A stretch of DNA of 64,000 nucleotides, taken from positions 1 through 64,000 of the forward strand of contig QPGO01000023.1 in the NCBI GenBank assembly GCA_008632985.1, read 5' to 3'. Origin of the DNA: Psammoneis japonica. Taxonomy: Eukaryota. The notes under the pieces are model-generated. The model saw nothing but the letters and a program-made list of their open reading frames with translations, was not told the DNA's origin and searched no databases. The translations under genes and the position numbers were made by a program. How positions within the stretch are numbered: position 1 is the stretch's first letter; every line of letters starts with the position of its first letter. Below are positions 1 to 64,000 of the stretch, in pieces.

Positions 1-1290
1 CCGCGGGGCGCGGTCACGAATGATGTTTGCGGCACCGCAGTAACATCCATCGCACCGACTCTCACAACAACGACAAAAAAATTTCTAAACGCATGCTTGG
101 CTGATCAACTAGTTTGTTCGCCACCAAAAACAATGATGCTGCGTTGTTGCCACACAGACAACAACTTGGCATCCATTGCTCATGCAAATCCACTCCATCC
201 AAAAGCTTCTTCTTCCAGTCAGCCCAAAGCTGCACATCCCTCGCACACTCTGTTTTGCCATCACAGCTGCAGAGAGCAGCAGCAAGTTGTTTTCTCAACT
301 GCCAGCTCATCAACAACATTCTGCCCAAAGGCATGAAATGACTTGGAGTGCTCTTGTGGTTGTTTTGTGTCCACTCCTTCTCAACCAGAATCGCCAAAGA
401 GCCAATTTTTCGCGCAGACATTTCGCTGTCACCGTGGGCGGGCACGGTCACGAATGATGTTTTATGGCACGCAGCAACAGCCATCTCACTGACACTCACA
501 ATGATGACAAAAGAACCAATCAACCAGTTTGTTTGCTGCCAAAAACAATGATGCTGTGTTGTTGCCACAAAGACAACAACTTGGCATCTTGCTCGTGCAA
601 ATCCACACTCCATCCAAAAGCTTCTTCTTCCAGTCCAAGTGCAACACACAGCTGCTGATGAGAGTCAATGCATCACGGCGACGTGTTGCAGTCTTTAAAT
701 GTCACAAAGGGCGTGACAAAAACAACCTTTTGTCTGCATGCACACTGCGTTGTGAATTCACAGCGGAGTGGTTCATCGCAGCCATCAGGCAGGAGGCCAG
801 GGGTTCGAAACCCTGAGTGGGAGTTGTCTGCAGCAACGTTGATCACTGTCGAACGCGCAAAACTCTGTGCAGTTCTGCATGTTCCTTCGCACGCACCCAC
901 ACTGTTCCGCCAAAACTGTGCAGTGTCAGCACACGTTGGCAAAGAGCCGCATGGACGCGTGACACATGGGGAGGAGTGCAATGTGCAGCCGCTGACAGAG
1001 TCAACACATCACGGCGACGTGTTGCAGCCTTTAAATGTCACAAAGGGCATGACAAAAACAACCTTTTGTCTGCATGCATGCTGCACAAGACAACAGAAGG
1101 AGCCTGAAACTGTGCATCCCACACACACACTTTGTTTTGCCATCACAGCTGCTGCGAGCAGCAGCAAAATGTTTTCTCAACTGCCAGCTCATCAAAACAA
1201 CAGTCCAGCTGAAGGTGTGAAATGACCTGGAGTGCTCTTGTGGTTGTTTGTGTCTCCACTCCTTCTCAACCAGAATCGCCAAAGAGCAAA
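1..1290. repeat. Mosaic of degenerate direct repeats (TpA-depleted)
   Basis: 1-220 recurs at ~432-637; ~650-745 recurs at ~985-1085; ~230-390 recurs at ~1110-1285. Copies differ mainly by TA/CA, CG/TG and CA/TG swaps (gcagTAac vs gcagCAac; caacTAgtt vs caacCAgtt). Confidence 0.8.
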
Positions 1291-4200
1291 TGCATGAACA
1301 AGCCCAAGCTCCTTTTGTGGTGTTCTCGACTCCATTGCATGAGAGCAACACTTCAAATGTCTCGACTGTCTGTCCAATGCTTTTCAACATTGCTTTGTCA
1401 GATTGAGCAAATGCGTCATCAGTGCCCGACGACACCCCCACTTGGACCTGTGGAGGCATGTGACCCTTGTCTGATTTCATCAAAAAATGTCTCTCGGGGC
1501 CCTTGGCATCTCAAAATCCTTGAGTTTTCTCTGGGTGTGCAGTTTGCACTGTGCAGCTGCTTTGTTGACAGAGCTTTTCTGCTGGGGGGGGGGATCATGC
1601 TTGAAATGTCACCCGCACTTGCCCCTCACAAGAGTTTGCGGCAAGCTCCAAGGCACACATCAGCCCTTCTGACATCTTGCCACAGACAGCCCTGTGCCGC
1701 TGATGTGCATCATCAGTGCCAACCCCCCAGAGCACTCTTTTTGTTATGATGGCACAAAACACAAGAAGAGCACATGTCGTCTTACTTTTGCTGAGCTCTG
1801 CTCTGCCCTTCTTTGCTGCCACAATGTTCTTGACAAACGTGTGGACATCATTCCAGGAACAAGTGTCTGCAAGATCACCCTTCTTGCCCTTGCACTCACA
1901 TTTTTTTCTGCAACAGCAGCAAACAAATGCAAGCTGAGCCACCAGCAGCCAGCACACTCAAGTTTGGAGAAGCGTGCAGACCCCATGTCTGACAGCCCCC
2001 CCACCCCCCACCCCTCTTCTTGGCAACAATCATGTTTTTGGTGCCCAACTTTGTCAATGTCTGCAACAAAGTCAACCAGCACCACACACTCACAGTTTGA
2101 GCTGCAGGTGCTGGAGCAAATGGCTCATTTGCAGCAAACTTGGCATCATCTTGGCTTCTGTCAGATGGCACACAGCCTCTTTTTTTGTGTGTGCACATTC
2201 TTGGCAGTCAAGAGCACACACTCACCTTGGCTTTTTTCAAGTCTTTTTGCTTCTTTTTGCAACCCAGTCAGCTGGAACAAAAGACTGTTGCTCTTTGTGC
2301 AACGCTGCCTCTCTGTGTCATTTTCAATGGGCTGGTGCATCCAAGCATCACGTTGACTTCTGTGGCCTCCATGTTGTCAGTCTCTGCAGGCTTGCCTTGC
2401 ATGCATGGCTGGAGTCACCAGCTCTAGTTTTGGGTTGCTGTGTGATGCTCCACATTGGGCCTCCTGAGACTCAGCTGGCCTGCACTTGTGTGTCTTGATC
2501 CATGTCACCACAGCCACACTCCTGAGACCAAAGTCATCTGTGCTGTCTTCAGCTCTCTCCCCTTCTCCTCAATTTGCAAGTCCACACTGCTTGTTCACAA
2601 CTTTGCCATTGCTTGTCACCTGCCAGGGGAGCAACACATGTGGAGAGCATTGCCTTGGGCTGGGATGTCATGCCACCAACGTGTCATCTGCTTGTGGGTC
2701 ATGGGGCTTTTGCTTTGCTTTCACAATCTGGGAGGTTGACATGTGGTCATGTTGTCACTGGGCAGTGCTGCCATCATGATTGAACACACTGCAGCTGGCA
2801 GAGACATCAGTGTGACATGAGCATTGCCACAGCACCACTGGATGGCATGCTCCCATTTGGTGCTTCCTTGGCCTCATCTTGAAACTCTTGGCCTTGAGCT
2901 CATTTCTCGTGTTGGTCATCCAGCTTCTTTTGCTCTGAGCTCAATCAAATCCTCCTGTCTTTGTTTGCTTCAAAAAGGATCCTCATGCCCTCTGGTGTGC
3001 ACTTGGTGCAAGCCATGCATCCAGAGCTCAACAACAGAGTTTTGCCATTTTTCCTTTGCTGGGCCCTTTCCTTTGCTCCAACCAAGTCATCCTGCAAATC
3101 AGGCACAGCAGAGCTGGCACTGCATGAGTTTCATTGACAATGACCAAGAAGCGCTCAAGATCAAAAACCACTTCTTTTTTGTTGCTTGAGCAGGTGTTGG
3201 ACAAATCTGTGTGCACTGTTTCTCAAAAAAAATTCCAGCCTTGCAACTTGCAATTTGTGGCAAACCTGAATTTGCAGCCACGGCATTCTTTTTGTTGCCA
3301 TTGCCCAAGCTGGCAACAGCCGGAAGTGCAGCTGGTTGGCAGTGTCATTGTCACCTTCTTTTTCATCAAGTGAGTCAAGAACAGTTTGATCCTGTTGTTT
3401 TGTGTGCCCTCTTCTCATTGCTGTCAGACTCACCTGACATTTCACATGATCCACACTGTGACAGTGCTTGAGAGGACATGCACACTTGCCAACATTGCTG
3501 CACTCTCTTCAAAGCATGGCATGAAAAGGAACTGGCACCTGCCCACCATCCCAGCTTGACTTTGCAAGTGTTGTCATTGACTGGAGAATGTGCTTCCCAT
3601 CTGGCCCATTGAAAAAAGAAATTGACTCACCATCTTGCCTCCCTCCTCAATCATGTCCTCAATTTCAAAGATCCCCAAAGCCACCTTGTTTGACTCATTT
3701 TGTCATGGCCATTTTTCTTCCTTTTGCTGATTTGTTCAGAGCCCCCTGGAACTTCCAGGTGGTCCACCCTGCCTCCACCCCCTTTCTCTGTGCTTCTTGA
3801 AAGCCTTGCAACTGTGGGGAGGAGCAGCGGTCTCCACAGCCCCATGTGTCCTTCTGGTCATCTCTGACAAAAGTCTTCCAACTTTCATCCCAGAGTTTTC
3901 AACTCTGGCTCATTGCACTTGTGCCATGGTTCGTGGCACTTGCACTCCAGTTTTGTCTTTGTCAGCATCACATCAACATGTCTCCTGCTGCTCAAGTGTG
4001 CTGGAGAGCACACAACTCCTTCAACCACATGCCCAAGTCTTGACAATCATCTGTGATGTCCTGTTCTGAGTGATGCTTTTTTGCCATTTCTCAATCTTGA
4101 AAGCTGTCTGGCACTCTCGCTGCCAGAGTCATGTTGTCCAACAATGCAGGCACTCTCACAAATGTCTTGTGTTGTTTGATTTCACACTGGCTGAGCTTGT

Positions 4201-4640
4201 GTGTGCTTCTTTTGTGACTTCAACCCCTTTGGCACCAAGACATCAGCCTGAGCATCTGTTTTCTTTCCACTGACACAATCATCTGACTTCTTGCTGAGCT
4301 TGCCCCCCCCCCCATTTGCCCATGAGTGTTTTTCTCAAACAACAGCGACAGCTTCGTGAAGACAATCTCAAATCTTCTCTCTCTTGCTGATGCTCCTGGA
4401 CAAAGAACATGGTCTCTTGCTCTCAGGTGGGTCATTTTCATGAACTGTTAATGCATGCCATGTTGTGCAATCTGGCTGCCAAAGCTGCTGACTCTCAGTC
4501 CATGGCACTGCAAAACACCAACCTGCATTTTTCAAATCACCCTTTCAACACAAATTGTGATCTGTTCCCCTTGTTGTTCTCTCTCCTCATTCTTGTCAAA
4601 TCAATCTTGCCAAATCTCTGCTCCTTTGAACTCATTTCTC
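1290..4640. other. TpA- and CpG-depleted relic sequence, family not identified
   Basis: Only a handful of TA dinucleotides in over 3 kb; ORFs are Cys/His-rich and nearly Tyr-free; no domain recognised. Confidence 0.55.
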
Positions 4641-5107
4641 CTCTTCTACACTCTCATTTCTCCCATTCTATCTTCCATTTCACTTCACTCCTGTGTGCAC
4701 AAGATGGACTTCGGTCCCGATTCGAAGTCGGTGCCTTTCGATCTTGGTCGGGAGTCTCGGGGTGCTCGCAAAATCACACTTTCAGCACGAAATCTGTGAC
4801 CTCCGACAGTCGTTACTTCAATGTCACTACGGCTAAGCTTTCTTTTCCACATGCTCGAGTGTACTCGCTAGCCAGTGATGATGATAAAGGTAGCACAGTC
4901 CTTTTGGGAGCTGCAAAGCAAACATCCAGACTCTTCCGTACTTTAGCAATAACATGGTCAGTTGGAAAGGCGCGCAAACAAAGCTCTTTAGTTTTACTCG
5001 AACCGAGGAATATAGTTCTATACCGCAAACATTCAAGCCTCAACGACAACGCTCGCTAAAACAGTGCAAGCATAATACGCCACCACGGTGATACGTTATG
5101 AAGGAAT

Positions 5108-6343
5108 TTATTCGTCGTCCCAGAATGGGAGCCCCATCTTTTCCAGAAATAAGAGTCCCGCAACGGACCCAACCAGATAAAGCACGAAGGATCCCATGGG
5201 AGTGACCACTGGTGCCTCAGCCTCGCCCATTAGCGAATAAAAGGTACTGAGACTCACATGGGAGTAGAGCCATTTCTCGTCTTCTTGCGTAAGGCTTTTC
5301 ACAAACGTCTTGTTACTGCATGTTCCTGCCGAGGCATCGAAACCGCTTTCGCAAGTAGTTTCGTCCAGGAGAGCATAATGGCCAAACTCATCGTCATGAC
5401 CAGTGTCGTCAAACAGGCCAAACATTTGCAACTGCCTGTGCCAAGCCATTTTCTTGTTGGGAGCGGACTCCGACGTCAACAATAAATCTGAAACATAGGT
5501 GTTAACGCCGTGTTTAGCACTCGGAAGGCCCGCTCGAATGCTCCGTGTATCGTCCACCACAGCAACCACGTAACGCTGGTAAAAGTATCCAACGCTTGCG
5601 TATACCAAATACATGTATACAACGGAAGACAACTCCCGGAGTCGCCGGTGCTTTTTGAAGATGTTGAGCATCCTGAAGCCATCATTCTCCTTGTTTTTCA
5701 GTTGTTCGAGCTCTTCTTGACGTTCATCGCTTGTCCATAGCAACGATCCTCCTGATAACCTGGAAATGAGAAATCCCATCAAGAGTGCTGTGATGTTGAT
5801 AAGATCATCGTGATTGAAGTTTCTGGTCGGCTCGGCAATAAATGTCCAAAAGAGATCGTAGCAGAACATGTGAGAGAGGCAGTACACAATCATACCAAAC
5901 ATTCCGGGAACTGAGTATCGCAAATCAAACATGATTGCAGCCCGAAGTCTCGTTGTGATGGACTTATTAGCTTTCGGGGTCTTCTTCTCTACTGATTTCG
6001 ATGTATTCTTGGATTCTGTAGAAGTACGCTTAGCATCATTTGTGCTACTCTTTGTCACAGAAACAGCTTTCTTTTCAACAAGAGCTTTCTTTTTCACGTC
6101 GCCATCGACCGCAAGGAGCTTTGCTTTTACGCAATTCTTGTGTTCGTCCTCTAGAGACAGCTCTGAAGGTTCCTTCTTTTGAGCGGAAAGGCGTGCCATA
6201 CAATACGCGAGAAGCATCTGATCATTTTCGCGAAGGGCTTTGATTTCAGATTCTTGTTTCTCATCGCTGACTTCTTGCAAAAGCCTCTTTCGAAACTTGA
6301 AATGCTTTCTCAGCGATTCTTCATTCATCACACTGGAAGGCAT
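5108..6343 (-). CDS. Hypothetical multi-pass membrane protein (411 aa)
   Basis: Uninterrupted ATG-initiated ORF with normal TA/Tyr content, a charged N-terminal region and several hydrophobic segments. Confidence 0.75.
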   Translation of the reverse strand: MPSSVMNEESLRKHFKFRKRLLQEVSDEKQESEIKALRENDQMLLAYCMARLSAQKKEPSELSLEDEHKNCVKAKLLAVDGDVKKKALVEKKAVSVTKSSTNDAKRTSTESKNTSKSVEKKTPKANKSITTRLRAAIMFDLRYSVPGMFGMIVYCLSHMFCYDLFWTFIAEPTRNFNHDDLINITALLMGFLISRLSGGSLLWTSDERQEELEQLKNKENDGFRMLNIFKKHRRLRELSSVVYMYLVYASVGYFYQRYVVAVVDDTRSIRAGLPSAKHGVNTYVSDLLLTSESAPNKKMAWHRQLQMFGLFDDTGHDDEFGHYALLDETTCESGFDASAGTCSNKTFVKSLTQEDEKWLYSHVSLSTFYSLMGEAEAPVVTPMGSFVLYLVGSVAGLLFLEKMGLPFWDDE

Positions 6344-7436
6344 GGTGTAGGTATCAAGAGAAGAAGTTGTGTTGATTACAGGTGCAACAAGAATCGATGT
6401 GTTGTCACAATAATTTTATCGGCGATTGGCGGTGAACGTTGATGATGCGTCTTGGGAGTGGCATGATCGTTGTGGTGCTGGCGGGGCGTGGGTCAGTCCG
6501 GCCGGCTCACTCCCGGCTTGGGAGGTCCGGCCGGCTTCTTTGGGATGGAATCCATGCAGTCTCGGTCAGTCATTTGGTTTGTACGGTAATCCTGTAGAAG
6601 TGTACGTGAAAATAGTCATAAATATTTTCCGTTGTGTATATCCTACGTAGGAATCTCAGTATGTTCAACGCCGGCGGGCAGGAATCACGACTCGGAAATC
6701 ACGATCCAGCACCAGGTCGAGAACCACGAAAAAACCGCGGAATCACGCCGGGTCGACGCTCGAGGTGGCGTTTTCCAGATTTCTGGAATCTGACCCGGCA
6801 CCGGTTCTCAGTACAGAATTATCGTAGAATCATGCGTAGCCGCTTACAATTGGCAAATTGAAAATGGCAGGTTAAGTCAACGGAAACACTAATCAATAAA
6901 TTTGATAGTTCCTGCGTTCCAAGAACATTTTTAAATATATAATTAAACTCTACATATAATTTTTAACGCATATGTATACATTTCGAATTTCCGTTGCGTG
7001 CACGTCTTTTTCCAGCATTGAGGGCGATGGAGATGAGTGTCACACATGCCGGTAAGGTTACCGCCGACCAAGCACGAAAGAAGATCAATCGAAGCAGTCG
7101 GTCAGCGTGGCCACAGTGATGGGCGTGGACCAAAACTGTGGTGCCGAATGAATGCACCAAAACTTCAGTGACACACCACGCTCGCCAATGTTAGTTCCCG
7201 CAAGTTCTGAAATAAACTGCCGCAAAAGCACACAACATTTACACTCCTGTGTGTGAACCATCACACAGAGCAAATCATGATGATCAGAACGAAACAGCAG
7301 CTTCGCCATGCTTCTCTCGCAACCTCGCCGCTGCAGTCGGGCTGCGCAGCAAGTTCCTGCCAAGAACCATCATGGCATCTCCAGTGCTCCTCATTTTCAA
7401 TCTTACACTCGAACGGATGACTTGTCCTGACTCAAT

Positions 7437-8372
7437 GTGCAGGCTTTCATGCAGACTGCACAACCTGGGAGGCAGCGAAGACGAGTGGCTCGAGCAAAGC
7501 ACCACACATCTGGAACAGGGTGCAGAAGCAGCAATTCGAAACTCACCCATGCCATCATTGAAAACGTTGAATTGCACGGTGCCACAGTGCTTTGTGGAGC
7601 CAAGTCCCAATGCGATTTTGAAGGAGGAAGTGAATCGTCTGTGGCATTTTGCTCCATCGCAGCTTCTCATCTCCTTCACTCCAATCCACAAGACGTCACG
7701 CTTGACATTGTTGAATCATTGATCAACCCGGCCCTCCTTGATCTTGCGATTGCCTGGGGGGTGAAAAGACATGGGTGGGCATGCCGTGGTCAATCGACTG
7801 TTGAAGAACTGCGGCCGAGTGATTTCTTCTACGAAGTTGATGGTCTCGAACGCGGGCCACTTGTTCAAAGTGGAACTGGGATTGGGCATTTCGGGAAAGT
7901 GCCCAAAGAGAGGGTGGCTGTTGCTGTTAGAAGTGCAAATGCATCCGATGCTGTGCTGTGCTTTGGGTGCAGTCAAAACAAGTGGTGTGTGATTGACAGC
8001 TGTGGCGAGAGCCGTTCACAGCCCAAGGCGGCACGCATTGTCAAGTGCCAGTCGACTGTGGCCCTTGCACTGGCGTTGATGTGTAAATTTCCAAAGCATG
8101 CAGCGGACACTTGGCAGACTCACATGGACAACTGTTTTGAAGCCACTCCCATTGCAGTGGCTGAGGAATGGGTTGAAACAACAGTGACGACGGCCCGCCG
8201 CAGTGGCACTGTGGATGCAGCAAAGCATTCACCAAACCTTGGTCCACTCCGATGGATCGACGGAAGAAAAGTGAACCCCTTTCATCCTGATGCGGACGAC
8301 ACCAAAGCGTCGTCACGAGAGCCTCGCCCCAAAGCACCAGCTGCCAGTGGCAGTCATGAAGCAGCTGGCTAG
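7437..8372 (+). pseudogene. Hypermutated ORF, possibly a herpes-tegument-like (VTD/peptidase C76-like) cysteine protease
   Basis: KSQCDFEGGSESSVAFCSIAAS...LLDLAIAWG...KWCVIDSCG loosely resembles the Q..C / LD...G / Y.FDSH pattern; lies in a TpA-depleted block. Confidence 0.3.
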
Positions 8373-11190
8373 AAACCCCAAGAGCCAAGCGTCCACGGAG
8401 GTGAATGAATGCAGTTCAACAGGTCCCCACTCCAATGAGAATGATGCAGCACCTGCAACCTTCACCCCTCTTCAAGGAAATGACCAACCTGCCACAAACA
8501 CCCAGAGCCAATTGCCCATGAACGCCAACAAATCCTTGTCTAAAGCGACCCATTCCAACGGGCACAATTCAATGACCAAGCCACCTGCAACCTTGATCCC
8601 TTCTCAAGGCAACAGACAAGCAGCAGAAAAGTTGGACTCCTCCTCCAAGACAAAGCCTGGCAATGACAAAGAGTGCGACGGGGAAGCATTCCGAAACAGC
8701 ACAGATGGCGCGACTGGAGCTGGAGCACCCCCCTTGAGAGTGTTCGAGATGGACATGTTCCAAGACCCAACGGCGCATTTTGTCATGGTGGACCCTGCAG
8801 TTTGTGCTTCCGGGATTGCACATGATCAAACAGCAATTGAGCAACACTTTGATTTGTGCCGCAAAGAAGAAGAGTTGCGAGTTCAAGAAGAACGTGAGGG
8901 ACCACAGGAAGGAGAAGAAGATGATCGCAGCATGAGCTGCTCGAGACCGCGTTCTGAAATCAAGCTCACTTGCCCTGTGACTCAACAGGTTGTCTCCAAC
9001 CTTCTCATTCCTGGCTGCTTTGTCAAAAAGCAGATTGTCAGTCTGGCTGAGGCTAATGTTCTGCCCATGTCAGCAGAGGAAAGGTCTGAGTGGAATGACC
9101 GGCATCACAAGAAGAAAGAAAATGATCGCCAACGGGCTGTGAGGGAACGCAAGGAAAAGGAGGCCCGCCGTCAAATGGCTCAGAACCAAGAGGAAGCTTG
9201 GGAATGCAGAGCAAAAGAGGAAGAAGCGGCTGTCAATGAGATGCCTTCTCTGAATGCCGCAGCTGTCTCACATGAAATGGTGCGACATGAAAGAAGCAAT
9301 GACCAGCTCCTGTCGGACTTGGACCTTGGTGTTTCCCTGGCCTTGTGCAAGAACACCACGCAGCAGCAGTCCAGCGGCAGCACGGACTGTCATTGTCAGG
9401 CAGCATGCTGCAAGATGAGGTTGACATCGGATGCCACCTTGTCGCGCACTCGCTGCACAAGAATGGCGTGCAAAAGATGTGTTGAGTTTGAAGTTTCCGA
9501 CTTTGCAGCAACACGCTCAAAGGAACTTCACAGAGTCTGTGCCAAGTGCATCATGCAGACAGTTGATGTGATGCCCAGAGAAGGATCAATGGGCGACACA
9601 AGAGCGTTCATCCTGAGGGAGTGCCTCCAGCCCTGCATTCGCAACATTGCTCAAGGAGTCATTGCATTCCAAGACTTGCAGGAAAAAGTGTGGGCTGACA
9701 ATGAATTTGGGCCAGCCACACTTGAGCTTGAGCACAACATTCAAAGGCTGCTTGGAGAAAGAAGCAGATTGGAAATTCAGCTGCGGCACTCCAAACAGCT
9801 TGAAGATGAGAAACGAGCCATCAAAGAGTGGGGGATTCGAACTGAAGTTGTTCAAGCCCAGCATGATGAAATCTTGGGTGGGCCGACACCACACAACAAA
9901 GGCAAAGAACCAGTCCACACCCAGGAAGTCTTCCGGACAATGCATCGTCTTGAAACTGCACAAAGAAATTTGACTGATGCAAAGGCACAACTTGCCAATG
10001 CGAAACGAAGAGCAGCTGCTTGAGTCATTGATGATCCAACGAGGAGCAGCGCACCCACTGCGGGTGGGCCAGCCTTTTCTTTGGCCGACGTTGAGGAAGT
10101 CGCGGCATTGTTGAGGAAAGCATGCACCATTCGCAGCAGTTGGGCTGATCGGAAAAGGACAAATGGACGCAACCATGCATCTAAAGCAACTGGCTCCACT
10201 GTCAAGAGTCGCAGCAAAGCAAAAGAAGCATCTCTCAGTGAGATTTTCAAAGCGAAAAAGCCAATCGGTGCTGCCGACGATAAGAGCAAGAAGAATGCCG
10301 GTGCTCCTGCCGTTTCAACACCTCTGTTTGCAGAGACATTTGTGCCAGAAGAACGGAGCAGCGAAGGTGGTCAGCTGAAGATTGAGACAGCAGCAGGTGA
10401 AAGAGCCGCGTCAACGTTGCTCGGCATTCACCACAGTGCAGGCATTTCTTCAACGAAACCATTGTTCAGTCCGATGTCTCTGACGTTGCAAGAAGACCCC
10501 AACTTTCTCACTGCGATTCAAAGCGTCAAGCCTTGCACCTTGCTTCCACTCAAGCTTGTGCATCCTCCGACTCGCATGAAGGCGGAACTGGATTTGTTGC
10601 AGAATGTGTTGGCACAGAATCTGCCTGCATCGCAACGTAAATGCGATGCCAAATGTCCCATGAAGTGTCACATCAAAACAGCTCAAAAGGAAGCGCTTTG
10701 GAGGATGAAATTGAAAAACTTGAAGCATCAGTGAAAAAGTCAACAGAGGCAGCGGAAGCAGAAGCGGAGCAAACGCGCCGAAAAGTGGAGCGGCAAGCTC
10801 GTCATGCAAAAGTGGAATCTGCTGAACGTGTCCGTGAGGAAGCTCGATTGAAGCAAGAAGAAGCGGCTCTCAAGGAAGCCAAGCTGTTGCACAAACGGCA
10901 TGCTTGTGAAGACGGAGCTGCTGCCAAGGCATTTGCTCAAGCTGTCGGCAAATCAAATGGCACCAAGGCCTTTGGTGGCAAGGGCAGCTTGAGAACGTGC
11001 AAACTGTGCAAGTGCGGTCCGATCGAGAACAAAGCTTGCGATGACCTCAAGTGTCACAACAATTCCTCAAACATGTGCAAGGGATTGGCTGTTGTGGTGA
11101 CTTGCAAGCTGAATCATTGTCCACACTGTGGTTGGTTTGCTTCCGATTGGGAGTCATGGCCGCACTGGGATGGCATTTTCGGTCCTCACC
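8290..11190 (+). pseudogene. Hypermutated U-box E3 ligase-like gene with Zn-finger and coiled-coil regions
   Basis: FQDPTAHFVMVDPAVCASGIAHDQTAIEQHF...LTCPVTQQVVSNLLIP is a U-box with His at the usual Tyr positions. Also a Cys cluster (CKRC...HRVCAKC) and a C-terminal CKLCKCGPIENKACDDL..H...NHCPHCGWF..W..WPHWDG motif. Broken by a stop at 10021-10023 and a frameshift near 10650. Confidence 0.65.
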
Positions 11191-12300
11191 AATCAAGCGC
11201 ATGTCATTTTGCTCATCTCATTGTTTTGAGAAATCTTGCTGTAGTTGCCTGCAAGTTCTCTGCACTCGTTCCATGTCAGACTTGAAGGTCAAGCATGATG
11301 ACAGATGGCATTGCTCGACTTTTTTTAAACAAGGACGAACAAGGCTGCCGTCGCTGGAGCGAAAGAGTTTTTGACAAGCACACTCATGCTTTCACCAGCA
11401 AAACCAAGGAACGTCTGCACAGACAATGAAATGCCGACTTGGTCTCTTTAGATTGTGCTGCATTTATCAAGGCACATCTTGACTGCTTGCATGTGGCACA
11501 GTGTGAACAACGCAACCTCCACTCTGCCTGATGCTGCACTCACAAATCATCATGAAACGACGAACGCCATTTTTTCATTTTCAATTTTTTTGGAAGATCC
11601 GGCCGTGCCGTGCGGACTGACTCCAACGGCACAAATTTAATGCACATGGGACTGTTTGTGACAAAAACTGTGAGTCAGCCGGGGCAGGGCTGTGGCAGTT
11701 GGTCACGCATGTTTGGGTTTGATGCAGCCGTGCAACTGGCCATGCCAGCACCTTGCAGGCAGAGCTGTGATGTTGATTGCACCATGACTTTTGGACCAAC
11801 TGTGTTCTTTTAAATGCCTGAAGAAATCTTCCATTTTGGCTGATGGACAGCGAGTGCACTTTTCAGAACAGTGTTTTGCAACTTCTCAGGTGGGTGTTGT
11901 CCACAGGACAGGGCTGGGCAACGGGAGCAGAAAAATGTCTTAGAGAGAGTGCGTGCATGCTGCAAAAAGAAAACACATGAGAGCGCAGTCTGGGGCGCAG
12001 CACCGGCGCTCACATCAGGAGCACAGGCACTTGCACAGCATTGTGGCAAGCAGCGCGCACGTGGAAACGGCCATTTCTTGCATTTCTCCCACCACCACCA
12101 CAAACATCATCAACACGGAGCACCTCCAACAATGGCTGTCACCGCTGAAAACGAGCATTGTGGATGTTGTGTTGATGCCATTGGGCCTGCTGTTGTCAAC
12201 CCAAAAACTGACTCACAATGAAAACAAATGAGAATGTTCTCTTGAGCCGAAATGTGTTTCTTCAATCTCACATTCTCAATGAGTGAATCAAATCGCTCCA

Positions 12301-12627
12301 GACGCGTTCCAGCTCTTGGTGGGACCTCATGCCACTGCACTGTGACATCAACAGTTTTTTGGATTGCGTTGCATGTCGCGCACGTGCATTTCTGCATGTT
12401 GCACTCTACGAAATTGTTTCATGCTCCCTGTTTTGCGAAGCTGAAGGCTTTCTGTTTTCAACATTCATGCTCCAAGCATGAAGGAGGAGATGTGTTCATA
12501 AAGTTGCCTCTTTTTCTGTTGGCAATCATTTGCATTTTCATTGCAGTGCAAATTTGCTGCGGAGCTTGCACGTGGAATTCTGTGGGCCCAATGTCACATG
12601 GAGTCCCACCTGGGACTGGAGCCTGTC
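12301..12627. mobile_element. MITE family A, copy 1 (~25-bp TIRs, 4-bp TSD TCCA)
   Basis: Begins GACGCGTTCCAGCTCTTGGTGGGAC and ends GTCCCACCTGGGACTGGAGCCTGTC; TCCA at 12297-12300 and 12628-12631. Confidence 0.8.
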
Positions 12628-12774
12628 TCCACTGCATTTGACGGAATCTGTTGATTCAATGTGTTTTTTGGTTTTCTCAACTTCTTGTTCTCCTCCAATC
12701 TTTGTCCATGTTTCTGCAGGAAAATGTCACATCATGCTGGGCGGCTCAAGTTGACACCACTTCAAATGGGGCCG

Positions 12775-13976
12775 GACGTGTCCCAGGTCCAGCAGGTGGG
12801 ACCTCGCACTGCTGAACTGTGACATCAACAGTTTTTTGAATCACGTCGTATGTCGTGCACATAGATTTCCACATGATTTTTTGACATTTTGTGTCATTTT
12901 ACGGTGCACTTAGACCCGTCGCACTCATGGCGGAGGGGTGCAATCAGGGGTGTAAAAACACACGTTGCACGTTTTTACACCCCTCAAAAAAAAATTGCAG
13001 CCAACAAACAGGCCACCAGAGGCATGCATTTTTTTCCTGCAAAAAATTCTGCGAGCCTGCAATTTTTCGTGCGAAAACAGACTCATCATCGTCCATGACG
13101 GCAGATGATGACATCAGAATTGTCGAACAACAATGGCAACCAACAATCAACAATGAACGTCAGTCAATGAGAGATGTGAAAAATTGTTGCTGGGGAGCTG
13201 TTGTGATGTGTTTGTGAAAGAAAGAACGGCAAAAAATGATGAGATTGAAGTCAACGGAGAACAAAATGATGGCAACTCCACACCTTTTCAGAAGAAAAAC
13301 ACGTCATGGGGTTGCTGACACCTTGGATGTGGATGCAGCAGTGACACACAATGTCAATCACGTCATTGCACATCGACTGGGCTTGTCAGAACAGTGTTTT
13401 GACATGTGTGAGGTCGCAGCGGAGCCGCCAAACGCCGTGGTGGTTTGATGCAGTCAATGGCATGTTCAACCTTGCGCACAGATGAGTTGATTAAAAATGG
13501 ACACATGGCGTTGTTCCTGATTGAGCATCAACATTTTTTCAGGAGCATGTGTTCAATGCACACATCATTGCTCGCAGAATTGCAGATGCCAAGTTTCGCA
13601 CTCTTGCACTCGTGCAAAAAATGGGTGCAATTTTGGTGTGTAAATTCGCGCGATGCGCGTTTTCACACCCCCAAATTACACCCCGAATTACACCCCAATT
13701 TCCATGAGCACGACGGGTCTCATTGAGCGATCCATCCAACAACTTTTGACATTTTTTGTCACAGCGCCATTCTGCAATGTCTCAAGAATCGCATGGGGCA
13801 GGCGCACTTGCAAAAACGTCGAGTGGTGAGAGGCACAATTGCACCACAAACTTGGCCGTTTGTTTGATGTTGAAGACAAATGTGCCCATCAATTAAATTC
13901 TTGTGCTACGGAGCTTGCACGCAGAATTCTGCGGGCCCAATGTCACACAGAGTCCCACCCAGGGCTGGAACACGTC
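12775..13976. mobile_element. MITE family A, copy 2, carrying a nested insertion
   Basis: Same TIRs (GACGTGTCCCAGG...GTGGGAC / GTCCCACCCAGGGCTGGAACACGTC); imperfect TSD GCCG/GGCG; internal sequence collinear with copy 3 once 12913-13719 is removed. Confidence 0.75.
12913..13719. mobile_element. Non-autonomous TIR element B (PIF/Harbinger-like by TSD), nested in MITE A
   Basis: TIR GACCCGTCGCACTCATGG / CCATGAGCACGACGGGTC, subterminal GGGGTGTAA / TTACACCCC repeats, 3-bp TSD TTA (12910-12912) / TCA (13720-13722). Confidence 0.7.
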
Positions 13977-13980
13977 GGCG

Positions 13981-14130
13981 GTTCAAGCGGGTGCCACATC
14001 ACATGAGGCACGAGGCAGCTCAAGCGGATGCCAACACCTTGCTGGGCGGCTCAAGTGGACACCTGCACCTCACTGGGTGACTCAAGTGGATGCCAACACC
14101 TTGCTGGGTGACTCAAGTGGATGCCAACAT
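13981..14130. repeat. 31-bp minisatellite (CTCAAGTGGATGCCAACACCTTGCTGGGTGA)
   Basis: CTCAAG anchors at 14019, 14050, 14081 and 14112; a related unit at ~12735-12774 lies on the other side of the MITE. Confidence 0.75.
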
Positions 14131-14976
14131 TGAATGTTGTGTGGAGTGGTCCAAGGGTGAGGAGCGTTCTTCATTTTAAAATCCACAATCTGCCACTTTT
14201 GGGAAAGTCCCGACACAAAGGGCAGACGAGGTTGCTCTTGTCTCTGATGATTGCGAGCAACTGTGCCAAGGCAGCTGACTGCAGTGGCACCTTGGCAATT
14301 TTTTTCTGCAAGACGGCCCATGAGAGCCAAGGGGTTGCTCCCCGGCGAGACTGAGAGTGGCACCTCCAAGGAAGGGGGTGCCACTCGACGTGCTGCAACC
14401 TGAACCTCAATCACACAGGGTTTGCCTGCCCTCAAAGGTGGTGATTGGTTGTTTTCAAGGAATGTGGCAGGACAGAAGGACAAAGCAGCTAGACTGGATT
14501 GATCTGCAGCACAGAGCGGTTGTCGAAAAGCTTGGATGGTCATTTGCAGCAGCGCTTCCAGATGCCTCTTCTCCTGCAGACGCTTGTCCATTTTCTTGTG
14601 CTTGCATGCCTTCTTACAAAGTCAATCTTGCATGACACCATTGACCAATCCAACATCTGAAAGACGTTGGGCACGGGAAAAAGCAGTGCAGGTCAAACCA
14701 TGCTGCTTCTCGCGGTTGGACAAATCCACGACAAAATGGGGCTTGATGGTTTGGCCTTGAGCTTTCCAAATGGTCATTGCCCAGCAAAGCTTCAAGGGCA
14801 ACACAGTGTGAGTGTGTTCATCACAGCCCACATCATCTTGCTTTTGAGTGCACACGGCTGCAGTCACAGGGTGAATTGGCACCCAACCTCGGCAACTGTC
14901 GTCGTCGGGAAAAAATGATCCTCCGCCACAGTCTCTGCTGAAGTCAACCCACACAAACTTTGGAAGAGATGGAGCC

Positions 14977-15550
14977 NNNNNNNNNNNNNNNNNNNNNNNN
15001 NNNNNNNNNNNNNNNNNNNNNNNNNNNNNNNNNNNNNNNNNNNNNNNNNNNNNNNNNNNNNNNNNNNNNNNNNNNNNNNNNNNNNNNNNNNNNNNNNNNN
15101 NNNNNNNNNNNNNNNNNNNNNNNNNNNNNNNNNNNNNNNNNNNNNNNNNNNNNNNNNNNNNNNNNNNNNNNNNNNNNNNNNNNNNNNNNNNNNNNNNNNN
15201 NNNNNNNNNNNNNNNNNNNNNNNNNNNNNNNNNNNNNNNNNNNNNNNNNNNNNNNNNNNNNNNNNNNNNNNNNNNNNNNNNNNNNNNNNNNNNNNNNNNN
15301 NNNNNNNNNNNNNNNNNNNNNNNNNNNNNNNNNNNNNNNNNNNNNNNNNNNNNNNNNNNNNNNNNNNNNNNNNNNNNNNNNNNNNNNNNNNNNNNNNNNN
15401 NNNNNNNNNNNNNNNNNNNNNNNNNNNNNNNNNNNNNNNNNNNNNNNNNNNNNNNNNNNNNNNNNNNNNNNNNNNNNNNNNNNNNNNNNNNNNNNNNNNN
15501 NNNNNNNNNNNNNNNNNNNNNNNNNNNNNNNNNNNNNNNNNNNNNNNNNN
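14977..15550. other. Assembly gap (N run) inside the Helitron helicase
   Basis: Run of n characters. Confidence 0.99.
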
Positions 15551-18500
15551 TTGACACCTTTGATTTCACGCAATCTCTGGTCAATGCAGCGAAGCTCTCT
15601 TTGACACAGCATCGAGAACTCAAGAATCAAAAGCTTGAGATTCGCAAACCCATCTTGAGCTTCAGCAAGATTTTTGTTCGTGAGAGGACGACAACATTTG
15701 CCAGAGAGGGGCATTCCCAGTCCTTCTTGGTGAGAGTGAACCGCAGATCTGCCAATGACCATCGCAGCCTTGCCTGTTGCAGCCACAAGAGCTCAGCTGC
15801 TTGTTGGAAGTCCACAGTCCCAGAGAGCAGCAGTGACAGCATCAACAGCAAATGATTTTCCTGCACCTCCCACCCCAACAAGGAGAACACACTGTCCCTC
15901 ACTTTCTCCAACAAGAGCACTTGCAATTGCATCATGAGCCAGACACTGTCATTCATTGAGCAAGTTGAAAGAAACTTGACTCCTTGCAGCTCGATCGACG
16001 GGGTCAGACATGAGATGATCACACTTTTGCTCCACTTCCTCGTCCCATCCATCACATTCTGGACAGCCATGCTTGAGTTCTGAAAAATCATGATCCTCTG
16101 ACCATTTGAGATTGCTTCCAGAAAGAGCTGGCACATCGTCCATTTGCGTGGCATGCCCAACATCCATCCAAGAGTCTTGGCTTGCATCCGTTGGACCAGA
16201 GTCCGAGTTGTCACCCATTGGCGCATCAACGTTGTCATTCACGCCATTCCTGTTGGGCAAGCGCAAGCTCGATTTAATCTCGCGTTGAAGGAAACCAGGA
16301 ATTTGTCGACCTTGTCACATCAGAAACAGAGCATGTTGGCTCCAAGCATGAATGATGTCATCATTGGATGCGTTGGCGCCACCCCAAGCAGATTCAAATG
16401 TGCCACTCCATGGTCAATGCTTGGTCAATGAGTGCTTGCAGCACTTGACAAAGTTGCGACCACCAGGAGCACTTGGAACTCGAGGTGCAAAAACAGCTGC
16501 CGTGTTTGGTTTCTGGTGGGGGCGGATTTTCTTCTTGTGCTCTCCGGACTTGCCAACGTAGAATCTGGTGGCAAATTCTTGTGGAGCAAGGTCTCTGAGT
16601 CCTGGCTCAAATGCTGCAAAAACTGAACAATCAGCCCAGGCTTCTTGGTTGAGGCATGCAGCATGTGCATCAACGACCGTCGGCATTGCAGCAGAATCCG
16701 CTCCTGCATCGGCGCCAACGTCTCCATCAGAAGGATCATCCGACTCCTCCAGGTCAACTTGCCTGGAGGCATTTTTGAGATTGACAGTGACAAAGGTGTG
16801 GGAGCAAGAGACAAGAGGCAAACTTAAAATGAGATGGCACGTCTCCTGTTTGGAAACCATTCGCTCGCCTGTTTGGGGTGACCATTTTGATTCATTCAAA
16901 GAATGAACAACACACTGTGAGTGGAAATGCAAAGTCACACAAGGATCAAATCAAAACTAGACACACCCAAAAGCTTGGCCATTGTGCTCTTCAACACTGC
17001 CTGTGCACTGCATCCATCATCGATTTTCTGCTCCACTGTTTTGCGAACCATTGCGGTCATTCGCATGGACATCATGCTGGATTCAGACTTGGAGACATGC
17101 TTGCTCATGTGCCAAAAACCTCACCGGCACATCTGCAACAAGTCGGAAATCAATGTTGGCTCTCCAAACCTCGAACACTGGGATGCAATGACTGTTGATC
17201 CACTTGTCGTTGCGTGCCGATGCCATTTCCATTCTTGAGACTTTTTGGGTCTCTCCAGCTTTGTTTTTGACAAGCTTCTCTAGAACAACCAGACGAGAAA
17301 TTCTTGAAAGATGCAAAGGATGTCCAAAGCAACAGTCCAAAATGTGTTCATCTGCTTTTGCCTTGTCGCACTTGGACTTGTTGCGGTCACAGCAGCCGCC
17401 GGGCTTGCATGCATGCCATTCCACCGTGTTGCACAGATTGCAGCAGTTGCCAGTGCGGTCATCTCTTGTCATCTCCAGCACATCTTGAGGCCTGTCATTG
17501 CTTGGGTGCACTCCGCCATCCACCCCGGGACAAAACTTGGTGGACTCCAGCCGCTCGTCGGATGCAGCATCTTCTGGAGGGCTGGGGTGAAACGCAGAGA
17601 CAAGAAAATCATCAAAGGTGACAACCATGTCTTGTGCCTCCTTTCCATCTCTGACAGCTTGCAGCATCTGTTCAAAAGAAAGCTCCTCGTCATCTTTGCA
17701 TTCAAACTCCTCTTCACACATGTCCAGTTCACAATCCTCCTTGGCAAAATCATCATCCTCATCCAGCGGACCTTGTTGGCACAGTTTCAAAGCAGCCAAT
17801 CTTCCTTCCAAAACAACCTGTGACAGGTCTGATGGCCCCGGGTCAGCCTCCAGTCGCAAACATCCGTGAACATGAGCAGCACCGCGGGCTTGGCATTCGA
17901 TCCAAAACCAAGTCCAGCTTGTTTTCATGCCATTCTTTCCAAAGAAGCTCTTCATCATCAAATTGACCCGTTCTTGAAAGAAGGCATCAACAATGTGAGG
18001 GTCATCTCGGACAGCCTTGCAATGACAACTGGCTTTCTCTTCTTCTGAAAACTCTTCACAGTCAGAGTTGCAAACCAACAAGGCACTGAGGTCCGCCCAG
18101 TGGTTGTCGGTGGCTGAAAGAGCAAACCACAATGTGGGCATTCCGCACTGGTCTGTCAGAGCCTTGAGCTCCTTCTTCTTCTTGCAGAAATGTGAGTCAC
18201 CACCTGGGACATTCGCGTTGAACTTTTGCATGTTGGAAACAATTTCTTTGAAGCGCGGCCCGTTCTCTTGCACTGCATGCTTCAGCTCTTCCTTGGTGAG
18301 CTGTGCATCTTCTGGGCACTTTTTTCGCAGGCACATTTTCTTTTGTTCCTGGTGACGATGTCGAGCAGCAGCAGAGCATTCTCGGCCCAATGCATCCACC
18401 GATTGTGGCGTGCAAACAGATGCACCCACTCTCCCTCCTCCTTGTTGTCAAAACAGGTGTGCTGAAGCAAGTGCTTGTTTGCCTCCACCATGGCCACGTT

Positions 18501-19192
18501 GATGCGGCGATCGTTGTGCATGACATCCCCATCGCCACGCGGGAAGAGAGTGGAAAAGGCCAGGCTTTGAAGCTGAGGAAAGGTGCAGTCATTGATGGGC
18601 TGGCCGTTGTTTCCAATCTCTTGGACGACGGAAGCAGGATCAAATTGATTGCGGAGAGTCTTTGAAATTTCGGCGTGCTGCTGACCTGGATGAGGGACAG
18701 ATGGCAGATGCCCAGATCGACATCCTCGCCCTCCTGTCCGCTTGCCCCACCTTGTTCTGGGCCACTGGCAGCAGCGTCTTGGTCCTCACTTGCATCACCT
18801 GCCAGCTCACTCTCATCTGAAATGGAAGAAATGGAGTCTGCCACTGAACCATCCTCTGGAAGAAGCAAAAGATTTTCCAGGTCAATGTCGACATCATGAT
18901 GGCCCAGATGATTTTCCTTCAGCCAGACAAGCCATTCTGTGACATTGTCGCAGCGAACCTGAAAGTCTTTGCATCCATTTGGTGTCCTTTGGTTTGGCTT
19001 TCAGAGGACAAAAACTGGCAAGTCAGAAACCTTGAGTGCGGCAGGCTCGCAATGACTTCATCTGTGTCCTTTTCAAGATTCACAACGGACCCTTTGTGCC
19101 CAACTTGCCCGGACTGAAGACGACAGCACTTCATGACAGTGTGAGCACAAGCAATGAGCATCTCTTCAACCTCAGATGGCTTGGGCAGGTGT

Positions 19193-19581
19193 GACGCATT
19201 CCAGGTCTAGGTGGGACCTCACACCACTGAACTGTGACATCGACAGTTTTTTGAATCGCGTCGCATGTCGCGCACATGCATTTCTACATGATTTTGGCAA
19301 AATTTTGTGTCATTTTATGGTGCAATTGTCAGGCAATCCATTCAACAACTTTTAACATTTTTTTCTTCTGCGCCATTCTCGAGTGTCTTAAGAATGGCAC
19401 AGGGCAGGCGCATCGTCCTAAACTTCGAGTACGAACAGGGATGTGTGCACCACAAACTTGGCCGTTTGTTTTGTGACGAAGACAAACACATCCATTGACC
19501 AGAGTACGAACTGCAGAGCTTGCACGTGGAATTCTGCGGGGCAAATGTCACAAAAAGTCCCACCTGGGACTGGAACCCGTC
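19193..19581. mobile_element. MITE family A, copy 3 (4-bp TSD GTGT), inserted in the Helitron ORF
   Basis: TIRs GACGCATTCCAGGTCTAGGTGGGAC / GTCCCACCTGGGACTGGAACCCGTC; GTGT at 19189-19192 and 19582-19585. Removing it restores the frame KGRPAH-LPKPSEVEEMLIA. Confidence 0.9.
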
Positions 19582-20603
19582 GTGTGCAGGACGTCCCTTG
19601 GCACAGATGTCCATGTCCTTTGCTGCAGAGAGACGACTCAAGCCATGCTCCTTGACATCCTTGGAGAACAAGCGAGGCACTGCTGCAGGTCTGACTTGTT
19701 CACGGTCATGTTGAACCAGCGCTTCTTGCAAGTGGCACACCGCATCATTTCTGTCTTTGAAACTCCGTCCACAAATTCATCTTGACAAGCTTTCACATGT
19801 GGGCCAGTCAAACAAGAGTGAGAACAATTGAAGAGCAAAGTGACAACAATCAACATCATGTCTCTTACATCGGGGTGGTCTTCCAGATTGACACCTGGAT
19901 GCCGGCCATCCCTGCAAGCTTCAAAACATTCATCAAGGGAAGAGGGTGGAACTGGAGGGTCATCAGAAGAGGACAAAGCAGATGACAATGATGAGGATGA
20001 GGATGAGGAGGAAGGGTCATCGTCCATCGATTGCCTTTTTTGTCTGTTTGCTTGTTTCGTTGCTTGGCGGTTTTGCAGTCTTGCTTCTGCCATTGACGTT
20101 CCTTTGAAAAATCTGGCTTCTGCACTTGATTGGCATTGTTGAGCCCTTGCAGTTTCTTGCCATTCTTGAGTTGACAGGTTTTCTTGTGCTTGTGCTCAAG
20201 ATTGCTCCTTCCTTCCATTCGCAACTCTGTGATTGTTGGTGGAGGAATCAATGGCAGCTGGCAGATCTGGATGAGCAAGAACAGATGAAGCAGAGTCATG
20301 AGCAAAAAAATTCGACAAAGTGGGACCAACAAAATGGAAACACTTGCGACTCAAAGTGCGCTGTCATTTCACCTCTCTGTCGGAAGAATCGTCAATGGCA
20401 CCAGCCACTTGTCAAGTTCTGTGTCGAAACTTGGGATCAGTGATGTTTGAAACCTCCAAATCTTGCATTGATGAAATCTCAATGTGATTGACGGGAAGAG
20501 CAAACTCGGGATGTCTGCTGAGATGCCGGGTGTCACACTCTCGCTTTTGCTGCTTGACGTCTTTTGCGGCTTGATCCTCCGCTCAGCACTCAGCACGTCT
20601 CTT

Positions 20604-21170
20604 TCAGTTTCGTTCTCTTCTGCACTGTGCAGAGGTTGAAAACAAATCGGGGGTTCCAAATGCTGCATCCTGCGATCCATGAGAATGGCGCTCATGTGGC
20701 AATCCAAAATGTGTGTGTGGCGGCATGTGATGGGGAGCAGGAGGTGGACGAAAGCAAGGAGCCGACATCCAATGATTGTGGGGAGGAGACAAAAAAGCTT
20801 GAGCCGGAGCATGCTGGCATCCAAAATTGGGCACACCCGGCAGCATCATGAAAGCATCACAGGGGCGACAGTTCCTCACATCGAGAGAGCCATGAACGAC
20901 AGGAAGAGAAAAAGCAACACCATTTTGAATGCACTTGCTCCACTCATCAATCAAAGAAGCTTGAGATTTGGCAGAATGGGTCGATGCGGGCGATGCAGGT
21001 TCTGGAGCTTCCGGCGGAGTGTCGGGTCCATCAGAAAAGAGTGCCTTCTCAACAAGCTCTTGCTCCTTTGGATCTGTTGCAGCTTGTCCCACCAGACGAC
21101 GAGTGGTCACAGGAAAGGAAGCAAAAGAAAAGAGGAGGACAAGTGCAGATGCAATGGGTGCAATCTTCAT
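20604..21170 (-). pseudogene. Tyr-free ORF remnant with a signal-peptide-like start, upstream of the Helitron (possible cargo)
   Basis: MKIAPIASALVLLFSFASF... followed by a Pro/Ala-rich linker; same strand as RepHel; TpA-depleted. Confidence 0.3.
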
Positions 21171-21588
21171 CGTGTCGAAAGCGATGTCGAGACGAGACGA
21201 TGAGTTTTGTGTTTGATGGGATTTTGTTTTCCATGGGAAAAGTGAGTGGTGAGACCTCGTTTCAATCAAGAGCCAGCAGGCACGAAAATTGCCAGGTGCG
21301 GCTGTGCGTGGTTGAGTGTTCATTGAAATGTGCGCAGAATCCTGCTGAAATCAAGCTGAGCTCCATTTTGCCGACAGCTGCTCTGTTTTGCCTGCAGTGT
21401 CATGTTTCACCACATCCAATCTGAAGATGTTTTGAGAAGCGCTTCGGGGCGACTCTGTTCGGACCGTTGAAAAGAAATTTTTTTGTTCAGATTCGAAAAT
21501 TTGTTTCGGGGTGTTCCTCACTTTTTTGAATGGTTGCATGTGTGCTCACAAAAATCACAAGAAAATTTTATGTTGTGCAAAAGCCTCA

Positions 21589-22776
21589 GGGACACACGGC
21601 ATTTTGTCGCCAATTGCGACATTCCCACAAATGAATTGGATGATTTGTCGTGAAAAACGCCCTTTGAGACAAATTTCAACCGTTGGCGATAAACAAGACA
21701 AAATCATCATTTAATTGGCGATGGCGTGTCCCAAACACACACGTTGCATCAACTGCAGTGCCACATGATGAATTTAACTTTCGGCGAAGACTGCACTTGT
21801 TAATTGGTGTTTTGGCGATTTTGTCGTACGTGCGACAAATTTTGTCGGAAACGACAAATTTTGTCGGATACGACAAATTTTGTCGGATGTACGACAAATT
21901 TTGTCGGACGTACGACAAATTTTGTCGTATCCGACAAACCCCGACAAACCCCGACAAGCCCCGACAAACCCCGACAAGCCCCGACAAACCCCGACAAACC
22001 CCGACAACGTACGACAAACGCCGACAAGAGCCGACAAGAGCCGACAAACGCCGACAGACGGACGTTTGCGACACGCCGACAACGCAACGCTCCCCAACAT
22101 TCAGAAGTGCCCAGTCGCACTGACAAAAGGTGCAGTGCAGCAACACACACCGGTGCATTCCGTTGCACTGTGTAGAAGTGTTGTTGTCCCGGTATTGACG
22201 AGAGTATGGAGACCGCCGAGAGCGGCATGATCGTCGCTTTGCATCATCGCGCAAAAGAGACATGCCGGTAGTGTCAACGGAGACGTTAGCGGTTAGCGTG
22301 TGCGGGGGGCGTGGGTGTTTCGTTCGTGTCGTGACGTGTCGTGACGTGTCGTGTCGTGTCGTGTCTTGTCGTGTCGTGTCGTGTCTTGTCGTGTCGTGTC
22401 GTGTCGTGTCTTGTCGTGTCGTGTCGTGTCGTGTCGTGTCGTGTCGTGTCTTGTCGTGTCGTGTCGTGTCGTGTCGTGTCTTGTCGTATGCCGACAAATA
22501 CGACAAATTTTGTCGTATACGACAAATTTTGTCGGATGAATTTTCGTCGATGACATCGATCGCCAAATTCTGTTAATTACCCCACTTATTGAAACGACAT
22601 CGCCAAAGTTCAGGTTGGTTATAAATGACATTAATCATTTTATAACTTAATTAAACAATGTTTCTGTCCCGTTTATCGCCAACCCGGACATTTTGTCGCA
22701 ATTCGCGTCTTTTCGCGACAAATCATCAATTCATTTAAGAAAATGTCGCCAAATGCGACAAAATGCCGTGTGTCCC
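21589..22776. mobile_element. Foldback-like non-autonomous element with ~130-bp imperfect TIRs and internal CGACA/TGTCG arrays
   Basis: GGGACACACGGCATTTTGTCGC at 21589 and its reverse complement ending at 22776. CGACAAATTTTGTCG near-palindromes and CCCCGACAAA repeats at 21830-22080; (GTGTC)n/TTGTC array at 22325-22490. Confidence 0.8.
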
Positions 22777-23260
22777 AGAGACCGACATAAACACATGTTC
22801 CATGTAGACCACGTACCGGTAGATTGTGCACCGGCGGAAATCCACCGCATGTCAACTCACTCAGTGGTAATTCTACGTACAGGCTCTCCGGAGCCTGGGG
22901 GTTAGGGCCTCGGTGAGCGCCGGTTACCGCGTACATCAGTACCAAAACCTACGCAGGCCCTTTCTACTTAATGCAGGACATCATTCAATTATAGACGATG
23001 AAAGAACATTTATTGATGACTTTTCAGTCACGATCAAAAAATGTCCGACAGTTTCACGTGACCCCTGACACTTAAGTGATCCGATGACGCGACGTTAAAT
23101 GTTGTGAGACAACAAAAGCAGCGGCTTGACCGGCTTTTAGCCTTTCTTCTGGTACATTTTTCACTGGGGGTCTACACGGGAGGATGGAAAAAATTGAAAA
23201 CAAAAAATGCAGGGGCTATAGAGTTACAAAAACACAAAAAACACTCGACCTCCTTCAACC

Positions 23261-25312
23261 TCACACATCTTCCGATGGGAGAGGTTGGATGCGACGCGAT
23301 CTTTTCTTCGGTCCTTGGGAGCGGTCGACCTTACGGCGCTTGGTATCACTAGATTGAGCCTTGGAAGTATCATACAATTGTCTGAGTGACATAGTACCTC
23401 TCTCCTCGTCAATCAGCCTTGCAGATTCCTGGAGTACAGCGGCACGGTCTGAAAAACCACGCACTCGCTCAGACCGTTTCAGAATCAAGCCATACAGGTA
23501 TGAACGACGACTGAGCTGCATAGTGACCCCACCCTGCCAATTCTTTTTGCTCACTCCTTTGTACTGTTCCAACTGAAACTCCAGGTGCTCCTCCAACAAT
23601 TTGGTCATTGTCTTTGGCATTTCTTTTGGAAAGTATGGTTGAGTAGCACCTGACGGCGGCGGAGGCAGATGCTGAACGATGCGCGAGCGAGTTGGATTCG
23701 AATCCAATACGGTACGTGTCTGAATCGCATTCCGACTACTCACAGCCATTCTGATGCTCTGCATCTGCTCACGTTGCTGCTGTTGTTGCTGCTGGTTTTG
23801 CCTCAGAATAATGTTAGTGAAATTTTGAACTTCTGCTGACAGTCGATCCATTTTCCCAACCAGAACCTGTGTATCGGTACGAACCGAGGAGAAAGCTGTC
23901 TGCACAGCAATGTTCAGATTTTGAATCTCGTCTTCTTCTGCAGTGTCCATATCAGCCAACTCTTGAAGCCTGTCCCTTGCCCACTCAATGTACCTGCCGC
24001 CAAAAACACGAACCAATAGACGGGATACTTCGTGCTGCGGATACTCCGTGACCCAGTGGATACCGTCTTGGCACAGGACGCGAGCGAAAAAAGGTAAGGT
24101 CCCATATAAAAAGTTTGTACCGCATGGCCACTTACGACCAACATTGTGTTGCTGTTTCCATGCAGGCAGTCTTGGCCATGTCATCTCTGCCAACTCAGTA
24201 TCAGCAACGTTTGGTTTTCCGGGAACTAGTTCGCCGAAGGATATGTTGGTACGAGGGACGTAGTAAACCTTCTCCCCATGCAGCTTAGAGAACCCGGCGG
24301 CAATCAACTGCACTTGTGGAGGGATCTCAGGCAAGTGTGAGACGTCAAGTGAATCTTTTCCATGTTTCGTCTGCTGCTCAATATTTTGCTTGGTCGCCCC
24401 GCCCATGTTGCTAGAATCGATGCCGGCGGTGCGAAGGTGAGTACACTTTGCCCACGACGTCTTTGTTGCCCTGTACACCCGTTGGCATGCCTTACGGTGC
24501 GTGTCTAATGTTTTCCAACCCACTAGTTCATACTTGTACCAGTCCGGGAAACCGTCATGTTGATGTATGAAGTGGATTTCCGTATCGCTATGAAACCTGC
24601 AGGCGGCGACGGCGGCGTTCATACCGGTTCCGCATCGCTTCCAGTCGCGGTGCCGCCACATGCCTGCAACTCTTTTTTTGTGGGAACCTCGTTTGCCTGT
24701 AAACCGTTGCTCAATCAGAGCTATCATTGGACGTGCGACCGATTCGTTTGGGTTGCCGGGGCCGTGAGTTTCGTCACAGTGAACATCCGCATAGCGTGTA
24801 AGTCGGAGCTGATCGCCTCGTATCATGGTCTGGCTGCAGCTGGTCCATGACACTACCAAGTTCTTCCAAGCAGCAGATTGAATAATATAATTCAATATCT
24901 TATCCTCAGCAACACGAGACAGAGTATCCGTAGGCAGCTTGTCATGAGCTGATACAAACGTAGTGAGCAAATTTTGGGTGTATCGCTCCTTGTGTGCCAC
25001 CAGAGCGATGTCAACTGCCTCTGATCTCACAACGAATTTTGGATTGGGAGGTTTGTGCTCCTCCCAAGATGAATAATGCTGCAGTGACCAAATGACACGC
25101 TTGGCCGACTTCGGCGTGACGTCTCGTTTCGACACTGCCTCCAAGAAGCACCGGTCGACCTGGTCTCGCGTCAAGCAAGGCGGCCCCGACAGAGCCGGCG
25201 ATTCATCCACCCACCTTTTGCATGCATTCCACTCAGTGACACAAGTGCCATCCACCTTGGGTGGTGTGATGGTTTGGGCCAACAAGTCTCCTGTGGAGAC
25301 CTGAGACGCCAT
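23261..25312 (-). mobile_element. Crypton-type tyrosine recombinase (NDC10-II-like domain plus GCR1_C-like C-terminus); predicted catalytic Tyr reads His
   Basis: MIRGDQLR, WRHRDWKRCG, KCTHLRTAG...IEQQTKH...SLDVSHLPEIP..QLIAAGF....YYVPR, FARVLCQDG; C-terminal LSRRSYLYGLI...IDEERGTMSLRQL. Intronless open frame. Confidence 0.8.
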
Positions 25313-26044
25313 CTTGGGTCTGTTCTGCTCATTATGATAGCCTCGAGGGATCGTCTTTTGGGGTGCACCCACCTTACTATCAAAAGAAAAGAGGTTTTTG
25401 AAATCAAACGCTCACTTATGGCGTTCGATAAGTGGAGTCGTTTCGAATCATGTTGACATTCGAGTGGGAAGAAAGAACATTTCGATAAGTGGATTTTATG
25501 TCTTGTCCTGTTCTGAAGGTTCTTATCTTCACTAACCACAGGCCTATCCGGGGTCCGGGAACCGGTTCCGGGGTTGGTTCCGGCGCCGGCCTCCTACGGG
25601 CAGGAACCACTGAGGACTCCCCCCGGTTAGCGCGGTTAACCCGTGACGTCAGGGGGAAGCGCGCCCCCCAATCAGCGGTGGTTATTCCTGTTAACCGGTG
25701 TCGCGCGACCGTATGTTCTACACACCTCGCACATGCACACACACCTACAGCCAGTCTAATAACCACGCACTACGTGCGCGAGATGAATGACGTCACTTCT
25801 GTCATGTCTTGCGAACACCAAATTTTCAACTGCCAGCTGTTCTGCTTCACCGCACGCTTGCACGCGCGATGGCGGGTGTCGATCCGGTGCCGCCGGATGC
25901 TCGTCGCGAGTGCTGCCAATGAACTTCCCGAACTGCTGTGTCCTGTGTCCTATGCATTCACTTTCTGATAAGTCGACTATCTAATAGAGTAGCTGCTCTC
26001 TCTTGAATGCACTGAATCATAGAAAAGTGATAGGACTTGGATCA

Positions 26045-28093
26045 ATGATAAATTCCTCTGAAACAAACGATGAAGAATCAACAACAACAGAAATGTTCTT
26101 TTCTTCACGCCATCAATCCCATCAACAGCAGAAGGATATTATGTTGACGATACCGAGTCATGGAAGACAGAATAAAGACGAGACTGAAGTTTGTAGCAGA
26201 TGCTATGCTATACCAAAGAAGCGAAAAGTGAACAGATTCGTGTTACTTTTGGGATTGGCGTCATTCTTCTCCCGCACGAATGCTCTTTTGGTACCTCGAA
26301 ACAACCATGTCAAACATTCCAGAAAAGTGTTTATTGGTCCGCTCGGAGACATGGGAAAGAACAAAACGACACGATTGTCTACTGCAGAAAAGAACGCCAC
26401 CTTATCATCTCGAAAGAAAAAGACGACGGGTTTTCTATTTTTTAATAAGAAATCCGATACACAACTCGGGGCGATCGTGGAGAGTACTTCTAGCAACGAG
26501 ACGAGTGAACAACAGCAGCAGCAGCAGCAGCTCATCGAGACATCATCACCTCCGGACCAACAACAGCAGCAGCAGAAACAAACGGTTCCTACCGAGAGTG
26601 TGCATTTAAAGTTAGGTTCACAAGCCATGATGGCAAGAGCAGACGATGCACAAAACGATCAGGAAGAGCATACGGACGAGAATACGCAAAAGGCGGCAGC
26701 GACAGCCGTATTGCACGTGTACCGAGATCCGGTTTCGAATCGCGTCCTTTTAAAGGGTTTCAACATGACGAGACGCAAGTTCTGTGCATGGGTCAATTAC
26801 ACTCTGGCTTTGGAAGATAAACCCTTTGATGATTCCTTTGTGTCAACGGAAACTATTCAAGTCAACGACGAAGAAGTCAAGAATGATTTGAGAAAGCTGT
26901 GGAAAGAAAGACGTCTCTTGAGCGAACGGACTGAAATTTTAGCAGTCTACAAGAGCGACAAGCAAGAAACATCATCATCATCATCCTCTCATCGTGAAGG
27001 TACTTTCAAAAGGGGTGGCTTTCCCGACTTGTTGCATTTGTACGCAGAACGACTTGCTGCCATTATTCAAGACGAACTGGAAGAAGAACAAATTGCCAAG
27101 GGTCAATTGAAGGTATTCAATGATACGACGCATGGTCAAGAAGAACGACCCATTCCGGAGGAATTGCTAGAGATTCTAAACGGCGGCTTGTTGGGATGGC
27201 TCGAGAGAGAATACGGTGTCCCGGAAACGAAAAAGCTGAGTGCCAAGCACTTCCAGACATTGTCAGAAACGAAGCAATTCGAAGTTCTTCAGCATTTTAT
27301 GGATTGGTTTCGTAGTCGCTTCCCTTACTATTATGACCGTTGTGACCACTGTGGGGCTTCTGCAAAGGACGAACCAGAACCAGCTCAAGCTGAAAACGAC
27401 CAACCTACCAGTGACGACGAAGACGAAGAGGAGGAAGATACGTCTTCCTTTTTGGGATATGTCTATCCAACTCAAGAAGAGCTCATTGGAAAGGCGAGTC
27501 GTACAGAGATTTATCAATGTCAAAAGTGTGGGGGCTTTACGCGCTTTCCACGCTACAACTCCGCATCTTCCATTATCAATAACAAACGCGGGCGTTGTGG
27601 GGAGTACAGTATGCTGCTCTTTCGGCTCTTGCGTGCGACAGGACATGAGGCACGGTGGATTGTCGACTGGGCGGATCATGTGTGGGCCGAGGTTCGCTTG
27701 GGTGCAAGATGGATTCATCTTGGTACGAACTAGTATTTTCAGGTTTTCTGTCTCAAGACTTGCTGGTAGCAAGAATTCCTCTCACCACTCTCTCTTTTCT
27801 TATATTCTTGTTTAGATCCATGCGAAGCTGCGGTGGATAAACCTCTTTTGTATCAGGAATGGGGGAAACAACAAACGTACATTGTCGCTTTTCGTGCCCC
27901 TCGTCAGTCTTCTACGAAAGCTGATACGAGACACGACTCTTCGCCTTTAATAGAAGATGTCACGTCCAAATACACAAGCGACCATGTTGATGAGATACAA
28001 AAACGCAGAGATGAATCGTCTGGTGACGTTCAAACAACGGTCGGTAAAATCACAAACGACTTGGAGCTACTTCTCAAAAACATATTGCAGTAG
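26045..28093 (+). CDS. Peptide:N-glycanase (PNGase, transglutaminase-like core); intron 27723-27815
   Basis: CDHC and CQKC Zn ligands, TRFPRYN, RGRCGEYS, DWADHVWAEV. A GT-AG intron joins WIHL-DPCEAAVDKPLLYQEWGK. Start codon uncertain. Confidence 0.88.
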
Positions 28094-28189
28094 CATTTTG
28101 AATAAACGACAACGCATTGCGATGCATGATACTTTAACTCAAGACTTAACGCATAAAATAAATATCAAAGTAAGTGCCCCTGAGTCGAA

Positions 28190-28777
28190 TTATTGACTTT
28201 GTTGTTGCAAAGGCTGTCGGGGCGGTAACGCCTCGTCAGACAAGCTATCTATTACTCTCCCAAAGAAATCTTTCAATACACTTTTCGTGGATCTATCCAT
28301 TGAACTCCGCCCTCCCTTTGTGGCGTTGAATCTTTCTAGGTATGCGGCCATCTTCTCCATTTGCGGATCGACCTGTGCTTCTGACGATATGGCCGTGTCG
28401 GCGCCGCCAAGTTTTCGTCTATCAGGCGCATCCTTCATGGATTCAAACACGATGTTCCGAACTCCAGAGTTCGTTAATATTCCCTTTTCTTTGATTATTT
28501 GCTGTAGTCTTTTCCAATCCTCATCGTCTTGTTTGTTCTCCTTTTGTGTACTGTGGCGACGTATTCTAACGCGCCTTGTCGCGGGAGAAGTCGTGGGAGA
28601 AGCCTCATGAGCATCGACCGATTGCTTTGAGGTTATCGAGCTTGCGCTCATATTTCCCAAGCTCTCCTCCAGTATTGCACTTAGCGAAGAAATGCTGCTG
28701 TACAAATTCTGACGATGAGTGTTTGTAGGTTGGTCCGATTTGGATTCTTCCGAAAGCACGTCGGGGGTATAAGACAT
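28190..28777 (-). CDS. Hypothetical protein (possibly the 3' part of the adjacent upstream gene)
   Basis: 195-aa ATG ORF with normal composition; frame stays open a short way upstream (NSEFDDDLENSISDIAAE). Confidence 0.5.
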   Translation of the reverse strand: MSYTPDVLSEESKSDQPTNTHRQNLYSSISSLSAILEESLGNMSASSITSKQSVDAHEASPTTSPATRRVRIRRHSTQKENKQDDEDWKRLQQIIKEKGILTNSGVRNIVFESMKDAPDRRKLGGADTAISSEAQVDPQMEKMAAYLERFNATKGGRSSMDRSTKSVLKDFFGRVIDSLSDEALPPRQPLQQQSQ

Positions 28778-28806
28778 CTCTGCAGCTATATCAGAAATTG
28801 AATTCT

Positions 28807-29379
28807 CTAGATCATCGTCAAATTCACTGTTGCATTATGATCTCCCTCTTGGTCTGGGTTCTGTACGAGCTCTTCTGGGACGGATCTGGCGGTCTCTCTT
28901 GGAAGCTCTTCTTCATTTAATCCCAGAGATGACAAGGCGTCCAACAGCTGCGAACCCCAGGATGTTGTTTTAGGAGATTCAGCTTTAGGCGCTTCACCGT
29001 CAGCGTCAGAAGACTGATCAACGACAAATCCAAGTACCTCCTGCCAAGGTTTGGGTCGGGGCTGGTGGGAAGGCCCGTCGTCATCGTCTTGAGTCTCGAC
29101 TTCTTTCGTCGCAACGCTTTTCCCTGAAATTGTTGAGCTTGCAAATAAAGCACTTTGCGCTTCATCACCTGAACATGTTGTTATGTTGCAAGAGAGAATG
29201 AGAAACAGTCCAATTTTAAAATGCACAACGTTCCACACAACTGCCGTACGTAGTGCGAGTGAGTCGAACTTACTTAGTCGAGCCATGGTTAGGCTAGGTT
29301 GTTCTCCGAGAATCACTTCTTGTCTGCCGGGTCCTTCGATTGAAATCATCTGCGAGGCGTTCGCATCAGTTGGGTTCAT
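28807..29379 (-). CDS. Hypothetical acidic protein, probable intron ~29274-29170
   Basis: ATG ORF with a GTAAGT donor and a pyrimidine-rich CAG acceptor inside it. Confidence 0.45.
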   Translation of the reverse strand: MNPTDANASQMISIEGPGRQEVILGEQPSLTMARLSKFDSLALRTAVVWNVVHFKIGLFLILSCNITTCSGDEAQSALFASSTISGKSVATKEVETQDDDDGPSHQPRPKPWQEVLGFVVDQSSDADGEAPKAESPKTTSWGSQLLDALSSLGLNEEELPRETARSVPEELVQNPDQEGDHNATVNLTMI

Positions 29380-29877
29380 GCGAGGAGGAGGTGTAGGATT
29401 CGATCTAGAAGTAGATGATGGTGACGAACAGATAGCTTGATGCGATGCCCATTGTCGATTTTGGGGTCGCTTCTCAATGCATAAATCTCACCTCTAAGAC
29501 AATCGGCGAGCACGAGTGACTGAACAGGAATCATAAATAAAATTTTAGAAAAAAATCAATATACAACTTCAGGTTTTAAGACAAAATAAAATTTGAACGG
29601 AAATCGAAAATGTGTTGACCGTCCGCCAAGTGACGTGGCAACGAACCCTGTGATCGATAGACTGTCACCGCGTGAGGCATTCTTCCGGAGAAAAAGAAAA
29701 GGTTTACTTATGCCCAAGTGACTCATTCGGCTATAAGTCATTTAGATTTTATTGCCGAAAATGACCGTTTTGGTCATTCAGTCGACGTTGCATAAATCTT
29801 TGGTCGAAAGGCATCACTCTTTGTTCTCACCGCAACTATTTTTCTTCTTGCTGGATGGCTTGAGGAATACTCTCACA

Positions 29878-30668
29878 ATGCCACCAATTCGTAAAAGTTT
29901 GATTGACGCTGCAGCTGAATCGCTGCGCAAGAAAAGCACCAAAATAGAAGATCCGATGATGACTGTACATTGTAAGAAAAGGCGCAACGGATCAGACCAA
30001 CCGATCCCTGCCTCATCACCTGAATCATTTCCTGTGACCAATGATGCTGTCAAGCCCAAGGCACCCGAGAAGCGCTTTTCGGTTGCTGGGGCTACTTGCG
30101 TCCCTCTGAAAAAGCGTCGTATCGAAGCATCAGTGCCAGGACCTACAGACGACGCACACATAAAGTCCAAAGGAAAAAGTGATCCCGGCCCGCACACAAA
30201 CAGTGCGCCCACTACAAAAGCTGTTGGTTCACCATCGGGCAGCCTCGAAGCCAGAAGGGAGGCATCTTTGCCAAATGCTTTGTCTGGTGACCTATATGCA
30301 CATGATCCAACTACCAAGCAGATAGTTTCCGCTGCGATGAGAGCTCTTGAACGATGCAACTCAATAAATCATATGGGAGGGTCACAGCTACCCATAACCA
30401 TTCGGTTAACCTTGGCAACTTGATGCTCCAAAACAAATACCGCCAAATGGGGCTGTCTTTGACATCTCCTTATGCCGGAGCACTGGCCAGTGGCCAATTC
30501 TCTTCCCTTCGGTCCCCTCGTCTTCGGGCATCGAGCATGGCGTTAGCGGGAATGATGTTGCAGCAAGGAGCACCACAGCATCGTGGGAGATCTCTGTCGG
30601 CCATATCCACGCCCTTTTCAACGCAAACTGACGCTGCTGCAAAGCGCAGTACTCAAAATCCATCATAA
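29878..30668 (+). CDS. Hypothetical low-complexity nuclear-type protein; frame change near 30380-30420 unresolved
   Basis: MPPIRKSLID... with PLKKRR (NLS-like); an overlapping second frame continues to 30668. Confidence 0.5.
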
Positions 30669-30806
30669 CAATTTTCTGGAACAGCTCTACTAAGCAAGTC
30701 AAAGAGAATACAAGTGGGAATTCCTCGTTCATGATGTTCCCCGTTCAACATGATTGTGTCGTAAGGGCGCGAAGACGATACTATAAAGAACATTACAACC
30801 GACTTC

Positions 30807-31907
30807 CTAGTCTAGTGTAATGTCCAACTTCACACCGTCCATGGTTCCGTCTTTCGATGTGTCGCGATTGACGCACTTTTGATACAGGCCCTTAAAGGTT
30901 TCACAAGCTTCAGGTGTCGTTAGACTATCCAGCTCTTTCATTTCCTCAGGCGTCAACTCAAAATCAAACACTTGAGCGTTTTCGATCATGCGCTCCTTCT
31001 TGACACTTTTGGGGATATAGACGAAACCGTGTTGGACACACCACCTTCCCAGTACTTGTGCCGGGGTCTTGTCATGAGCTTTGGCAATCTTCACAATGGT
31101 CTCGTTGTCGAAGGATTTGCCATCACGGAGACTGCGATAACTCTGCATAACCACTCCATCTGCTTCAAAAGCCTGGATTGTGTTTTTGCGGTACAAGAAA
31201 GGATTGATTTCAATCTGATTCACCAATGGGGCAACTTCCATTCCACTGTCTTTGAGCTCTAAATAGTCCTCAACCGCGTAATTTGAAAGGCCGATACCTT
31301 TGACCTTTCCTTCCTTTTGTAAGGCTTCCAAGGTCTTGTATGCCTCAACGTGCTTTCCGGGAACAGGCCAATGTATCAAGTACAAATCAACGTAATCGGT
31401 TTGCAAGTCCTTCAGAGTTTTTTCTAGCTGGTCTCGAATCGCTTCCGGTCCTTGTTCAATGGTGGTTGTCCACACTTTGGAACAAAGAAACAAGTCAGAA
31501 CGTGGAATTTTCGACGCGGCGATTGCTTTTCCAACTTCCGACTCGTTACCGTAGAACTCGGCACACTCCAGAAATCGGTAACCGCAGTCAAGGGCATCCG
31601 CTACACATTCTTGGGCAGTCCGCTCTACCGTGTTTGCCGGTGACGAAGAAGCTACTGCCGACGAAGCCGACGCCGGTATGAAGCCTACTTTGTAAGTTCC
31701 AAATCCAATAGCTGGGTGTTGAGTGCCATCGCTCAGCTTGATGGTGGGACAATTTAAAAGAGCCTCGCGGCTTCCACTGCTGGCAGACATGGAGAGAGAG
31801 CGACGAGCGACAGCAAAGGCAGCTGCTGGGCGAAAACGAGCCGCGTTGGAGCTAGACGATGCGGCGGCAGTGGTTAAGAAAGTCGTCAGCGGTATCGCCA
31901 ACCTCAT
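30807..31907 (-). CDS. Aldo/keto reductase with a putative organelle-targeting presequence
   Basis: IGFGTYK, GYRFLECAEFYGNE, SKVW, DYVDLYLIHWP, IGLSNY, NQIEINP, IPKSVKKERMIEN; N-terminal AAAFAV motif. Confidence 0.93.
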   Translation of the reverse strand: MRLAIPLTTFLTTAAASSSSNAARFRPAAAFAVARRSLSMSASSGSREALLNCPTIKLSDGTQHPAIGFGTYKVGFIPASASSAVASSSPANTVERTAQECVADALDCGYRFLECAEFYGNESEVGKAIAASKIPRSDLFLCSKVWTTTIEQGPEAIRDQLEKTLKDLQTDYVDLYLIHWPVPGKHVEAYKTLEALQKEGKVKGIGLSNYAVEDYLELKDSGMEVAPLVNQIEINPFLYRKNTIQAFEADGVVMQSYRSLRDGKSFDNETIVKIAKAHDKTPAQVLGRWCVQHGFVYIPKSVKKERMIENAQVFDFELTPEEMKELDSLTTPEACETFKGLYQKCVNRDTSKDGTMDGVKLDITLD

Positions 31908-32399
31908 TACAATAACAGTAGCAGTATGGGTGGCTCTTTGACCTCCTGTATGCCACAACACGGTGTCAAGCCTAACATTAAACCCGAACTACTACGGCTT
32001 CAAACAATCTCGTATCTTTGTGGAGTTGATGACTCATCAAAGTATTGCGCGCACGATACGAGTTTGATCGACTAAATCAAAATTTTGAAATTTTTGTCAA
32101 TAAAAGTGATACTAGTTTATGAACATCTAAAAACTTGAATAAATTATGACTCAAACATTCATACATTGCTGTTATTATCTAATTAGCGATTCAACGGTAC
32201 AATAAATTCGATACTGCGAAAAAAGCACCAAATTGAAGAACAGGAAGTGATACCGGGGTGACAAGCGATTTCTCCTGCAGACGTATTTGTTCTTTGATAA
32301 CATCCAACAAGCTGATGCCCTGTTGTTAAAAGGGTAACGAACGTTATTGGCTCTCTCACCCAGATCAGCACGCTCTTATTCAGTTGGAAACTGTGAAAA

Positions 32400-34544
32400 A
32401 TGAATATCTCGCCTGTTTCATCGCTTGGAGGCTATCGTTCGTCTGCTTTGAGAACAGGTGACGCACGGTCGCCGACGTTCATCAGTATTTCATCTCCACC
32501 GGCAGCTAGCCAATCACCCTCTAAACGGAGCCCACCCAGTCCGCGTCGGAATGAATCAGTCTCGAGGTCACCTATCAAGAGGAGCCAAACGTCCTTTTCT
32601 ACAGTTCAGCCAAGTCACAGCCTCCCCAAGAACAAACTAATAGAACTATGCAAGATGCGACAGTGGGATCAAGTATACGAACGTTGCCAGTCTCACCCAC
32701 ATGAAGCGTTCCCTGTTCCAATAAGACCAACGTGTTCCCAGTCTATAGAGGAAGAGGATGTGCCTCCCGTCAAGCGCGAGAGGAAAACCTCTGATGCTGT
32801 TGGATCTTCTCCAACGAGTTGCGGCACTTCTGCATCCCTTCAACCAATCCAACATTCGACTCCCCTTGGAATCGCATGCCTTTCCGAGTATCAATCGAGC
32901 GATCAAATGCAACAAGTAGTTGAGAAGCTTCTTAATGCTTGTCCGGAGCAGATACAATGTAACGAAGGGATTGTAGGACACACGCCTTTACGCAGCGCCG
33001 TTCGAAACATGCAATGCACTCCCCAGTTGCTTCAAAGGCTTGTTCTTGCCGACATGAATCTTCCAGGGAACACATTCGATAAGGCTATACTTCGCCCCGA
33101 TCAAGACGGGTTTTCTCCCATTGATCATCTCATAATGGGCGTCCATTCAGGTCGGCCTTTTCATTCGCTGGACTCGATTCGAGTTATTACCGAAATGTGC
33201 CCTGCTATAATCCACCCATTTGAGAGCGACAGCAGCTCACGCTTTGCGGTGTCGCCCCTCATTCGATTGTTTTCGTTGGGGTCCTCCTTCAGCTTACACC
33301 CAAGAGACAGCCAAGAAAGAAGAAATACGCGTCGTACAAAACCGAGAAATACGAAAGACCCCTTGCGCATGGAACGGATTTTGGAGTGCGCCAAGTGTTT
33401 ACTACCAGCAAACGTTGCTCAGTTACAATCAAGGGCGACGCAATGCACGGCTCTTCATGTAGCATTACGAAACTATGGCAACGCCCTTCCTGTAATCCAG
33501 CTATTGTTGGAGGCTGATGATAAGCACGAGATGGTGCAAAAGAGAAATCATTTCGGTGATCTTCCGTTGCACGTGGCTTGCTCCGTAGGGGTGCCTACCA
33601 ACGTCTTATCACTCGTGCTGCAACACACGGTGGCCGCTATGCCTAAAGTAGGAGATTATCCCCATCCATTAGTTTGGACAGTAAACAAATCAGGTTACAC
33701 ACCGGTTGATTTGGAATGGATGAGACACATTGAGGGTGGACGAGGATTTTTTGAAATGCGCTCTTTCTACCCACTTGAAACGAGGGGTATCCCCAATGAA
33801 TCTGCAAAGCAGAATGAATTCTATCAAGAGTTACTCCAGGAGGCTGTTGATCAGCTAATGGAAGGACACTCAGAGAATCGGAGTCGAGCACAAGAAGCAA
33901 GAATTGCTGTTGGTGCTTTGCTTGATAGAATCATCTACGTGGTCAAGGTGGCTCATAAAGGAAGCTACAATGTCAGCAAGAAAGACATGTTGCTTCATGC
34001 CGCTTCCTCTTTGTCACGTGTCCCGGGTCCTATGCTACCTAGTCCACTGCTTAGGCTTTTTGAGTGGATGAACCCCGATCAGGTACGCTCGAGGGATGAA
34101 ATGGGGAGACTCCCTCTCCATTATGCTTTAATGGCTCCGTCTGTGTCGTGTGCTGGTGCTGCCGTTGAGTACGACAAGCATCAAAGTCCAGGGTCCACTG
34201 CCGATACTGCATCATGGGCTCGACTGCTTTTGGAACGTTCACCTTCGTCAGCCTCTGTCCCCGATAAAACCTCGAGGCTGCCACTTCACTACGCGCTCGA
34301 AAGAAGGCGTGTCTCAGACAACAACTTGGATGACAACGACAATCTCTTAGTAGAGGAGTGGAAACATGCAATCATTGAGCCCCTTGTAGAGGCTTTTCCG
34401 AATTCTGTAGACCGCAAAGACCCAAAGTCGGGTCTTTACCCGTTTATGCAGGCAGCGCTAGTAGATACTGATGGCTCGTCCTTGGAAACGACCTTCTTCT
34501 TGCTTCGACGGAATCCTGTGCTTGTCGAGTCGGGCATACCGTAA
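32400..34544 (+). CDS. Ankyrin-repeat-like protein (714 aa)
   Basis: Repeated TPL/TALH/LPLHVA/LPLHYA motifs; C-terminal GLYPFMQAA...TFFLLRRNP. Confidence 0.85.
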   Translation: MNISPVSSLGGYRSSALRTGDARSPTFISISSPPAASQSPSKRSPPSPRRNESVSRSPIKRSQTSFSTVQPSHSLPKNKLIELCKMRQWDQVYERCQSHPHEAFPVPIRPTCSQSIEEEDVPPVKRERKTSDAVGSSPTSCGTSASLQPIQHSTPLGIACLSEYQSSDQMQQVVEKLLNACPEQIQCNEGIVGHTPLRSAVRNMQCTPQLLQRLVLADMNLPGNTFDKAILRPDQDGFSPIDHLIMGVHSGRPFHSLDSIRVITEMCPAIIHPFESDSSSRFAVSPLIRLFSLGSSFSLHPRDSQERRNTRRTKPRNTKDPLRMERILECAKCLLPANVAQLQSRATQCTALHVALRNYGNALPVIQLLLEADDKHEMVQKRNHFGDLPLHVACSVGVPTNVLSLVLQHTVAAMPKVGDYPHPLVWTVNKSGYTPVDLEWMRHIEGGRGFFEMRSFYPLETRGIPNESAKQNEFYQELLQEAVDQLMEGHSENRSRAQEARIAVGALLDRIIYVVKVAHKGSYNVSKKDMLLHAASSLSRVPGPMLPSPLLRLFEWMNPDQVRSRDEMGRLPLHYALMAPSVSCAGAAVEYDKHQSPGSTADTASWARLLLERSPSSASVPDKTSRLPLHYALERRRVSDNNLDDNDNLLVEEWKHAIIEPLVEAFPNSVDRKDPKSGLYPFMQAALVDTDGSSLETTFFLLRRNPVLVESGIP

Positions 34545-34618
34545 ATTTTAAGCCGACAAGGGGAAAAGTACTCTTTATGTTTAAAAATTATTATAGAGTT
34601 TCAACAATGTGATTGGTT

Positions 34619-37084
34619 TCACATAGCTTCATAAAATAACATGTAAGCCTGGCATTTCTTCACTTCGTTCCAATGAAGTGGAGTGACGGAAAGGTCTGAG
34701 ACGAGAACCCACTCTTTTCTTGCATTCGGCGGTGCTCGTCGGTAGGTCTGATAGTGACCAGCATGAGCATTGCCCCGATGTTCAATGATACTCATCAGTT
34801 TGTACGGAATAGGCTTGTGTCTGCGTTGGATTTGCTCGTTCTTTGCCTCACCCCGACCAGTCAAACCCCTTCCACCAGAGAAACCATAGGCACAATGTAA
34901 TCCAAGATCCAAAAATTCCGGAAAGTCAATGTGTTGCAACGTCTTCGCCATGCAATTCCGAGCTGGGTCGTAATAACGCCGTTGCACATGTAAGCACAAC
35001 ACCGAAGGCATCCGCGTCAATAACAAGCACTTGTTCTTGTAGCCGCGGACCAGCGTGCTCCGTGATGAGTCCGGAAGGCCTAGAGCACTAATGTCTTCGA
35101 GGTACAATGCGTCCTGGTCGCCGAATATCTCCTTTACATCACATTCGCTGTCTGGATCCATTTGAGATAAACGAGCATATCTGGCTACGGCGGCCTCGAG
35201 TTCAGCTCGCATGGCATTGACTTGATCTTCCTCGCGATTGCTTTTCTGCAATCTCGCAGAGATGGTATCGACCGCGCCCCGAAGCATTAGTATTTCCTCG
35301 TCAAGCATCGAAGTTTCTTGCTTAATGGTGCAAGATCGACATTCCACATCGCCAACGCGCTCTACTGAGGTAAAGTCACGGAGGCATTGATTCAGTGAGC
35401 AAGCCGGAAACGGAGAAGACGAAGGCCTTGCCATAGTTCCAGAGGAAAGGTACTTGGAAATCGACGTGGGAACAATGGGAATATCTAGAAACGGCGCGTT
35501 CTGAATGGGGCTAACATGATGGCACGTGCAGCACTGCAAGGTCGACCCTATCCACCCGTTCAAGGGCGATGGTGTCATGGGTGATAGTGTCTTTAGCATA
35601 TTGAGCGTGGAAGCTGAGAGGTTTCGTTGCACAATGTCGTTCTGCTTTTGTTGAGGAGGAGCAGAAACGACTGGTGGTTGGTGCGATTCAGTGCTGAGCT
35701 CTGAATCATCGAGCTTCTTTTCTTCTTCTTGCGGTACCTGGCTTAGTGGGCCGTCTCGGCCATTTTTCTTGGCGGAAGCAGTCTTCTGTTCCAAGTCTAT
35801 TCGAGTAAGAAACGAAGACAAGGATAAGACACTGTCTTCAGTTTGATCGCTGCAGGTTGATTCCTCTAGGGAGAAATCAAGAGGTGTGGCAACAGCAAGT
35901 CGGTGCTCGCTTGAGGGTCCCTCAACCTGTTCTGCCGATGAATCCAACCCAGCTTCCAAAATAATCATTCCCAACAGTGCCTGAAGCAACTCTTGCGCAT
36001 CCTGCTGTTCTGTACCGACATTTAGTCGCCCGAGTCGACCGTGGCGGGGTCTGAACTGTGCATGTTTCTTGCTGATTCTGTACAAAATTTCTCTTGGGTC
36101 CACCTGTTCTGCGGCAGCTCCGTTGACGTGTCTCAAGTTTTTCAAAAGGCACTCGCACAACGACAAGTGGTCTTTACTTGCAGTTCCTTTGGAGAGAGTT
36201 TCGTCCAAATCCTCGTTTTGATACTGCAATTGAATGATTCGTTCCAGGTAAACGAGAAAAGGTGGCAAGGACGCAAGAGCCTGAAGAACTGAATTCAAAA
36301 AGCATGACTGCCCACCAAGGTTTGGTATTCCAGAGACATGGGTGAATTGCAATTGACCCATGGATAGACGTCGACGGCGCTTTCGTTGCCGCAACGATAC
36401 AGGCCCCAGAGCTATCTCTTTTCGTTTGAATCGACGTAACCCTTTGGCAATCACCTTGCGAGGCAACCCATGACGTACCGAGACGGAAAGCAAGTCAGAT
36501 GCCACAAGGGAAGATATCGACGCAGCTGTTTGTTGCAGGCGACCCTTTGCATCTTGTGAGATCTCATTTCCATGTACAAGCAAATCTTCGACTCGCTCTT
36601 GAATGGCTACAGCTGACGCAAGGTCAGGTGCCACACGCTGAAGATCCATTAGACTGGGATACACCGGTTCGCTCGCTTTCGAAGGCGTAGATTGAGACGT
36701 GCTGGCAGCGATCTTGTTGATCCATAAATCCTCCCGAGCCGCGACAGGAGAAACAAATTGCTCTACCATAGGAACTCCTGGAGGCTGCTTCGGTTGAATC
36801 TTTGAAGGCATCAAACTAGTTCTGCCGTTTAAATGTGTGGAGCCCCATTTGTTGTTGTTTTCCTTTGAAGTCGTCGACTGACTCGGTTGCTTCTTACTTC
36901 TACCCTCCGGAGTATGCTTTACTTCTGGCTTGTTGCTTGTTGAAGAGGAAGAACGACTCCTGGATACATCCAAAACTGAGGATTTGGATTGACGAGGTTG
37001 AGAAGGCAGACAACTGCTAGACGTTATGGGTAACGTCTCGCCCGGAGTGGGAAGTGCAGAAAGGAGCGAGCTCGTTGACTTCAT
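34619..37084 (-). CDS. Ubiquitin-specific protease (peptidase C19)
   Basis: Cys box GIPNLGGQSCFLNSVLQAL, QQDAQE, His box IIEHRGNAHAGHYQTYRR, AYMLFYE. Confidence 0.93.
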   Translation of the reverse strand: MKSTSSLLSALPTPGETLPITSSSCLPSQPRQSKSSVLDVSRSRSSSSTSNKPEVKHTPEGRSKKQPSQSTTSKENNNKWGSTHLNGRTSLMPSKIQPKQPPGVPMVEQFVSPVAAREDLWINKIAASTSQSTPSKASEPVYPSLMDLQRVAPDLASAVAIQERVEDLLVHGNEISQDAKGRLQQTAASISSLVASDLLSVSVRHGLPRKVIAKGLRRFKRKEIALGPVSLRQRKRRRRLSMGQLQFTHVSGIPNLGGQSCFLNSVLQALASLPPFLVYLERIIQLQYQNEDLDETLSKGTASKDHLSLCECLLKNLRHVNGAAAEQVDPREILYRISKKHAQFRPRHGRLGRLNVGTEQQDAQELLQALLGMIILEAGLDSSAEQVEGPSSEHRLAVATPLDFSLEESTCSDQTEDSVLSLSSFLTRIDLEQKTASAKKNGRDGPLSQVPQEEEKKLDDSELSTESHQPPVVSAPPQQKQNDIVQRNLSASTLNMLKTLSPMTPSPLNGWIGSTLQCCTCHHVSPIQNAPFLDIPIVPTSISKYLSSGTMARPSSSPFPACSLNQCLRDFTSVERVGDVECRSCTIKQETSMLDEEILMLRGAVDTISARLQKSNREEDQVNAMRAELEAAVARYARLSQMDPDSECDVKEIFGDQDALYLEDISALGLPDSSRSTLVRGYKNKCLLLTRMPSVLCLHVQRRYYDPARNCMAKTLQHIDFPEFLDLGLHCAYGFSGGRGLTGRGEAKNEQIQRRHKPIPYKLMSIIEHRGNAHAGHYQTYRRAPPNARKEWVLVSDLSVTPLHWNEVKKCQAYMLFYEAM

Positions 37085-37399
37085 GATTTTTAACAAAGAG
37101 TAGAGTGTGTGAAGGCCTTATTTTCAAAACTTCATCAAGACTAGAGGAGTCTTGGTGGTGATGAGAACGAACAACTTTGTTGATTTTAGGCGTTGTTCAG
37201 AAGGTCGACGAGGATAAAGGGTGAATAAGACGGATCGATCGACTGTGCCATTGTGTGTTGCTGCGATGCCCATACGATGCGATGCTTGCTCTGCTGGTTT
37301 TTTCTGCGCCGGGCCTTTTTGGGTGTGCGAGCCGCACTGGGCACAGCGCGCGCACAACTCGCAAAATGTCGGCGCGGCAGATTTTGACCGAGACCCCTG

Positions 37400-40300
37400 C
37401 ATGTGAGAATGGGAGCACTGTTCAGCTGGTGAAGGTGATGCCCAACACAAAAAAACTGCCCACCAAAATGATGGGGGAAAACACAGCCCCAGAGCATGAG
37501 GGTGGTGTTGCTGCAGCTGGCAGCAGTGCAAATCGTGTCTGGTTTGACGACCCCAGATGTTGTTTGACCCACGCCAGTCTTGCAGTGCAAAAGGCACACA
37601 TTTGGTGTGTCAAAATGGCAGGTCCATTGGGTGGGTCAGCACTTGCACAGACTGGAGGCCCATGTGTTGCACTCATGCTGGATGAGGGAGGCTACATCTG
37701 CAGAATGGACAGTTCATCCAAAATGGAGTGCAAACGCAATGCCATCTTGCCTGCATCATCTGATGCTCTGAAACAAACTGCGCTCATTTTCAAACACAAC
37801 AAGGTGGGTGGGCTGCCCAGCCAGAGTCTTTGCAGCTGCCCCAGCATGCTTGCAGGGAGGCAAGATTTTGCCTGTGGTGGTTGAGCAACTTTGTCATGGT
37901 GAGCCATCAGGGGTGGAGGTCGAGGTGCAAATGGGAGGTGTTTGTTGGAAGCCATGCACCAGCAGGTGAGACCAAAACCCTGGCAGTGGCTGCACAGTCA
38001 TGCTGCAAGACATGCCTTGCACTCCCACAAAGTGTGCATGGAGCCTCCTGGTGGGGGTCAAACACAAACTGGCTCAACTTGGTGACCATGAAACTGGGGT
38101 CATCCACCCAAGCAGCAACCACACAGCCCACGCCAGTTGGAAATGGCACTGACAAGAGTGGGTGCTTCACTGAGATGCTTGATGATGCAGGGGAACAAGC
38201 GTTGCCGGCATTGGGTGGTGGGTGGTGCAGTGCAGTTCATTTGCCATGGGATGTGCCATGTGCTGCGGAGTCTGGCGCAGCTGCATGTCTGCTCTCAACA
38301 TCACAGCCAAGGAAGAGCTCAGGTGAGCCCTGACATTTGATCTTGTTGCCCCCACCACCCATGCTCTTGTCCATGATGTTGCAGGTGCAAGATGTGGCAA
38401 CATGTCTCATTGGAATCAGCAGCAATGACAGAGTCATCAAGCTGCCACAAGAAAAGCACTTCTTCCCTTGACCACACAGTGCTGTGCTGCAGAGGAGTGA
38501 GATTGAGAGCTTGCAGTGTGGATGATGCAACCAAAGTGCACACTCCACAGCCTGGGAAGATTTGGGGTGTCTTTGGTGATGGGAGGGTGACCAAGGTGAT
38601 TGGTCCACAAGCTTTGAAATGCCTTGCTGGCTTGCATGCAGAAGATTTGCTTGTGAGGTGGGGTTTCTGCAAATGCACTGCTGACATTGGTGCCATGAGC
38701 ACATTTGCTGCCTCTTGAGTGGTGCTGCAAGTGCAAAGAACATCCTGATGTTTGTTGGTCATTCTGTTGATTGTGTGGCACAGGTTTGATCAAGTGTCTC
38801 AACAGAACCTGAGTGGAAGGTTCCATCACAAATGCTTCAAGGAGCTTTCTTGTCCCACTCCACGTCATTCTCAATGAGGTGTGACAACACTCACCAACCA
38901 AACACTGCAGTGCCAGAGCAGGGGCGTCCTGGACACACCTTGTTGGTTCTCACACATGCCCAACCAGTTGGGTGAGCTTGCCAGCTTCCCACCTCTCCCA
39001 GTTGTCCTCAGTGAGAAGTTTTGTCATGTCATTTTGTGCACAGAGTCAGAATGGTGTGGGCTCTGACAGAAATCAAAGAAGAGTTGGATTTCAGCTGTCA
39101 ACCTTCATTGTGAACAAGGAAGCAGTGAACAGTGACAGCAATGAAATTGGCAGTGCAAATGCCAACAGATCACCCCATTCCTCAGTCGGGGAATGGAAAC
39201 CCATCAGTGACAAGAATGGCACATTCTGGTGTGAGTGCCAAAGTGGGCTTGGGTTCAAGTTGCACCAACCGCATGTCTCAGCCATCTGGGTGTCTGAACA
39301 TCTGCGCAGGTCATCACAGGCACAAGACCAGGCACCTCCACCTGGCGCCAGACAGAAAGCTGTCATTGACCCTGGCACACATTTCCCCATTGTTCACAGG
39401 GACACCTGCAATGGTCTCTGCAAAAAGAGACTCATCTGCCATGTAGACAGCAGCAATGTTGCATTGGGTCTGGGCTGGAGTTCTGCTTGCTGTGTCCACC
39501 TGACGTCATCAACACTTGAATGATGGAAACAGAGCAAGAGTGAGTCATTCTTGTTCAAATTCTGTCAGATTGACAGTCTTGATTACCCTCACATCAATGC
39601 GATGAGCTCTCATTGAGCAACAAAAAACATCACAAGGACACAAGTGCACAAGTGGTGACTGGAGTTGATTCTGGGGTCCATTTGACAGCAAAGCCAGAAG
39701 TCACTCAAGAGAATGGATGAATGACATTCACAGTGTCAGGTTGATGGGGAGTGACAGACATCAAAGAAGAGCTGGATTTTGGCAGTCAACCTTTGCAATG
39801 AACAAGGAAACAGTGAAAAGCAACAAAATTGGCAGCACAAATGCCAATGGATCACTCCATTCCTTGGCCAGGGAATGGAAATCTGTGTCACCGGCAGCAA
39901 CAATGACACGTTCTGGTGCAAACACCAAAGTGGGCTTGGGCTCAAGTCACACCAACTGCATGTCTCAGCCGTCTGGGTTCTGGGTGTCTGAGCATCTGGG
40001 CATGCCATCACAGGCATGAGACCAGGCACCTCCACCTGGCCAGACCAAAAACTGTTCCTGACCCTGGAACACACATGTCCCCATTGTTCACAGGGGCACC
40101 TGTGATGGTCTCTGCATGGAGACTCATCTGCTGTGTAGACAGCAGCAAGGTGTTGCACTGGGCATCCCAGGTCTCAGCTTGAGCTCTGCTTGCCATGCCC
40201 ACCTGACATCATCAATGCGCTGGAATGACGGAGACAGAGCAAGAGCGAGTCACTCTTGTTCAAATTCTGTTGGGCTCTGTGACAAACTCAAGTTGGCATT

Positions 40301-43300
40301 GGATGTGGTTGCCATTTCTTGTGGCCCAAGAACAGTTGTGGCAGGCCGGCTGTGGAGTTGATGGCAGAGGAGAAGCTTTCATGCAGAGCAGCCCAGGTTG
40401 ATTTTCAGTCACATGATGAAAATCAATGGACAACAACAAGCAGCAGCTGCTGTGTTTGAGCTGAGGTTGCCACTGTGGGATTTGTGCTCCCTGCTCTAGA
40501 TCCAGGTTGATGGTGCAGTGGGATCACAGTCAAATTGGCTCAAAACCAAAGTGAGATTTGTGGCCCCTCACTGTGGGGCACCAGCGGCACATCTGCAAAT
40601 GAGTCATCAAGAAATGGCAGGACAAAGGACATTGCAACAGTTGCTGCAGAATCCAAACAGATGGGATCTTTGGGAGCAAAGGATGCCACACAACAGGAGC
40701 AGCTGAGTTGCCAAAGATGTTGCCATGTTCTCATCCAGCAGCAGGCTGCAGATCAAACCAAGGCAATTGTTCAATGACAGCAGCTTGTCCAGAGTGAAAG
40801 ATGGACCTGCCACCGCATGTTCCCCACCAGGGGCACGGTGGCTGGGGCATTGTGGGAGTTGCATTTTGAAGACCCAGAGCTCATTTGCAGCCAAACCAGT
40901 TGCCAAGCTGGCAGCTGTGACAGAAGCAGTTTGATTGACACAACTTCAATGTCAACTCATTCAAGGCCTTTTGCAACATGTGCAGAGGCCAAAGTTGAAA
41001 AAATGAAGTTTGTGCTGAGACAATGCCAACCAACACACAGAAACTGTCAACTCACTGGCGCCAAAGCATTTCTGAGCAATTGGAAACTTGGTGACGAGGG
41101 TTTTGCAACATCTTCTGGTTGAGCAGCAGCTGCCAGAAGAAGTGGAGCTGGTTCAGCACGTGTCTTTTTAGATTGTCCAAACCTTTTTGCTGGAACCTGC
41201 ACAAAAGCTCTGTGGGAAATCACTGCATTTGCAACCTGGCTTGGGTTGTTGTTGGCACAAATCATCACACCAGCCCACATGTTTTTCACACACACAGCCA
41301 AAATGTGTGTTCACAAAAAAAAATGCCTTGACACCCAGGTGAAATTCTTAAAAAAAAATGTCTCAACAAAAAACCCAGATGCACACTTTGAAAATTTTGT
41401 GGCACATTTTGAAAATGCACATCTGGGGGGCCTTTGTGTGTGTGGAGTTGGCACTGTGAGTCTCACAGAAACATTGTGCACACCCAGATGGTGCACATTT
41501 TGAAAGTTGTGGCACATGCATTTTGAAGTTGTGTCCTGCAGTTTGCACCAAAAATGTGCAAGCTTGCCATGAAGGAAAGTGCGCGCAGCCACAAAGACAT
41601 CCTTGCAACTGTCACAGGGGCTTGCATGCTTTTCCAAAGAGCTGACAACAGGCAAGTGACAAAGCAAGTGCAGAAGCTGCTCCAGCATCATTTGTTGGTG
41701 CTGCAAATTCTTCTTCTCTGGTGGCTTGATTGATTTCTTCCATGGAACCACTGCACGTGCACTTGCCCAATTTGAGCAAAAATGCAAATGAGTGCAATGC
41801 AATCTGCAATGCACTCCCTTGGTTTCCAGGAATGAAAACATGACAATGAAAAAAGTGTGAGACAAACCAAACAAAAGTGAAAACTTGCTCACATGCTAAA
41901 AAGCCTGCATCACACCCCAGCAAAAATGTTTTCTGCTCTCTGCCTCCACCCTCCACCAAAAAGCAAGGGCATTTGAACAAAAAATTCTTGGCACATGAAA
42001 TTCAACCAACTTGGCAGATTGCCCAGCATCAAAAATCACAGGAACAATGACAACGATCCCACAAAATTTCAAATGGTGGTTTCAAGGCTCTTTTTCACAA
42101 AAAAATGCTCTGTTTTTGTTTGCTGTTTAATTGCACCAACCATTGGCATCCTTTGTTTTCAAGTTTTTTGGTGTGTGTCAGAGTCTGCAAGTTCCACAGC
42201 ACACCCATGTTTGAGGCAGGTCTGCTTGAGTTCTTCTGTGCAGCAAGGTGGCTGTCAGCCACTGCATTTGCACACCACCGTTGCAGGAACTTGGACTCAT
42301 GTGGGCAAGCTGAGCTTGGGGTTTTTTGTCGGGTGTGAGGAGCACCCATGTTTGCCAAGTGCAAGCCTTTGCAGCCAGCAAGTGCAAGCTGCTCTGCTGA
42401 TTCATGGTTCATGTGTGCTTGCAAGGACACCCACATTCAAGCTCTGCTGGCCTCAGATTGGTGTTGTCCTGAAGGGAGCTCATCAGCCCATCTGCACATC
42501 ATTGCCCACTGTGCAGGATCAGCTGAGAGGTGAGGGGTTGGTCAAGCTGTGGAAGGAATGCCCTTGGCAATTTAGTGCATGCAAGACAGAGTCATTGGTT
42601 CTGGGGTGACCAAGATGCTGGCACCACAATTTGCTCTCAGCCGTCCACTCCATGGAGGGGGTCTCGGTGGTGGGGTGTCAGTTGGTGAGACCAGCTTGGG
42701 TGCTTTCTGCAAGCAACCAGTGCACACAGAGGTCAGACAGTGCAAAGCAAGTGCACACTTTGAAGCTCAATGTACTTGCCAGCAAGTGGCGCGCAAGGGT
42801 GCAGACTTCTTGACATGGGGTGGGCCGTCTGCCGTTCACACCATTGGCCATGCTGGCACCAGGGTTGGAGCCAGCAAGTCAAGTGGCAACAGCTGATGAT
42901 GCCAATTGCCAATGTCACAGATGGGGTGGCCTGCAACACTCTTGACAGCAGCTTCTTTGGATGCCACAAGGTTGCCATCTTAGAGTGGGTGCTGTCATTG
43001 GTGGGTCGTGCCATGGTTGTTGATGGTGGTGGCCAACAATCTGTTGTTTTGCACAGGGCAGCTGGCACTGGGCTGCACCCCCCTGCTCTCTTGCACACAG
43101 CCAACAAGTGCTCTGGCACATGGACAAAAAAGGGCTGAGCCACACACAACCAGCAGCAATGCAAACAGCAGATGCATGGGAGAGCATCAAGAACTGCAAC
43201 GGCACCATTGTTGTCAACAGAGAAGCAGAATTTTCACATCTCAAATGCTCTCTGCCAGTGTTGTTGACAACAGTGGGAAAAGGTTGTTTTGTTGTTTCAT

Positions 43301-43480
43301 GGGTTGGCAGAGGGGCCTGGCAAACCATGTCCAGAAAAATTGTGCGGCGGTTTGGCTGCTTCGTCTGGAGACCACCGCTGTGACCCAGAATTTCTGGTGT
43401 TTGCTCCTCTCTTGAGTGCCAGAGTGCAAGTTTCAGAGTGGTGGGACTGGTCAACCGTGATCAAGAGGTGGGTCACTCAC
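37400..43480 (-). mobile_element. Ty1/Copia (CoDi-like) LTR-retrotransposon relic, heavily mutated; LTRs not resolved
   Basis: RT remnants AHGTNVSSAFAETPPHKQIFCM, PRLWSVHFGCII and VLFLWQLDDSVIAA (~38420-38720). RNase H remnants SDDAGKMALRLHSILDELSI and FALQDW (~37570-37770). AHMNHESAEQL (~42400) lies at the GAG-pre-integrase position. Confidence 0.8.
39040..40270. repeat. Two diverged direct copies of a ~530-bp sequence (~39040-39570 and ~39730-40270)
   Basis: Collinear from TGACAGA.ATCAAAGAAGAG to GAGTCA.TCTTGTTCAAATTCTGT; mismatches dominated by CA<->TG. Confidence 0.85.
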
Positions 43481-44068
43481 TTCGTGCAGAGATGAAGGAA
43501 GAGGAGAGAAACGCAATCCAATCATCTCCGATTCCTTCTTTCCCGTCCCGATGCCAGAAACGATTCCATGCCAGAATTGGACATCATGCATCCTTTCTTC
43601 TCACAATGACATCACGCTTTCTTGTGCTTCGCGTGGTGCCGCTGCGGCATGCACGACGGAGTCTACCCGGTACGTACAGCCTCTCTCTCTAGCAGCTACA
43701 GTACTTGGAAAAGACTGCTAAAGCTAACGACCAACATTGAACAAGAGCTAACCTTTCAGCAGTCTACAGCACACCGTGCCATGTGCCATGTGTGGGTGAT
43801 TTTAAGGAGCGCTCTGTTCTCCACTCGTCCTATGAAAATGGTCAACTCCTCCAACATTCCTAGCTTGCTTGCAGCTCATCTTTAGTTGATCTTGGAGGTT
43901 CTATTGTAGCTGCTGTTCTTCTTCAAATCTGATGATGATTCGCTGTTTTGCCGGTGCAAAGCAAACGTGACATCTTTCATTCTGTAGCTGGGATCCCACA
44001 GTAGCTAAAGAGGTACAAACGTTAAAAAAAAAGCATCTCTAAACTGTTGCCATCCATAAATGATAATA

Positions 44069-44625
44069 CTAATACGCCCTCCTTTGCCCACTCTGCTCGT
44101 ACCAACGAGGAGCATTGACATCGTAAGGCGAGTAATAAGAGGAATCGCTCCAACGACCAACATATCCGCGGTAACGATGGTCGGTACCGTAACCAGCGTC
44201 CAAGTATCCTCCACCGTATCGATCCGTCCCGTATCCACTGTGGCGGTCGTAGTAGCCGCGCCCATCTGGGTTGTACCTGTAGTTGTTGTAATAGCCTTGG
44301 TTTCCGTAGTCGTAGCCTGTCGCGTCGTCCCAAACGTATCCTTCTTCGCGTTCAAGTTCCTCTACGCGTCGCTCCATATCTCTCTATGGTAAGGTGGAAA
44401 CAAACACCAAGCTCGTTAAGAGGCCGACCATTGAATAAGGAAGCAAGAGATGCATGCCAGACTTACGAGATGCCTTAGGCGGCTGTCCGTGTACGTGTCT
44501 AATTCATAGTCGTAATAGCCGACCCGAAGGGCTGACGTTTTCGCCTTTGGAGCGGTAACGGTGAAGGCAGTGGCGCCCCAAAACGGAAGAACAAAAAGCG
44601 TCACGAGTGTACCGAAGATCTTCAT
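44069..44625 (-). CDS. Small Tyr/Gly/Asp/Arg-rich protein with signal peptide and ATAF motif; intron 44466-44384
   Basis: MKIFGTLVTLFVLPFWGATAFTV; a GTAAGT..TAG intron joins RLRHL-RDMERRVEELE in frame. Confidence 0.8.
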
Positions 44626-45067
44626 CGTGTCTTTTCAACTGACTGTCAACTTATTCTCTTTGACTTCGCAACGGAGCACGGAGCAGCAGTAGAGTGGATG
44701 AGATGGTGGAGGGAAACTTTTCGATTTTTTTGACAGAATCGATGACGTGGCCGAACGAAGACATGATGACATCAGCATGACCGCGTCATAATTCGTACTT
44801 GTATATTGAATATGTATCAACAATTCGAAACCAAAAAACTCCCTCCGACCTACCATACCCGGGCGACGAGGGAGGGCGGCCGCTGGCATTCGTGGCGGCA
44901 GGCGGAAGGCAGCAACGCGGATTCTTTTCACTTTAGACTTGATCTGGCATCTGGCAGCACAGCCGAAAGTGAACGGTGTTGTTGCCACCTTGCATGGCAT
45001 CAGACTGAGAATTAGAAATCACTGATATCTGGGGTGCAACGCAAACGTGCACATCCCACCGCACATC

Positions 45068-45685
45068 ATGAGCACCCGCGCCACGTCCCTAGCGTCAAGA
45101 CGGGCAAAGACCAAGTTGATAGATCTGTTATTTGAGAAGTCTAATAAATCCAGCAAACCAAGCATTGATCCTCATTCCGCTTCGTTCTCGCAACTGAAAG
45201 CAGCCTATCTCGAACGACTGTTGGAAACGCACCCTGACAAACATCATCATGACGCAAAGGAAAAAGTCGTGCGGCAAGCTCATTTTGTAGAACTAAAAGC
45301 GGCTTGGGAACAATACGAAGCGGTGGCTAAAATTATGGATAAAACTGCATCATCGACATCATCTACTCAGACAGACTTCATCCTATTTGGAGTCGGATGC
45401 AGCTTTTCTGACTCTCCCGACGAAAGGGATCTGAGAAGCGAAATTACAGATCAAGCTTGCAGAGGGTGGTTTTCCTCTGGCGCAATTGAACAGGAATCAC
45501 GTAATGATAGAGTGGGCGACAGTGTAAGGGCTGATAACAAACAGCAACCGGTTGTGTCGTTGTGTGATGAAGACATGTTTGTCCAAGATGACCGTGAAGA
45601 TTCCTCTCAAGATTCAACGAGTGACGATGACAAACCGCGACGCCGATTCTTAGTGGATCACCCAGCACTCTTAAGAAAGAGCTAA
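45068..45685 (+). CDS. J-domain (DnaJ/Hsp40-like) protein
   Basis: LKAAYLERLLETHPDKH...FVELKAAWEQY. Confidence 0.85.
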   Translation: MSTRATSLASRRAKTKLIDLLFEKSNKSSKPSIDPHSASFSQLKAAYLERLLETHPDKHHHDAKEKVVRQAHFVELKAAWEQYEAVAKIMDKTASSTSSTQTDFILFGVGCSFSDSPDERDLRSEITDQACRGWFSSGAIEQESRNDRVGDSVRADNKQQPVVSLCDEDMFVQDDREDSSQDSTSDDDKPRRRFLVDHPALLRKS

Positions 45686-45744
45686 AAACGATCTTGCATG
45701 GCTTTCTTCCTCCGAGGATAGAGGATTCGATACCTCGCTACACC

Positions 45745-46155
45745 ATCGAGTATCGACCTATTCGGTCAACTGGTACAATTCCATTTGGTGTTTTGAGTGG
45801 CTCAAAATGGTTTTTCCAGGTACCGTAAGTTGCTCGCAAGACTCCCAGTGCTTATAAGGTACTCCCTGAAGCGTTCTCGTCTTGTTCAATTATGTATGAT
45901 CTTGCACCAAGTCGCAGAGAGAACAGGCGTGGTCTGGCTGCTTCTTGAGAAAGGTCTCACGATAGGTATCGTCGATATTTTCCCGTGGATGGAACAAACG
46001 AGACGTGTAGAGTACAGAAACAGCTCATGTTGTTTATTTCGTGCATTCTCTGCGCCAAAGCCTCTGGAGAATCAAAGTCCATGACTAACAGTACAGAGTG
46101 ATTGTTTGGTGAAAACAAGTTAGCTTGCGGAGCGCCCATTACGACAGGTATCAAT
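45745..46155 (-). pseudogene. Truncated duplicate of the fucosyltransferase 3' end
   Basis: Near-identical to ~54060-54478 (IPVVMGAPQA...), with indels and no 5' part. Confidence 0.85.
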
Positions 46156-46516
46156 TCCTTACACTCTACTTGTACTTGCTCTATTAGAAGTAAAATCGAG
46201 TTTACTCGAACCGGTACAACAGACTATGAAGCAAATATCTCGACTGTACTTACGATCTTCCTGGGTTTACTGTAGTAAAAAAATGTAAGGTCATAACTTA
46301 GGTCATAACAAAAAAGGTGGGGCATATATAAAAGTCATTGAGATTGAAACATTATTGCCTTCCAAAATAATCTCCGCTATGTGTTTCAAAATAACCGCCT
46401 GGCTCTAAAGCGACACAAAATGCACGATCCTTTTCTTGCCTCTCACTTTTTCTTTACCGTAGGCCTGACTCGTTTAGAAGAGGTACCCATTAGCCTTTGA
46501 TACTTTGATCAGCATC

Positions 46517-47834
46517 ATGTTGCTTCGTACCGCATTGCAACTAGCGGCGTTGCTTCTTGGTACCGTGTCTATTGCGACAGCCCAAGAAGGTAAGGAAGGT
46601 TTCATTTTCATTGTTTACAGACTAGCACGTTTGGCCGTTTTTTCAATGACTCATACATTTAATGCCCTCAAATCTAGGGACCGATGTACTCAAGCTCCGC
46701 AGTGATTTCAGGGAGCTGTCCGAACGGCCCAGCAAACCCAGGCGCGTTCCGTGTGGGGGACTTGAAGAAGCTCGTTACAAAGCCTGTGCCGGGAAGATGT
46801 GCATGCAATGCAGCGCGAAAGGCTGCTACGATGATGGAACGCCAGACACTAGTTGTAACGCATGGTCCTGCGCCACGTTTCAGTTAGCATGCCCCGAAAA
46901 GCGCGAGAGGCCCAAAAGGAAGAAAGAGGAGGTGGGAGACGTATGCGAATATTGCAAAACTAAGTGCGACCCCGAAGACCCAAGTTCCAGGACTTGCAAG
47001 CGAGCTTGCCGAATGTGTAAAGCTCAATCAAAGAGAATGAGAAAGAAACCAGAAGAAATGAACGAAGAGGAAGAAAAGGAAAAAGAGGAAAAGACAGAAG
47101 ATAAGCCCTCTATGAACCGCTGCGTCAAGTGCAGAATGTGCCGAACGGAATACGGTCCCACAACCGAAGAATGCCTACGCGTCTGCAAGGAATCAGGCTG
47201 TCCCGACGTCATTTCTGTTAAAGTTTGTGACGAATGTGTAAGGTGCGAGCGCGATGGCCCCCCTGATGGAACGTGTGACAGGGTATGCGGTGCCTGTAAA
47301 AAGGAAGAAGAGAAGGAAACAAAGCTTGGTAGACCCATCGTTGACCGTTGCTTCAAGTGCAGGATGTGCCAGAAGGAAAACGGTGCCGGAACCGAGGAAT
47401 GTCTGCACATCTGTCAGGAATCACAGTGCCCCAATGTCAGACCGGTCGACATTTGTGACATCTGCATGGAATGCAAAGGCGGCGAGAGCGAGTATTCTCC
47501 CGAAACCTGCGACAGGGCATGCTCATCGTGTGGAAAAGAAGTAACTCCGCCCGAACCATGCTTTTACTGCACCCGTTGCAAGAATGCCCATCTCACGACA
47601 AGTCCTTGTGAAAGAGCTTGCTATTCGTGCAACGAAGATTCCGAGAAAGTGGAGCGCCCTCAGCCGAATCCTTGTGTTGACTGCCATCATTGCAGAAAGG
47701 AAGGAGGCGGTGAGAAATGTGCTGCTTTATGCACGGACTGCAACAGGAAGCCCGACATGCGTCCCCAGCTCCCACATGATAAGAAGGGATCTGTTCCCAT
47801 GGCCTACGTTGATCGTCGTCCCGATTCACCATGA
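46517..47834 (+). CDS. Secreted Cys-rich repeat protein; intron 46590-46677
   Basis: Signal peptide MLLRTALQLAALLLGTVSIATA; a phase-1 GT-AG intron joins AQE-GTDVLKLR; repeated CxxCxxC...CxxxCxx(x)C modules with K/E-rich linkers. Confidence 0.85.
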
Positions 47835-48199
47835 TCAAATGGGAAATGAAACGAGAGCCGATTGTAACGCAATTAGATGATCAAGAATACTCAACTGTCA
47901 TTTTGTACAGAGGCATTGGAAAAATTCAATGACATAGCATGTGTAACGACATTAAGAGGAACGAGATCTAGTCGTAGCTGGGAGCTTCATTGTGTCTCTG
48001 TCTAAAGGGTCATCCCTGCTCTCACGAAACAAAGTTGAAAGGGTGTTTCATGCTGTCAGCACACCACATCAGGCACACCTCACACACCTCTCTCTATCTA
48101 GAGCTCTAGCTGCTAGCTAGACTCTGTTTTATGCTGTCTCTCTGGAGAGAGAGAGGGCAGAGTGGGGAGTGTGTCTATGGACTTACTTCTTGTCTACAG

Positions 48200-51100
48200 A
48201 CAGACCGCTTTGCGGAGCTTTTCAAAAAAATCTTTTGGACAGCTGCCAACCACATCTCTTTGAAATCTTCTCATTCATCTTTGCCAGCATTTGTGTTGTC
48301 ATGCTCAAGAAATTGTTGAGAAGTGAGTCACACCTTGGGCTCAAGCAGTTTCTTTCCACACTTGTGTGTGTTTCATGTTCCAGACAGTGCAATGGGTGCA
48401 TGTCAGAGATGACACATGAGAGTGTGCTGGTGCCACAGTCATCACCCCAAAGACATGAGTCACAGTGCCAACAACGCCTGCTGGTTGCAGGAGCTGCATT
48501 TTCAACAGCATCAGCAGCCACAAGGGAGGTCAAAATTGCCCATTGAGAATGTCACATGGAGTCAAGAGAACAGAGGTTTCAGCACCAGTGTGTCTCACAC
48601 ATGACTCTGGTGCATTGATGCCAACATGTTTAGAGTGTTTCACACACCAATGCAGAAACATTGCAGTGAGAAATTGGCAGTCCACTGCAAAGAAGATGGG
48701 CCATTCATTGAGTCAAAATGAAGCTCCAGCATTGATCAAAGCAGTGCTTGACAATGTCATCATGGACTGTCTGGCAAAAGACTCTTTTTTGGCATCTCAG
48801 CAGTTGCAAGACACACAGGAACAAGTGCAAAATGGTGGCCTTGTTGGGTTGTTCTTGGCTTTTTCAATGTGTTGACTGTTGAGAAAAAATCCAAGGTCAT
48901 CTGCAGTCTGGAGTGTGGCTGGCAGCAGCAGCAACAACAACTTTTTGGCAGAGCTGGCCTTCATCAAGAACTGGATTTTTTTCGTTTCACAGACCCCAGC
49001 TCTGTCAAGGATGTGTCATCTTTTGAATTTTTCCATGATCTCTTTGGCTCTCACTGTTTTTGACAGCAGGAAAAGGGAAAAAAGCAAGGGGTTGTTCTTG
49101 AATGAAATCAGAACTTGATCCTCAGATGAGTGCAGTTGTCCAGCATGTGGCAGCAAAAGCTCCCACAGCAGCACAGGAAGCTGGCCTTTGGTCAACAGAT
49201 GTGGCAGATGGTGCTTCTGTGGTTGATTTTGCATCTGCTGTCAAGACAATCTTTGGAATTTTCAACATGATCTTTGTTGAGGAGGGGCTGTTGTGGTGTC
49301 ACAACCTCCTTGCACTCAAACAATTCTGCTTTTTTGTTTTGTGGATGCAAATGCTGTGGATCTTGTTGAGATCTTGTGACAAGCGCTGCTGCTCTAGTTT
49401 GACAATGCTCAGTTGAATTGTCAATGGCAACAAAGTCTTTGGAGCTCAGCAATTTTTTGACTGCTGGCACAGCTCTCTCAGCAGTTGAACAACCCACCTG
49501 TTGCATGAAAAATTGCACTTTGTGTGAGCTTTTTATGTTGGAAATCCTTTTGTGGTGTCATTGTGACCAAGCACACTTGCATCACCTTGCATGACGCTGA
49601 TGTGGCAACAAACTCATGTTGTGTTTGCTGGCATTTCAAGAGCTGTACAAAAACCAGGCTTCCTGAAGAAGCCAAAAAAGAGGCTGCAGATTTGATTGGA
49701 CCATTGCAGAAGCTTCCAGTTTAAAAGCAGGAGTTTCAACCAAAATTGCTGAAATGTGTGCACTTCTGTTGACAACATCACTCTGTTTCAACTGGGCTTG
49801 TGCCAATTGACAATGAAAGTTCCCAACGTGTGACTCACAAATTTTGCAATTTTCAGTTGTCATTGACTGCAAATTTCAAATGCAGTTGGATCAAGCAGGG
49901 GCCTAGCAGATGCATCAGAAAGCCATCCACTGGCAGCAAATGTGATTTTCAAGAAAAGAGCACATCAAATGACAGCTGTCATCTTCAACACTGTGATTGT
50001 TGCTTGTTCGCTGGCCATTCAAAACAGGCAAATGAGTTTGCAAATGCAGGCAATTTTGCCATGGCCTCTCCAATGCTTGGCACTCTTGCTCACTCTGAAG
50101 ATCTGTGGGAAATTCAACATGATGCAATTTTCACCTTCCACCAGGAGGGTCAGTGGTGGGACCCAACCAAATGGCTCACAACTGAATTGCCAGACATTGA
50201 CAACAAAAATCCCCACAGACAAAATGTGAAGCAGTGACCCTGGCCCCCAACTTGAGGGCAAAATGTTTTGCAGTTGGGTTGGTCAACCCTGCCACCAAGT
50301 TAGAAGCACTCATGCAATTGGCCCACATTTGGGGCAGTGCAAGTCCACACCAACAGGGCTGTCTCAATGTTGTGCTCAGTGCGCATCACACACAGGGGAG
50401 CTGATGCACTGAGTGAAATGTGACGTTCATCAAATGTTTTCTTTTTAAGGTGTGCACAGAAGTTGCACACAGCAGCACAACAATGTTGGACAGACAACAG
50501 TTGTGCACCAGCTGCAGTTGCTTTGGGGTGATGAATTGCTTTTGCTGACACCAATGGTGACATTTTTTGATGCTCTCAGAGGATGACTTTGCAGTGGACA
50601 CTTGACACAATGCTTGACTGCACTGTTGAGAACACAAACATGTAAAAAAAGTCCTCCAGATGAAGTCACAATTGTTCAACAATGAGTGCACAACAGCAAC
50701 TGGTCAAAAAACAGAGCTCTGCATTGGCGCAATGTCATGGCTGCTGTCAAATGCAGGTCAATGGCAGGGACTTTCATGACTGAGCACACTCTTGAGCATG
50801 ACAAACCAAATGTCTGTAAAGACAAAAGACTCTTGGACACATCCCTGACATGACAATCATTGCAACAACATTCCTGTTGCTGCCATTTGGCAATGAGGCA
50901 CGCAGCACTGCACATTTCTGGTGCAGCGCAAAATCCTGAAAACAAAGTTGCCTTGCACCCCCCCCCATCCTTCTTCTGTGGTTGCCTCAAACAAAAAAAA
51001 TGAAGGCATTTTTCCCAATGTCTGGGTGTCCATTGATTTTTTGCTTTGGTTCAAACATTGGCCACATGGTTGTTCCATGGTGATTTTGCTGTGTTTGGTT

Positions 51101-53270
51101 CCTTGCACCCTTGGGAGAGAGAGAAAATGACAAGTGATCCATGCTCAATGTTGTTGGTTTTGCTCCTCAACTTCCATGTCTGAAGTTGGCAATGGCTTGC
51201 CATCCATCCACTTGGACAAGTCAATGCCAGCAATGCAGCGCTGCATGGGTGCCAAGTCAATCAAATTTGCTGGCTTTGTCACAGCTGAAGCAGAAGTGTT
51301 GGTGCTGCTCAATGGTCTCCAGTTTCCTGATCAATGGCTGTTTGCAAACATGATCTGTCATGCTGGGGGGGGGTCAACAGACAACTAAAAACACCATCCA
51401 TGCTGGCACAATCAGGCACAAAGAAAATGCCAGTGTCTTCCCCAAGACACCCTTTTTTTCAATGTGGTTGCCAATCTTGCTGTTGCCATTGTTGATTGGC
51501 TTGTTTGAAGTTTGAATTTTTTGATGAATGTTCCAGATGTGATCATTGATGAGTTTTTCCTTGCAGGAAAATCCCTTGTGCAGGCTTCAAATGACAAACA
51601 CTTGTTTTGATGAATGTTCCACATGTGATCACTGATGAGTTTTTCCTTGCAGGAAAATCCCTTGTGCAGGCTTCAAATGACAAACACTTGTTTTGATGAA
51701 TGTTCACATGTGATCACTGATGAGTTTTCCTTGCAGGAAAATCCCTTGTGCAGGCTTCAAATGACAAACACTTGTTGCTGGCACACCAAGGTTGTTCTCA
51801 ACAATCCAGGGCTTTTCCTTGAGCAACACAAGCTCCTGTTCTTCCAACTTGCCAAAAATCTTACAGGGTTTTGACATCTTTTCATGCAATGCAATCTTCA
51901 GAAGAGGGCGGGTTGCAGGCATGATGCGGATCTTGGTGAGAAGTCCAGACAAACCAGTCTTCATCATCTCACAACAGTCAATGTGCCAAGTGGTGTTGTC
52001 AGTGGCACGGTCAGTCAGGCAAACTTCTCAGGGCATCATGTTGTCTTTGAGAAACACAGCACCTGCTTTTCCTCCTTTTCCCTCAGGATTCATTTCTGGG
52101 TGGCCTCCAGCCAGATTGAGCAGATGGCAGTGCTCACACAGCCAAGTGCAAATGAAAGAAATGGACTCACAAGCACGCAGTTTGCAAAGTCAAAGCCCTG
52201 GGTCAGACCACAACAGCTCAGGTTTCCTGATTCTGGAGATGTTCATGCTAAAAAGGGATCCTGGTGTGCTTTGCCAGCAACTGCAGTGCAACACTTGGCA
52301 CTCTTGTTGTGGAGCACATGGGCAACAGCCCAGCTTCTGCTGTGCACTCACACACAATGGACTTGGGTTGTGTGCATTGTTGAACCGACAAGTTGATGTT
52401 GCAACAGGGCACACACAATGGAGCACATTGTTGAACCGGCAAGTTGATGTTTCCAAAAGGGAGTCCCATGAGGTTTCCTGTGATGCTTGTGTGCTCACCT
52501 TGGCAGCCTCTTTTCTTGTGGCTGTGGCATGCCTCCTTGGTGTCAACGTGAGCTCCATTGCTGCTGCAATGCAGGCCGTCTTTTGACACACAGATCAACA
52601 ATCATGCAAACCAAATGCTTCACTCCAAAGAGTGAGAGCAAAACACACACATTCACTTGACATGGACAACATCGTCAAACACAAAGAAATGTTTTTCCTG
52701 TCTGCGTCAGAGGTCAAAGATCTCCTCTTCAACACACCCGGGTCACAACTTGCAGTGTCCCGGTCTCTCTCATCTCGCAATGCTCCAACAGGCATTGTGC
52801 ATGTGTCGCAGCAAATGCCTTCATGGCTGCAGCATGGAGCTTGTCAATGTCAGGAGTTATCACAAAAGGATCTCCACGGTGGCCAAGTGAGCCCCATCTG
52901 ACCTCACATTGGTGAGGATGAAGACAAGTTTTTGGCCCTTGTTTTTTTTTTCTTGACAGCCTTTTGCTTGACATGCAGGCAAGTTGAAGAACTCATCATT
53001 GAATCCAAGCCCCAGGGGCTCCATATTGGGAGGTCGGTCTGATGGATCTTGGGACAGCAACCCCCCAGTTTGGAAAAGACAAATCAAGCAGAAAGCTGGA
53101 AACGGGAGCATCACAGAAACCATCATCACAGCAAATGGATTCTTGCACAAGGCAAAAGAACAACAGGTCTTTGATGTGCTTTGTGATGCTTCTCTTTCTT
53201 GCAATGTGATCTGTGATCTGTCAGCATGTTGAGCTCATGATCTGGCAGCACAGCCGAAAGTGAACAGTGC
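48200..53270. other. TpA- and CpG-depleted relic block, family not identified
   Basis: Roughly 15 TA dinucleotides in ~5 kb by eye; few CG; internal tandem repeats. Confidence 0.65.
51520..51775. repeat. Three tandem ~85-bp near-identical repeats
   Basis: TTGATGAATGTTCC..ATGTGATCA.TGATGAGTTTT(T)CCTTGCAGGAAAATCCCTTGTGCAGGCTTCAAATGACAAACACTTG three times. Confidence 0.9.
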
Positions 53271-53436
53271 ACCACTGTTGTTGTCACCACCTGCTGGCAT
53301 GGCATCAGACGACTGAGAATTGTAATAACTGAAATCTACAGTGGCTTCTCTCTAGATATAGAGAGGGTGCAAGACGTGCAAAAATTTCGAAATTCTAAAA
53401 AGAAAAAGGGACAATAGAATATAAGGACACATCCCC

Positions 53437-54000
53437 ATGAGCACCCGCGCCGCGTCCTTAGCGTCAAGACGGGCAAAGTCCAAGAAGATAGATCTGTTGT
53501 TATTTGGCAAGTCTAATCTATCTTGAACGACTTTTAGAAACGCACCCTGACAAACCGCATCAGGCTCATTTTTACCTGAGTGGAACTAAAAGCGGCGCGG
53601 GAACAGTACGAAGCGGTTGCTAAAATTATGGATAAAACTGCGTCATCGACATCATCTATTCAGACAAACTTCATCCTCTTTGGAGTCGGATGTAGTTTTT
53701 CTGACTCTTCCGGACGAACGGGATCTGAGAAGCGAAATTACAGATCACGCTTGAAGAGGGTGGTTTTCCTATGGCGCAATTGAACAGGAATCACGTAGGC
53801 CCTAGTGAGAAAGCGGGCGACAGTCTTAGGGCCCTAGGGCCCTAGGGCTGATAGCAAACAACAGCCGCTTGTGTCGTTGTGTGATGAAGACATGTTTGTC
53901 CAAGATGACAAGAAAGATTCCTCACAAGATTCAACGAGTAAGATGACAAACCGCGATGCCGATTCCTGGTGGATCATCCAGCACTCTTAAGAAAGAATCA
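53437..54000 (+). pseudogene. Broken duplicate of the DnaJ gene at 45068-45685
   Basis: ATGAGCACCCGCGCC start and collinear sequence, with deletions, frameshifts and GGCCCTAG insertions. Confidence 0.85.
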
Positions 54001-54065
54001 AAAATGATCTGTCTTCCCTTTCTTCCTCCGATGACAGAGGAGTCGATGCTTCTCTACTTCATCAA

Positions 54066-55655
54066 CTATCGACCGATTCGGTCAGCGGGTACAATTCCAT
54101 TTGGTGTTTTGAGTGGCTGAAAATGGTTTTTCCAGGTACCGTGAAGTTGCTCGCAAGACTCCCAGTGCGTGTAAGGTACTCCCTGAAACGTTCTCGTCTT
54201 GTTCAAATATATATGATCTTGCACCAAGTCGCAGAGAGAACAGGCGTGGTGTGGCTGCTTCTTGAGAAAGGTCTCACGATAGGTATCGTCGATATTTTCC
54301 TGTGGATGGAACAAATGAGACGTGTAGTACCGAAACAGCTCATCATTGTTGTTTATTTCGTGCATTCTCTGTGCCAAAGCCTCTGGAGAATCAAAGTCTG
54401 TGACAAACAATGCAGAGTGATTGTTTGGTAGAAACAAGTGAGCTTGCGGAGCACCCATGACAACGGGTATCAATCCCGTTAACAACGGCCGATGCAGCTT
54501 CTCCGTCACATAGTAGTCGCAGTTGGAGTTTTCAAAGGACAGGTAGAATTTGTGCGTTCGTATCTGAGCGTCTGCAGCGGCCTTCCAGTCATTGTCGTGT
54601 CGTTTCACGTCAATTTGAGCATTGTTGAGACACTTGCCGTAACTCTTGACGCCAATATGCTTCATGAGCTCCTCGACATAGTCCTGCCGGTGATTGGTCG
54701 TTTCACATCTTGATGCAATCCAACCAACTGGAAACTTGAAGTTTCGCTCTTCCACCGGAACGAAATTGTCCTTCGCTTTTCGAAACATGTTAAGCGTGTT
54801 CGTGAGGAATGGTCTGGGAAGATCGGAATCTAATCGGAAGGAAGAACTAATGTCAAACACCTTGGACTCCTCGTATCTATAGCAAATGGAAAAATCTTGC
54901 ATTAGACAAACAGCCAGGTTCTTGGCACAGCATGGTGCACACTTGAGTAAGCAAATTCGTACGTACTTTTCTAATGGAGTGAGATTCGGATCGATTTGAT
55001 TAGCACTTTCGGTTTGTACCAGGACAAACAATTGTCCACAATACTTTGGCGGAATGCGATTTCGATTCACTTCCCAGTACTCATATTTCTTACGATACAA
55101 CACAGCAACAACATCAGCTTCTATTGCCCGACTTTCATCCGTAGTATGGCTACACCGATAGCATCGAAACGTCCTGTTCCGCGAGAAGAACATTTGAATA
55201 AAGGGAGCGTGGCCCTTTATTGGAACATCCTGGAAATAAATGAGTGTCTTTCCTTCTTTTCGTCGTTGGTCAACCTTTGTTTGAATGTGAGTTGGTCGGG
55301 GAATACACTCAAGCTGAGGTGGAGAGGCGGCCGTGAATTCCTCCATTGATTGCTCACGCGGCTCGATTTGCAGTGGCCGCAATGATAAGCTGCTACTATT
55401 CAGTTCTTCAGTGGAATTCCAATCTTCATCAGATTCAGAGTGCTTGTCCATAAGCGTTCTACTTTGAATGTGTCCATGATGCTTCAAAATGGACGAGTCA
55501 GGGGAATGATGATGGGGATGAATGTAGATCAACGTTGCGATTTGCCACGTCAAGGCGGCGACAATTACTTTAGCAGGTAGCCTTAGATTAGACCTTGTGC
55601 TGGTATTGCTGCTACAGAAGCGGCTAGCTTGTATCGTAGCTTTATCGACCATCAT
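54066..55655 (-). CDS. Alpha-1,3/4-fucosyltransferase (GT10); in-frame 90-bp intron 54966-54877
   Basis: Type II membrane anchor; SSFRLDSD; HKFYLSFENSNCDYYVTEKL GT10 motif; IPVVMG. Confidence 0.92.
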   Translation of the reverse strand: MMVDKATIQASRFCSSNTSTRSNLRLPAKVIVAALTWQIATLIYIHPHHHSPDSSILKHHGHIQSRTLMDKHSESDEDWNSTEELNSSSLSLRPLQIEPREQSMEEFTAASPPQLECIPRPTHIQTKVDQRRKEGKTLIYFQDVPIKGHAPFIQMFFSRNRTFRCYRCSHTTDESRAIEADVVAVLYRKKYEYWEVNRNRIPPKYCGQLFVLVQTESANQIDPNLTPLEKYVRICLLKCAPCCAKNLAVCLMQDFSICYRYEESKVFDISSSFRLDSDLPRPFLTNTLNMFRKAKDNFVPVEERNFKFPVGWIASRCETTNHRQDYVEELMKHIGVKSYGKCLNNAQIDVKRHDNDWKAAADAQIRTHKFYLSFENSNCDYYVTEKLHRPLLTGLIPVVMGAPQAHLFLPNNHSALFVTDFDSPEALAQRMHEINNNDELFRYYTSHLFHPQENIDDTYRETFLKKQPHHACSLCDLVQDHIYLNKTRTFQGVPYTHWESCEQLHGTWKNHFQPLKTPNGIVPADRIGR

Positions 55656-56061
55656 TACGCATCACAAGATCCCAATCAAAACAAGCGCAAAAATGAGAAC
55701 TTTGTGAGCATTTCTTTCCCAACTCCCAACAAAGTGCGTGGTGCGACCAAAATGTTGCGGTTGATGACGACCACTGCATGGGGCTTTTGTAAATGACGTT
55801 TTATCAATACGTGCCTTCTTCCTTTTACTTAACAACAATGTCTCTGTAGAGTCGCAACGAATTAGCGAAAAACTTGTGAAATACCCCCGCGCCACAAAAG
55901 TTTGTTCAAAAGTTGGAAAAGGACCGCTCCGGTAGGCCTAAAGGACCAAGTTGAAAGTGCTCTCTCTAGATAGTGAAAACTATATACACTCTTATATGAC
56001 TTATTGGAACTATTTTAAAGCATGAGAAACACATGTCTTTACAGCAAGATCTCTTTATATC

Positions 56062-57654
56062 CTAACTTGATTTAATCGTTTTCGCCATCCTTGCCTCCTT
56101 CTTCTTTTGCTTTTCTGTTTTCGGACGGTCAAGGAAATCAACCATCGCTTTTTGGTGCAACATCTTGATGATAGTTTTGTATTCAGTGTTGTTGATGAGA
56201 TTCCGCTCCTCCATGGGGTCCTCCGACAAATCAAAAAGCTGGTTTCCACCGTCAGCGTACCAGTTGTACTTATATTGCTTGCGTCGCACCATTCTACCTG
56301 CACGACTTGCAAAAGTCTCACTTACTACATCCCGTTTCCATCCATCATCATCCCCTTTTAGAAGCGGGACCAAACTCTTACCATCCAAGCCCTTTGGGAC
56401 ATTGATGCCACACAACTCCAATATAGTCGGCAAGACATCAATTGTCAAAACGGGGGACTTGACAACCTTACCGTGGGGAAGGCTTTTTCGGTGCGATATC
56501 ACCAGTGGAACCTTGACACTGTCCTCGTAGAATGAGTTCTTAAACCACAGCCCGTGCTCGCCGAGATGCTCACCGTGATCCGATAGGTAAATGACAATCG
56601 TGTCTTGTCGCATATCTTTTTTGTCGAGTACATCGAGAATTCTCCCGAATTCCTCGTCAACGTGAGTAACCATACCATAATAGACAGCCCTCGCTCGTTT
56701 GATTTCCTCATCTGTCATCTTTCCATACTCAAGATTTTCTCGTCGAAGGCGATTTGCGCTCGGCAAGTCATCGAGCATCGCTTGAGTAACACGAGGCACA
56801 TCCACTTTGTCTTTGTACATGTCATAGAACCTTTTCTCCACAATCCAAGGGTAGTGGGGTGTACGAAAGCTGACGCCCAATAGGAAGGGCTTCTTGCCAT
56901 CATAGTCATTTAGCCAGTCGATCGCCATGTCCGCAATCATTTCGTCAGACGAGGGCTCAGTATTCTTTCCGAAGGTCTGAGCTGTCTTTGGGTGATTCCC
57001 AATCCTCCGGCCCAATTTGAAATAGTCGGACTCCATAAGCTTCGGTTTCCAGTGATCGTTAGCTTCTCCCCATCCAAATCCAGTATTATTGGTGGCCCAG
57101 TGCTCCTTTCCAAGCCATTCAGCCTCGTAACCTGCCTTTTTGAAAAGGCGAGGCATAGTATTTGGGTGGTCTCTCATTGTGTCAAAATCCTGAGCTTCGT
57201 TGTGAAAGACACCAACTTTTGACGGTCTCATTCCGGTTCCAAAGGAAACTCTATACACAGCAAGAGAAGAAGGCACGTTCAGAGGGGGTCACGAATTTGT
57301 CATGATGATTCCAACCGAGGCCAAGACTTACCGTGCCGGCACGCAAATGGGGTTGGCGCAGTATGCGTTACGGAATGTAGTACCGCGATTAGATAGTTTT
57401 TGTAGATTCGGTGTTTTGATGATATCATTGCCAAACGCCTCCATTACTCGAAAAGAATGTTCATCAGACATGAGAATGAGGACATTAGGCCTTTTCTCTG
57501 GTGGGCTTTGGACTTCGTCAGGTGTGCCGCCCTGTTTTCGCCGCCTTCGTTCTCTTCTCTTCTTCTTCTTGAGTTCAGCATCAACATCAGATGCACCACA
57601 CAGTGCGCCAAGTAAAAGAAGGACAGTCAAGAGGACCTCCCATCTTCGAGTCAT
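56062..57654 (-). CDS. Secreted formylglycine-dependent sulfatase (choline-sulfatase-like); intron 57331-57251
   Basis: Signal peptide, RPNVLILMSDEH, CVPAR (CxPxR) spliced to VSFGTG, GKEH, PHYP, SDHGEHLGEHG, QLFDLSEDPMEERNL. Confidence 0.93.
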
Positions 57655-58521
57655 CGTGATCCAGAGGTAGGAGGAGTGGTTGTTTAGTCAAGCAAACGAT
57701 TGCGAGTGCGGTCGGAACAAATTGTGAGGGTGAGTTGAATCTTTTTCGGGTTTTGCGATCGGAATGAGTTCGTTTTTTACGTCAAAACGACGTCACACAT
57801 TGAAACACTTATGGCTCTTAACGTCACCATTTATGGGTTTTTGGAGTCATTCTCAAACCCGCAAAACAATTATGCTCCTAAATACAGATTACCGGGAAAA
57901 GATGTTATTTATGTACTGTCATTCCTGACTTTTGACCAAAATGTCCAATGCGAACATCCACTACGAAAACCACCGAAGACGGGATAGCCACGCAAAGACT
58001 TTGGCCTTTCGTGAAGAGTTGGCTATGTGATCCCGCGCATGCCACGAGGCAGTAACAAGCTGCTATAGCGAACTTATCAGGAGACAAATGTCAACGAAAA
58101 CGCCTAGCTATATAGTGGTGTGCAAGACAGGCTGCCCTCAAATGTTTGGGCTCGTTAAATGTGCAGTAATGTGAGGAGATACGAGAGGAATCCATTCTTC
58201 GGAATGACGGGTCGACCAGCGCAGTAAGCCCTAACTTGGTCGATGAACAAGCCGTGTTGGGCTTTCTCCATCGTAAAAGGGACGGAAAATGGCCATTAGT
58301 GAATGAGAGTAATATTTTGAAATAGCCTACCGTACGGTGAATGATAAACAATAGCGTACAATTGCTCCAATCACTAAAGACCACATCAAAATGGAGGAAG
58401 CCTGTAGGCCACTTACGAGTATAGGCTACTTCCTACTCCCAGGGACGGCAATCACGGCAGTCTTCAGTGCTTTAGGGAAGCTAGGTGTTTCTACCAGTGC
58501 CATCTCTGCTTTACAAGTACA

Positions 58522-59517
58522 CTACCACGCAAGTCCTGCAACTGAATCCTGCTGTTGTTGCATGGGCTCAGTTTCCTCTTCGTACTCAATTTCAACTCTA
58601 GTTCGACGAGACGGCTTCTTCTTTCTATCTCCTCGTCTTCTTTTCTTTTTCTCGTCTTGGTCGCTCTCGGAGGACGAATCATTGTCTTCCTCCGAAGAAG
58701 ACTCTTCATCATCATCATCATCATCGCCAGATTCCTCCTCTTCCTCGCTACTCTGCTCTACCCATTTCCCATCGCCAATGTATTCCATATCTTCCATATC
58801 CTCCTCTTCCTCTTCTTCTTCATCAAGATCTTCCACGTATTCAACCAATCCTTCCTCTTCTTCTCCTTCGCTTTCCTCCTCGAGTTGCACCGTGTCTTCT
58901 TCTTCATCCTCATGCATTTGCAACGCCTTTTGATACGGCACCTCGGGAAAGTTATAAATATCACCATAGGTTCCTCTTGCCAACCGCTCCAACAATTCCT
59001 TTTCAATCGACTTTTCCATTTTGGCCGCCACGAGTGCCTTCTTTTCTCGTCGTTCTTCTCGCTGCTCCACTTTGCGATGAACACGCACCATTTTGGCCTT
59101 GCCTCCCGCCATTTGTTTGAGTTTCAACTTTCTCATACGCAACAGATATTGATGAATCTTGGTGAGACGTTGCTTATTACGATGTACCAATGCCTTCGAG
59201 ACATTGTACGTCAAGTGTTCATCAATCTGAGCAAGTGCCTTTGCGTAGTTGCGACTGAGCAGAATCTTTTCCCAGAGATTCTTGGGAGAATGAGCTCGCT
59301 CCACCGTCTTGATGCACAGATACACCTTTCCAGACTCTTCTCGAATAGTTGCGTACTTCGAATTCGCCAGAGGACATGTCGTTCGATTGCACAAGCCCGT
59401 TACGGAGTACGGATGCCGACAAAACATGGTTTTATCGGATTTCGCCTTTCCAATTGTTGTTTTGTACGAACAAAACTGGTGATTGATCACCTGCCAAATC
59501 ATTTCATCGTGCTGCAT
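58522..59517 (-). CDS. MAK16: Ribosome biogenesis protein MAK16
   Basis: MQHDEMIWQVINHQFCSYK...FCRHPYSVTGLCNRTTCPLANSKYATIRE...KELLERLARGTYGDIYNF, acidic tail, VEIEYEEE. Confidence 0.96.
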   Translation of the reverse strand: MQHDEMIWQVINHQFCSYKTTIGKAKSDKTMFCRHPYSVTGLCNRTTCPLANSKYATIREESGKVYLCIKTVERAHSPKNLWEKILLSRNYAKALAQIDEHLTYNVSKALVHRNKQRLTKIHQYLLRMRKLKLKQMAGGKAKMVRVHRKVEQREERREKKALVAAKMEKSIEKELLERLARGTYGDIYNFPEVPYQKALQMHEDEEEDTVQLEEESEGEEEEGLVEYVEDLDEEEEEEEDMEDMEYIGDGKWVEQSSEEEEESGDDDDDDEESSSEEDNDSSSESDQDEKKKRRRGDRKKKPSRRTRVEIEYEEETEPMQQQQDSVAGLAW

Positions 59518-59853
59518 TATGAAACAAGTGAAAATATAGAAACTAAAACGTTGTTTGGGATGCTCTGATGAGTATTCAAGACGAACGATGCTGTTGAATT
59601 GATCAGTATGCTGTTGTTGCACGGTTGTTGCTGCTGTTGTTTTGATCAAAAAAGTGGGCGATGGTTCACATGCTTCAGGTTATGAGGCTAATTGGAATAC
59701 CATAAGTCATGTAGAGAGTACATACAGGAATTCTGGTATGTTATCATCGTAGCGGGTGCCTGTTATCAACGTCACAGACAACAGCGACAGCTAGCAAGAA
59801 ACAGCGGCGATTATTCATTCTGTGTTCATCACAGCATTGCATTTAGATACACC

Positions 59854-60329
59854 ATGAATCCAGTCACCACATTCATCAGCAACAGTATGGAGGCACACTC
59901 TGTCATTGTGAAGGAGATGAAGGATCGAGTTGCAGAGTAAGAAAGAAAAATACCGTGATGCTTCTGATTCGTAGATTTGCGTAGAATCTGTACCAGAGCA
60001 ACGTGTCAATCCATGCATACAAGCCGCTTTGTGTTTTCTCACGATGCTCTTGTCCGCTTGTGTGTGTTTTGTACTTGTACAGAACTTCGATTAATGCTCA
60101 GAGGGTTGTTGATGAACGACATGGTCCTGCTCGTTACAGTAATTGGTGGAGGACGGAACGACGACAACGGGAGTTTGATCACGTCTTTGTCGCACATTCC
60201 TCGCTCAAGGCAAATAAGGAAGCGGGATGCCGTTCGTCGTTTAAATCTGCTCGCTATTATGCGGATCAAGCTGCGGCACGTAGGGATGAATTGTTGGAAC
60301 GAGTCCAAATTAGTGGCGATTCCCAGTAG
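59854..60329 (+). CDS. Small hypothetical protein; intron 59937-60082
   Basis: A GTAAGA..CAG intron joins MNPVTTF...DRVAE to TSINAQRVVDERHG... in frame. Confidence 0.5.
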
Positions 60330-61549
60330 GATGCGCGAGTCTAGATGTTATTGTATAATTTTCTCGAGACTCGAGAACCTTGGTGCACACTACCGTGTAT
60401 CGAGCAAGATAACTTGTATTAAAATAACAAGAGTACATGAACCTTATTTAGTCACGACTCTCTTACCTTATCGCAGTTGACTACGTGTTGTTGTATCGGT
60501 TGCGTCGTAGTGAACTGGTCAAAGGGAATATTGCGAGCACCAACCTACCTCAATTTTTGTGCGAAAATACAGGGGAGAAAAGCGACCCATCAGACATGAA
60601 TATGGCAGAACGATCGTTCTTTAGAAATTCATTACTGACTGCGGTGAACAGCATGTGGATTCAGTCTTCTTTAGCGGGGATTCGACGCAGGCAATTACAG
60701 ACTCTCTACAAAAGAAGCTAAACCCAGTCACACGGCATACTATTCAGAGAACCGCAAGAATGCCAATTCCAGATGTTCCGCTAAAGTAGAGTTGACAAAA
60801 ACCACTTGTCAGACATGGATAGTTGGAACGATTGTGCTTCATAGCAGGGAATTTTTAGCTGGCTTCTTCGCCATCCTCAACCTTTTGCTTGATGAGCCCA
60901 GAGCGTTATATAGGCGTTATCCTTCTTAAACAACAACACGAGTCCAATTAGCGAGTGACCGGACTAATGACATTTTATACATTATACAGGAGCCAGAACT
61001 TTTACATGTTGGATTCCTAGTCAACGTGGTTTATAAATGTTAAGATCGTTAACAAAGTGTCAATGCCTTTATGTAGTGTCTCCAATAATTCATACTGTGC
61101 AACAGATCACTTCAGCATGTCTTTGTGATTTTCATATCGCCCAAGTATGTCGTATCCGTTAAATAGTATACATTAGCTTCAACCGACTTTGCGAGTATGA
61201 ATAATAAGTAGATTTCATCGCTGATGGCCATCAAAACATTCAGTGCCTGCGTCTGTCTCCATCATTACGCTGCCTATTTCATTTCTGTCTGGACCAGCCG
61301 CTTTCTTGTCCCGTGGCGTTTTGCCGCTCCATGTTTGCGCATCACCCATAACGCCATTGGCAAATTGGAAAGGATAAAGACGGCGCTTCCTCTTCTTTTT
61401 TGTGGTCGAGTCAGGGTTCAGAGTAAGCGATTAGAGTTTCATTAACGGCGTCGAAGAATCGTTATTGGCTAAGGGAACACGTCAGATTTCTCCGATTACA
61501 CGACTGCATTACATTGGCCTCCCTTCTTGACTCGTCACAAGCTTCCAGA

Positions 61550-62808
61550 ATGAGTGCATCAGAAGAAGACGAAGAAGGCCCCGAGGGAGATAGCACTCGG
61601 AGTCTATCGCCCTTTGTCGGGCATGAGGAGATTGAAATAAGCAGTACAGAACATGGAGCGTCCGCCGATCCGAAGGAATCGTCTGAAACCACCACACCTG
61701 CCGATGACGGAGTGGAGGCGGCCTCTCTTTTTGACACTCAACAAGATACAGATGAAAAACAGGAGAAGGAGAAGTATGCCCGAAACTTCCCCCGGCGGGT
61801 AAGTACGGGATTTCTGTTCATCGGCCTGCCACGGCGGTATCTGATCGGATCTGCCTTCAATTTTTGAACATTTGCATGACTCACGCGCTTGACTTGTTGT
61901 AGCTCATGGAAATACTCAATAGAGATGACACACAGGACGGGATCAGGTGGCACGAGCCAGACGGACTCTCATTTGTGATTGTAAACCCCAAAATTTTCTC
62001 ATCGGAGATTCTCCCCCGTTTCTTCAAGCGGGCAAAGTTCTCAAGCTTCACACGCAAGCTCAACCGATATGGCTTCAAACGAGTCAGCAATGGCAATACC
62101 GCCTCAGGAGGCGGGGCCTTCTTCCATCCGCTATTTCAGCGCAACAATCCCGACTTGTGCCTACAAATAACTTGCAAGAAACCGGGTAGTCCAGCACAGG
62201 GAGATGAGATGCCACCAATGATAATGATGCCACCGTCCTCGCCAACGACGGGGAGAAAACGAAAACTGGAAGCGGATGAAAGTCTTGAGCCGTCGCCCTT
62301 CCCTCCTGGTGGTAATCTAGGGTCTATGCTGATGCATTCGTTGCCCGGGCAGCCGGATATCGGAGGACTGCCGCTGTATTCACAAGCCAACATGGGAGCC
62401 GGAATGAATAATATGATGCCTCCAGGTCTTCAAGGAAACTGGATGTTACAGCAACAACTGCTTATGCAGCAGCAACAGCAGCAGCAGCAACAACAGTTGC
62501 TTCACCAGAATATGCTGCAACAAAGAACGTTTCCTCAACTTGGTCATGTACCGCACACTGGTACTTCCGATTTGCTAAACCAAATGAACGTAGGCGCCAT
62601 GGGTGGAGGAAGTCTTGCGGATGTGCAGCAATCTTTACATCGTCGAGAGCAGTTGCTCGCTGACTTGGAAATGCAGCAACAGCAGTTGGCAGCACTGCAG
62701 CAACAGCTGCAGCAGCAGCAACAGATGCAGCAGCCTGAGCGTGCCCTGGGTGATGGCACGTCGGACAATTCAGCGGGAGACTTGGACAGCGAGGATAGGC
62801 TTCGATAA
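61550..62808 (+). CDS. Heat-shock transcription factor (HSF DNA-binding domain, Gln-rich tail); intron 61799-61902
   Basis: Spliced NFPRR-LMEILN..IRWHEPDGLSFVI..ILPRFFKRAKFSSFTRKLNRYGFKR..FFHPLFQR. Confidence 0.95.
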
Positions 62809-63049
62809 CTTATGTTGGGGTATGATTTACGATACGATTGCAACCAGAGGGAGCGATTGTCAACCTTTGTGACTGGTAATATATAACTGGCGCCATTTAG
62901 GGAGGTATCTCTATTGCTGATTTCCAGTTTAGCCGGATGCAACTCTTCTTCGTCGAGGGTTGATTAGATTAGATTTTGGATGATTCTTTCACTGGTTAGT
63001 CAACTTTGATCTGTGTTAGTGGTGTCAGTGACGATTCGAAGTCATCGTA

Positions 63050-64000
63050 CGCAGTAGATGCTGGGTGTTGTCAGCTGTTCTTGTTTTTGCAGCGCAACAA
63101 CCATTTCAGGTTTTCTCCTCGCGCCACCATCCGTCCGCCGTCCGCAGGATTTGAGCCGTTTTGGGTGCTGCTGTGAGGCCCAACCATGTGGTGCCACGTG
63201 TAATTACGAAACCCCGTTTTCAATTTTCAACAAAAAGCACACATCGACACCCACTGATGTCTTGCGAATGCAAAGTTCCCGACAAATGTTGGGGTCACAA
63301 GCAGAGGGTCGCATCAGCCATGGAGCCATCACCAAAATTTGTCCTTTGTTGCATTTTCCCAAGCAATTTTTTGGTGCTCCAAGAAAAGCCGGCTCTCCAC
63401 CCTCAAATGCCCAACACCACCATGAACAATGTGTGTGCCTGGTCCATTCTTACAAGGCACTGGTTTAAAGTCTGGGAAACCAAAAACACTTGTGTCTTCA
63501 GCATTTCTGTCTCTGCTGGGGGGTCAAACTCTGGTGGGGTGCAATGAAGTCAAATGCGGCTGCTGGACCCTTTCCCAAAACTGAGACACTTCAACGCAAA
63601 ACCCGCTTCACAGCTGTGCTCTGTTTTGCAACTCATTGTTGACCTCATGACAACTGCATTTTGCCTCTTTCATGCCATGCTTTTGTGCTTTCAGCTTCTG
63701 CATTTTGCACCCATCTCTGCTTCCAATCTGGAGCAAATGTGCACAACTTCCACTGGCCAAAAAATGTTCTGTGGGGCAACAGCATCAAACAGCACACCAT
63801 TTTGTCAACGTTGCTTCTCTGCTCTTTTTTCACCACACACCAAGAAACTGTTGACAAACTTTGCTTCACTCTGTGTGTTTGTTCTCTCCACAGTTTGGCT
63901 CTCTCCAAGTCAAAAATGCCAAGACGGAGCAGCGCTGCAGTTGCTTCCTCAAAGTCACAAAATGTTCCTTGTTCCTTGGAGCCAAGGGGTCAACCAGCAC
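63050..64000. other. Start of another TpA-depleted relic block
   Basis: TA nearly absent after ~63210 and CG declining; runs off the window edge. Confidence 0.6.

Follow-up and report, generated by a model that had tools for sequence, protein, structure and literature searches.

Sharply bounded TpA-depleted blocks in the diatom Psammoneis japonica point to TpA→TpG/CpA hypermutation of inserted DNA

Fungal RIP proceeds by C→T transitions at CpA, resulting in a gain of TpA and an AT-rich product, and to our knowledge no organism had been described before April 2026 in which invading DNA undergoes TpA-specific A:T→G:C hypermutation. In that month, Mettrop et al. (bioRxiv 10.64898/2026.01.13.699255) reported exactly this signature, measured in mutation-accumulation lines of the chlorarachniophyte Bigelowiella natans, so that TpA hypermutation is no longer undescribed and the statement of the sequence-only reading of our locus, that no system of this kind had been described, is out of date. 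According to the main text of that preprint, 230 of the 231 mutations that arose in two regions of integrated viral DNA were A→G or T→C, every AT→GC mutation lay on TpA, with a rate exceeding the background about 1000-fold, the process was active in some lines only, transposon domains were enriched in TpA-poor genes, and an ADAT2 was named as a candidate enzyme (10.64898/2026.01.13.699255). As noted there, A→G changes with U or T preferred before the edited A are also characteristic of ADAR and TadA/ADAT2-3 enzymes. Within SAR, base modification directed at transposons is found in dinoflagellates: TET/JBP homologues generate 5hmU, which is concentrated on transposable elements and brings about their silencing, and which in C. 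cohnii takes the place of T with a preference for TA and TC; the sections of that paper considered here describe no mutations as a consequence (PMC11572971). What appears to be new in this study, judging from base composition and comparison of copies, is the B. natans-type TpA signature at saturation in a diatom; a full-text literature search, which reached few subscription journals, returned no report of TpA hypermutation in diatoms.

The window analysed, i.e., the whole stretch of DNA, comprises positions 1 to 64,000 of P. japonica contig QPGO01000023.1. Calculated in 1-kb windows, observed/expected (o/e) ratios of TA amounted to 0.00–0.14 in five blocks versus 0.42–0.90 in the host stretches, with host genes carrying Pfam domains at 0.56–0.68. 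With limits set from TA positions, these blocks extend over 1–4640 (TA o/e 0.03, CpG 0.27; internal repeats, no recognisable domain, continuing past the window start), 7053–21568 (a composite of dead inserts; TA o/e 0.04–0.08, TG/CA 1.5–1.65, CpG 0.56–0.61; interrupted by an assembly gap of N at 14977–15550), 37274–43663 (left edge at 37274 or 37693 by TA positions; TA o/e 0.03, CpG 0.16), 48196–53322 (TA o/e 0.04, CpG 0.12; 86-nt tandem repeats at 51519–51776), and 63056–64000 (TA o/e 0.06; continuing past the window end). Altogether, 94 TA were counted in their 30,625 nt, or one per 326 nt, where the host rate (1341 TA in 32,376 nt) would have given about 1268, and the affected share reached 48% of the 64-kb window (30.6 kb). 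The transition is abrupt, as TA per 100 nt, averaged over eight edges, fell from 5.6 in the 100 nt flanking a block to 0.25 in the 100 nt just within it. The five sharply bounded TA-poor blocks beside normal host DNA are confirmed as a real feature, and their limits deviate by no more than tens of bases from the coordinates proposed earlier. The host stretches of the window include an aldo-keto reductase gene, for which the Atlas gave no informative taxon; the assignment of the host to the diatoms follows from named homologues of one host gene.

When the ten strand-symmetric dinucleotide classes were compared between blocks and host, large shifts were confined to TA (0.08x), CG (0.38x), and CA/TG (1.52x), while the remaining seven stayed within 0.87–1.22x, with GC highest, AA/TT at 1.09x, CC/GG at 0.98x, and TC/GA at 0.87x. 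At the block level, TG o/e was 1.50–1.83 and CA 1.59–1.96, and CG ranged from 0.12 to 0.61 versus 0.95–1.08 in the host. Pyrimidine-purine steps were about equally frequent per base in blocks (0.2417) and host (0.2394), though among them the share of TA dropped from 17.3% in the host to 1.3% in the blocks and that of TG plus CA rose from 59.5% to 89.3%. The TpA that survive are biased towards T at position -2. GC content amounted to 49.0% in the blocks and 47.2% in the host; GC-biased gene conversion was discarded as an explanation for the missing TA, since AT and AA/TT are not depleted.

Block 7053–21568 harbored the only coding remnant assigned to a known family by Pfam, a Tyr-free Helitron Rep/helicase region on the minus strand (14493–19191) with DUF6570, Helitron_like_N (PF14214, 2.5e-22), and a helicase part, for which the Pfam match was sub-threshold (UvrD_C_2, E = 0.16). 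By tblastn, 42 long homologues aligned across 19191–14493, and from its domain order the element is best classified as a Helitron, with predicted Rep followed by helicase on one long ORF. At lower coordinates, the plus strand carried four long, successive ORFs that are poor in Tyr and belong to no known family (7431–11282), with contig depth at host level in the public run X1 (50–73 versus 46–61 over a host gene). One of them, the 582-aa stop-to-stop ORF at 8275–10020, contained a degenerate, split U-box (GIAHD, compared to GQTYER of plant PUB12); a PDB sequence search of this ORF returned a U-box alone (E = 0.86), no homologue was found among 8000 scored candidates nor in viral contigs, and no PHROG was assigned. 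Atlas recognition of the 313-aa ORF at 7431–8369 was under the useful level. Together with the ORF at 17086–18447 (454 aa), the 582-aa ORF corresponds to the frames of 448 and 577 aa that had been described as lacking Tyr, and both were indeed free of it. Copies of a MITE-like, very high-copy repeat, partly eroded with 0.74 TA per 100 nt, occupy 12281–14300, the summed contig depth of the family reaching up to 86,000 in X1, where more than 2900 contig pieces matched it. A further copy of this family (19193–19582; TA o/e 0.30, CpG 0.92) is nested in the saturated Helitron region and is followed by a nearly TA-free stretch with ORFs of no known family on the minus strand (19583–21568; 1 TA in 1986 nt), which ends at the right block edge. 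Apart from Helitron_like_N and DUF6570, Pfam searches of block ORFs (204 overlapping queries, 68 at E <= 0.01 and 136 at E <= 1) resulted in chance-level matches, and the blocks outside 7053–21568 contained no recognisable domain by Pfam. The proposed Copia element was not recovered, as the 204 block ORF queries gave no match to reverse transcriptase, integrase, or protease and flanking direct repeats were lacking, though heavy erosion could mask such an element. Restriction to transposons, as suggested by the sequence-only reading, is shown for the Helitron and the high-copy repeat family only; the other blocks, in which no domain was recognised, may also derive from viruses or from foreign DNA of another kind.

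The direction of change was deduced from residues conserved in the Helitron family, so that protein-based polarisation refers to this one element. Tyr was present in all 151 Helitron homologues (median content 3.44%), and intact relatives carry Tyr, not Cys or His, at the positions concerned. None of 19 family-conserved Tyr was kept in the remnant (7 His, 6 Cys, 5 Phe, 1 Val), compared to 304 of 381 other conserved residues (Fisher p = 3.8e-13). Cys or His thus accounted for 13 of the 14 non-Phe replacements, as predicted for TAY→TGY/CAY, i.e., A:T→G:C at TpA on either strand; the five Phe, which are not a product of TpA→TpG/CpA, may be lineage-specific. Polarised changes were TpA-specific, in that 11 of the 13 A→G replacements at first positions had T as the preceding base versus 379 of 1232 at baseline (binomial p = 9.4e-5, Helitron columns), and four of five Leu→Pro or Val→Ala codons ended in A. 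That TA was lost by mutation of TpA to TpG or CpA is supported by these results, and selection against TA was rejected, since conserved residues were destroyed. Conserved Arg was also affected, with 17 of 27 kept and the others including changes to Cys (4), Trp (2), His (1), and stop (1).

Both strands were hit to a similar extent, as indicated by 3191 TG versus 3421 CA in the blocks and by six Tyr→Cys versus seven Tyr→His changes in the Helitron. The order of TG and CA along the blocks showed a lag-1 autocorrelation of -0.03 to +0.02, and the TG share over 20-site bins varied with an SD of 0.112–0.124 compared to a binomial 0.112. Strand-coordinated tracts, as left by a processive one-strand deaminase, were ruled out by this SD at lengths of at least 20 sites, native TG/CA diluting the power of the comparison. 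The losses of Arg to Cys, Trp, His, or stop, the CpG depletion, and the TpG/CpA gain are shared with decay driven by 5mC, and a second process, CpG→TpG/CpA decay, runs in the same blocks at a slower pace. Assuming a host-like starting composition, block 7053–21568 would have lost about 91% of its TA and about 34% of its CpG, and TA erosion was 91–97% complete across blocks. C→T processes therefore add to the TG/CA excess, since CpG decay also runs in the blocks. However, 5mC-driven decay, which explains part of this excess, can neither remove TpA nor turn Tyr into Cys or His, and RIP, APOBEC-type C→T editing, and 5mC decay were all rejected as causes of TA loss. With RIP the process shares insert-confined transitions at one dinucleotide that kill transposons and diversify copies, but here TpA is destroyed and GC raised, while RIP creates TpA by C→T at CpA. 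The distinction from RIP and 5mC decay that had been drawn from Tyr reading Cys or His was borne out by these changes, by the loss of TpA, and by the CA:TG doubles that separate copies.

Such double differences, with CA in one copy and TG in the other, numbered 36 in 1668 aligned nt between in-block copies versus 1 in 931 nt of a host segmental duplication that served as control (p = 2e-6). This duplication (45205–46158, partner 53518–54477; 85% identity, normal TA) differed by 50 transitions, 43 transversions, and the single CA:TG double. In the tandem duplication 39039–39565/39729–40270 of block 37274–43663, 13 CA:TG doubles and no TA were found, and at one site of a three-copy repeat the copies read TG, CA, and TA, respectively. 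Eleven of 13 TA-involving differences between copies fell in the young high-copy family. Duplication as the trigger finds no support in the 950-nt host duplication, which at 85% identity was not eroded; contig depth of 7053–11600 was at host level in X1, a count that copies diverged by the process itself would escape.

As regards timing, the nested insert at 19193–19582 (TA o/e 0.30 versus 0.02 in the surrounding Helitron) can be regarded as younger and half eroded in view of its TA and CpG ratios, which in turn would make the process progressive. Contigs of X1, which is about 1% divergent and may represent the other haplotype of the assembled sample and so be partly independent, covered 5000–11591 at about 98–99% identity. 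One of them spans the left edge (6892–8184, 12 differences) with the same TA-poor sequence; since X1 contigs carry these bases and bridge the edge, an assembly error was rejected. Of the three outcomes that would have spoken against the sequence-only reading, concerning intact homologues, polarised changes, and the assembled bases, none was observed. Among the differences listed between window and X1 at 6940–8526, 21 of 22 were transitions, including TA<->CA and CG<->TG/CA, and the alleles differed at TA sites both inside the block and just outside it. The process thus looks in situ and progressive, and the TA<->CA/TG differences between window and X1, together with the half-eroded young insert, indirectly suggest that change is continuing.

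Compared to B. natans, the locus is alike in that TpA→TpG/CpA alone is confined to foreign inserts and 1-kb windows poor in TpA and rich in CpA plus TpG form clusters (10.64898/2026.01.13.699255). All full block windows (TA o/e <= 0.14) fall below the TpA cut-off given in the main text of the preprint, and all lie above its TG/CA cut-off (1.53–2.0) except 10001–11000 (1.46) and the window with the N gap, though the o/e formulas may differ. The differences concern the host, here a diatom (Stramenopila) instead of a chlorarachniophyte (Rhizaria), the targets, here a Helitron and a high-copy repeat family instead of integrated viral regions, and the degree of erosion, which is saturated here (TA o/e 0.03–0.08) compared to a Rho of 0.45 for the B. 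natans giant-virus insert. While 48% of this window is affected, the preprint gives 124 clusters for the whole B. natans genome of about 95 Mb, a size derived from 85 Mb callable as 90% of the genome (10.64898/2026.01.13.699255). CpG decay runs alongside here, and CpG is not mentioned in the main text of the preprint; the directly measured rate is that of B. natans.

In our preferred reading, the blocks would be dead inserts (Helitron, MITE-like family, and ORFs of no known family) in the diatom nuclear genome, where after insertion and in place they would have undergone near-saturating transitions at TpA. Alteration of A on one strand would lead to TpG and of A on the other to CpA, each TpA being resolved independently and strand-symmetrically, and change would halt within 100 nt of the insert edges and spare the host gene duplication. 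All Tyr codons and TAA/TAG stops would thereby disappear, proteins would be killed, and copies diversified. We consider such an in-situ, insert-confined, and progressive process highly probable. Its chemistry could be enzymatic deamination of adenine in DNA to hypoxanthine, which pairs with C, and the likely agent would be a polynucleotide adenosine deaminase of the TadA/ADAT2-3 kind that works in the nucleus and is drawn to silenced chromatin, probably methylated at cytosine. The natural tRNA substrate of ADAT2-3 is A34 with U33 before it, and amphioxus ADAT2 reportedly deaminates DNA. While ADAR and TadA/ADAT2-3 enzymes act on RNA, or on DNA in assays only, the changes seen here are fixed in chromosomal DNA of a DNA transposon and affect both strands and almost all sites. 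The few transversions in B. natans, where 230 of 231 mutations were of one transition type, fit hypoxanthine:C pairing, but in sequence alone deamination of A on one strand looks identical to modification of T on the other. Given the process, we would accordingly put the chances of adenine deamination at even, and those of process and deamination taken together slightly below that. The A:T→G:C mutator on silenced repeats that had been proposed is thus upheld in its TpA→TpG/CpA direction, its enzyme and its role in defence staying conjectural.

The same in-situ process might instead act on thymine, an explanation that we hold to be unlikely. A TET/JBP-type dioxygenase would mark T at TpA of silenced inserts as 5hmU, perhaps oxidised further to 5fU, and mispairing with G or faulty repair would convert it to C, so that hypermutation would arise as a side effect of epigenetic silencing, in the way that CpG decay arises from 5mC. 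Like CpG, TpA is self-complementary, which makes it conceivable that a symmetric mark is maintained there; equal changes on both strands and abrupt edges would suit a mark on a chromatin domain, and CpG decay in the same blocks indicates base modification there. The dinoflagellate mark offers a precedent on transposable elements with a TA preference in C. cohnii, but its TC preference is not mirrored here, as a TC/GA ratio that is little reduced (0.87x host) and an unchanged CC/GG ratio (0.98x) speak against a TA-plus-TC specificity, and the literature searched contained no 5hmU data for diatoms. Oxidised thymines are expected to yield transversions besides T→C. Yet 13 of 14 non-Phe Tyr replacements were Cys or His here, and 230 of 231 mutations were transitions in B. 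natans (10.64898/2026.01.13.699255).

Editing before or during insertion seems improbable. It assumes that intermediates, such as Helitron single-stranded DNA or retroelement RNA/cDNA, are deaminated in transit by an APOBEC- or ADAR-like enzyme and that copies arrive TA-free, giving step edges. Helitrons transpose through single-stranded DNA, and the edges match insert ends within 100 nt, both in favour of this explanation. The U favoured before the edited A by ADAR-type and ADAT-type deaminases would suit it as well (10.64898/2026.01.13.699255). However, erosion of 91–97% would far exceed what editing in a single passage can achieve, the nested younger copy is half eroded, paralogues of the high-copy family still differ by TA versus TG/CA, and TA sites within the block and close by outside it vary between alleles. 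Equal hits on both strands without runs are also unlike a single-stranded intermediate, and in B. natans the changes arose in integrated DNA during culture (10.64898/2026.01.13.699255). ADAR-type RNA hyper-editing fixed by reverse transcription was rejected in particular, as the element is a Helitron, i.e., a DNA transposon, with strands equal and no runs.

Error-prone repair appears very improbable. T:G mismatches from 5mC deamination would recruit non-canonical mismatch repair, and a polymerase of the Pol eta kind would err opposite T at WA, leading to A→G near methylated CpG. In somatic hypermutation, the hot spots of Pol eta are WA and the changes mostly A→G, and CpG decay and TA loss do share the blocks here. 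But AA/TT is not depleted (1.09x host), so that the preceding base is strictly T, and transversions were few at polarised sites. Moreover, TA loss does not wait for CpG events, since about 91% of TA but only about a third of CpG was lost and the nested insert stands at 0.30 versus 0.92.

That no mutation process is involved at all, and that an artefact of assembly or of base-calling at modified bases, native TA-free foreign DNA, or selection against TA led to the extreme composition of blocks mostly without recognisable homologues, is hardly credible, as the about 1% divergent X1 contigs hold the same TA-poor sequence and bridge the edge, Tyr→Cys/His and Arg→Cys/Trp/His/stop wreck proteins in a manner that selection or native composition would not, CA:TG doubles separate copies, and misreading of one strand would be expected to yield mixed calls instead of a clean consensus.

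Returning to the in-situ TpA→TpG/CpA process, its presence in two unrelated algae suggests a widespread way of disabling invading DNA, which would reach at least two lineages of the SAR supergroup rather than being a curiosity of one species and would be either ancient or convergent. Ordinary transposons (Helitron, MITE-like family) would be targeted, not integrated viruses alone. A metagenome scan for relatives resulted in two loci, neither extreme in TA, and hence in no second case: L001 (35% identity) had a TA o/e of 0.34–0.42 in the element and of 0.87 over the final 694 nt, and L002 of 0.68. More tentatively, and possible rather than probable in our view, an active, chromatin-targeted DNA-editing pathway in diatoms may erase TpA from any silenced insert at any copy number and faster than 5mC decay, be homologous to the system of Bigelowiella, and represent an ancient SAR-wide (or wider) defence by adenine deamination or a TpA-directed base mark. 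If so, a defence system would have been overlooked in an algal group that ranks among the best studied, and copies would diverge fast because each TpA goes randomly to TpG or CpA, preventing recombination between copies and concealing old families from repeat finders. The question of enzyme and targeting would shift to a group with many genomes, methylomes, and working CRISPR genetics, making phylogenetic profiling and knock-outs practical in diatoms. For annotation, eroded old repeats would escape homology-based and k-mer-based methods, and removal of Tyr codons and TAA/TAG stops would result in long spurious ORFs in these genomes; within the blocks, Tyr was absent from 109 of the 122 ORFs of at least 100 aa.

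The window displays an in situ, insert-confined, strand-symmetric and site-independent TpA→TpG/CpA process alongside CpG decay, so that the core of the earlier sequence-only reading proved right. Mapping of all 1438 TA dinucleotides placed block edges at 4640, 7053, 21568, 37274–37693, 43663, 48196, 53322, and 63056. In 1-kb windows, the five blocks thus delimited revealed a TA observed/expected ratio (o/e) of 0.00–0.14 and a TG/CA o/e of 1.5–2.0, while the host DNA in between showed 0.42–0.90 and 0.95–1.37, respectively, as expected from the TA-poor blocks beside TA-normal DNA described before. The blocks harbored 94 TA in 30,625 nt compared to 1341 in 32,376 nt of host DNA, whose rate predicts about 1268. 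Three of the ten strand-symmetric dinucleotide classes were strongly shifted against host DNA, namely TA (0.08x), CG (0.38x), and CA/TG (1.52x), the other seven ranging from 0.87x to 1.22x with GC at the top. Pyrimidine-purine steps were equally frequent per base (0.2417 in blocks vs. 0.2394 in host DNA), with the share of TA falling from 17.3% in host DNA to 1.3% in blocks, that of CG from 23.2% to 9.4%, and that of TG+CA rising from 59.5% to 89.3%; an equal total with changed make-up is the exact trace expected of transitions at TA and CG. TAA (2.8 per kb on both strands vs. 19.8 in host DNA) and TAG (1.6 vs. 17.3) are nearly absent, and therefore the blocks contain long ORFs in every frame. 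Tyr was missing from 109 of the 122 block ORFs of at least 100 aa, and the two frames already singled out as Tyr-free indeed contain none.

The direction of change was analyzed using the Helitron remnant in block 7053–21568 (19191–14493, minus strand; Pfam Helitron_like_N, 2.5e-22, and DUF6570). In tblastn, this span was matched by 42 long homologues, whose alignments bridge a 574-N assembly gap (14977–15550). HMMER search of its ORF against 1.84 billion representative proteins resulted in 952 relatives; intact homologues without Tyr were sought as counter-evidence among 151 of them, and none was Tyr-free (median Tyr 3.44%, median Cys 1.94%), compared to 0% Tyr and 6.2% Cys in the window copy. 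Across the full element, at least ten homologues covered each of 1232 codon columns. At the 19 Tyr-majority columns, the window reads His (CAY) seven times, Cys (TGY) six times, Phe five times, Val once, and never Tyr, while of the 381 columns in which any other residue reaches at least 50% conservation, 304 kept it (Fisher p = 3.8e-13). On the sense strand, Tyr→Cys requires A→G and Tyr→His requires T→C, the two being about equally frequent. In a set independent of Tyr, comprising 13 first-position A→G replacements (Ile→Val, Thr→Ala, Asn→Asp, Ser→Gly, Met→Val, and Lys→Glu), T precedes in 11 (baseline 379/1232, p = 9.4e-5), and four of five Leu→Pro or Val→Ala replacements have CCA or GCA as their product. 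With 13 of 19 Tyr columns now His or Cys, the proposed TpA→TpG/CpA direction was borne out. Conserved Arg was kept in 17 of 27 columns and lost to Cys (4), Trp (2), His, stop, Lys, and Ile (1 each), which is the mark of CpG decay. Thus, two processes feed the TG/CA excess, but only the TpA process explains the Tyr loss. The five Phe fit neither and may be lineage-specific. A related Helitron (35% identity) on a metagenome contig (L001, 1–5694) showed only mild depletion (TA o/e 0.34–0.42 over 5 kb, 0.87 in the last 694 nt), and its protein retains Tyr.

The change occurred in place, after copying, and progressively. Comparison of repeat pairs within blocks (1668 aligned nt) revealed 168 transitions, 75 transversions, and 36 CA:TG doubles, compared to 50, 43, and one, respectively, for a host duplication (45205–46158/53518–54477; 931 nt aligned, 85% identity; p = 2e-6 for the doubles). 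Such a double is left between two copies when an ancestral TA, or CG, is resolved separately in each. Both copies of the host duplication are TA-normal, which lends no support to duplication by itself as the trigger. This duplication flanks block 48196–53322, and a GT10 fucosyltransferase gene (54066–55655, minus strand) overlaps one copy with its 3' portion. Of the 13 paralogue differences that involve TA, 11 belong to the young high-copy, MITE-like family (12281–14300 and a nested copy at 19193–19582). At a single site, its three copies read TG, CA, and TA, of which TA is the sole state one transition away from each of the other two. The nested copy displays a TA o/e of 0.30 (CpG 0.92), the enclosing Helitron 0.02 (CpG 0.51). 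Inside the block ending at 43663, two tandem copies of a segment of about 530 nt (39039–39565/39729–40270, 78% identity) retain no TA at all and differ by 13 CA:TG doubles and nine CG-involving changes.

Block edges are steps: averaged over eight of them, TA density drops from 5.6 per 100 nt in the adjoining 100 nt of outside DNA to 0.25 per 100 nt in the outermost 100 nt of the block. TG (3191) and CA (3421) are almost equal in number in the blocks, and their order along each block showed a lag-1 autocorrelation of −0.03 to +0.02 and a 20-site variance at the binomial value, in a test diluted by native TG/CA sites. Sites therefore seem to be resolved singly and on either strand, not as strand-coordinated tracts. 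TTAA accounts for 18 of 92 surviving block TA compared to 65 of 1337 in host DNA (odds ratio 4.8), while A at −2 on either strand was found in 12/92 and 642/1337, respectively. This skew of survivors towards T at −2 and A at +1 may stem from a preference of the mutator for certain flanking bases, with TTA as a poor substrate, or from TAs newly created within T/A runs. Just outside the left edge of block 7053–21568, the TA at 6940 and 6971 read CA in a public sequencing run (X1), and in that other allele the eroded zone may extend about 100 nt further. Directly right of the same block, a (TCGTG)n-like array (22284–22518) lies between the arms of an inverted repeat (21585–21716/22649–22780, 78% identity); this repeat-like structure (21585–22780) is not eroded (TA normal, CpG o/e 1.59).

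As mechanism, we favor a TadA/ADAT-like enzyme that would deaminate adenine in DNA and be aimed at silenced chromatin, because the outcome is nearly pure transitions, because this class prefers U or T before the edited A, for which the U33-A34 context argues in ADAT-type enzymes, and because an ADAT2 was reportedly active on DNA in one study (PMC10354150). The same base preference is named in a preprint on Bigelowiella natans (bioRxiv 10.64898/2026.01.13.699255). The strongest competing explanation is a mark on the thymine of TpA, with a precedent in dinoflagellates, where TET/JBP enzymes equip transposons with 5hmU, a modification that silences them and in C. cohnii prefers TA and TC (PMC11572971). 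A TA+TC specificity of this kind fits poorly, as TC/GA is barely lowered and CC/GG unchanged in the blocks, though a mark on TA only would be unaffected. Compared to adenine deamination and the thymine mark, editing in transit is less likely; the change occurred in place, after copying, and progressively. Polymerase error after CpG deamination is less likely as well; assuming host composition as the start, the losses in block 7053–21568 amount to about 91% for TA and about 34% for CpG, and TpA erosion was therefore several times faster than methylated-CpG decay. Likewise, an artefact is less likely, the assembled bases being backed by reads.

Contigs of run X1, which may represent the second haplotype of the sample used for the assembly and thus give read-level support from no independent strain, span 5000–11591 with 0.9–2.2% differences inside the block (12/1293, 13/580, 11/720, and 34/1925 letters) and 16 per 1200 letters in the neighboring host gene. 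One contig (6892–8184) bridges the left edge of block 7053–21568, and an assembly artefact was ruled out on these grounds. Altogether, 61% of sampled words of 5000–14900 were present in the run. Among the differences listed for 6940–8526, 21 of 22 were transitions (host gene 9/16), of the kinds TA↔CA, CG↔TG/CA, and TG↔CA.

This kind of process was described very recently, in one 2026 preprint (bioRxiv 10.64898/2026.01.13.699255), so that the earlier statement that no such system had been described is superseded, though we found it reported nowhere else. According to that preprint, the mutation rate of two integrated viral regions in B. natans mutation-accumulation lines exceeds that of the remaining genome about 1000-fold, 230 of 231 changes being A→G or T→C and every AT→GC one falling on TpA. 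The genome carries 124 clusters of TpA-poor, CpA+TpG-rich windows, TpA-poor genes are enriched in DDE and reverse-transcriptase domains, and the authors propose defence by adenine deamination with ADAT2 as candidate. Both cases share TpA-specific A→G/T→C changes in inserted DNA, while the targets here are ordinary transposons, at saturation. Diatom transposons are described as cytosine-methylated, and many diatoms as carrying a RID-like DNMT4 (PMC9998398). A literature search for TpA hypermutation in diatoms revealed no report, making this the first diatom case as far as we found.

The view of the erosion as transposon-restricted holds for part of the material, i.e., the Helitron and the high-copy family, the latter with a summed X1 contig depth of up to 86,000 (2947 contig pieces over the entire 9.9-kb stretch 5000–14900). 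In the other four blocks, Pfam detected no domain in ORFs even at E ≤ 1, and the Copia element suggested before could not be recovered. Four consecutive ORFs without known family (7431–11282, plus strand) displayed host-level contig depth in X1. Among the ORFs of block 7053–21568, one of 582 aa (8275–10020) carries a degenerate, split U-box (Pfam 21.8 bits, cut-off 21.4; PDB 7xed_C at E = 0.86), while homologue searches detected no relative. Its length is far beyond chance, since about one TGA is met per 40 codons per frame, and it may represent either part of a gene that the Helitron picked up or an unrelated gene of foreign origin. In host DNA, an aldo-keto reductase gene (30807–31961, minus strand) had 6351 relatives at E ≤ 1e-30, and among the best 120, all 17 with a named organism were diatoms (64–76% identity), so that this one gene assigns the window to a diatom. 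Finally, a TA-free block harbors an 86-nt unit in three tandem copies (51519–51776), the first two being 98% identical.

Follow-up and report, generated by a model that had tools for sequence, protein, structure and literature searches.

Ndc10/Cbf2 and Gcr1 of budding yeasts and the DUF3504 genes of animals are domesticated Cryptons that are now single-copy host genes. RIP of fungi changes C to T, mostly at CpA; TpA becomes enriched and stop codons are made.

TpA hypermutation has been seen directly in mutation-accumulation lines of Bigelowiella natans. In the available text of that study, of 231 de novo mutations counted in two viral regions, 230 were A to G or T to C, each of these at TpA, and an ADAT2-like enzyme that deaminates adenine in DNA is the proposed agent (Mettrop et al. 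2026, bioRxiv 10.64898/2026.01.13.699255). Our literature search found TpA to TpG/CpA hypermutation only in the B. natans preprint, and found nothing on TpA loss in diatom repeats. Among Cryptons, the available portion of the description by Kojima & Jurka (2011, PMC3212892) gives most CryptonS elements terminal direct repeats of 5-6 bp, chiefly TATGG, and reports that DUF3504 is missing most of the catalytic tetrad.

We analyzed a 64,000-nucleotide stretch of DNA from Psammoneis japonica (QPGO01000023.1, positions 1 to 64,000; the window hereafter, with all coordinates given as window positions), and we describe a Crypton recombinase gene in it that was probably disabled by a TpA-specific transition process. 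The window also encodes a Mak16 protein, for which the named best matches were all from diatoms (74-81% identity).

Results

The recombinase gene belongs to a CryptonS-like DNA transposon of about 2.8 kb in a diatom genome. The element lies on the minus strand at 22876-25709 (2,834 bp, with limits set by the candidate empty-site contig described below) and is made of 397 bp 5' of the ATG, the recombinase open reading frame (23261-25312, minus strand, 683 codons plus stop, encoding protein P0001), and 385 bp 3' of it. The first-pass annotation had described an open frame that still has many tyrosines, and this was the case: there are no internal stops, and the protein contains 17 Tyr, 12 Cys, and 22 His. 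There was no other frame of at least 150 codons within the 2,834-bp unit, a search for long terminal repeats of the element found none, and tblastn of five family proteins against the 64-kb window matched the recombinase open reading frame only. A candidate 4-bp terminal direct repeat, CGTA, was read at the contig joint on the plus strand at 22876-22879 and at 25710-25713, just past the right end. TATGG is absent from the ends of the element, and its count in the window (48) is close to that expected by chance (46.7).

The gene is flanked by a foldback repeat and transposon debris. Five spliced joints were noted that may be antisense transcripts; for this spliced plus-strand form an antisense coding gene was considered and rejected (longest open stretch 148 codons; 7-17 stops per frame). 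Positions 24946-25881, which include parts of the open reading frame and the upstream region, were without cover in run X2, which does not imply silence.

P0001 is a Crypton-type tyrosine recombinase by family and by predicted fold. A family profile search recovered 1,033 proteins at E≤1e-3. In the HMM search, which the first-pass annotation had suggested, 57 of the 75 aligned members had a match to the domain NDC10_II at E≤0.01 (best 1e-17); P0001 itself scored 15.1 bits against NDC10_II (PF16787; E=0.012), below the gathering cut-off of 26.3 bits. Six of 75 relatives matched Phage_int_SAM_4 at E≤0.01. No match to GCR1_C was listed for the 75 members, either at E≤0.01 or, among the first 25 of 74 families, at E≤5. 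Since GCR1_C is found on 56-71% of members in two neighboring Atlas clusters, the assignment to CryptonS as opposed to CryptonF is not certain. Against the sequences of solved structures, the family profile matched nothing beyond coiled-coil noise (E 0.3-0.5), and metagenome contigs scanned with P0002 and the family alignment gave no confirmed loci.

The AlphaFold2 model of P0001 (mean pLDDT 88.5) has the two-domain fold of an N-terminal core-binding domain and a catalytic domain, and its C-terminal helices (residues 569-653) are modeled with confidence and alignable across the family. The best Foldseek matches of the model were Ndc10, Cre, Flp, IntI, and Tn1549 Int, and all 50 of the 50 structural matches listed were tyrosine recombinases or proteins of the same fold. 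Structural comparison (VIA) of residues 11-349 gave Z scores of 17.8 for Ndc10 (271 residues), 15.6 for Flp, and 11.2 for Cre. Judged from its sequence, P0001 is a tyrosine recombinase by descent that has been mutated, and probably not an active enzyme.

The nucleophilic tyrosine of P0001 has been lost and the other catalytic residues have been kept. Codon 326 (CAC, 24335-24337, minus strand, in the context SLDVS-H-LPEIP) encodes His. All 74 aligned relatives have Tyr at this position, so that His is found in P0001 alone among the 75 members; this is the position that had been predicted from the letters to be catalytic, and the catalytic Tyr does not align to a different residue. P0134, another family protein in public data, also has His at the nucleophile. 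The codon lies in a 96-nt TA-free gap (24286-24382), and a CA to TA reversal gives back Tyr, implying a change from TAC to CAC. The reading of CAC is that of the window sequence alone, as no exact-match contig piece listed spans codon 326.

The remaining catalytic set of Arg-Lys-His-Arg-His is complete (24362-24820, minus strand). R165 (24818-24820), K207 (24692-24694), H292 (24437-24439), R294 (24431-24433), and H317 (24362-24364) are unchanged in P0001, in columns conserved in 67-74 of the 74 relatives. The motif in P0001 is H-x-R, not H-x-x-R, and K207 is located between predicted strands 196-201 and 214-218. Catalytic roles were assigned by spacing together with the numbering of Cre: R294, H317, and position 326 are 23 and 9 residues apart, the spacing of R292, W315, and Y324 in Cre. 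The structural alignment of the model to Cre (11..321 versus 19..319) gave an offset of +2. A protein with His326 would probably still fold and bind DNA but would be unable to cleave it. From the expected loss of cleavage, we infer that this copy is non-autonomous, not domesticated.

P0001 has an excess of changes that are explained by loss of TA. In the N-terminal SAM-like core-binding domain (25136-25243, minus strand), codons 24 (TGT), 46 (TGC), and 55 (TGC) appear to have changed from Tyr to Cys and codon 59 (GCA) from Val to Ala. The cysteines in this region had looked suspicious before any relatives were aligned, and three of them are in Tyr-dominated columns: C24 (Tyr in 63 of 64 relatives), C46 (43 of 64, plus 13 Phe), and C55 (47 of 65, plus 17 Phe). 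A fourth, C31, is in a mixed column (43 Phe, 20 Tyr). Elsewhere (24056-24667, minus strand) there are a Val to Ala change at codon 216 (GCA, 24665-24667, in a 78-nt TA gap), a Tyr to Cys change at codon 276 (TGC, 24485-24487), and a Tyr to His change at codon 419 (CAC, 24056-24058). Both Val to Ala changes are of the GTA to GCA type.

Among nine Tyr-dominated columns of the family, P0001 has Cys or His at six, compared to 4 of 605 cells in the other 74 sequences, with at most one per sequence. We tested 1,155 transitions, 13 of which restored the family consensus. Reversals of TG or CA to TA did so in 8 of 148 non-synonymous cases and other transitions in 5 of 1,007 (odds ratio 11.5, p=4.5e-5). 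We infer that the changes in P0001 ran from TA to TG or CA. Other members of the family have differences of the same kind. P0087 and P0028 are 97% identical to P0276, differing at 13 of 456 residues, and 8 of the 13 are TA-type differences within a codon (four Tyr to His, two Ile to Thr, one Val to Ala, one His/Cys); two further Thr to Ala differences could be TA changes across codons. Several relatives in public protein sets are poor in Tyr and rich in Cys and His.

The 5' end of the gene is in a patch that is free of TA. The first 300 nt of the open reading frame, noted in the first-pass annotation as TA-poor, contain one TA (observed/expected, o/e, 0.07), whereas other 300-nt windows of the frame have o/e values of 0.39-0.83. 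The patch (25075-25332) covers the 5' end of the open reading frame and 20 nt upstream, with a TA at 25074 and the next at 25333. Of the 1,242 gaps between successive TAs in the approximately 30 kb of the window that is not depleted, this run of 259 nt is the longest, and random placement of the 104 TAs of the element gave a gap this long with P=0.0045. With the adjoining 93-nt gap (24981-25074), there are 352 nt with one TA, whereas the TA density of the remainder of the element would predict about 14-15. The patch contains 24 CA, 24 TG, and 16 CG, and CpG is not depleted. Its edges are sharp, with 4 TA per 100 nt directly upstream. Four of the eight TA-type changes are inside the patch and four, including that at codon 326, are scattered, and the earlier suggestion that the edits are clustered was borne out to this extent.

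The element as a whole has TA and CpG frequencies at the level of host genes (o/e 0.60 and 0.93, respectively). Because its TA frequency equals that of host genes, most of the element bears no trace of editing. These values also uphold the proposal in the first-pass annotation that TpA editing precedes other decay. The accompanying claim that the element is young was upheld in part. Normal CpG and the single contig joint (short side 30 nt) favor it, and the open frame provides no evidence of youth.

Approximately half of the window consists of TA-depleted blocks (1-4500, 7000-21500, 37200-43400, 47900-53000, and 63000-64000), in which TA has an o/e of 0.03-0.10 and CA and TG have an o/e of 1.5-1.9, compared to a TA o/e of 0.56-0.70 in the gene regions. 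The blocks are CpG-poor, and TAA and TAG are almost missing. A Helitron (Helitron_like_N, E=2.5e-22) makes up the block at 17-19 kb; its TA-free frame is open for 454 codons and has no Tyr, 28 Cys, and 17 His. The TA-free blocks carry the Helitron and unannotated frames; host genes with Pfam domains are all in regions of normal TA. In an old block, differences between paralogs in contigs were CpG-type in 12 of 40 rows and ambiguous CA/TG pairs in 10 of 40. As these differences are mostly CpG-type or ambiguous, they show CpG decay better than TpA editing.

The locus at 22876-25709 behaves as a multi-copy, polymorphic insertion, with a candidate empty site. A 10,892-nt contig (run X1) that is identical to the unique flank at 25710-27500 joins 25710 to 22875 with six other letters between. 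On its short side the joint extends over 30 nt, and with the 6-nt filler it is not a clean pre-insertion site. Summed word depth was in the hundreds or thousands inside the element and 56.5 in the unique flank, and one piece of 391 nt that matches this copy exactly (23244-23634) had a word depth of 580, approximately ten times that of the flank, although summed contig depth is not copy number. Diverged paralogous pieces were also present among the contigs of this sample.

Discussion

We believe that the recombinase was probably disabled by a TpA-specific transition process, the same one that would have emptied the neighboring transposon blocks of TA. A change from TpA to TpG on one strand would read as TpA to CpA on the other. 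Such a process erases tyrosines, because TAT and TAC both contain TpA, and frames stay open, because a change of TpA to TpG or CpA never turns a sense codon into TAA, TAG, or TGA. It follows that an open frame shows neither youth nor selection.

It is possible, but in our view rather unlikely, that the edits are older than the insertion, and that His326, Cys24, Cys46, and Cys55 mark a non-autonomous sublineage that was copied or mobilized in trans by active relatives. If His326 is inactive, then the enzyme could not have moved itself, and the 391-nt identical piece (depth of 580 versus 56.5) suggests that there are about ten near-identical copies. However, that piece spans no edited codon, and its summed depth is no measure of copy number.

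Gene conversion, with a heavily edited paralog as the donor, could have supplied the 5' TA-free patch in place of editing on the spot. Edited relatives of the family exist, and the sharp edges of the patch, with 4 TA per 100 nt directly upstream, are what gene conversion might leave. We consider this improbable: CpG in the patch is intact (16 CG in 257 nt) whereas the old edited blocks are CpG-poor, there is no donor within the window, and the four edits outside the patch require events in place regardless.

The first-pass annotation had offered as its alternative a domesticated, catalytically dead Crypton, comparable to the fungal Ndc10/Gcr1-type derivatives. Such a host gene, of that type or of the DUF3504 type, would have lost catalysis and kept DNA binding. 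The full-length open frame, the high-confidence predicted fold, the apparently intact DNA-binding parts in a protein without its nucleophile, and Ndc10 as the best structural match all fit such a gene, but the open frame is accounted for by the chemistry of TpA editing. The five other catalytic residues are kept and only the Tyr is lost, His326 is unique among the 75 aligned members, and the gene is between a foldback repeat and transposon debris. Domestication is made very unlikely by the diverged extra copies together with the one contig that skips 22876-25709, that is, the 2,834 bp of the element; the 391-nt identical piece at about ten times the flank depth also argues against it.

Ordinary neutral point mutation, with the Tyr losses and the TA gap arising by chance, is hardly credible: there are just eight changes in the TA class and overall TA in the element is normal, but TA-restoring reversals are enriched (odds ratio 11.5, p=4.5e-5), six of nine Tyr columns hold Cys or His versus 4 of 605 cells in relatives, the gap is improbable (P=0.0045), and the neighboring blocks have a TA o/e of 0.03-0.10.

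Under TpA-specific editing, this copy would record an early stage, with one dense 5' tract of approximately 260-350 nt and a few short tracts elsewhere. The light editing is what makes the copy useful, as tract size, strand mix, and the succession of changes are visible, with TpA being lost ahead of CpG and ahead of any indel. If this reading is true, then TpA to TpG/CpA hypermutation of the chlorarachniophyte type also acts in a diatom, on ordinary transposons, and to completion. A single family whose copies range from unedited through lightly edited to saturated would be a test system for finding the editing enzyme. Because the process removes Tyr codons and never adds stops, function cannot be read from open frames in such genomes, and dead transposases will be annotated as proteins by gene prediction. 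This Tyr-erasing, stop-free property is not spelled out in the available portions of the B. natans preprint.

A broader proposal, which we offer as speculation that is more likely wrong than right, is that diatoms run a TpA-specific DNA-editing defense that is an obligate eraser of tyrosine and makes no stops. Transposases with a Tyr nucleophile (the Crypton recombinase, the Helitron Rep) would become full-length, DNA-binding, dead proteins and possibly dominant negatives, and editing would strike in tracts of approximately 100-350 nt, the first dense one at the 5' end of the transcription unit.

The element shares with CryptonS of stramenopiles, as far as the available text of PMC3212892 describes them, a stramenopile host, a single tyrosine-recombinase open reading frame, small size, the absence of GCR1_C, a conserved C-terminal region, the lack of long terminal repeats, and, if the candidate repeat is real, short direct repeats at the ends. 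It differs in having the candidate repeat CGTA (4 bp) at the ends in place of the TATGG of most CryptonS (PMC3212892), and in having His at the nucleophile position in this copy.

P0001 has in common with the domesticated Ndc10/Cbf2, Gcr1, and DUF3504 proteins a recombinase fold without a working nucleophile. Unlike domesticated Cryptons, it has five of the six catalytic residues intact and its locus appears to be multi-copy and polymorphic. In common with RIP, there are transitions confined to repeats, a dinucleotide context, and inactivation of transposons. Fungal RIP itself was rejected as the process: in the diatom blocks TpA is destroyed, CpA and TpG are in excess, there is hardly any TAA or TAG, and stops cannot arise.

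The process most like the one proposed here is that of B. natans, for which, in the portions of the preprint available, the target is also TpA, the products are TpG and CpA, and the changes are confined to foreign or selfish DNA, with long-term TpA depletion and enrichment of CpA and TpG. The diatom process is proposed from sequence, and that of B. natans was observed as de novo mutation. The diatom blocks are also depleted of CpG, which those portions of the preprint do not mention for B. natans. The targets in the diatom are cellular transposons (Crypton, Helitron), and those in the chlorarachniophyte are integrated viral DNA. TA depletion reaches an o/e of 0.03-0.10 over blocks of 5-14 kb in the diatom, compared to 0.45 reported for the NCLDV region of B. 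natans.

A predicted Crypton recombinase with histidine at the nucleophile position

The ORF at 23261..25312 on the minus strand encodes a Crypton recombinase. TpA-specific transitions probably replaced its nucleophile and further conserved tyrosines, an inference with good support from the sequence comparisons described here. As the first-pass annotation had read it, the frame is open throughout its 683 codons and codon 326, at the predicted catalytic position, is CAC (24335-24337, context SLDVS-H-LPEIP).

We determined the family of the ORF product, P0001, from a first search that gave four relatives (39-46% identity) and from a family profile built on those four, which matched 1,033 proteins at E<=1e-3, 164 of them at E<=1e-30. 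Two families had been named in the annotation. NDC10_II was found in 57 of 75 aligned family members (E<=0.01) and scored below the cut-off in P0001 itself (15.1 versus 26.3 bits), and GCR1_C was not among the families listed for the 75-sequence alignment at E<=0.01 or E<=5. The N-terminal SAM-like integrase domain was found in 6 of the 75 (E<=0.01).

Searching solved structures by sequence gave no useful match. The AlphaFold2 model of P0001 had a mean pLDDT of 88.5, and all 50 of the structural matches listed were tyrosine recombinases or proteins of the same fold, including Ndc10 (Z 17.8 over 271 residues), Flp (Z 15.6), and Cre (Z 11.2). R165, K207, H292, R294, and H317 are all present in P0001, in columns conserved in 67-74 of the 74 relatives.

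At column 326, all 74 relatives have Tyr and P0001 alone has His. The spacing R294-(23)-H317-(9)-326 equals that of R292-W315-Y324 in Cre. Structural alignments with Cre pair model residues 11..321 with chain residues 19..319 at an offset of +2, so that residue 326 falls on Cre residue 324. The catalytic Tyr does not align to another residue, an outcome that the annotation had named as refuting its reading.

The features of the element fit the CryptonS group, described from oomycetes and a diatom (Kojima & Jurka, PMC3212892). The element shares with that group a recombinase as its only product, the lack of GCR1_C, conservation of the C-terminal region, and a host among the stramenopiles.

Consensus-restoring changes are concentrated at TpA

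We scored each possible single transition in the ORF for restoration of the family consensus, defined as a new residue found in at least 40% of relatives where the present residue is found in at most 10%. There were 13 such transitions, of which 8 were TG->TA or CA->TA reversals: to Tyr at Cys24, Cys46, Cys55, Cys276, His326, and His419, and to Val at Ala59 and Ala216 (GCA from GTA). The restoring rate was 8 of 148 testable changes in the TA class versus 5 of 1,007 in all other classes (odds ratio 11.5, p=4.5e-5). Of the nine Tyr-dominated family columns, six hold Cys or His in P0001; in the other 74 sequences, Cys or His occupies 4 of 605 cells in those columns, with at most one per sequence. 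These results uphold the main proposal of the annotation, that a Crypton recombinase was hit by TpA-specific change, and its suspicion of the N-terminal cysteines was justified at Cys24, Cys46, and Cys55.

Loss of TA in the ORF is patchy and strongest at the 5' end, also as proposed. The first 300 nt contain one TA (observed/expected [o/e] 0.07), and the remaining 300-nt windows have TA o/e of 0.39-0.83. A 259-nt TA-free run between the TAs at 25074 and 25333, preceded by a 93-nt gap, is longer than any other of the 1,242 TA-to-TA gaps across the window's non-depleted DNA; with random placement of the 104 TAs of the Crypton element, the probability of a gap of at least 259 nt was 0.0045. This patch contains four of the eight TA-type changes. 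Codon 326 lies inside a 96-nt TA gap, the third-largest of the element, and codon 216 inside a 78-nt gap.

P0001 has 17 Tyr, and the family median of ~3.3% corresponds to roughly 22-23. Few non-conserved tyrosines therefore appear to be gone, despite the changes at six of nine conserved columns, and this scarcity could come from biased detection, from clustering, or from a preference of the process for certain contexts.

An open frame does not date the element

The annotation took the open frame as a sign of youth. The frame is intact, but its use as evidence of age does not hold. A->G after T can yield a stop only from TAA, which becomes TGA, and T->C makes no stop because stop codons contain no C. 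Change of TpA to TpG or CpA thus cannot create a premature stop and removes TAA and TAG, so that an intact frame is evidence for neither youth nor selection. Both Tyr codons contain TpA, making an enzyme with a tyrosine nucleophile a certain casualty.

Related proteins carry the same signature. P0276, a 748-aa relative with 52% identity to P0001, keeps the nucleophile Tyr and has His in the Tyr24 column. Two others, P0087 and P0028, share 97% identity with P0276, and over 456 aligned residues there are 13 differences. Eight differences are clear within-codon TA-type changes (four Tyr>His, two Ile>Thr, one Val>Ala, and one His/Cys pair); the others are two Thr>Ala, which could be TA-type across codons, and one each of Arg>Cys, Pro>Ala, and Arg>Leu. 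This comparison is a protein-level form of the test on paralogous copies that the annotation proposed, made among relatives in public protein sets rather than copies from this genome. In a further relative, P0134, the nucleophile is His and there are additional Tyr>Cys/His changes. Because frames remain open, edited dead transposases are predicted as proteins.

Older elements resemble an end state of the proposed process

TA-depleted blocks at 1-4500, 7000-21500, 37200-43400, 47900-53000, and 63000-64000 make up ~30 kb, about half of the window, and have sharp boundaries with the intervening gene regions, whose composition is normal. The blocks have TA o/e of 0.03-0.10, CA and TG o/e of 1.5-1.9, and CpG o/e of 0.12-0.61, versus TA o/e of 0.56-0.70 and CpG near 1 in gene-bearing regions; the Crypton element (TA 0.60, CpG 0.93) is comparable to host genes. 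TAA and TAG are almost absent from the blocks, leaving TGA as the stop (4-26 TAA plus TAG versus 11-194 TGA per block). Tyr makes up 0.08% of residues in 40 open frames of at least 150 codons within blocks and 2.23% in 29 frames outside. A run of 574 Ns lies at 14977-15550 within a TA-free block.

A Helitron remnant at 17086-19000 (minus strand; Helitron_like_N, E=2.5e-22; DUF6570), also within a TA-free block, has a 454-codon open frame with 0 Tyr, 28 Cys, and 17 His, and its HUH motif is readable. It resembles the end point of a process only begun in the Crypton. TpA-specific transitions would have converted the nucleophile and other conserved tyrosines of P0001, and the same process would have gone to completion on older elements of the genome.

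We compared paralogues of the old block at 20.6-23.0 kb. Among 40 listed of 525 differences, 12 were CA/TG in the window versus CG in the other copy, 10 were CA versus TG (derivable from TA or CG), one was CA/TG versus TA, one was CG versus CA/TG, and 16 were other. Both copies are TA-free yet diverge at CpG, which fits TpA loss that was faster and earlier than CpG decay, a sequence pattern that alone is no proof of TpA editing.

Gene-bearing regions encode an aldo-keto reductase, an ankyrin protein, a ubiquitin hydrolase, a fucosyltransferase, a sulfatase, an HSF-domain protein, and Mak16, for which all named best matches are from diatoms (74-81% identity; Eucampia, Ditylum, Fistulifera, Pseudo-nitzschia, Cylindrotheca, and Epithemia). 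The host genes have long ORFs free of interruption, which also speaks against Bigelowiella natans, a species rich in introns, as the host. The gene-bearing regions also encode a PNGase-like gene neighboring the Crypton (26045-27733, plus strand; Transglut_core, E=2.1e-13), with a long N-terminal extension containing poly-Gln runs; its frame continues beyond 27733, so the C-terminus may sit past an intron.

Copies of the element and a candidate empty site

We aligned contigs from two sequencing runs of one sample to 20500-27500 at >=80% likeness. Word depth was 56.5 in the unique flank (25882-27500) and, summed, 645-2,244 over the ORF, a summed depth that is not a copy number. Among the pieces listed, four covering parts of the ORF were diverged, with 40-90 differences in 346-643 nt; one of these four had a 1,010-nt internal deletion. 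An identical 391-nt piece had a depth of 580.

One 10,892-nt contig, identical to the flank, lacks 2,834 bp: it passes from 25710 to 22875 across a joint of six other letters, and its short side is only 30 nt. This contig is a candidate empty-site allele bounding the element at 22876-25709, and CGTA occurs both at the element's left end and directly beyond its right end. The contig could instead represent an allele of a larger repeat that has an internal deletion, a viable reading since depth stays above the single-copy level as far as about 25880. The alternative in the annotation, a domesticated and catalytically dead Crypton, is unlikely given the diverged paralogous pieces, the contig without 22876-25709, and a His326 unique among 75 sequences.

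A foldback or TIR-like repeat at 21585-22780 adjoins the Crypton. Some 1 kb separates its inverted arms of 54-64 nt, and it contains CGACAAATTTTGTCG palindromes as well as arrays of 10-bp units. CpG is enriched in this repeat (o/e 1.7), TA o/e is 0.40, and its summed contig depth is 3,000-5,000 versus 56.5 in unique DNA.

Contigs from one run (X2) omit five 72-95-nt segments of the ORF, within 23495-24526. Read on the plus strand, antisense to the frame, these segments have good splice-site consensus, GT..AG in four and GC..AG in one; one X2 piece crosses one segment unspliced. X2, not recorded as RNA, has transcriptome-like cover, with the PNGase gene covered from 25920 and intergenic DNA not. 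The five joints may reflect spliced antisense transcription of the Crypton family. The plus-strand form of 23495-24526, joined across the five segments, has no long ORF.

Comparison with a known TpA-specific process

In the literature searched, no comparable process was found for diatoms, and one preprint describes such a process (Mettrop et al. 2026, bioRxiv 10.64898/2026.01.13.699255). For two integrated viral regions in mutation-accumulation lines of B. natans, it reports 231 de novo mutations; 230 were A->G or T->C, and every one of the 230 lay on TpA. Transposon domains were enriched in TpA-depleted clusters, and an ADAT2-like adenine deaminase acting on DNA was proposed. From the B. natans process as described there, the present case differs in host lineage, here a diatom, in its targets, which are cellular DNA transposons, in the near-complete loss of TA over blocks of 5-14 kb, and in the loss of CpG that accompanies the loss of TA.

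Follow-up and report, generated by a model that had tools for sequence, protein, structure and literature searches.

The 64-kb stretch of diatom nuclear DNA analysed here (the window) contains blocks that have lost nearly all of their TpA, and we consider it fairly probable that they record hypermutation of TpA in place, at the level of DNA, by a mutator that prefers 5'-TAY-3' and is probably a deaminase, with decay of CpG as a separate process. A sequence-selective mutator with this preference had been proposed in an earlier note on the same DNA, and the proposal is upheld by the contexts of surviving TpA, by the orientation of the products and by the composition of a Helitron open reading frame (ORF).

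TpA-depleted blocks

All counts cover positions 1-64,000 of the forward strand of Psammoneis japonica contig QPGO01000023.1 (GCA_008632985.1). A two-state HMM on TA density called five depleted blocks, 31.1 kb in total, with sharp edges and with normal genes in between (Table 1). TpA in the blocks stands at 3-6% of expectation (o/e 0.03-0.06; that is, 94-97% has been lost), CpG at 12-59% (o/e 0.12-0.59) and TG/CA at 1.6-2.0 times expectation; the corresponding o/e values for normal segments of the window are 0.56-0.67 for TA and 0.95-1.08 for CG. In each of the five blocks the loss of TpA is more complete than that of CpG.

Most block ORFs are without a recognisable family. The block of main interest, much of which is at single-copy depth in the run contigs, gave 0 Pfam hits in any ORF of at least 90 aa. 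This is a warning for annotation: blocks that are rich in Cys and devoid of Tyr and of TAA/TAG stops present long spurious ORFs, which family searches miss.

Table 1. Depleted blocks, repeats, ORFs and allelic sites of the window
Feature	Position	Strand	TA obs/exp	CG o/e	Details
Depleted block	1-4813		12/310	0.30	Extends past window start; internal repeats 6-220/440-635 with CTAG/CCAG pair
Largest depleted block	7241-21689		49/874	0.59	N gap 14977-15550 inside
Helitron_like_N ORF	17086-18447	-			454 aa, E = 2.5e-22; inside block 7241-21689
DUF6570 fragments, two ORFs	18200-19206	-			Upstream of Helitron_like_N ORF, same strand
Depleted block, second one named in earlier note	37274-43663		12/394	0.19	
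Two diverged repeat copies	39039-40270	+			78% identity; word depth 7,000-14,700 against ~60 nearby (contigs)
Depleted block of main interest	48196-53322		15/375	0.12	TG 1.80; CA 1.96
Surviving GTAC	49646-49647	+			GTGC in run X1; TA/TG polymorphism, same locus
CA in window	49861-49862	+			TG in run X1 (flanks T..T); alleles resolving one ancestral YR step oppositely
Surviving CTAG	49904-49905	+			CCAG in run X1 contigs
Depleted block	63056-64000		4/63		Extends past window end

Contexts of surviving TpA

About half of the surviving TpA in two of the blocks had been said to lie in YTAR, with RTAY survivors rare. Both observations hold: YTAR accounts for 8 of 15 survivors in 48200-53270 and for 7 of 12 in 37400-43400, and RTAY for only 3 of these 27. 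Across all blocks the 92 survivors comprise 45 YTAR (49%), 26 YTAY, 15 RTAR and 6 RTAY, whereas the 1342 TpA of normal DNA comprise 253 YTAR (19%), 328 YTAY, 370 RTAR and 391 RTAY (29%); the enrichment of YTAR has a Fisher odds ratio of 4.1 (p = 6e-10). The true baseline for YTAR is therefore 19%, and not the quarter that had been taken as the chance expectation. Unequal survival of the NTAN contexts is shown here at the scale of the 64-kb window. The bias persists when block edges are trimmed by 200 bp (YTAR 45/86 against 221/1261, p = 2.6e-12; RTAY 6/86 against 377/1261, p = 7.5e-7), when repeat copies are collapsed to unique 10-mers (YTAR 43/88 against 247/1303, p = 1.7e-9), and when TAAA/TTTA sites are left out (18/51 against 162/1135, p = 2e-4). 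TACG makes up 10 of the 39 surviving TAC, so a TA is not lost more readily when CG follows it.

The strength of the preference was estimated with a per-strand multiplicative model in which survival depends on the base that follows the A. Survival factors are 0.54 for A, 0.36 for G, 0.18 for C and 0.06 for T, corresponding to relative loss rates of 0.62, 1.02, 1.69 and 2.83, and a likelihood-ratio test of context against no context gives chi2 = 80 with 3 df. Loss follows the order TAT > TAC > TAG > TAA, TAY being lost ~2.7-fold faster (Y:R rate ratio 2.66), while the T 5' of the target A is absolute. The preference is therefore modest and graded rather than absolute, as had been claimed from an exception in the internal repeats of the first block, where CTAG near 110 and CCAG near 523 are indeed found.

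A second-shell effect, overlooked in the earlier note, is seen one base further out. TAAA/TTTA, the most resistant context, provides 41 of the 92 survivors (45%) against 207 of the 1342 sites in normal DNA. Estimates of the orientation of this effect are contradictory (f = 0.25 and 0.67), and part of the 41 could be new TA arising from run-extending substitutions rather than escapes.

The context bias might be physical. A lesion or base flipping may be easier where the target A is stacked against a 3' pyrimidine and hardest in A-tracts, and either adenine methylation with subsequent loss or, separately, biased repair would also fit; TAY would then say little about the acting protein. Such an explanation draws support from the graded order T > C > G > A in place of an all-or-none rule, from the presence of a second-shell effect and from protection being greatest at TAAA/TTTA (41/92 against 207/1342). 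Nevertheless, the absolute 5' T and the sharp limits of the repeat blocks call for a targeted agent in any case, and a 94-97% loss limited to blocks is not given by stacking alone. We regard a merely physical origin of the bias as unlikely, and favour a targeted mutator that is itself sequence-selective.

Orientation of the preference

The survivors fit a preference for RTA equally well, which the earlier note did not remark, and product data are therefore needed to decide between RTA and TAY. Bookkeeping of products by single flanking bases is distorted, because 3' pyrimidine flanks interconvert; we therefore relied on transition-invariant purine/pyrimidine skeleton classes, with the assumption that the ancestral composition was that of the window's normal DNA. 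In the Y-[YR]-Y class, TG rises from 0.324 in normal DNA to 0.530 in the blocks and CA from 0.265 to 0.361. The fraction of events in which the TAY strand was edited, f, is 0.85 (bootstrap 0.71-0.97) and exceeds 0.7 in five of five blocks; in other words, YTGY/RCAR is the product at ~85% of the YTAY/RTAR sites that disappeared. If strongly asymmetric CpG decay is assumed (g = 0.75), f becomes 0.62 (bootstrap 0.47-0.73); the contexts of surviving CG allow g of only ~0.4-0.6. The TG-CA asymmetry tends to increase with CpG loss from block to block.

The Helitron_like_N ORF, whose frame is kept open by the disappearance of TAA/TAG stops, has no Tyr among its 454 residues, as compared with 3.5% in 17 homologues. 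Cys is raised to 6.2% against 2.3% (28 residues against ~10 expected, ~18 extra), while His, at 3.7% against 4.2%, shows no excess (17 against ~19 expected). With Tyr gone, Cys up and His normal, conversion of TAY to TGY must have been much more frequent than conversion to CAY. The closest relatives (best of 952 hits) are 35-40% identical. Only eight conserved-Tyr columns were usable for polarising changes at the level of codons. In two of two Tyr to His changes a purine precedes the codon; the five of six such cases cited in the earlier note, which gives no coordinates for them, were not recovered.

Polarised single changes in asymmetric contexts fit TAY in four cases and do not in one, with three of the four possibly from one repeat family. 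The 32 TG/CA discordant sites of repeat pairs, which are not independent because the 12 pairs overlap, show no flank enrichment (R__Y 7, Y__Y + R__R 18, Y__R 7); this comparison has little power, and the result fits a 2.7-fold preference. The skeleton products and the Helitron ORF both favour TAY over RTA.

Many survivors could instead be new TA, made after the process had stopped by C to T or G to A changes in CA/TG, especially run-extending ones near A/T tracts, in which case the YTAR excess would be a creation bias. At a TG+CA : TA ratio of ~70 : 1 in the blocks back-mutation has candidates, and 45% of survivors adjoin AA/TT. Transitions, however, preserve the skeleton, and Y__R makes up 23% of YR steps in the blocks (1767/7529), not 49%. 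The excess also remains without tract sites (18/51 against 162/1135), the product asymmetry and the Tyr to Cys excess do not depend on survivors, and two survivors are polymorphic towards TG/CA. Creation of new TA is, in our view, an improbable source of the YTAR excess, which we continue to attribute to the TAY preference of the mutator.

Evidence for probable mutation in place

Skeleton counts for Y-YR-Y/R-YR-Y/Y-YR-R are nearly equal in depleted DNA (3940/1822/1767) and normal DNA (4055/1824/1850), and within skeleton classes TG+CA has gained as much as TA+CG has lost. Twelve repeat pairs within the window differ by 195 transitions against 80 transversions; their dinucleotide differences include 41 TG/CA, 40 CG/(TG or CA) and 15 TA/(TG or CA). 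The two copies at 39039-40270 differ mainly by TG<->CA swaps at corresponding dinucleotides, which, as judged from the alignment, are evidently the footprint of ancestral TA or CG sites resolved independently. Further copies of this high-copy repeat were sought by scanning metagenomes once for 18 of its conserved bases; the 25 loci found all matched over ~19-24 bases, were not similarly TA-poor and were set aside as chance matches.

The window was also compared with contigs of one sample, the public run X1, which covers 3.4 kb of the same locus. Here 2 of 11 surviving TA differ, which is no more than a hint of a raised de novo rate, and only three differences are unrelated to TA/CG; X1 may be the assembly's own source data, and the comparison is therefore no independent proof of the blocks. 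An unmutated paralogue of 51156-51968 in the run contigs contains TA, and has CpG where the window has TG/CA; 78 candidates included no related protein, and nine ORFs gave no Pfam family (E <= 1). For the five blocks, a runs test on the order of TG and CA gives z values between -1.5 and +1.0, and the local TG-CA skew has an sd of 1.14 in blocks against 1.26 in normal DNA. Both strands have been mutated independently, without strand runs.

ADAR-like A-to-I editing of repeat transcripts, fixed through reverse transcription and re-insertion, would share the 5' U/T neighbour (ADAR prefers 5'UAG, according to a review table). The favoured 3' base here is nevertheless T or C and not G, a DNA transposon (Helitron) is among the targets, TG and CA products are interleaved without strand runs, allelic differences lie in place, and ADARs are metazoan according to the Discussion of a preprint on TpA hypermutation (10.64898/2026.01.13.699255); we hold such an origin to be very improbable. 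That the blocks are foreign DNA with intrinsic avoidance of TA and CG, a matter of composition and not of mutation, would suit the many block ORFs of no recognisable family but is scarcely credible when repeat copies in the window show TG<->CA at the same step, a protein with conserved Tyr has none, and the paralogue of 51156-51968 contains TA and has CpG opposite TG/CA in the window.

Discussion

The reading that we prefer, hypermutation of TpA in place, can be set out as follows. In repeat and transposon DNA the A of TpA would be changed to G on either strand (TA to TG or CA), near to saturation, by a mutator that would read local sequence, acting on A before a pyrimidine ~2.7 times faster than before a purine and least readily on TA in A/T tracts (TAAA/TTTA). 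The likeliest agent would be a polynucleotide adenine deaminase, converting A to inosine, which is read as G, and directed to silenced repeat chromatin in a manner mirroring fungal RIP. CpG loss in the same blocks would most simply be a second, slower process, the decay of methylated CpG. We infer, as did the earlier note, that the mutator is enzyme-like and may be linked to TadA.

More tentatively, it is possible that diatoms have a RIP-like defence in which a chromatin-targeted, T-A-Y-specific DNA adenine deaminase erases from transposons their TpA and, with it, every Tyr codon and TAA/TAG stop. If so, the same signature in a rhizarian alga would make the system old and widespread in SAR, and its enzyme would amount to an adenine editor that evolved to act on chromosomes; a natural deaminase with chromosomal DNA as its substrate would be of interest to base editing. 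Our analysis extends TpA-directed hypermutation, previously the subject of a single preprint on a chlorarachniophyte, to diatoms, which are major primary producers, and shows that transposons are targeted. Favoured T-A-Y, resistant TAAA/TTTA and the involvement of both strands without strand runs provide a fingerprint for candidate deaminases in vitro.

Comparison with known systems

Diatom transposable elements are CpG-methylated through DNMT5a, as reported in PMC9998398. Decay of methylated CpG resembles what is seen in the same blocks, where CpG is at 12-59% of expectation and the products are TG and CA; change of CpG to TpG/CpA in transposon DNA was found in the blocks, in repeat pairs and in X1. 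It accounts only for the CpG half of the pattern, and not for the loss of TpA.

In most substrates of eukaryotic ADAT2/3, A34 is followed by a purine. The TadA/ADAT2 motif listed in the review table is 5'ACG at anticodon position 34, and that of ADAR is 5'UAG. The mutator may resemble TadA/ADAT2-ADAT3, for which the target A has a 5' U/T and, in the substrate of TadA, a 3' C; in the blocks the 5' T is absolute and 3' C ranks above the purines and below 3' T, and the DNA that is changed is chromosomal, with both strands affected. With ADAR it shares the A-to-G outcome and the preference for 5' U. It differs in acting at the DNA level, in the lack of strand-specific clusters and in favouring 3' T/C over the 3' G of the tabulated ADAR motif (rate 1.02 for G against 2.83 for T).

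Fungal RIP introduces repeat-directed, saturating transitions, C to T at CpA, so that TpA is created; it acts before meiosis on duplicated sequence and requires the RID/DNMT4 enzyme. The diatom blocks share with it the repeat-directed saturating transitions, a dinucleotide rule and skewed-dinucleotide blocks, but they lose TpA and gain CpA/TpG, which is the reverse of the RIP reaction.

A literature search of a limited collection found no report of TpA-specific hypermutation in diatoms. In Bigelowiella natans, a chlorarachniophyte (Rhizaria), TpA-specific hypermutation of integrated viral DNA is described in a bioRxiv preprint (10.64898/2026.01.13.699255). According to its main text, mutation-accumulation lines show a TpA to TpG/CpA spectrum de novo (231 mutations), the de novo rate is elevated in cultured lines, the spectrum is almost free of G:C to A:T, and an ADAT2 homologue is proposed as the agent. 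The diatom blocks lack this near-absence of G:C to A:T, since CpG o/e is 0.12-0.59 and CpG<->TG/CA differences are common; this component at CpG is probably a separate process. B. natans viral regions retain many TpA (rho 0.45), whereas 94-97% are lost from the diatom blocks. The TAY preference and the co-depletion of CpG are features of the diatom blocks that the main text of the preprint, in which 'context', 'trinucleotide', 'flanking' and 'CpG' do not occur, does not mention. Nevertheless, as far as the preprint describes B. natans, the two systems are alike in that TpA only is changed, to TpG or CpA according to strand, in regions of foreign origin, leaving TpA-depleted, CpA+TpG-enriched clusters with transposon-type domains; in the window TpA to TpG/CpA changes are seen in the blocks, in repeat copies and in X1, and are confined to five discrete blocks that include the Helitron and the high-depth repeat.

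Nine segments of diatom nuclear DNA

All counts refer to the 64-kb window, which was segmented with a 1-kb dinucleotide table and a two-state HMM on TA density into five depleted blocks (31.1 kb in all) and four normal segments (32.3 kb). TG and CA reach 1.6–2.0 times expectation in the blocks; in the normal segments TA observed/expected is 0.56–0.67 and CG is about 1. The TA-normal parts carry long unbroken ORFs for ordinary eukaryotic proteins (an aldo-keto reductase, a UCH protease, an ankyrin protein, a fucosyltransferase, a sulfatase, Mak16 and an HSF-type factor). The best named relatives of the aldo-keto reductase, at 64–80% identity, are all diatoms (including Thalassiosira, Nitzschia, Ditylum, Skeletonema and Cyclotella), and the window is therefore taken to be diatom nuclear DNA.

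The island between the first two blocks could represent either a host gene or an insertion spared by the process. Loss of TAA and TAG stops alone may explain long frames in the largest block, such as the 582-aa one. The Cys-rich ORF is the stretch best covered by X2 (X1 and X2 are public sequencing runs whose contigs were compared with the window); TG is locally raised there and TA is not depleted.

Depleted blocks and other features of the window
Feature	Positions (strand)	TA obs/exp	CG o/e	Remarks
Depleted block	1–4813	12/310	0.30	
Island, 2.4 kb	4814–7240			TA and CpG content normal
ORF, 435 aa	5111–6415 (−)			within island; without Pfam family
Depleted block	7241–21689	49/874	0.59	
Open frame, 582 aa	8275–10020 (+)			weak U-box match, E = 2e-4
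Helitron ORF, 454 aa	17086–18447 (−)			Helitron_like_N, E = 2.5e-22; DUF6570 upstream, same strand
Depleted block	37274–43663	12/394	0.19	
Repeat copies	39039–39565, 39729–40270			
Direct repeat, ~1.2 kb	44949–46158, 53240–54477			85% identity; in TA-normal DNA
Cys-rich ORF, 394 aa	46650–47834 (+)			many regularly spaced Cys pairs, acidic linkers; without Pfam family
Depleted block	48196–53322	15/375	0.12	
Tandem array	51519–51776			86-base unit, three copies, 95–98% identical
Depleted block	63056–64000	4/63	0.41	

TpA is lost by mutation in place

Transitions preserve the purine/pyrimidine skeleton, so that the numbers of Y-YR-Y (folded with R-YR-R), R-YR-Y and Y-YR-R steps are invariant under them. 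These numbers are 3940, 1822 and 1767 in depleted DNA as compared with 4055, 1824 and 1850 in normal DNA, and inside each class the gain of TG and CA equals the loss of TA and CG, as predicted for conversion of TA and CG to TG/CA in place. Twelve repeat pairs in the blocks, which overlap and are not independent, differ by 195 transitions and 80 transversions; their YR-step differences are 41 TG/CA, 20 CG/TG, 20 CG/CA, nine TA/TG and six TA/CA. The repeat copies of the third block show repeated TG–CA swaps at shared steps. The targets include the Helitron and a repeat with a contig word depth of 7,000–14,700, against ∼60 in its surroundings.

An X1 contig of 4,229 bases, aligned to 47349–51576, differs from the window at 11 positions, 10 of them within the depleted block. 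Two of the 11 surviving TA that it covers (49647, 49904) are TG or CA in X1, 49861–2 is TG in X1 and CA in the window, and three CpG of X1 are CA/TG in the window; three further differences are unrelated. As X1 could come from the data used for the assembly or represent another haplotype, this demonstrates variation rather than an independent replicate of the blocks. Some 300 bases outside the block, position 47899 is TA in X1 and CA in the window and shares its 7-base context with the 49861 swap; the limits of blocks may be blurred or still shifting.

The second copy of the direct repeat begins at the right edge of this block. The copies differ by 94 substitutions, including eight TA/TG, three TA/CA and 13 CG/(TG or CA) steps, and a milder version of the block spectrum may be acting on them. 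In contigs of X1 (depth 56) and of X2 (depth 393), 51322 is followed directly by 51876; the 553 bases left out contain the tandem array, and the contigs run on into TA-containing flanks. Where they match 51156–51322 and 51876–51968 they have CpG at positions that are TG/CA in the window: a short part of the block has an unmutated paralogue. A search for a protein relative and a Pfam family of this paralogue found neither.

Surviving TA sites are biased in context

The earlier note had reported an excess of YTAR, which has no TAY on either strand, and a rarity of RTAY among the surviving TA of 48200–53270 and 37400–43400, and had proposed a 5'-TAY-3' target preference. In these stretches 15 of 27 survivors are YTAR and three RTAY. 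The bias is confirmed over all blocks, where the 92 survivors comprise 45 YTAR, 26 YTAY, 15 RTAR and six RTAY, as compared with 253, 328, 370 and 391 among 1342 TA in normal DNA (YTAR odds ratio 4.1, p = 6e-10; RTAY odds ratio 0.17, p = 2e-7). The YTAR excess persisted when 200 bp were trimmed from block edges (45/86 versus 221/1261, p = 2.6e-12), when identical 10-mers were collapsed to one (43/88 versus 247/1303) and when TAAA/TTTA sites were removed (18/51 versus 162/1135, p = 2e-4).

The 16 contexts are fitted by a survival model in which the A of each strand contributes a factor that depends on the base 3' of it: 0.54 for A, 0.36 for G, 0.18 for C and 0.06 for T (likelihood-ratio chi2 = 80, 3 df, against no context). 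The Y/R form of the model gives a rate ratio of 2.66. Given this neighbour, the +2 base adds an independent effect (likelihood-ratio chi2 = 45.4, p = 8e-10), survival relative to A being 0.27 for C, 0.32 for T and 0.60 for G, and TAAA/TTTA makes up 41 of the 92 survivors as compared with 207 of 1342 TA in normal DNA. This second-shell A-tract effect is an addition to the rule proposed; as to its side, the two usable classes conflict (orientation share f 0.25 and 0.67). Five surviving TA (7830, 12407, 19430, 19505 and 63205) lie in the hexamer TACGAA, with TA and CG both kept, possibly a single repeat-family motif that is somehow protected.

The products orient the preference

Because TA is self-complementary, a rule favouring a pyrimidine directly 3' of the A and one favouring a purine at the second position on its 5' side leave identical survivors, an ambiguity that the earlier note overlooked. 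The products separate the two rules, since loss of YTAY yields YTGY under the former and YCAY under the latter. In the folded Y-YR-Y class, TG rises from 0.324 in normal to 0.530 in depleted DNA and CA from 0.265 to 0.361, while TA falls by 0.161 and CG by 0.141. The share f of lost YTAY/RTAR sites resolved on the TAY strand is then 0.85 (bootstrap 0.71–0.97) if CpG loss is evenly split, and 0.97, 0.73, 0.80, 1.06 and 1.12 in the five blocks. The corresponding CpG-loss share, g, is the weak point of f, which becomes 0.76 (0.62–0.87) at g = 0.6 and 0.62 (0.47–0.73) at g = 0.75; across blocks the TG/CA asymmetry tends upward with CpG loss. Surviving CG contexts (RCGY 170/362, YCGR 131/425, others 347/940) imply only a ∼1.5-fold context effect, and hence g of roughly 0.4–0.6.

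Codons in the Helitron ORF provide a test independent of skeleton balance. Tyr, which makes up 3.5% of residues in 17 aligned homologues, is absent from it; Cys number 28 (6.2% versus 2.3%) and His 17 (3.7% versus 4.2%), indicating that the ∼16 missing Tyr became Cys (TAY to TGY, by change of an A with a 3' pyrimidine) and not His. The eight columns with Tyr in at least 40% of homologues hold three Cys, two His and three Phe; the base before the codon is a purine for both His, and A, C and C for the three Cys, a pattern expected from the TAY rule though seen in very few cases. Polarised single sites in asymmetric contexts of repeat pairs fit TAY in four cases and oppose it in one, their independence being doubtful. 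The proposed TAY preference is thus supported, and now oriented, by f and by the Helitron Tyr to Cys change; it is moderate.

A candidate agent

The process acts in place on DNA, is specific for TpA, affects both strands in discrete regions and is graded by context. TG and CA products are mixed randomly along the blocks (runs z −1.5 to +1.0), so the strands are hit independently and long strand-coordinated tracts are absent; the spread of local skew does not exceed that of normal DNA. On balance we favour an adenine deaminase, which would convert A to inosine, read as G, and would be steered to silenced repeats. The graded context ranking and the protection of A-tracts could equally be explained by how readily the target A leaves the base stack, in place of contacts with particular bases; this bears only on how the motif is read, and a targeted agent would be needed either way. 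TpA loss is near-complete in every block while CpG loss differs widely among them; the latter is probably a slower decay of methylated CpG. CpG methylation of diatom transposons via DNMT5a has been reported (PMC9998398).

Comparison with known systems

The chemistry of fungal RIP is opposite in direction. ADAR, as described, agrees in its 5' neighbour but not in its 3' neighbour (5'UAG), and differs by strand clustering, which is absent from the blocks. The anticodon context of TadA/ADAT2, given as 5'ACG, is compatible with the 5' T and favoured 3' C found here, but in the window 3' T is favoured above 3' C; TACG, with 10 of 39 surviving TAC, is not preferentially lost. A full-text literature search, RIP in diatoms included, found no diatom report of such a signature. 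In Bigelowiella natans, 230 of 231 de novo mutations in two viral inserts were reported as A to G or T to C, all on TpA, clusters poor in TpA and rich in CpA and TpG carry transposon domains, and an ADAT2-like deaminase was proposed (10.64898/2026.01.13.699255); the words 'context', 'trinucleotide', 'flanking' and 'CpG' do not occur in the main text of that preprint (10.64898/2026.01.13.699255). With enzyme and targeting signal both putative, the process in the window is of a kind described once before, in another supergroup lineage; here it occurs in a diatom, as a new member of that kind, with a sharper sequence rule.
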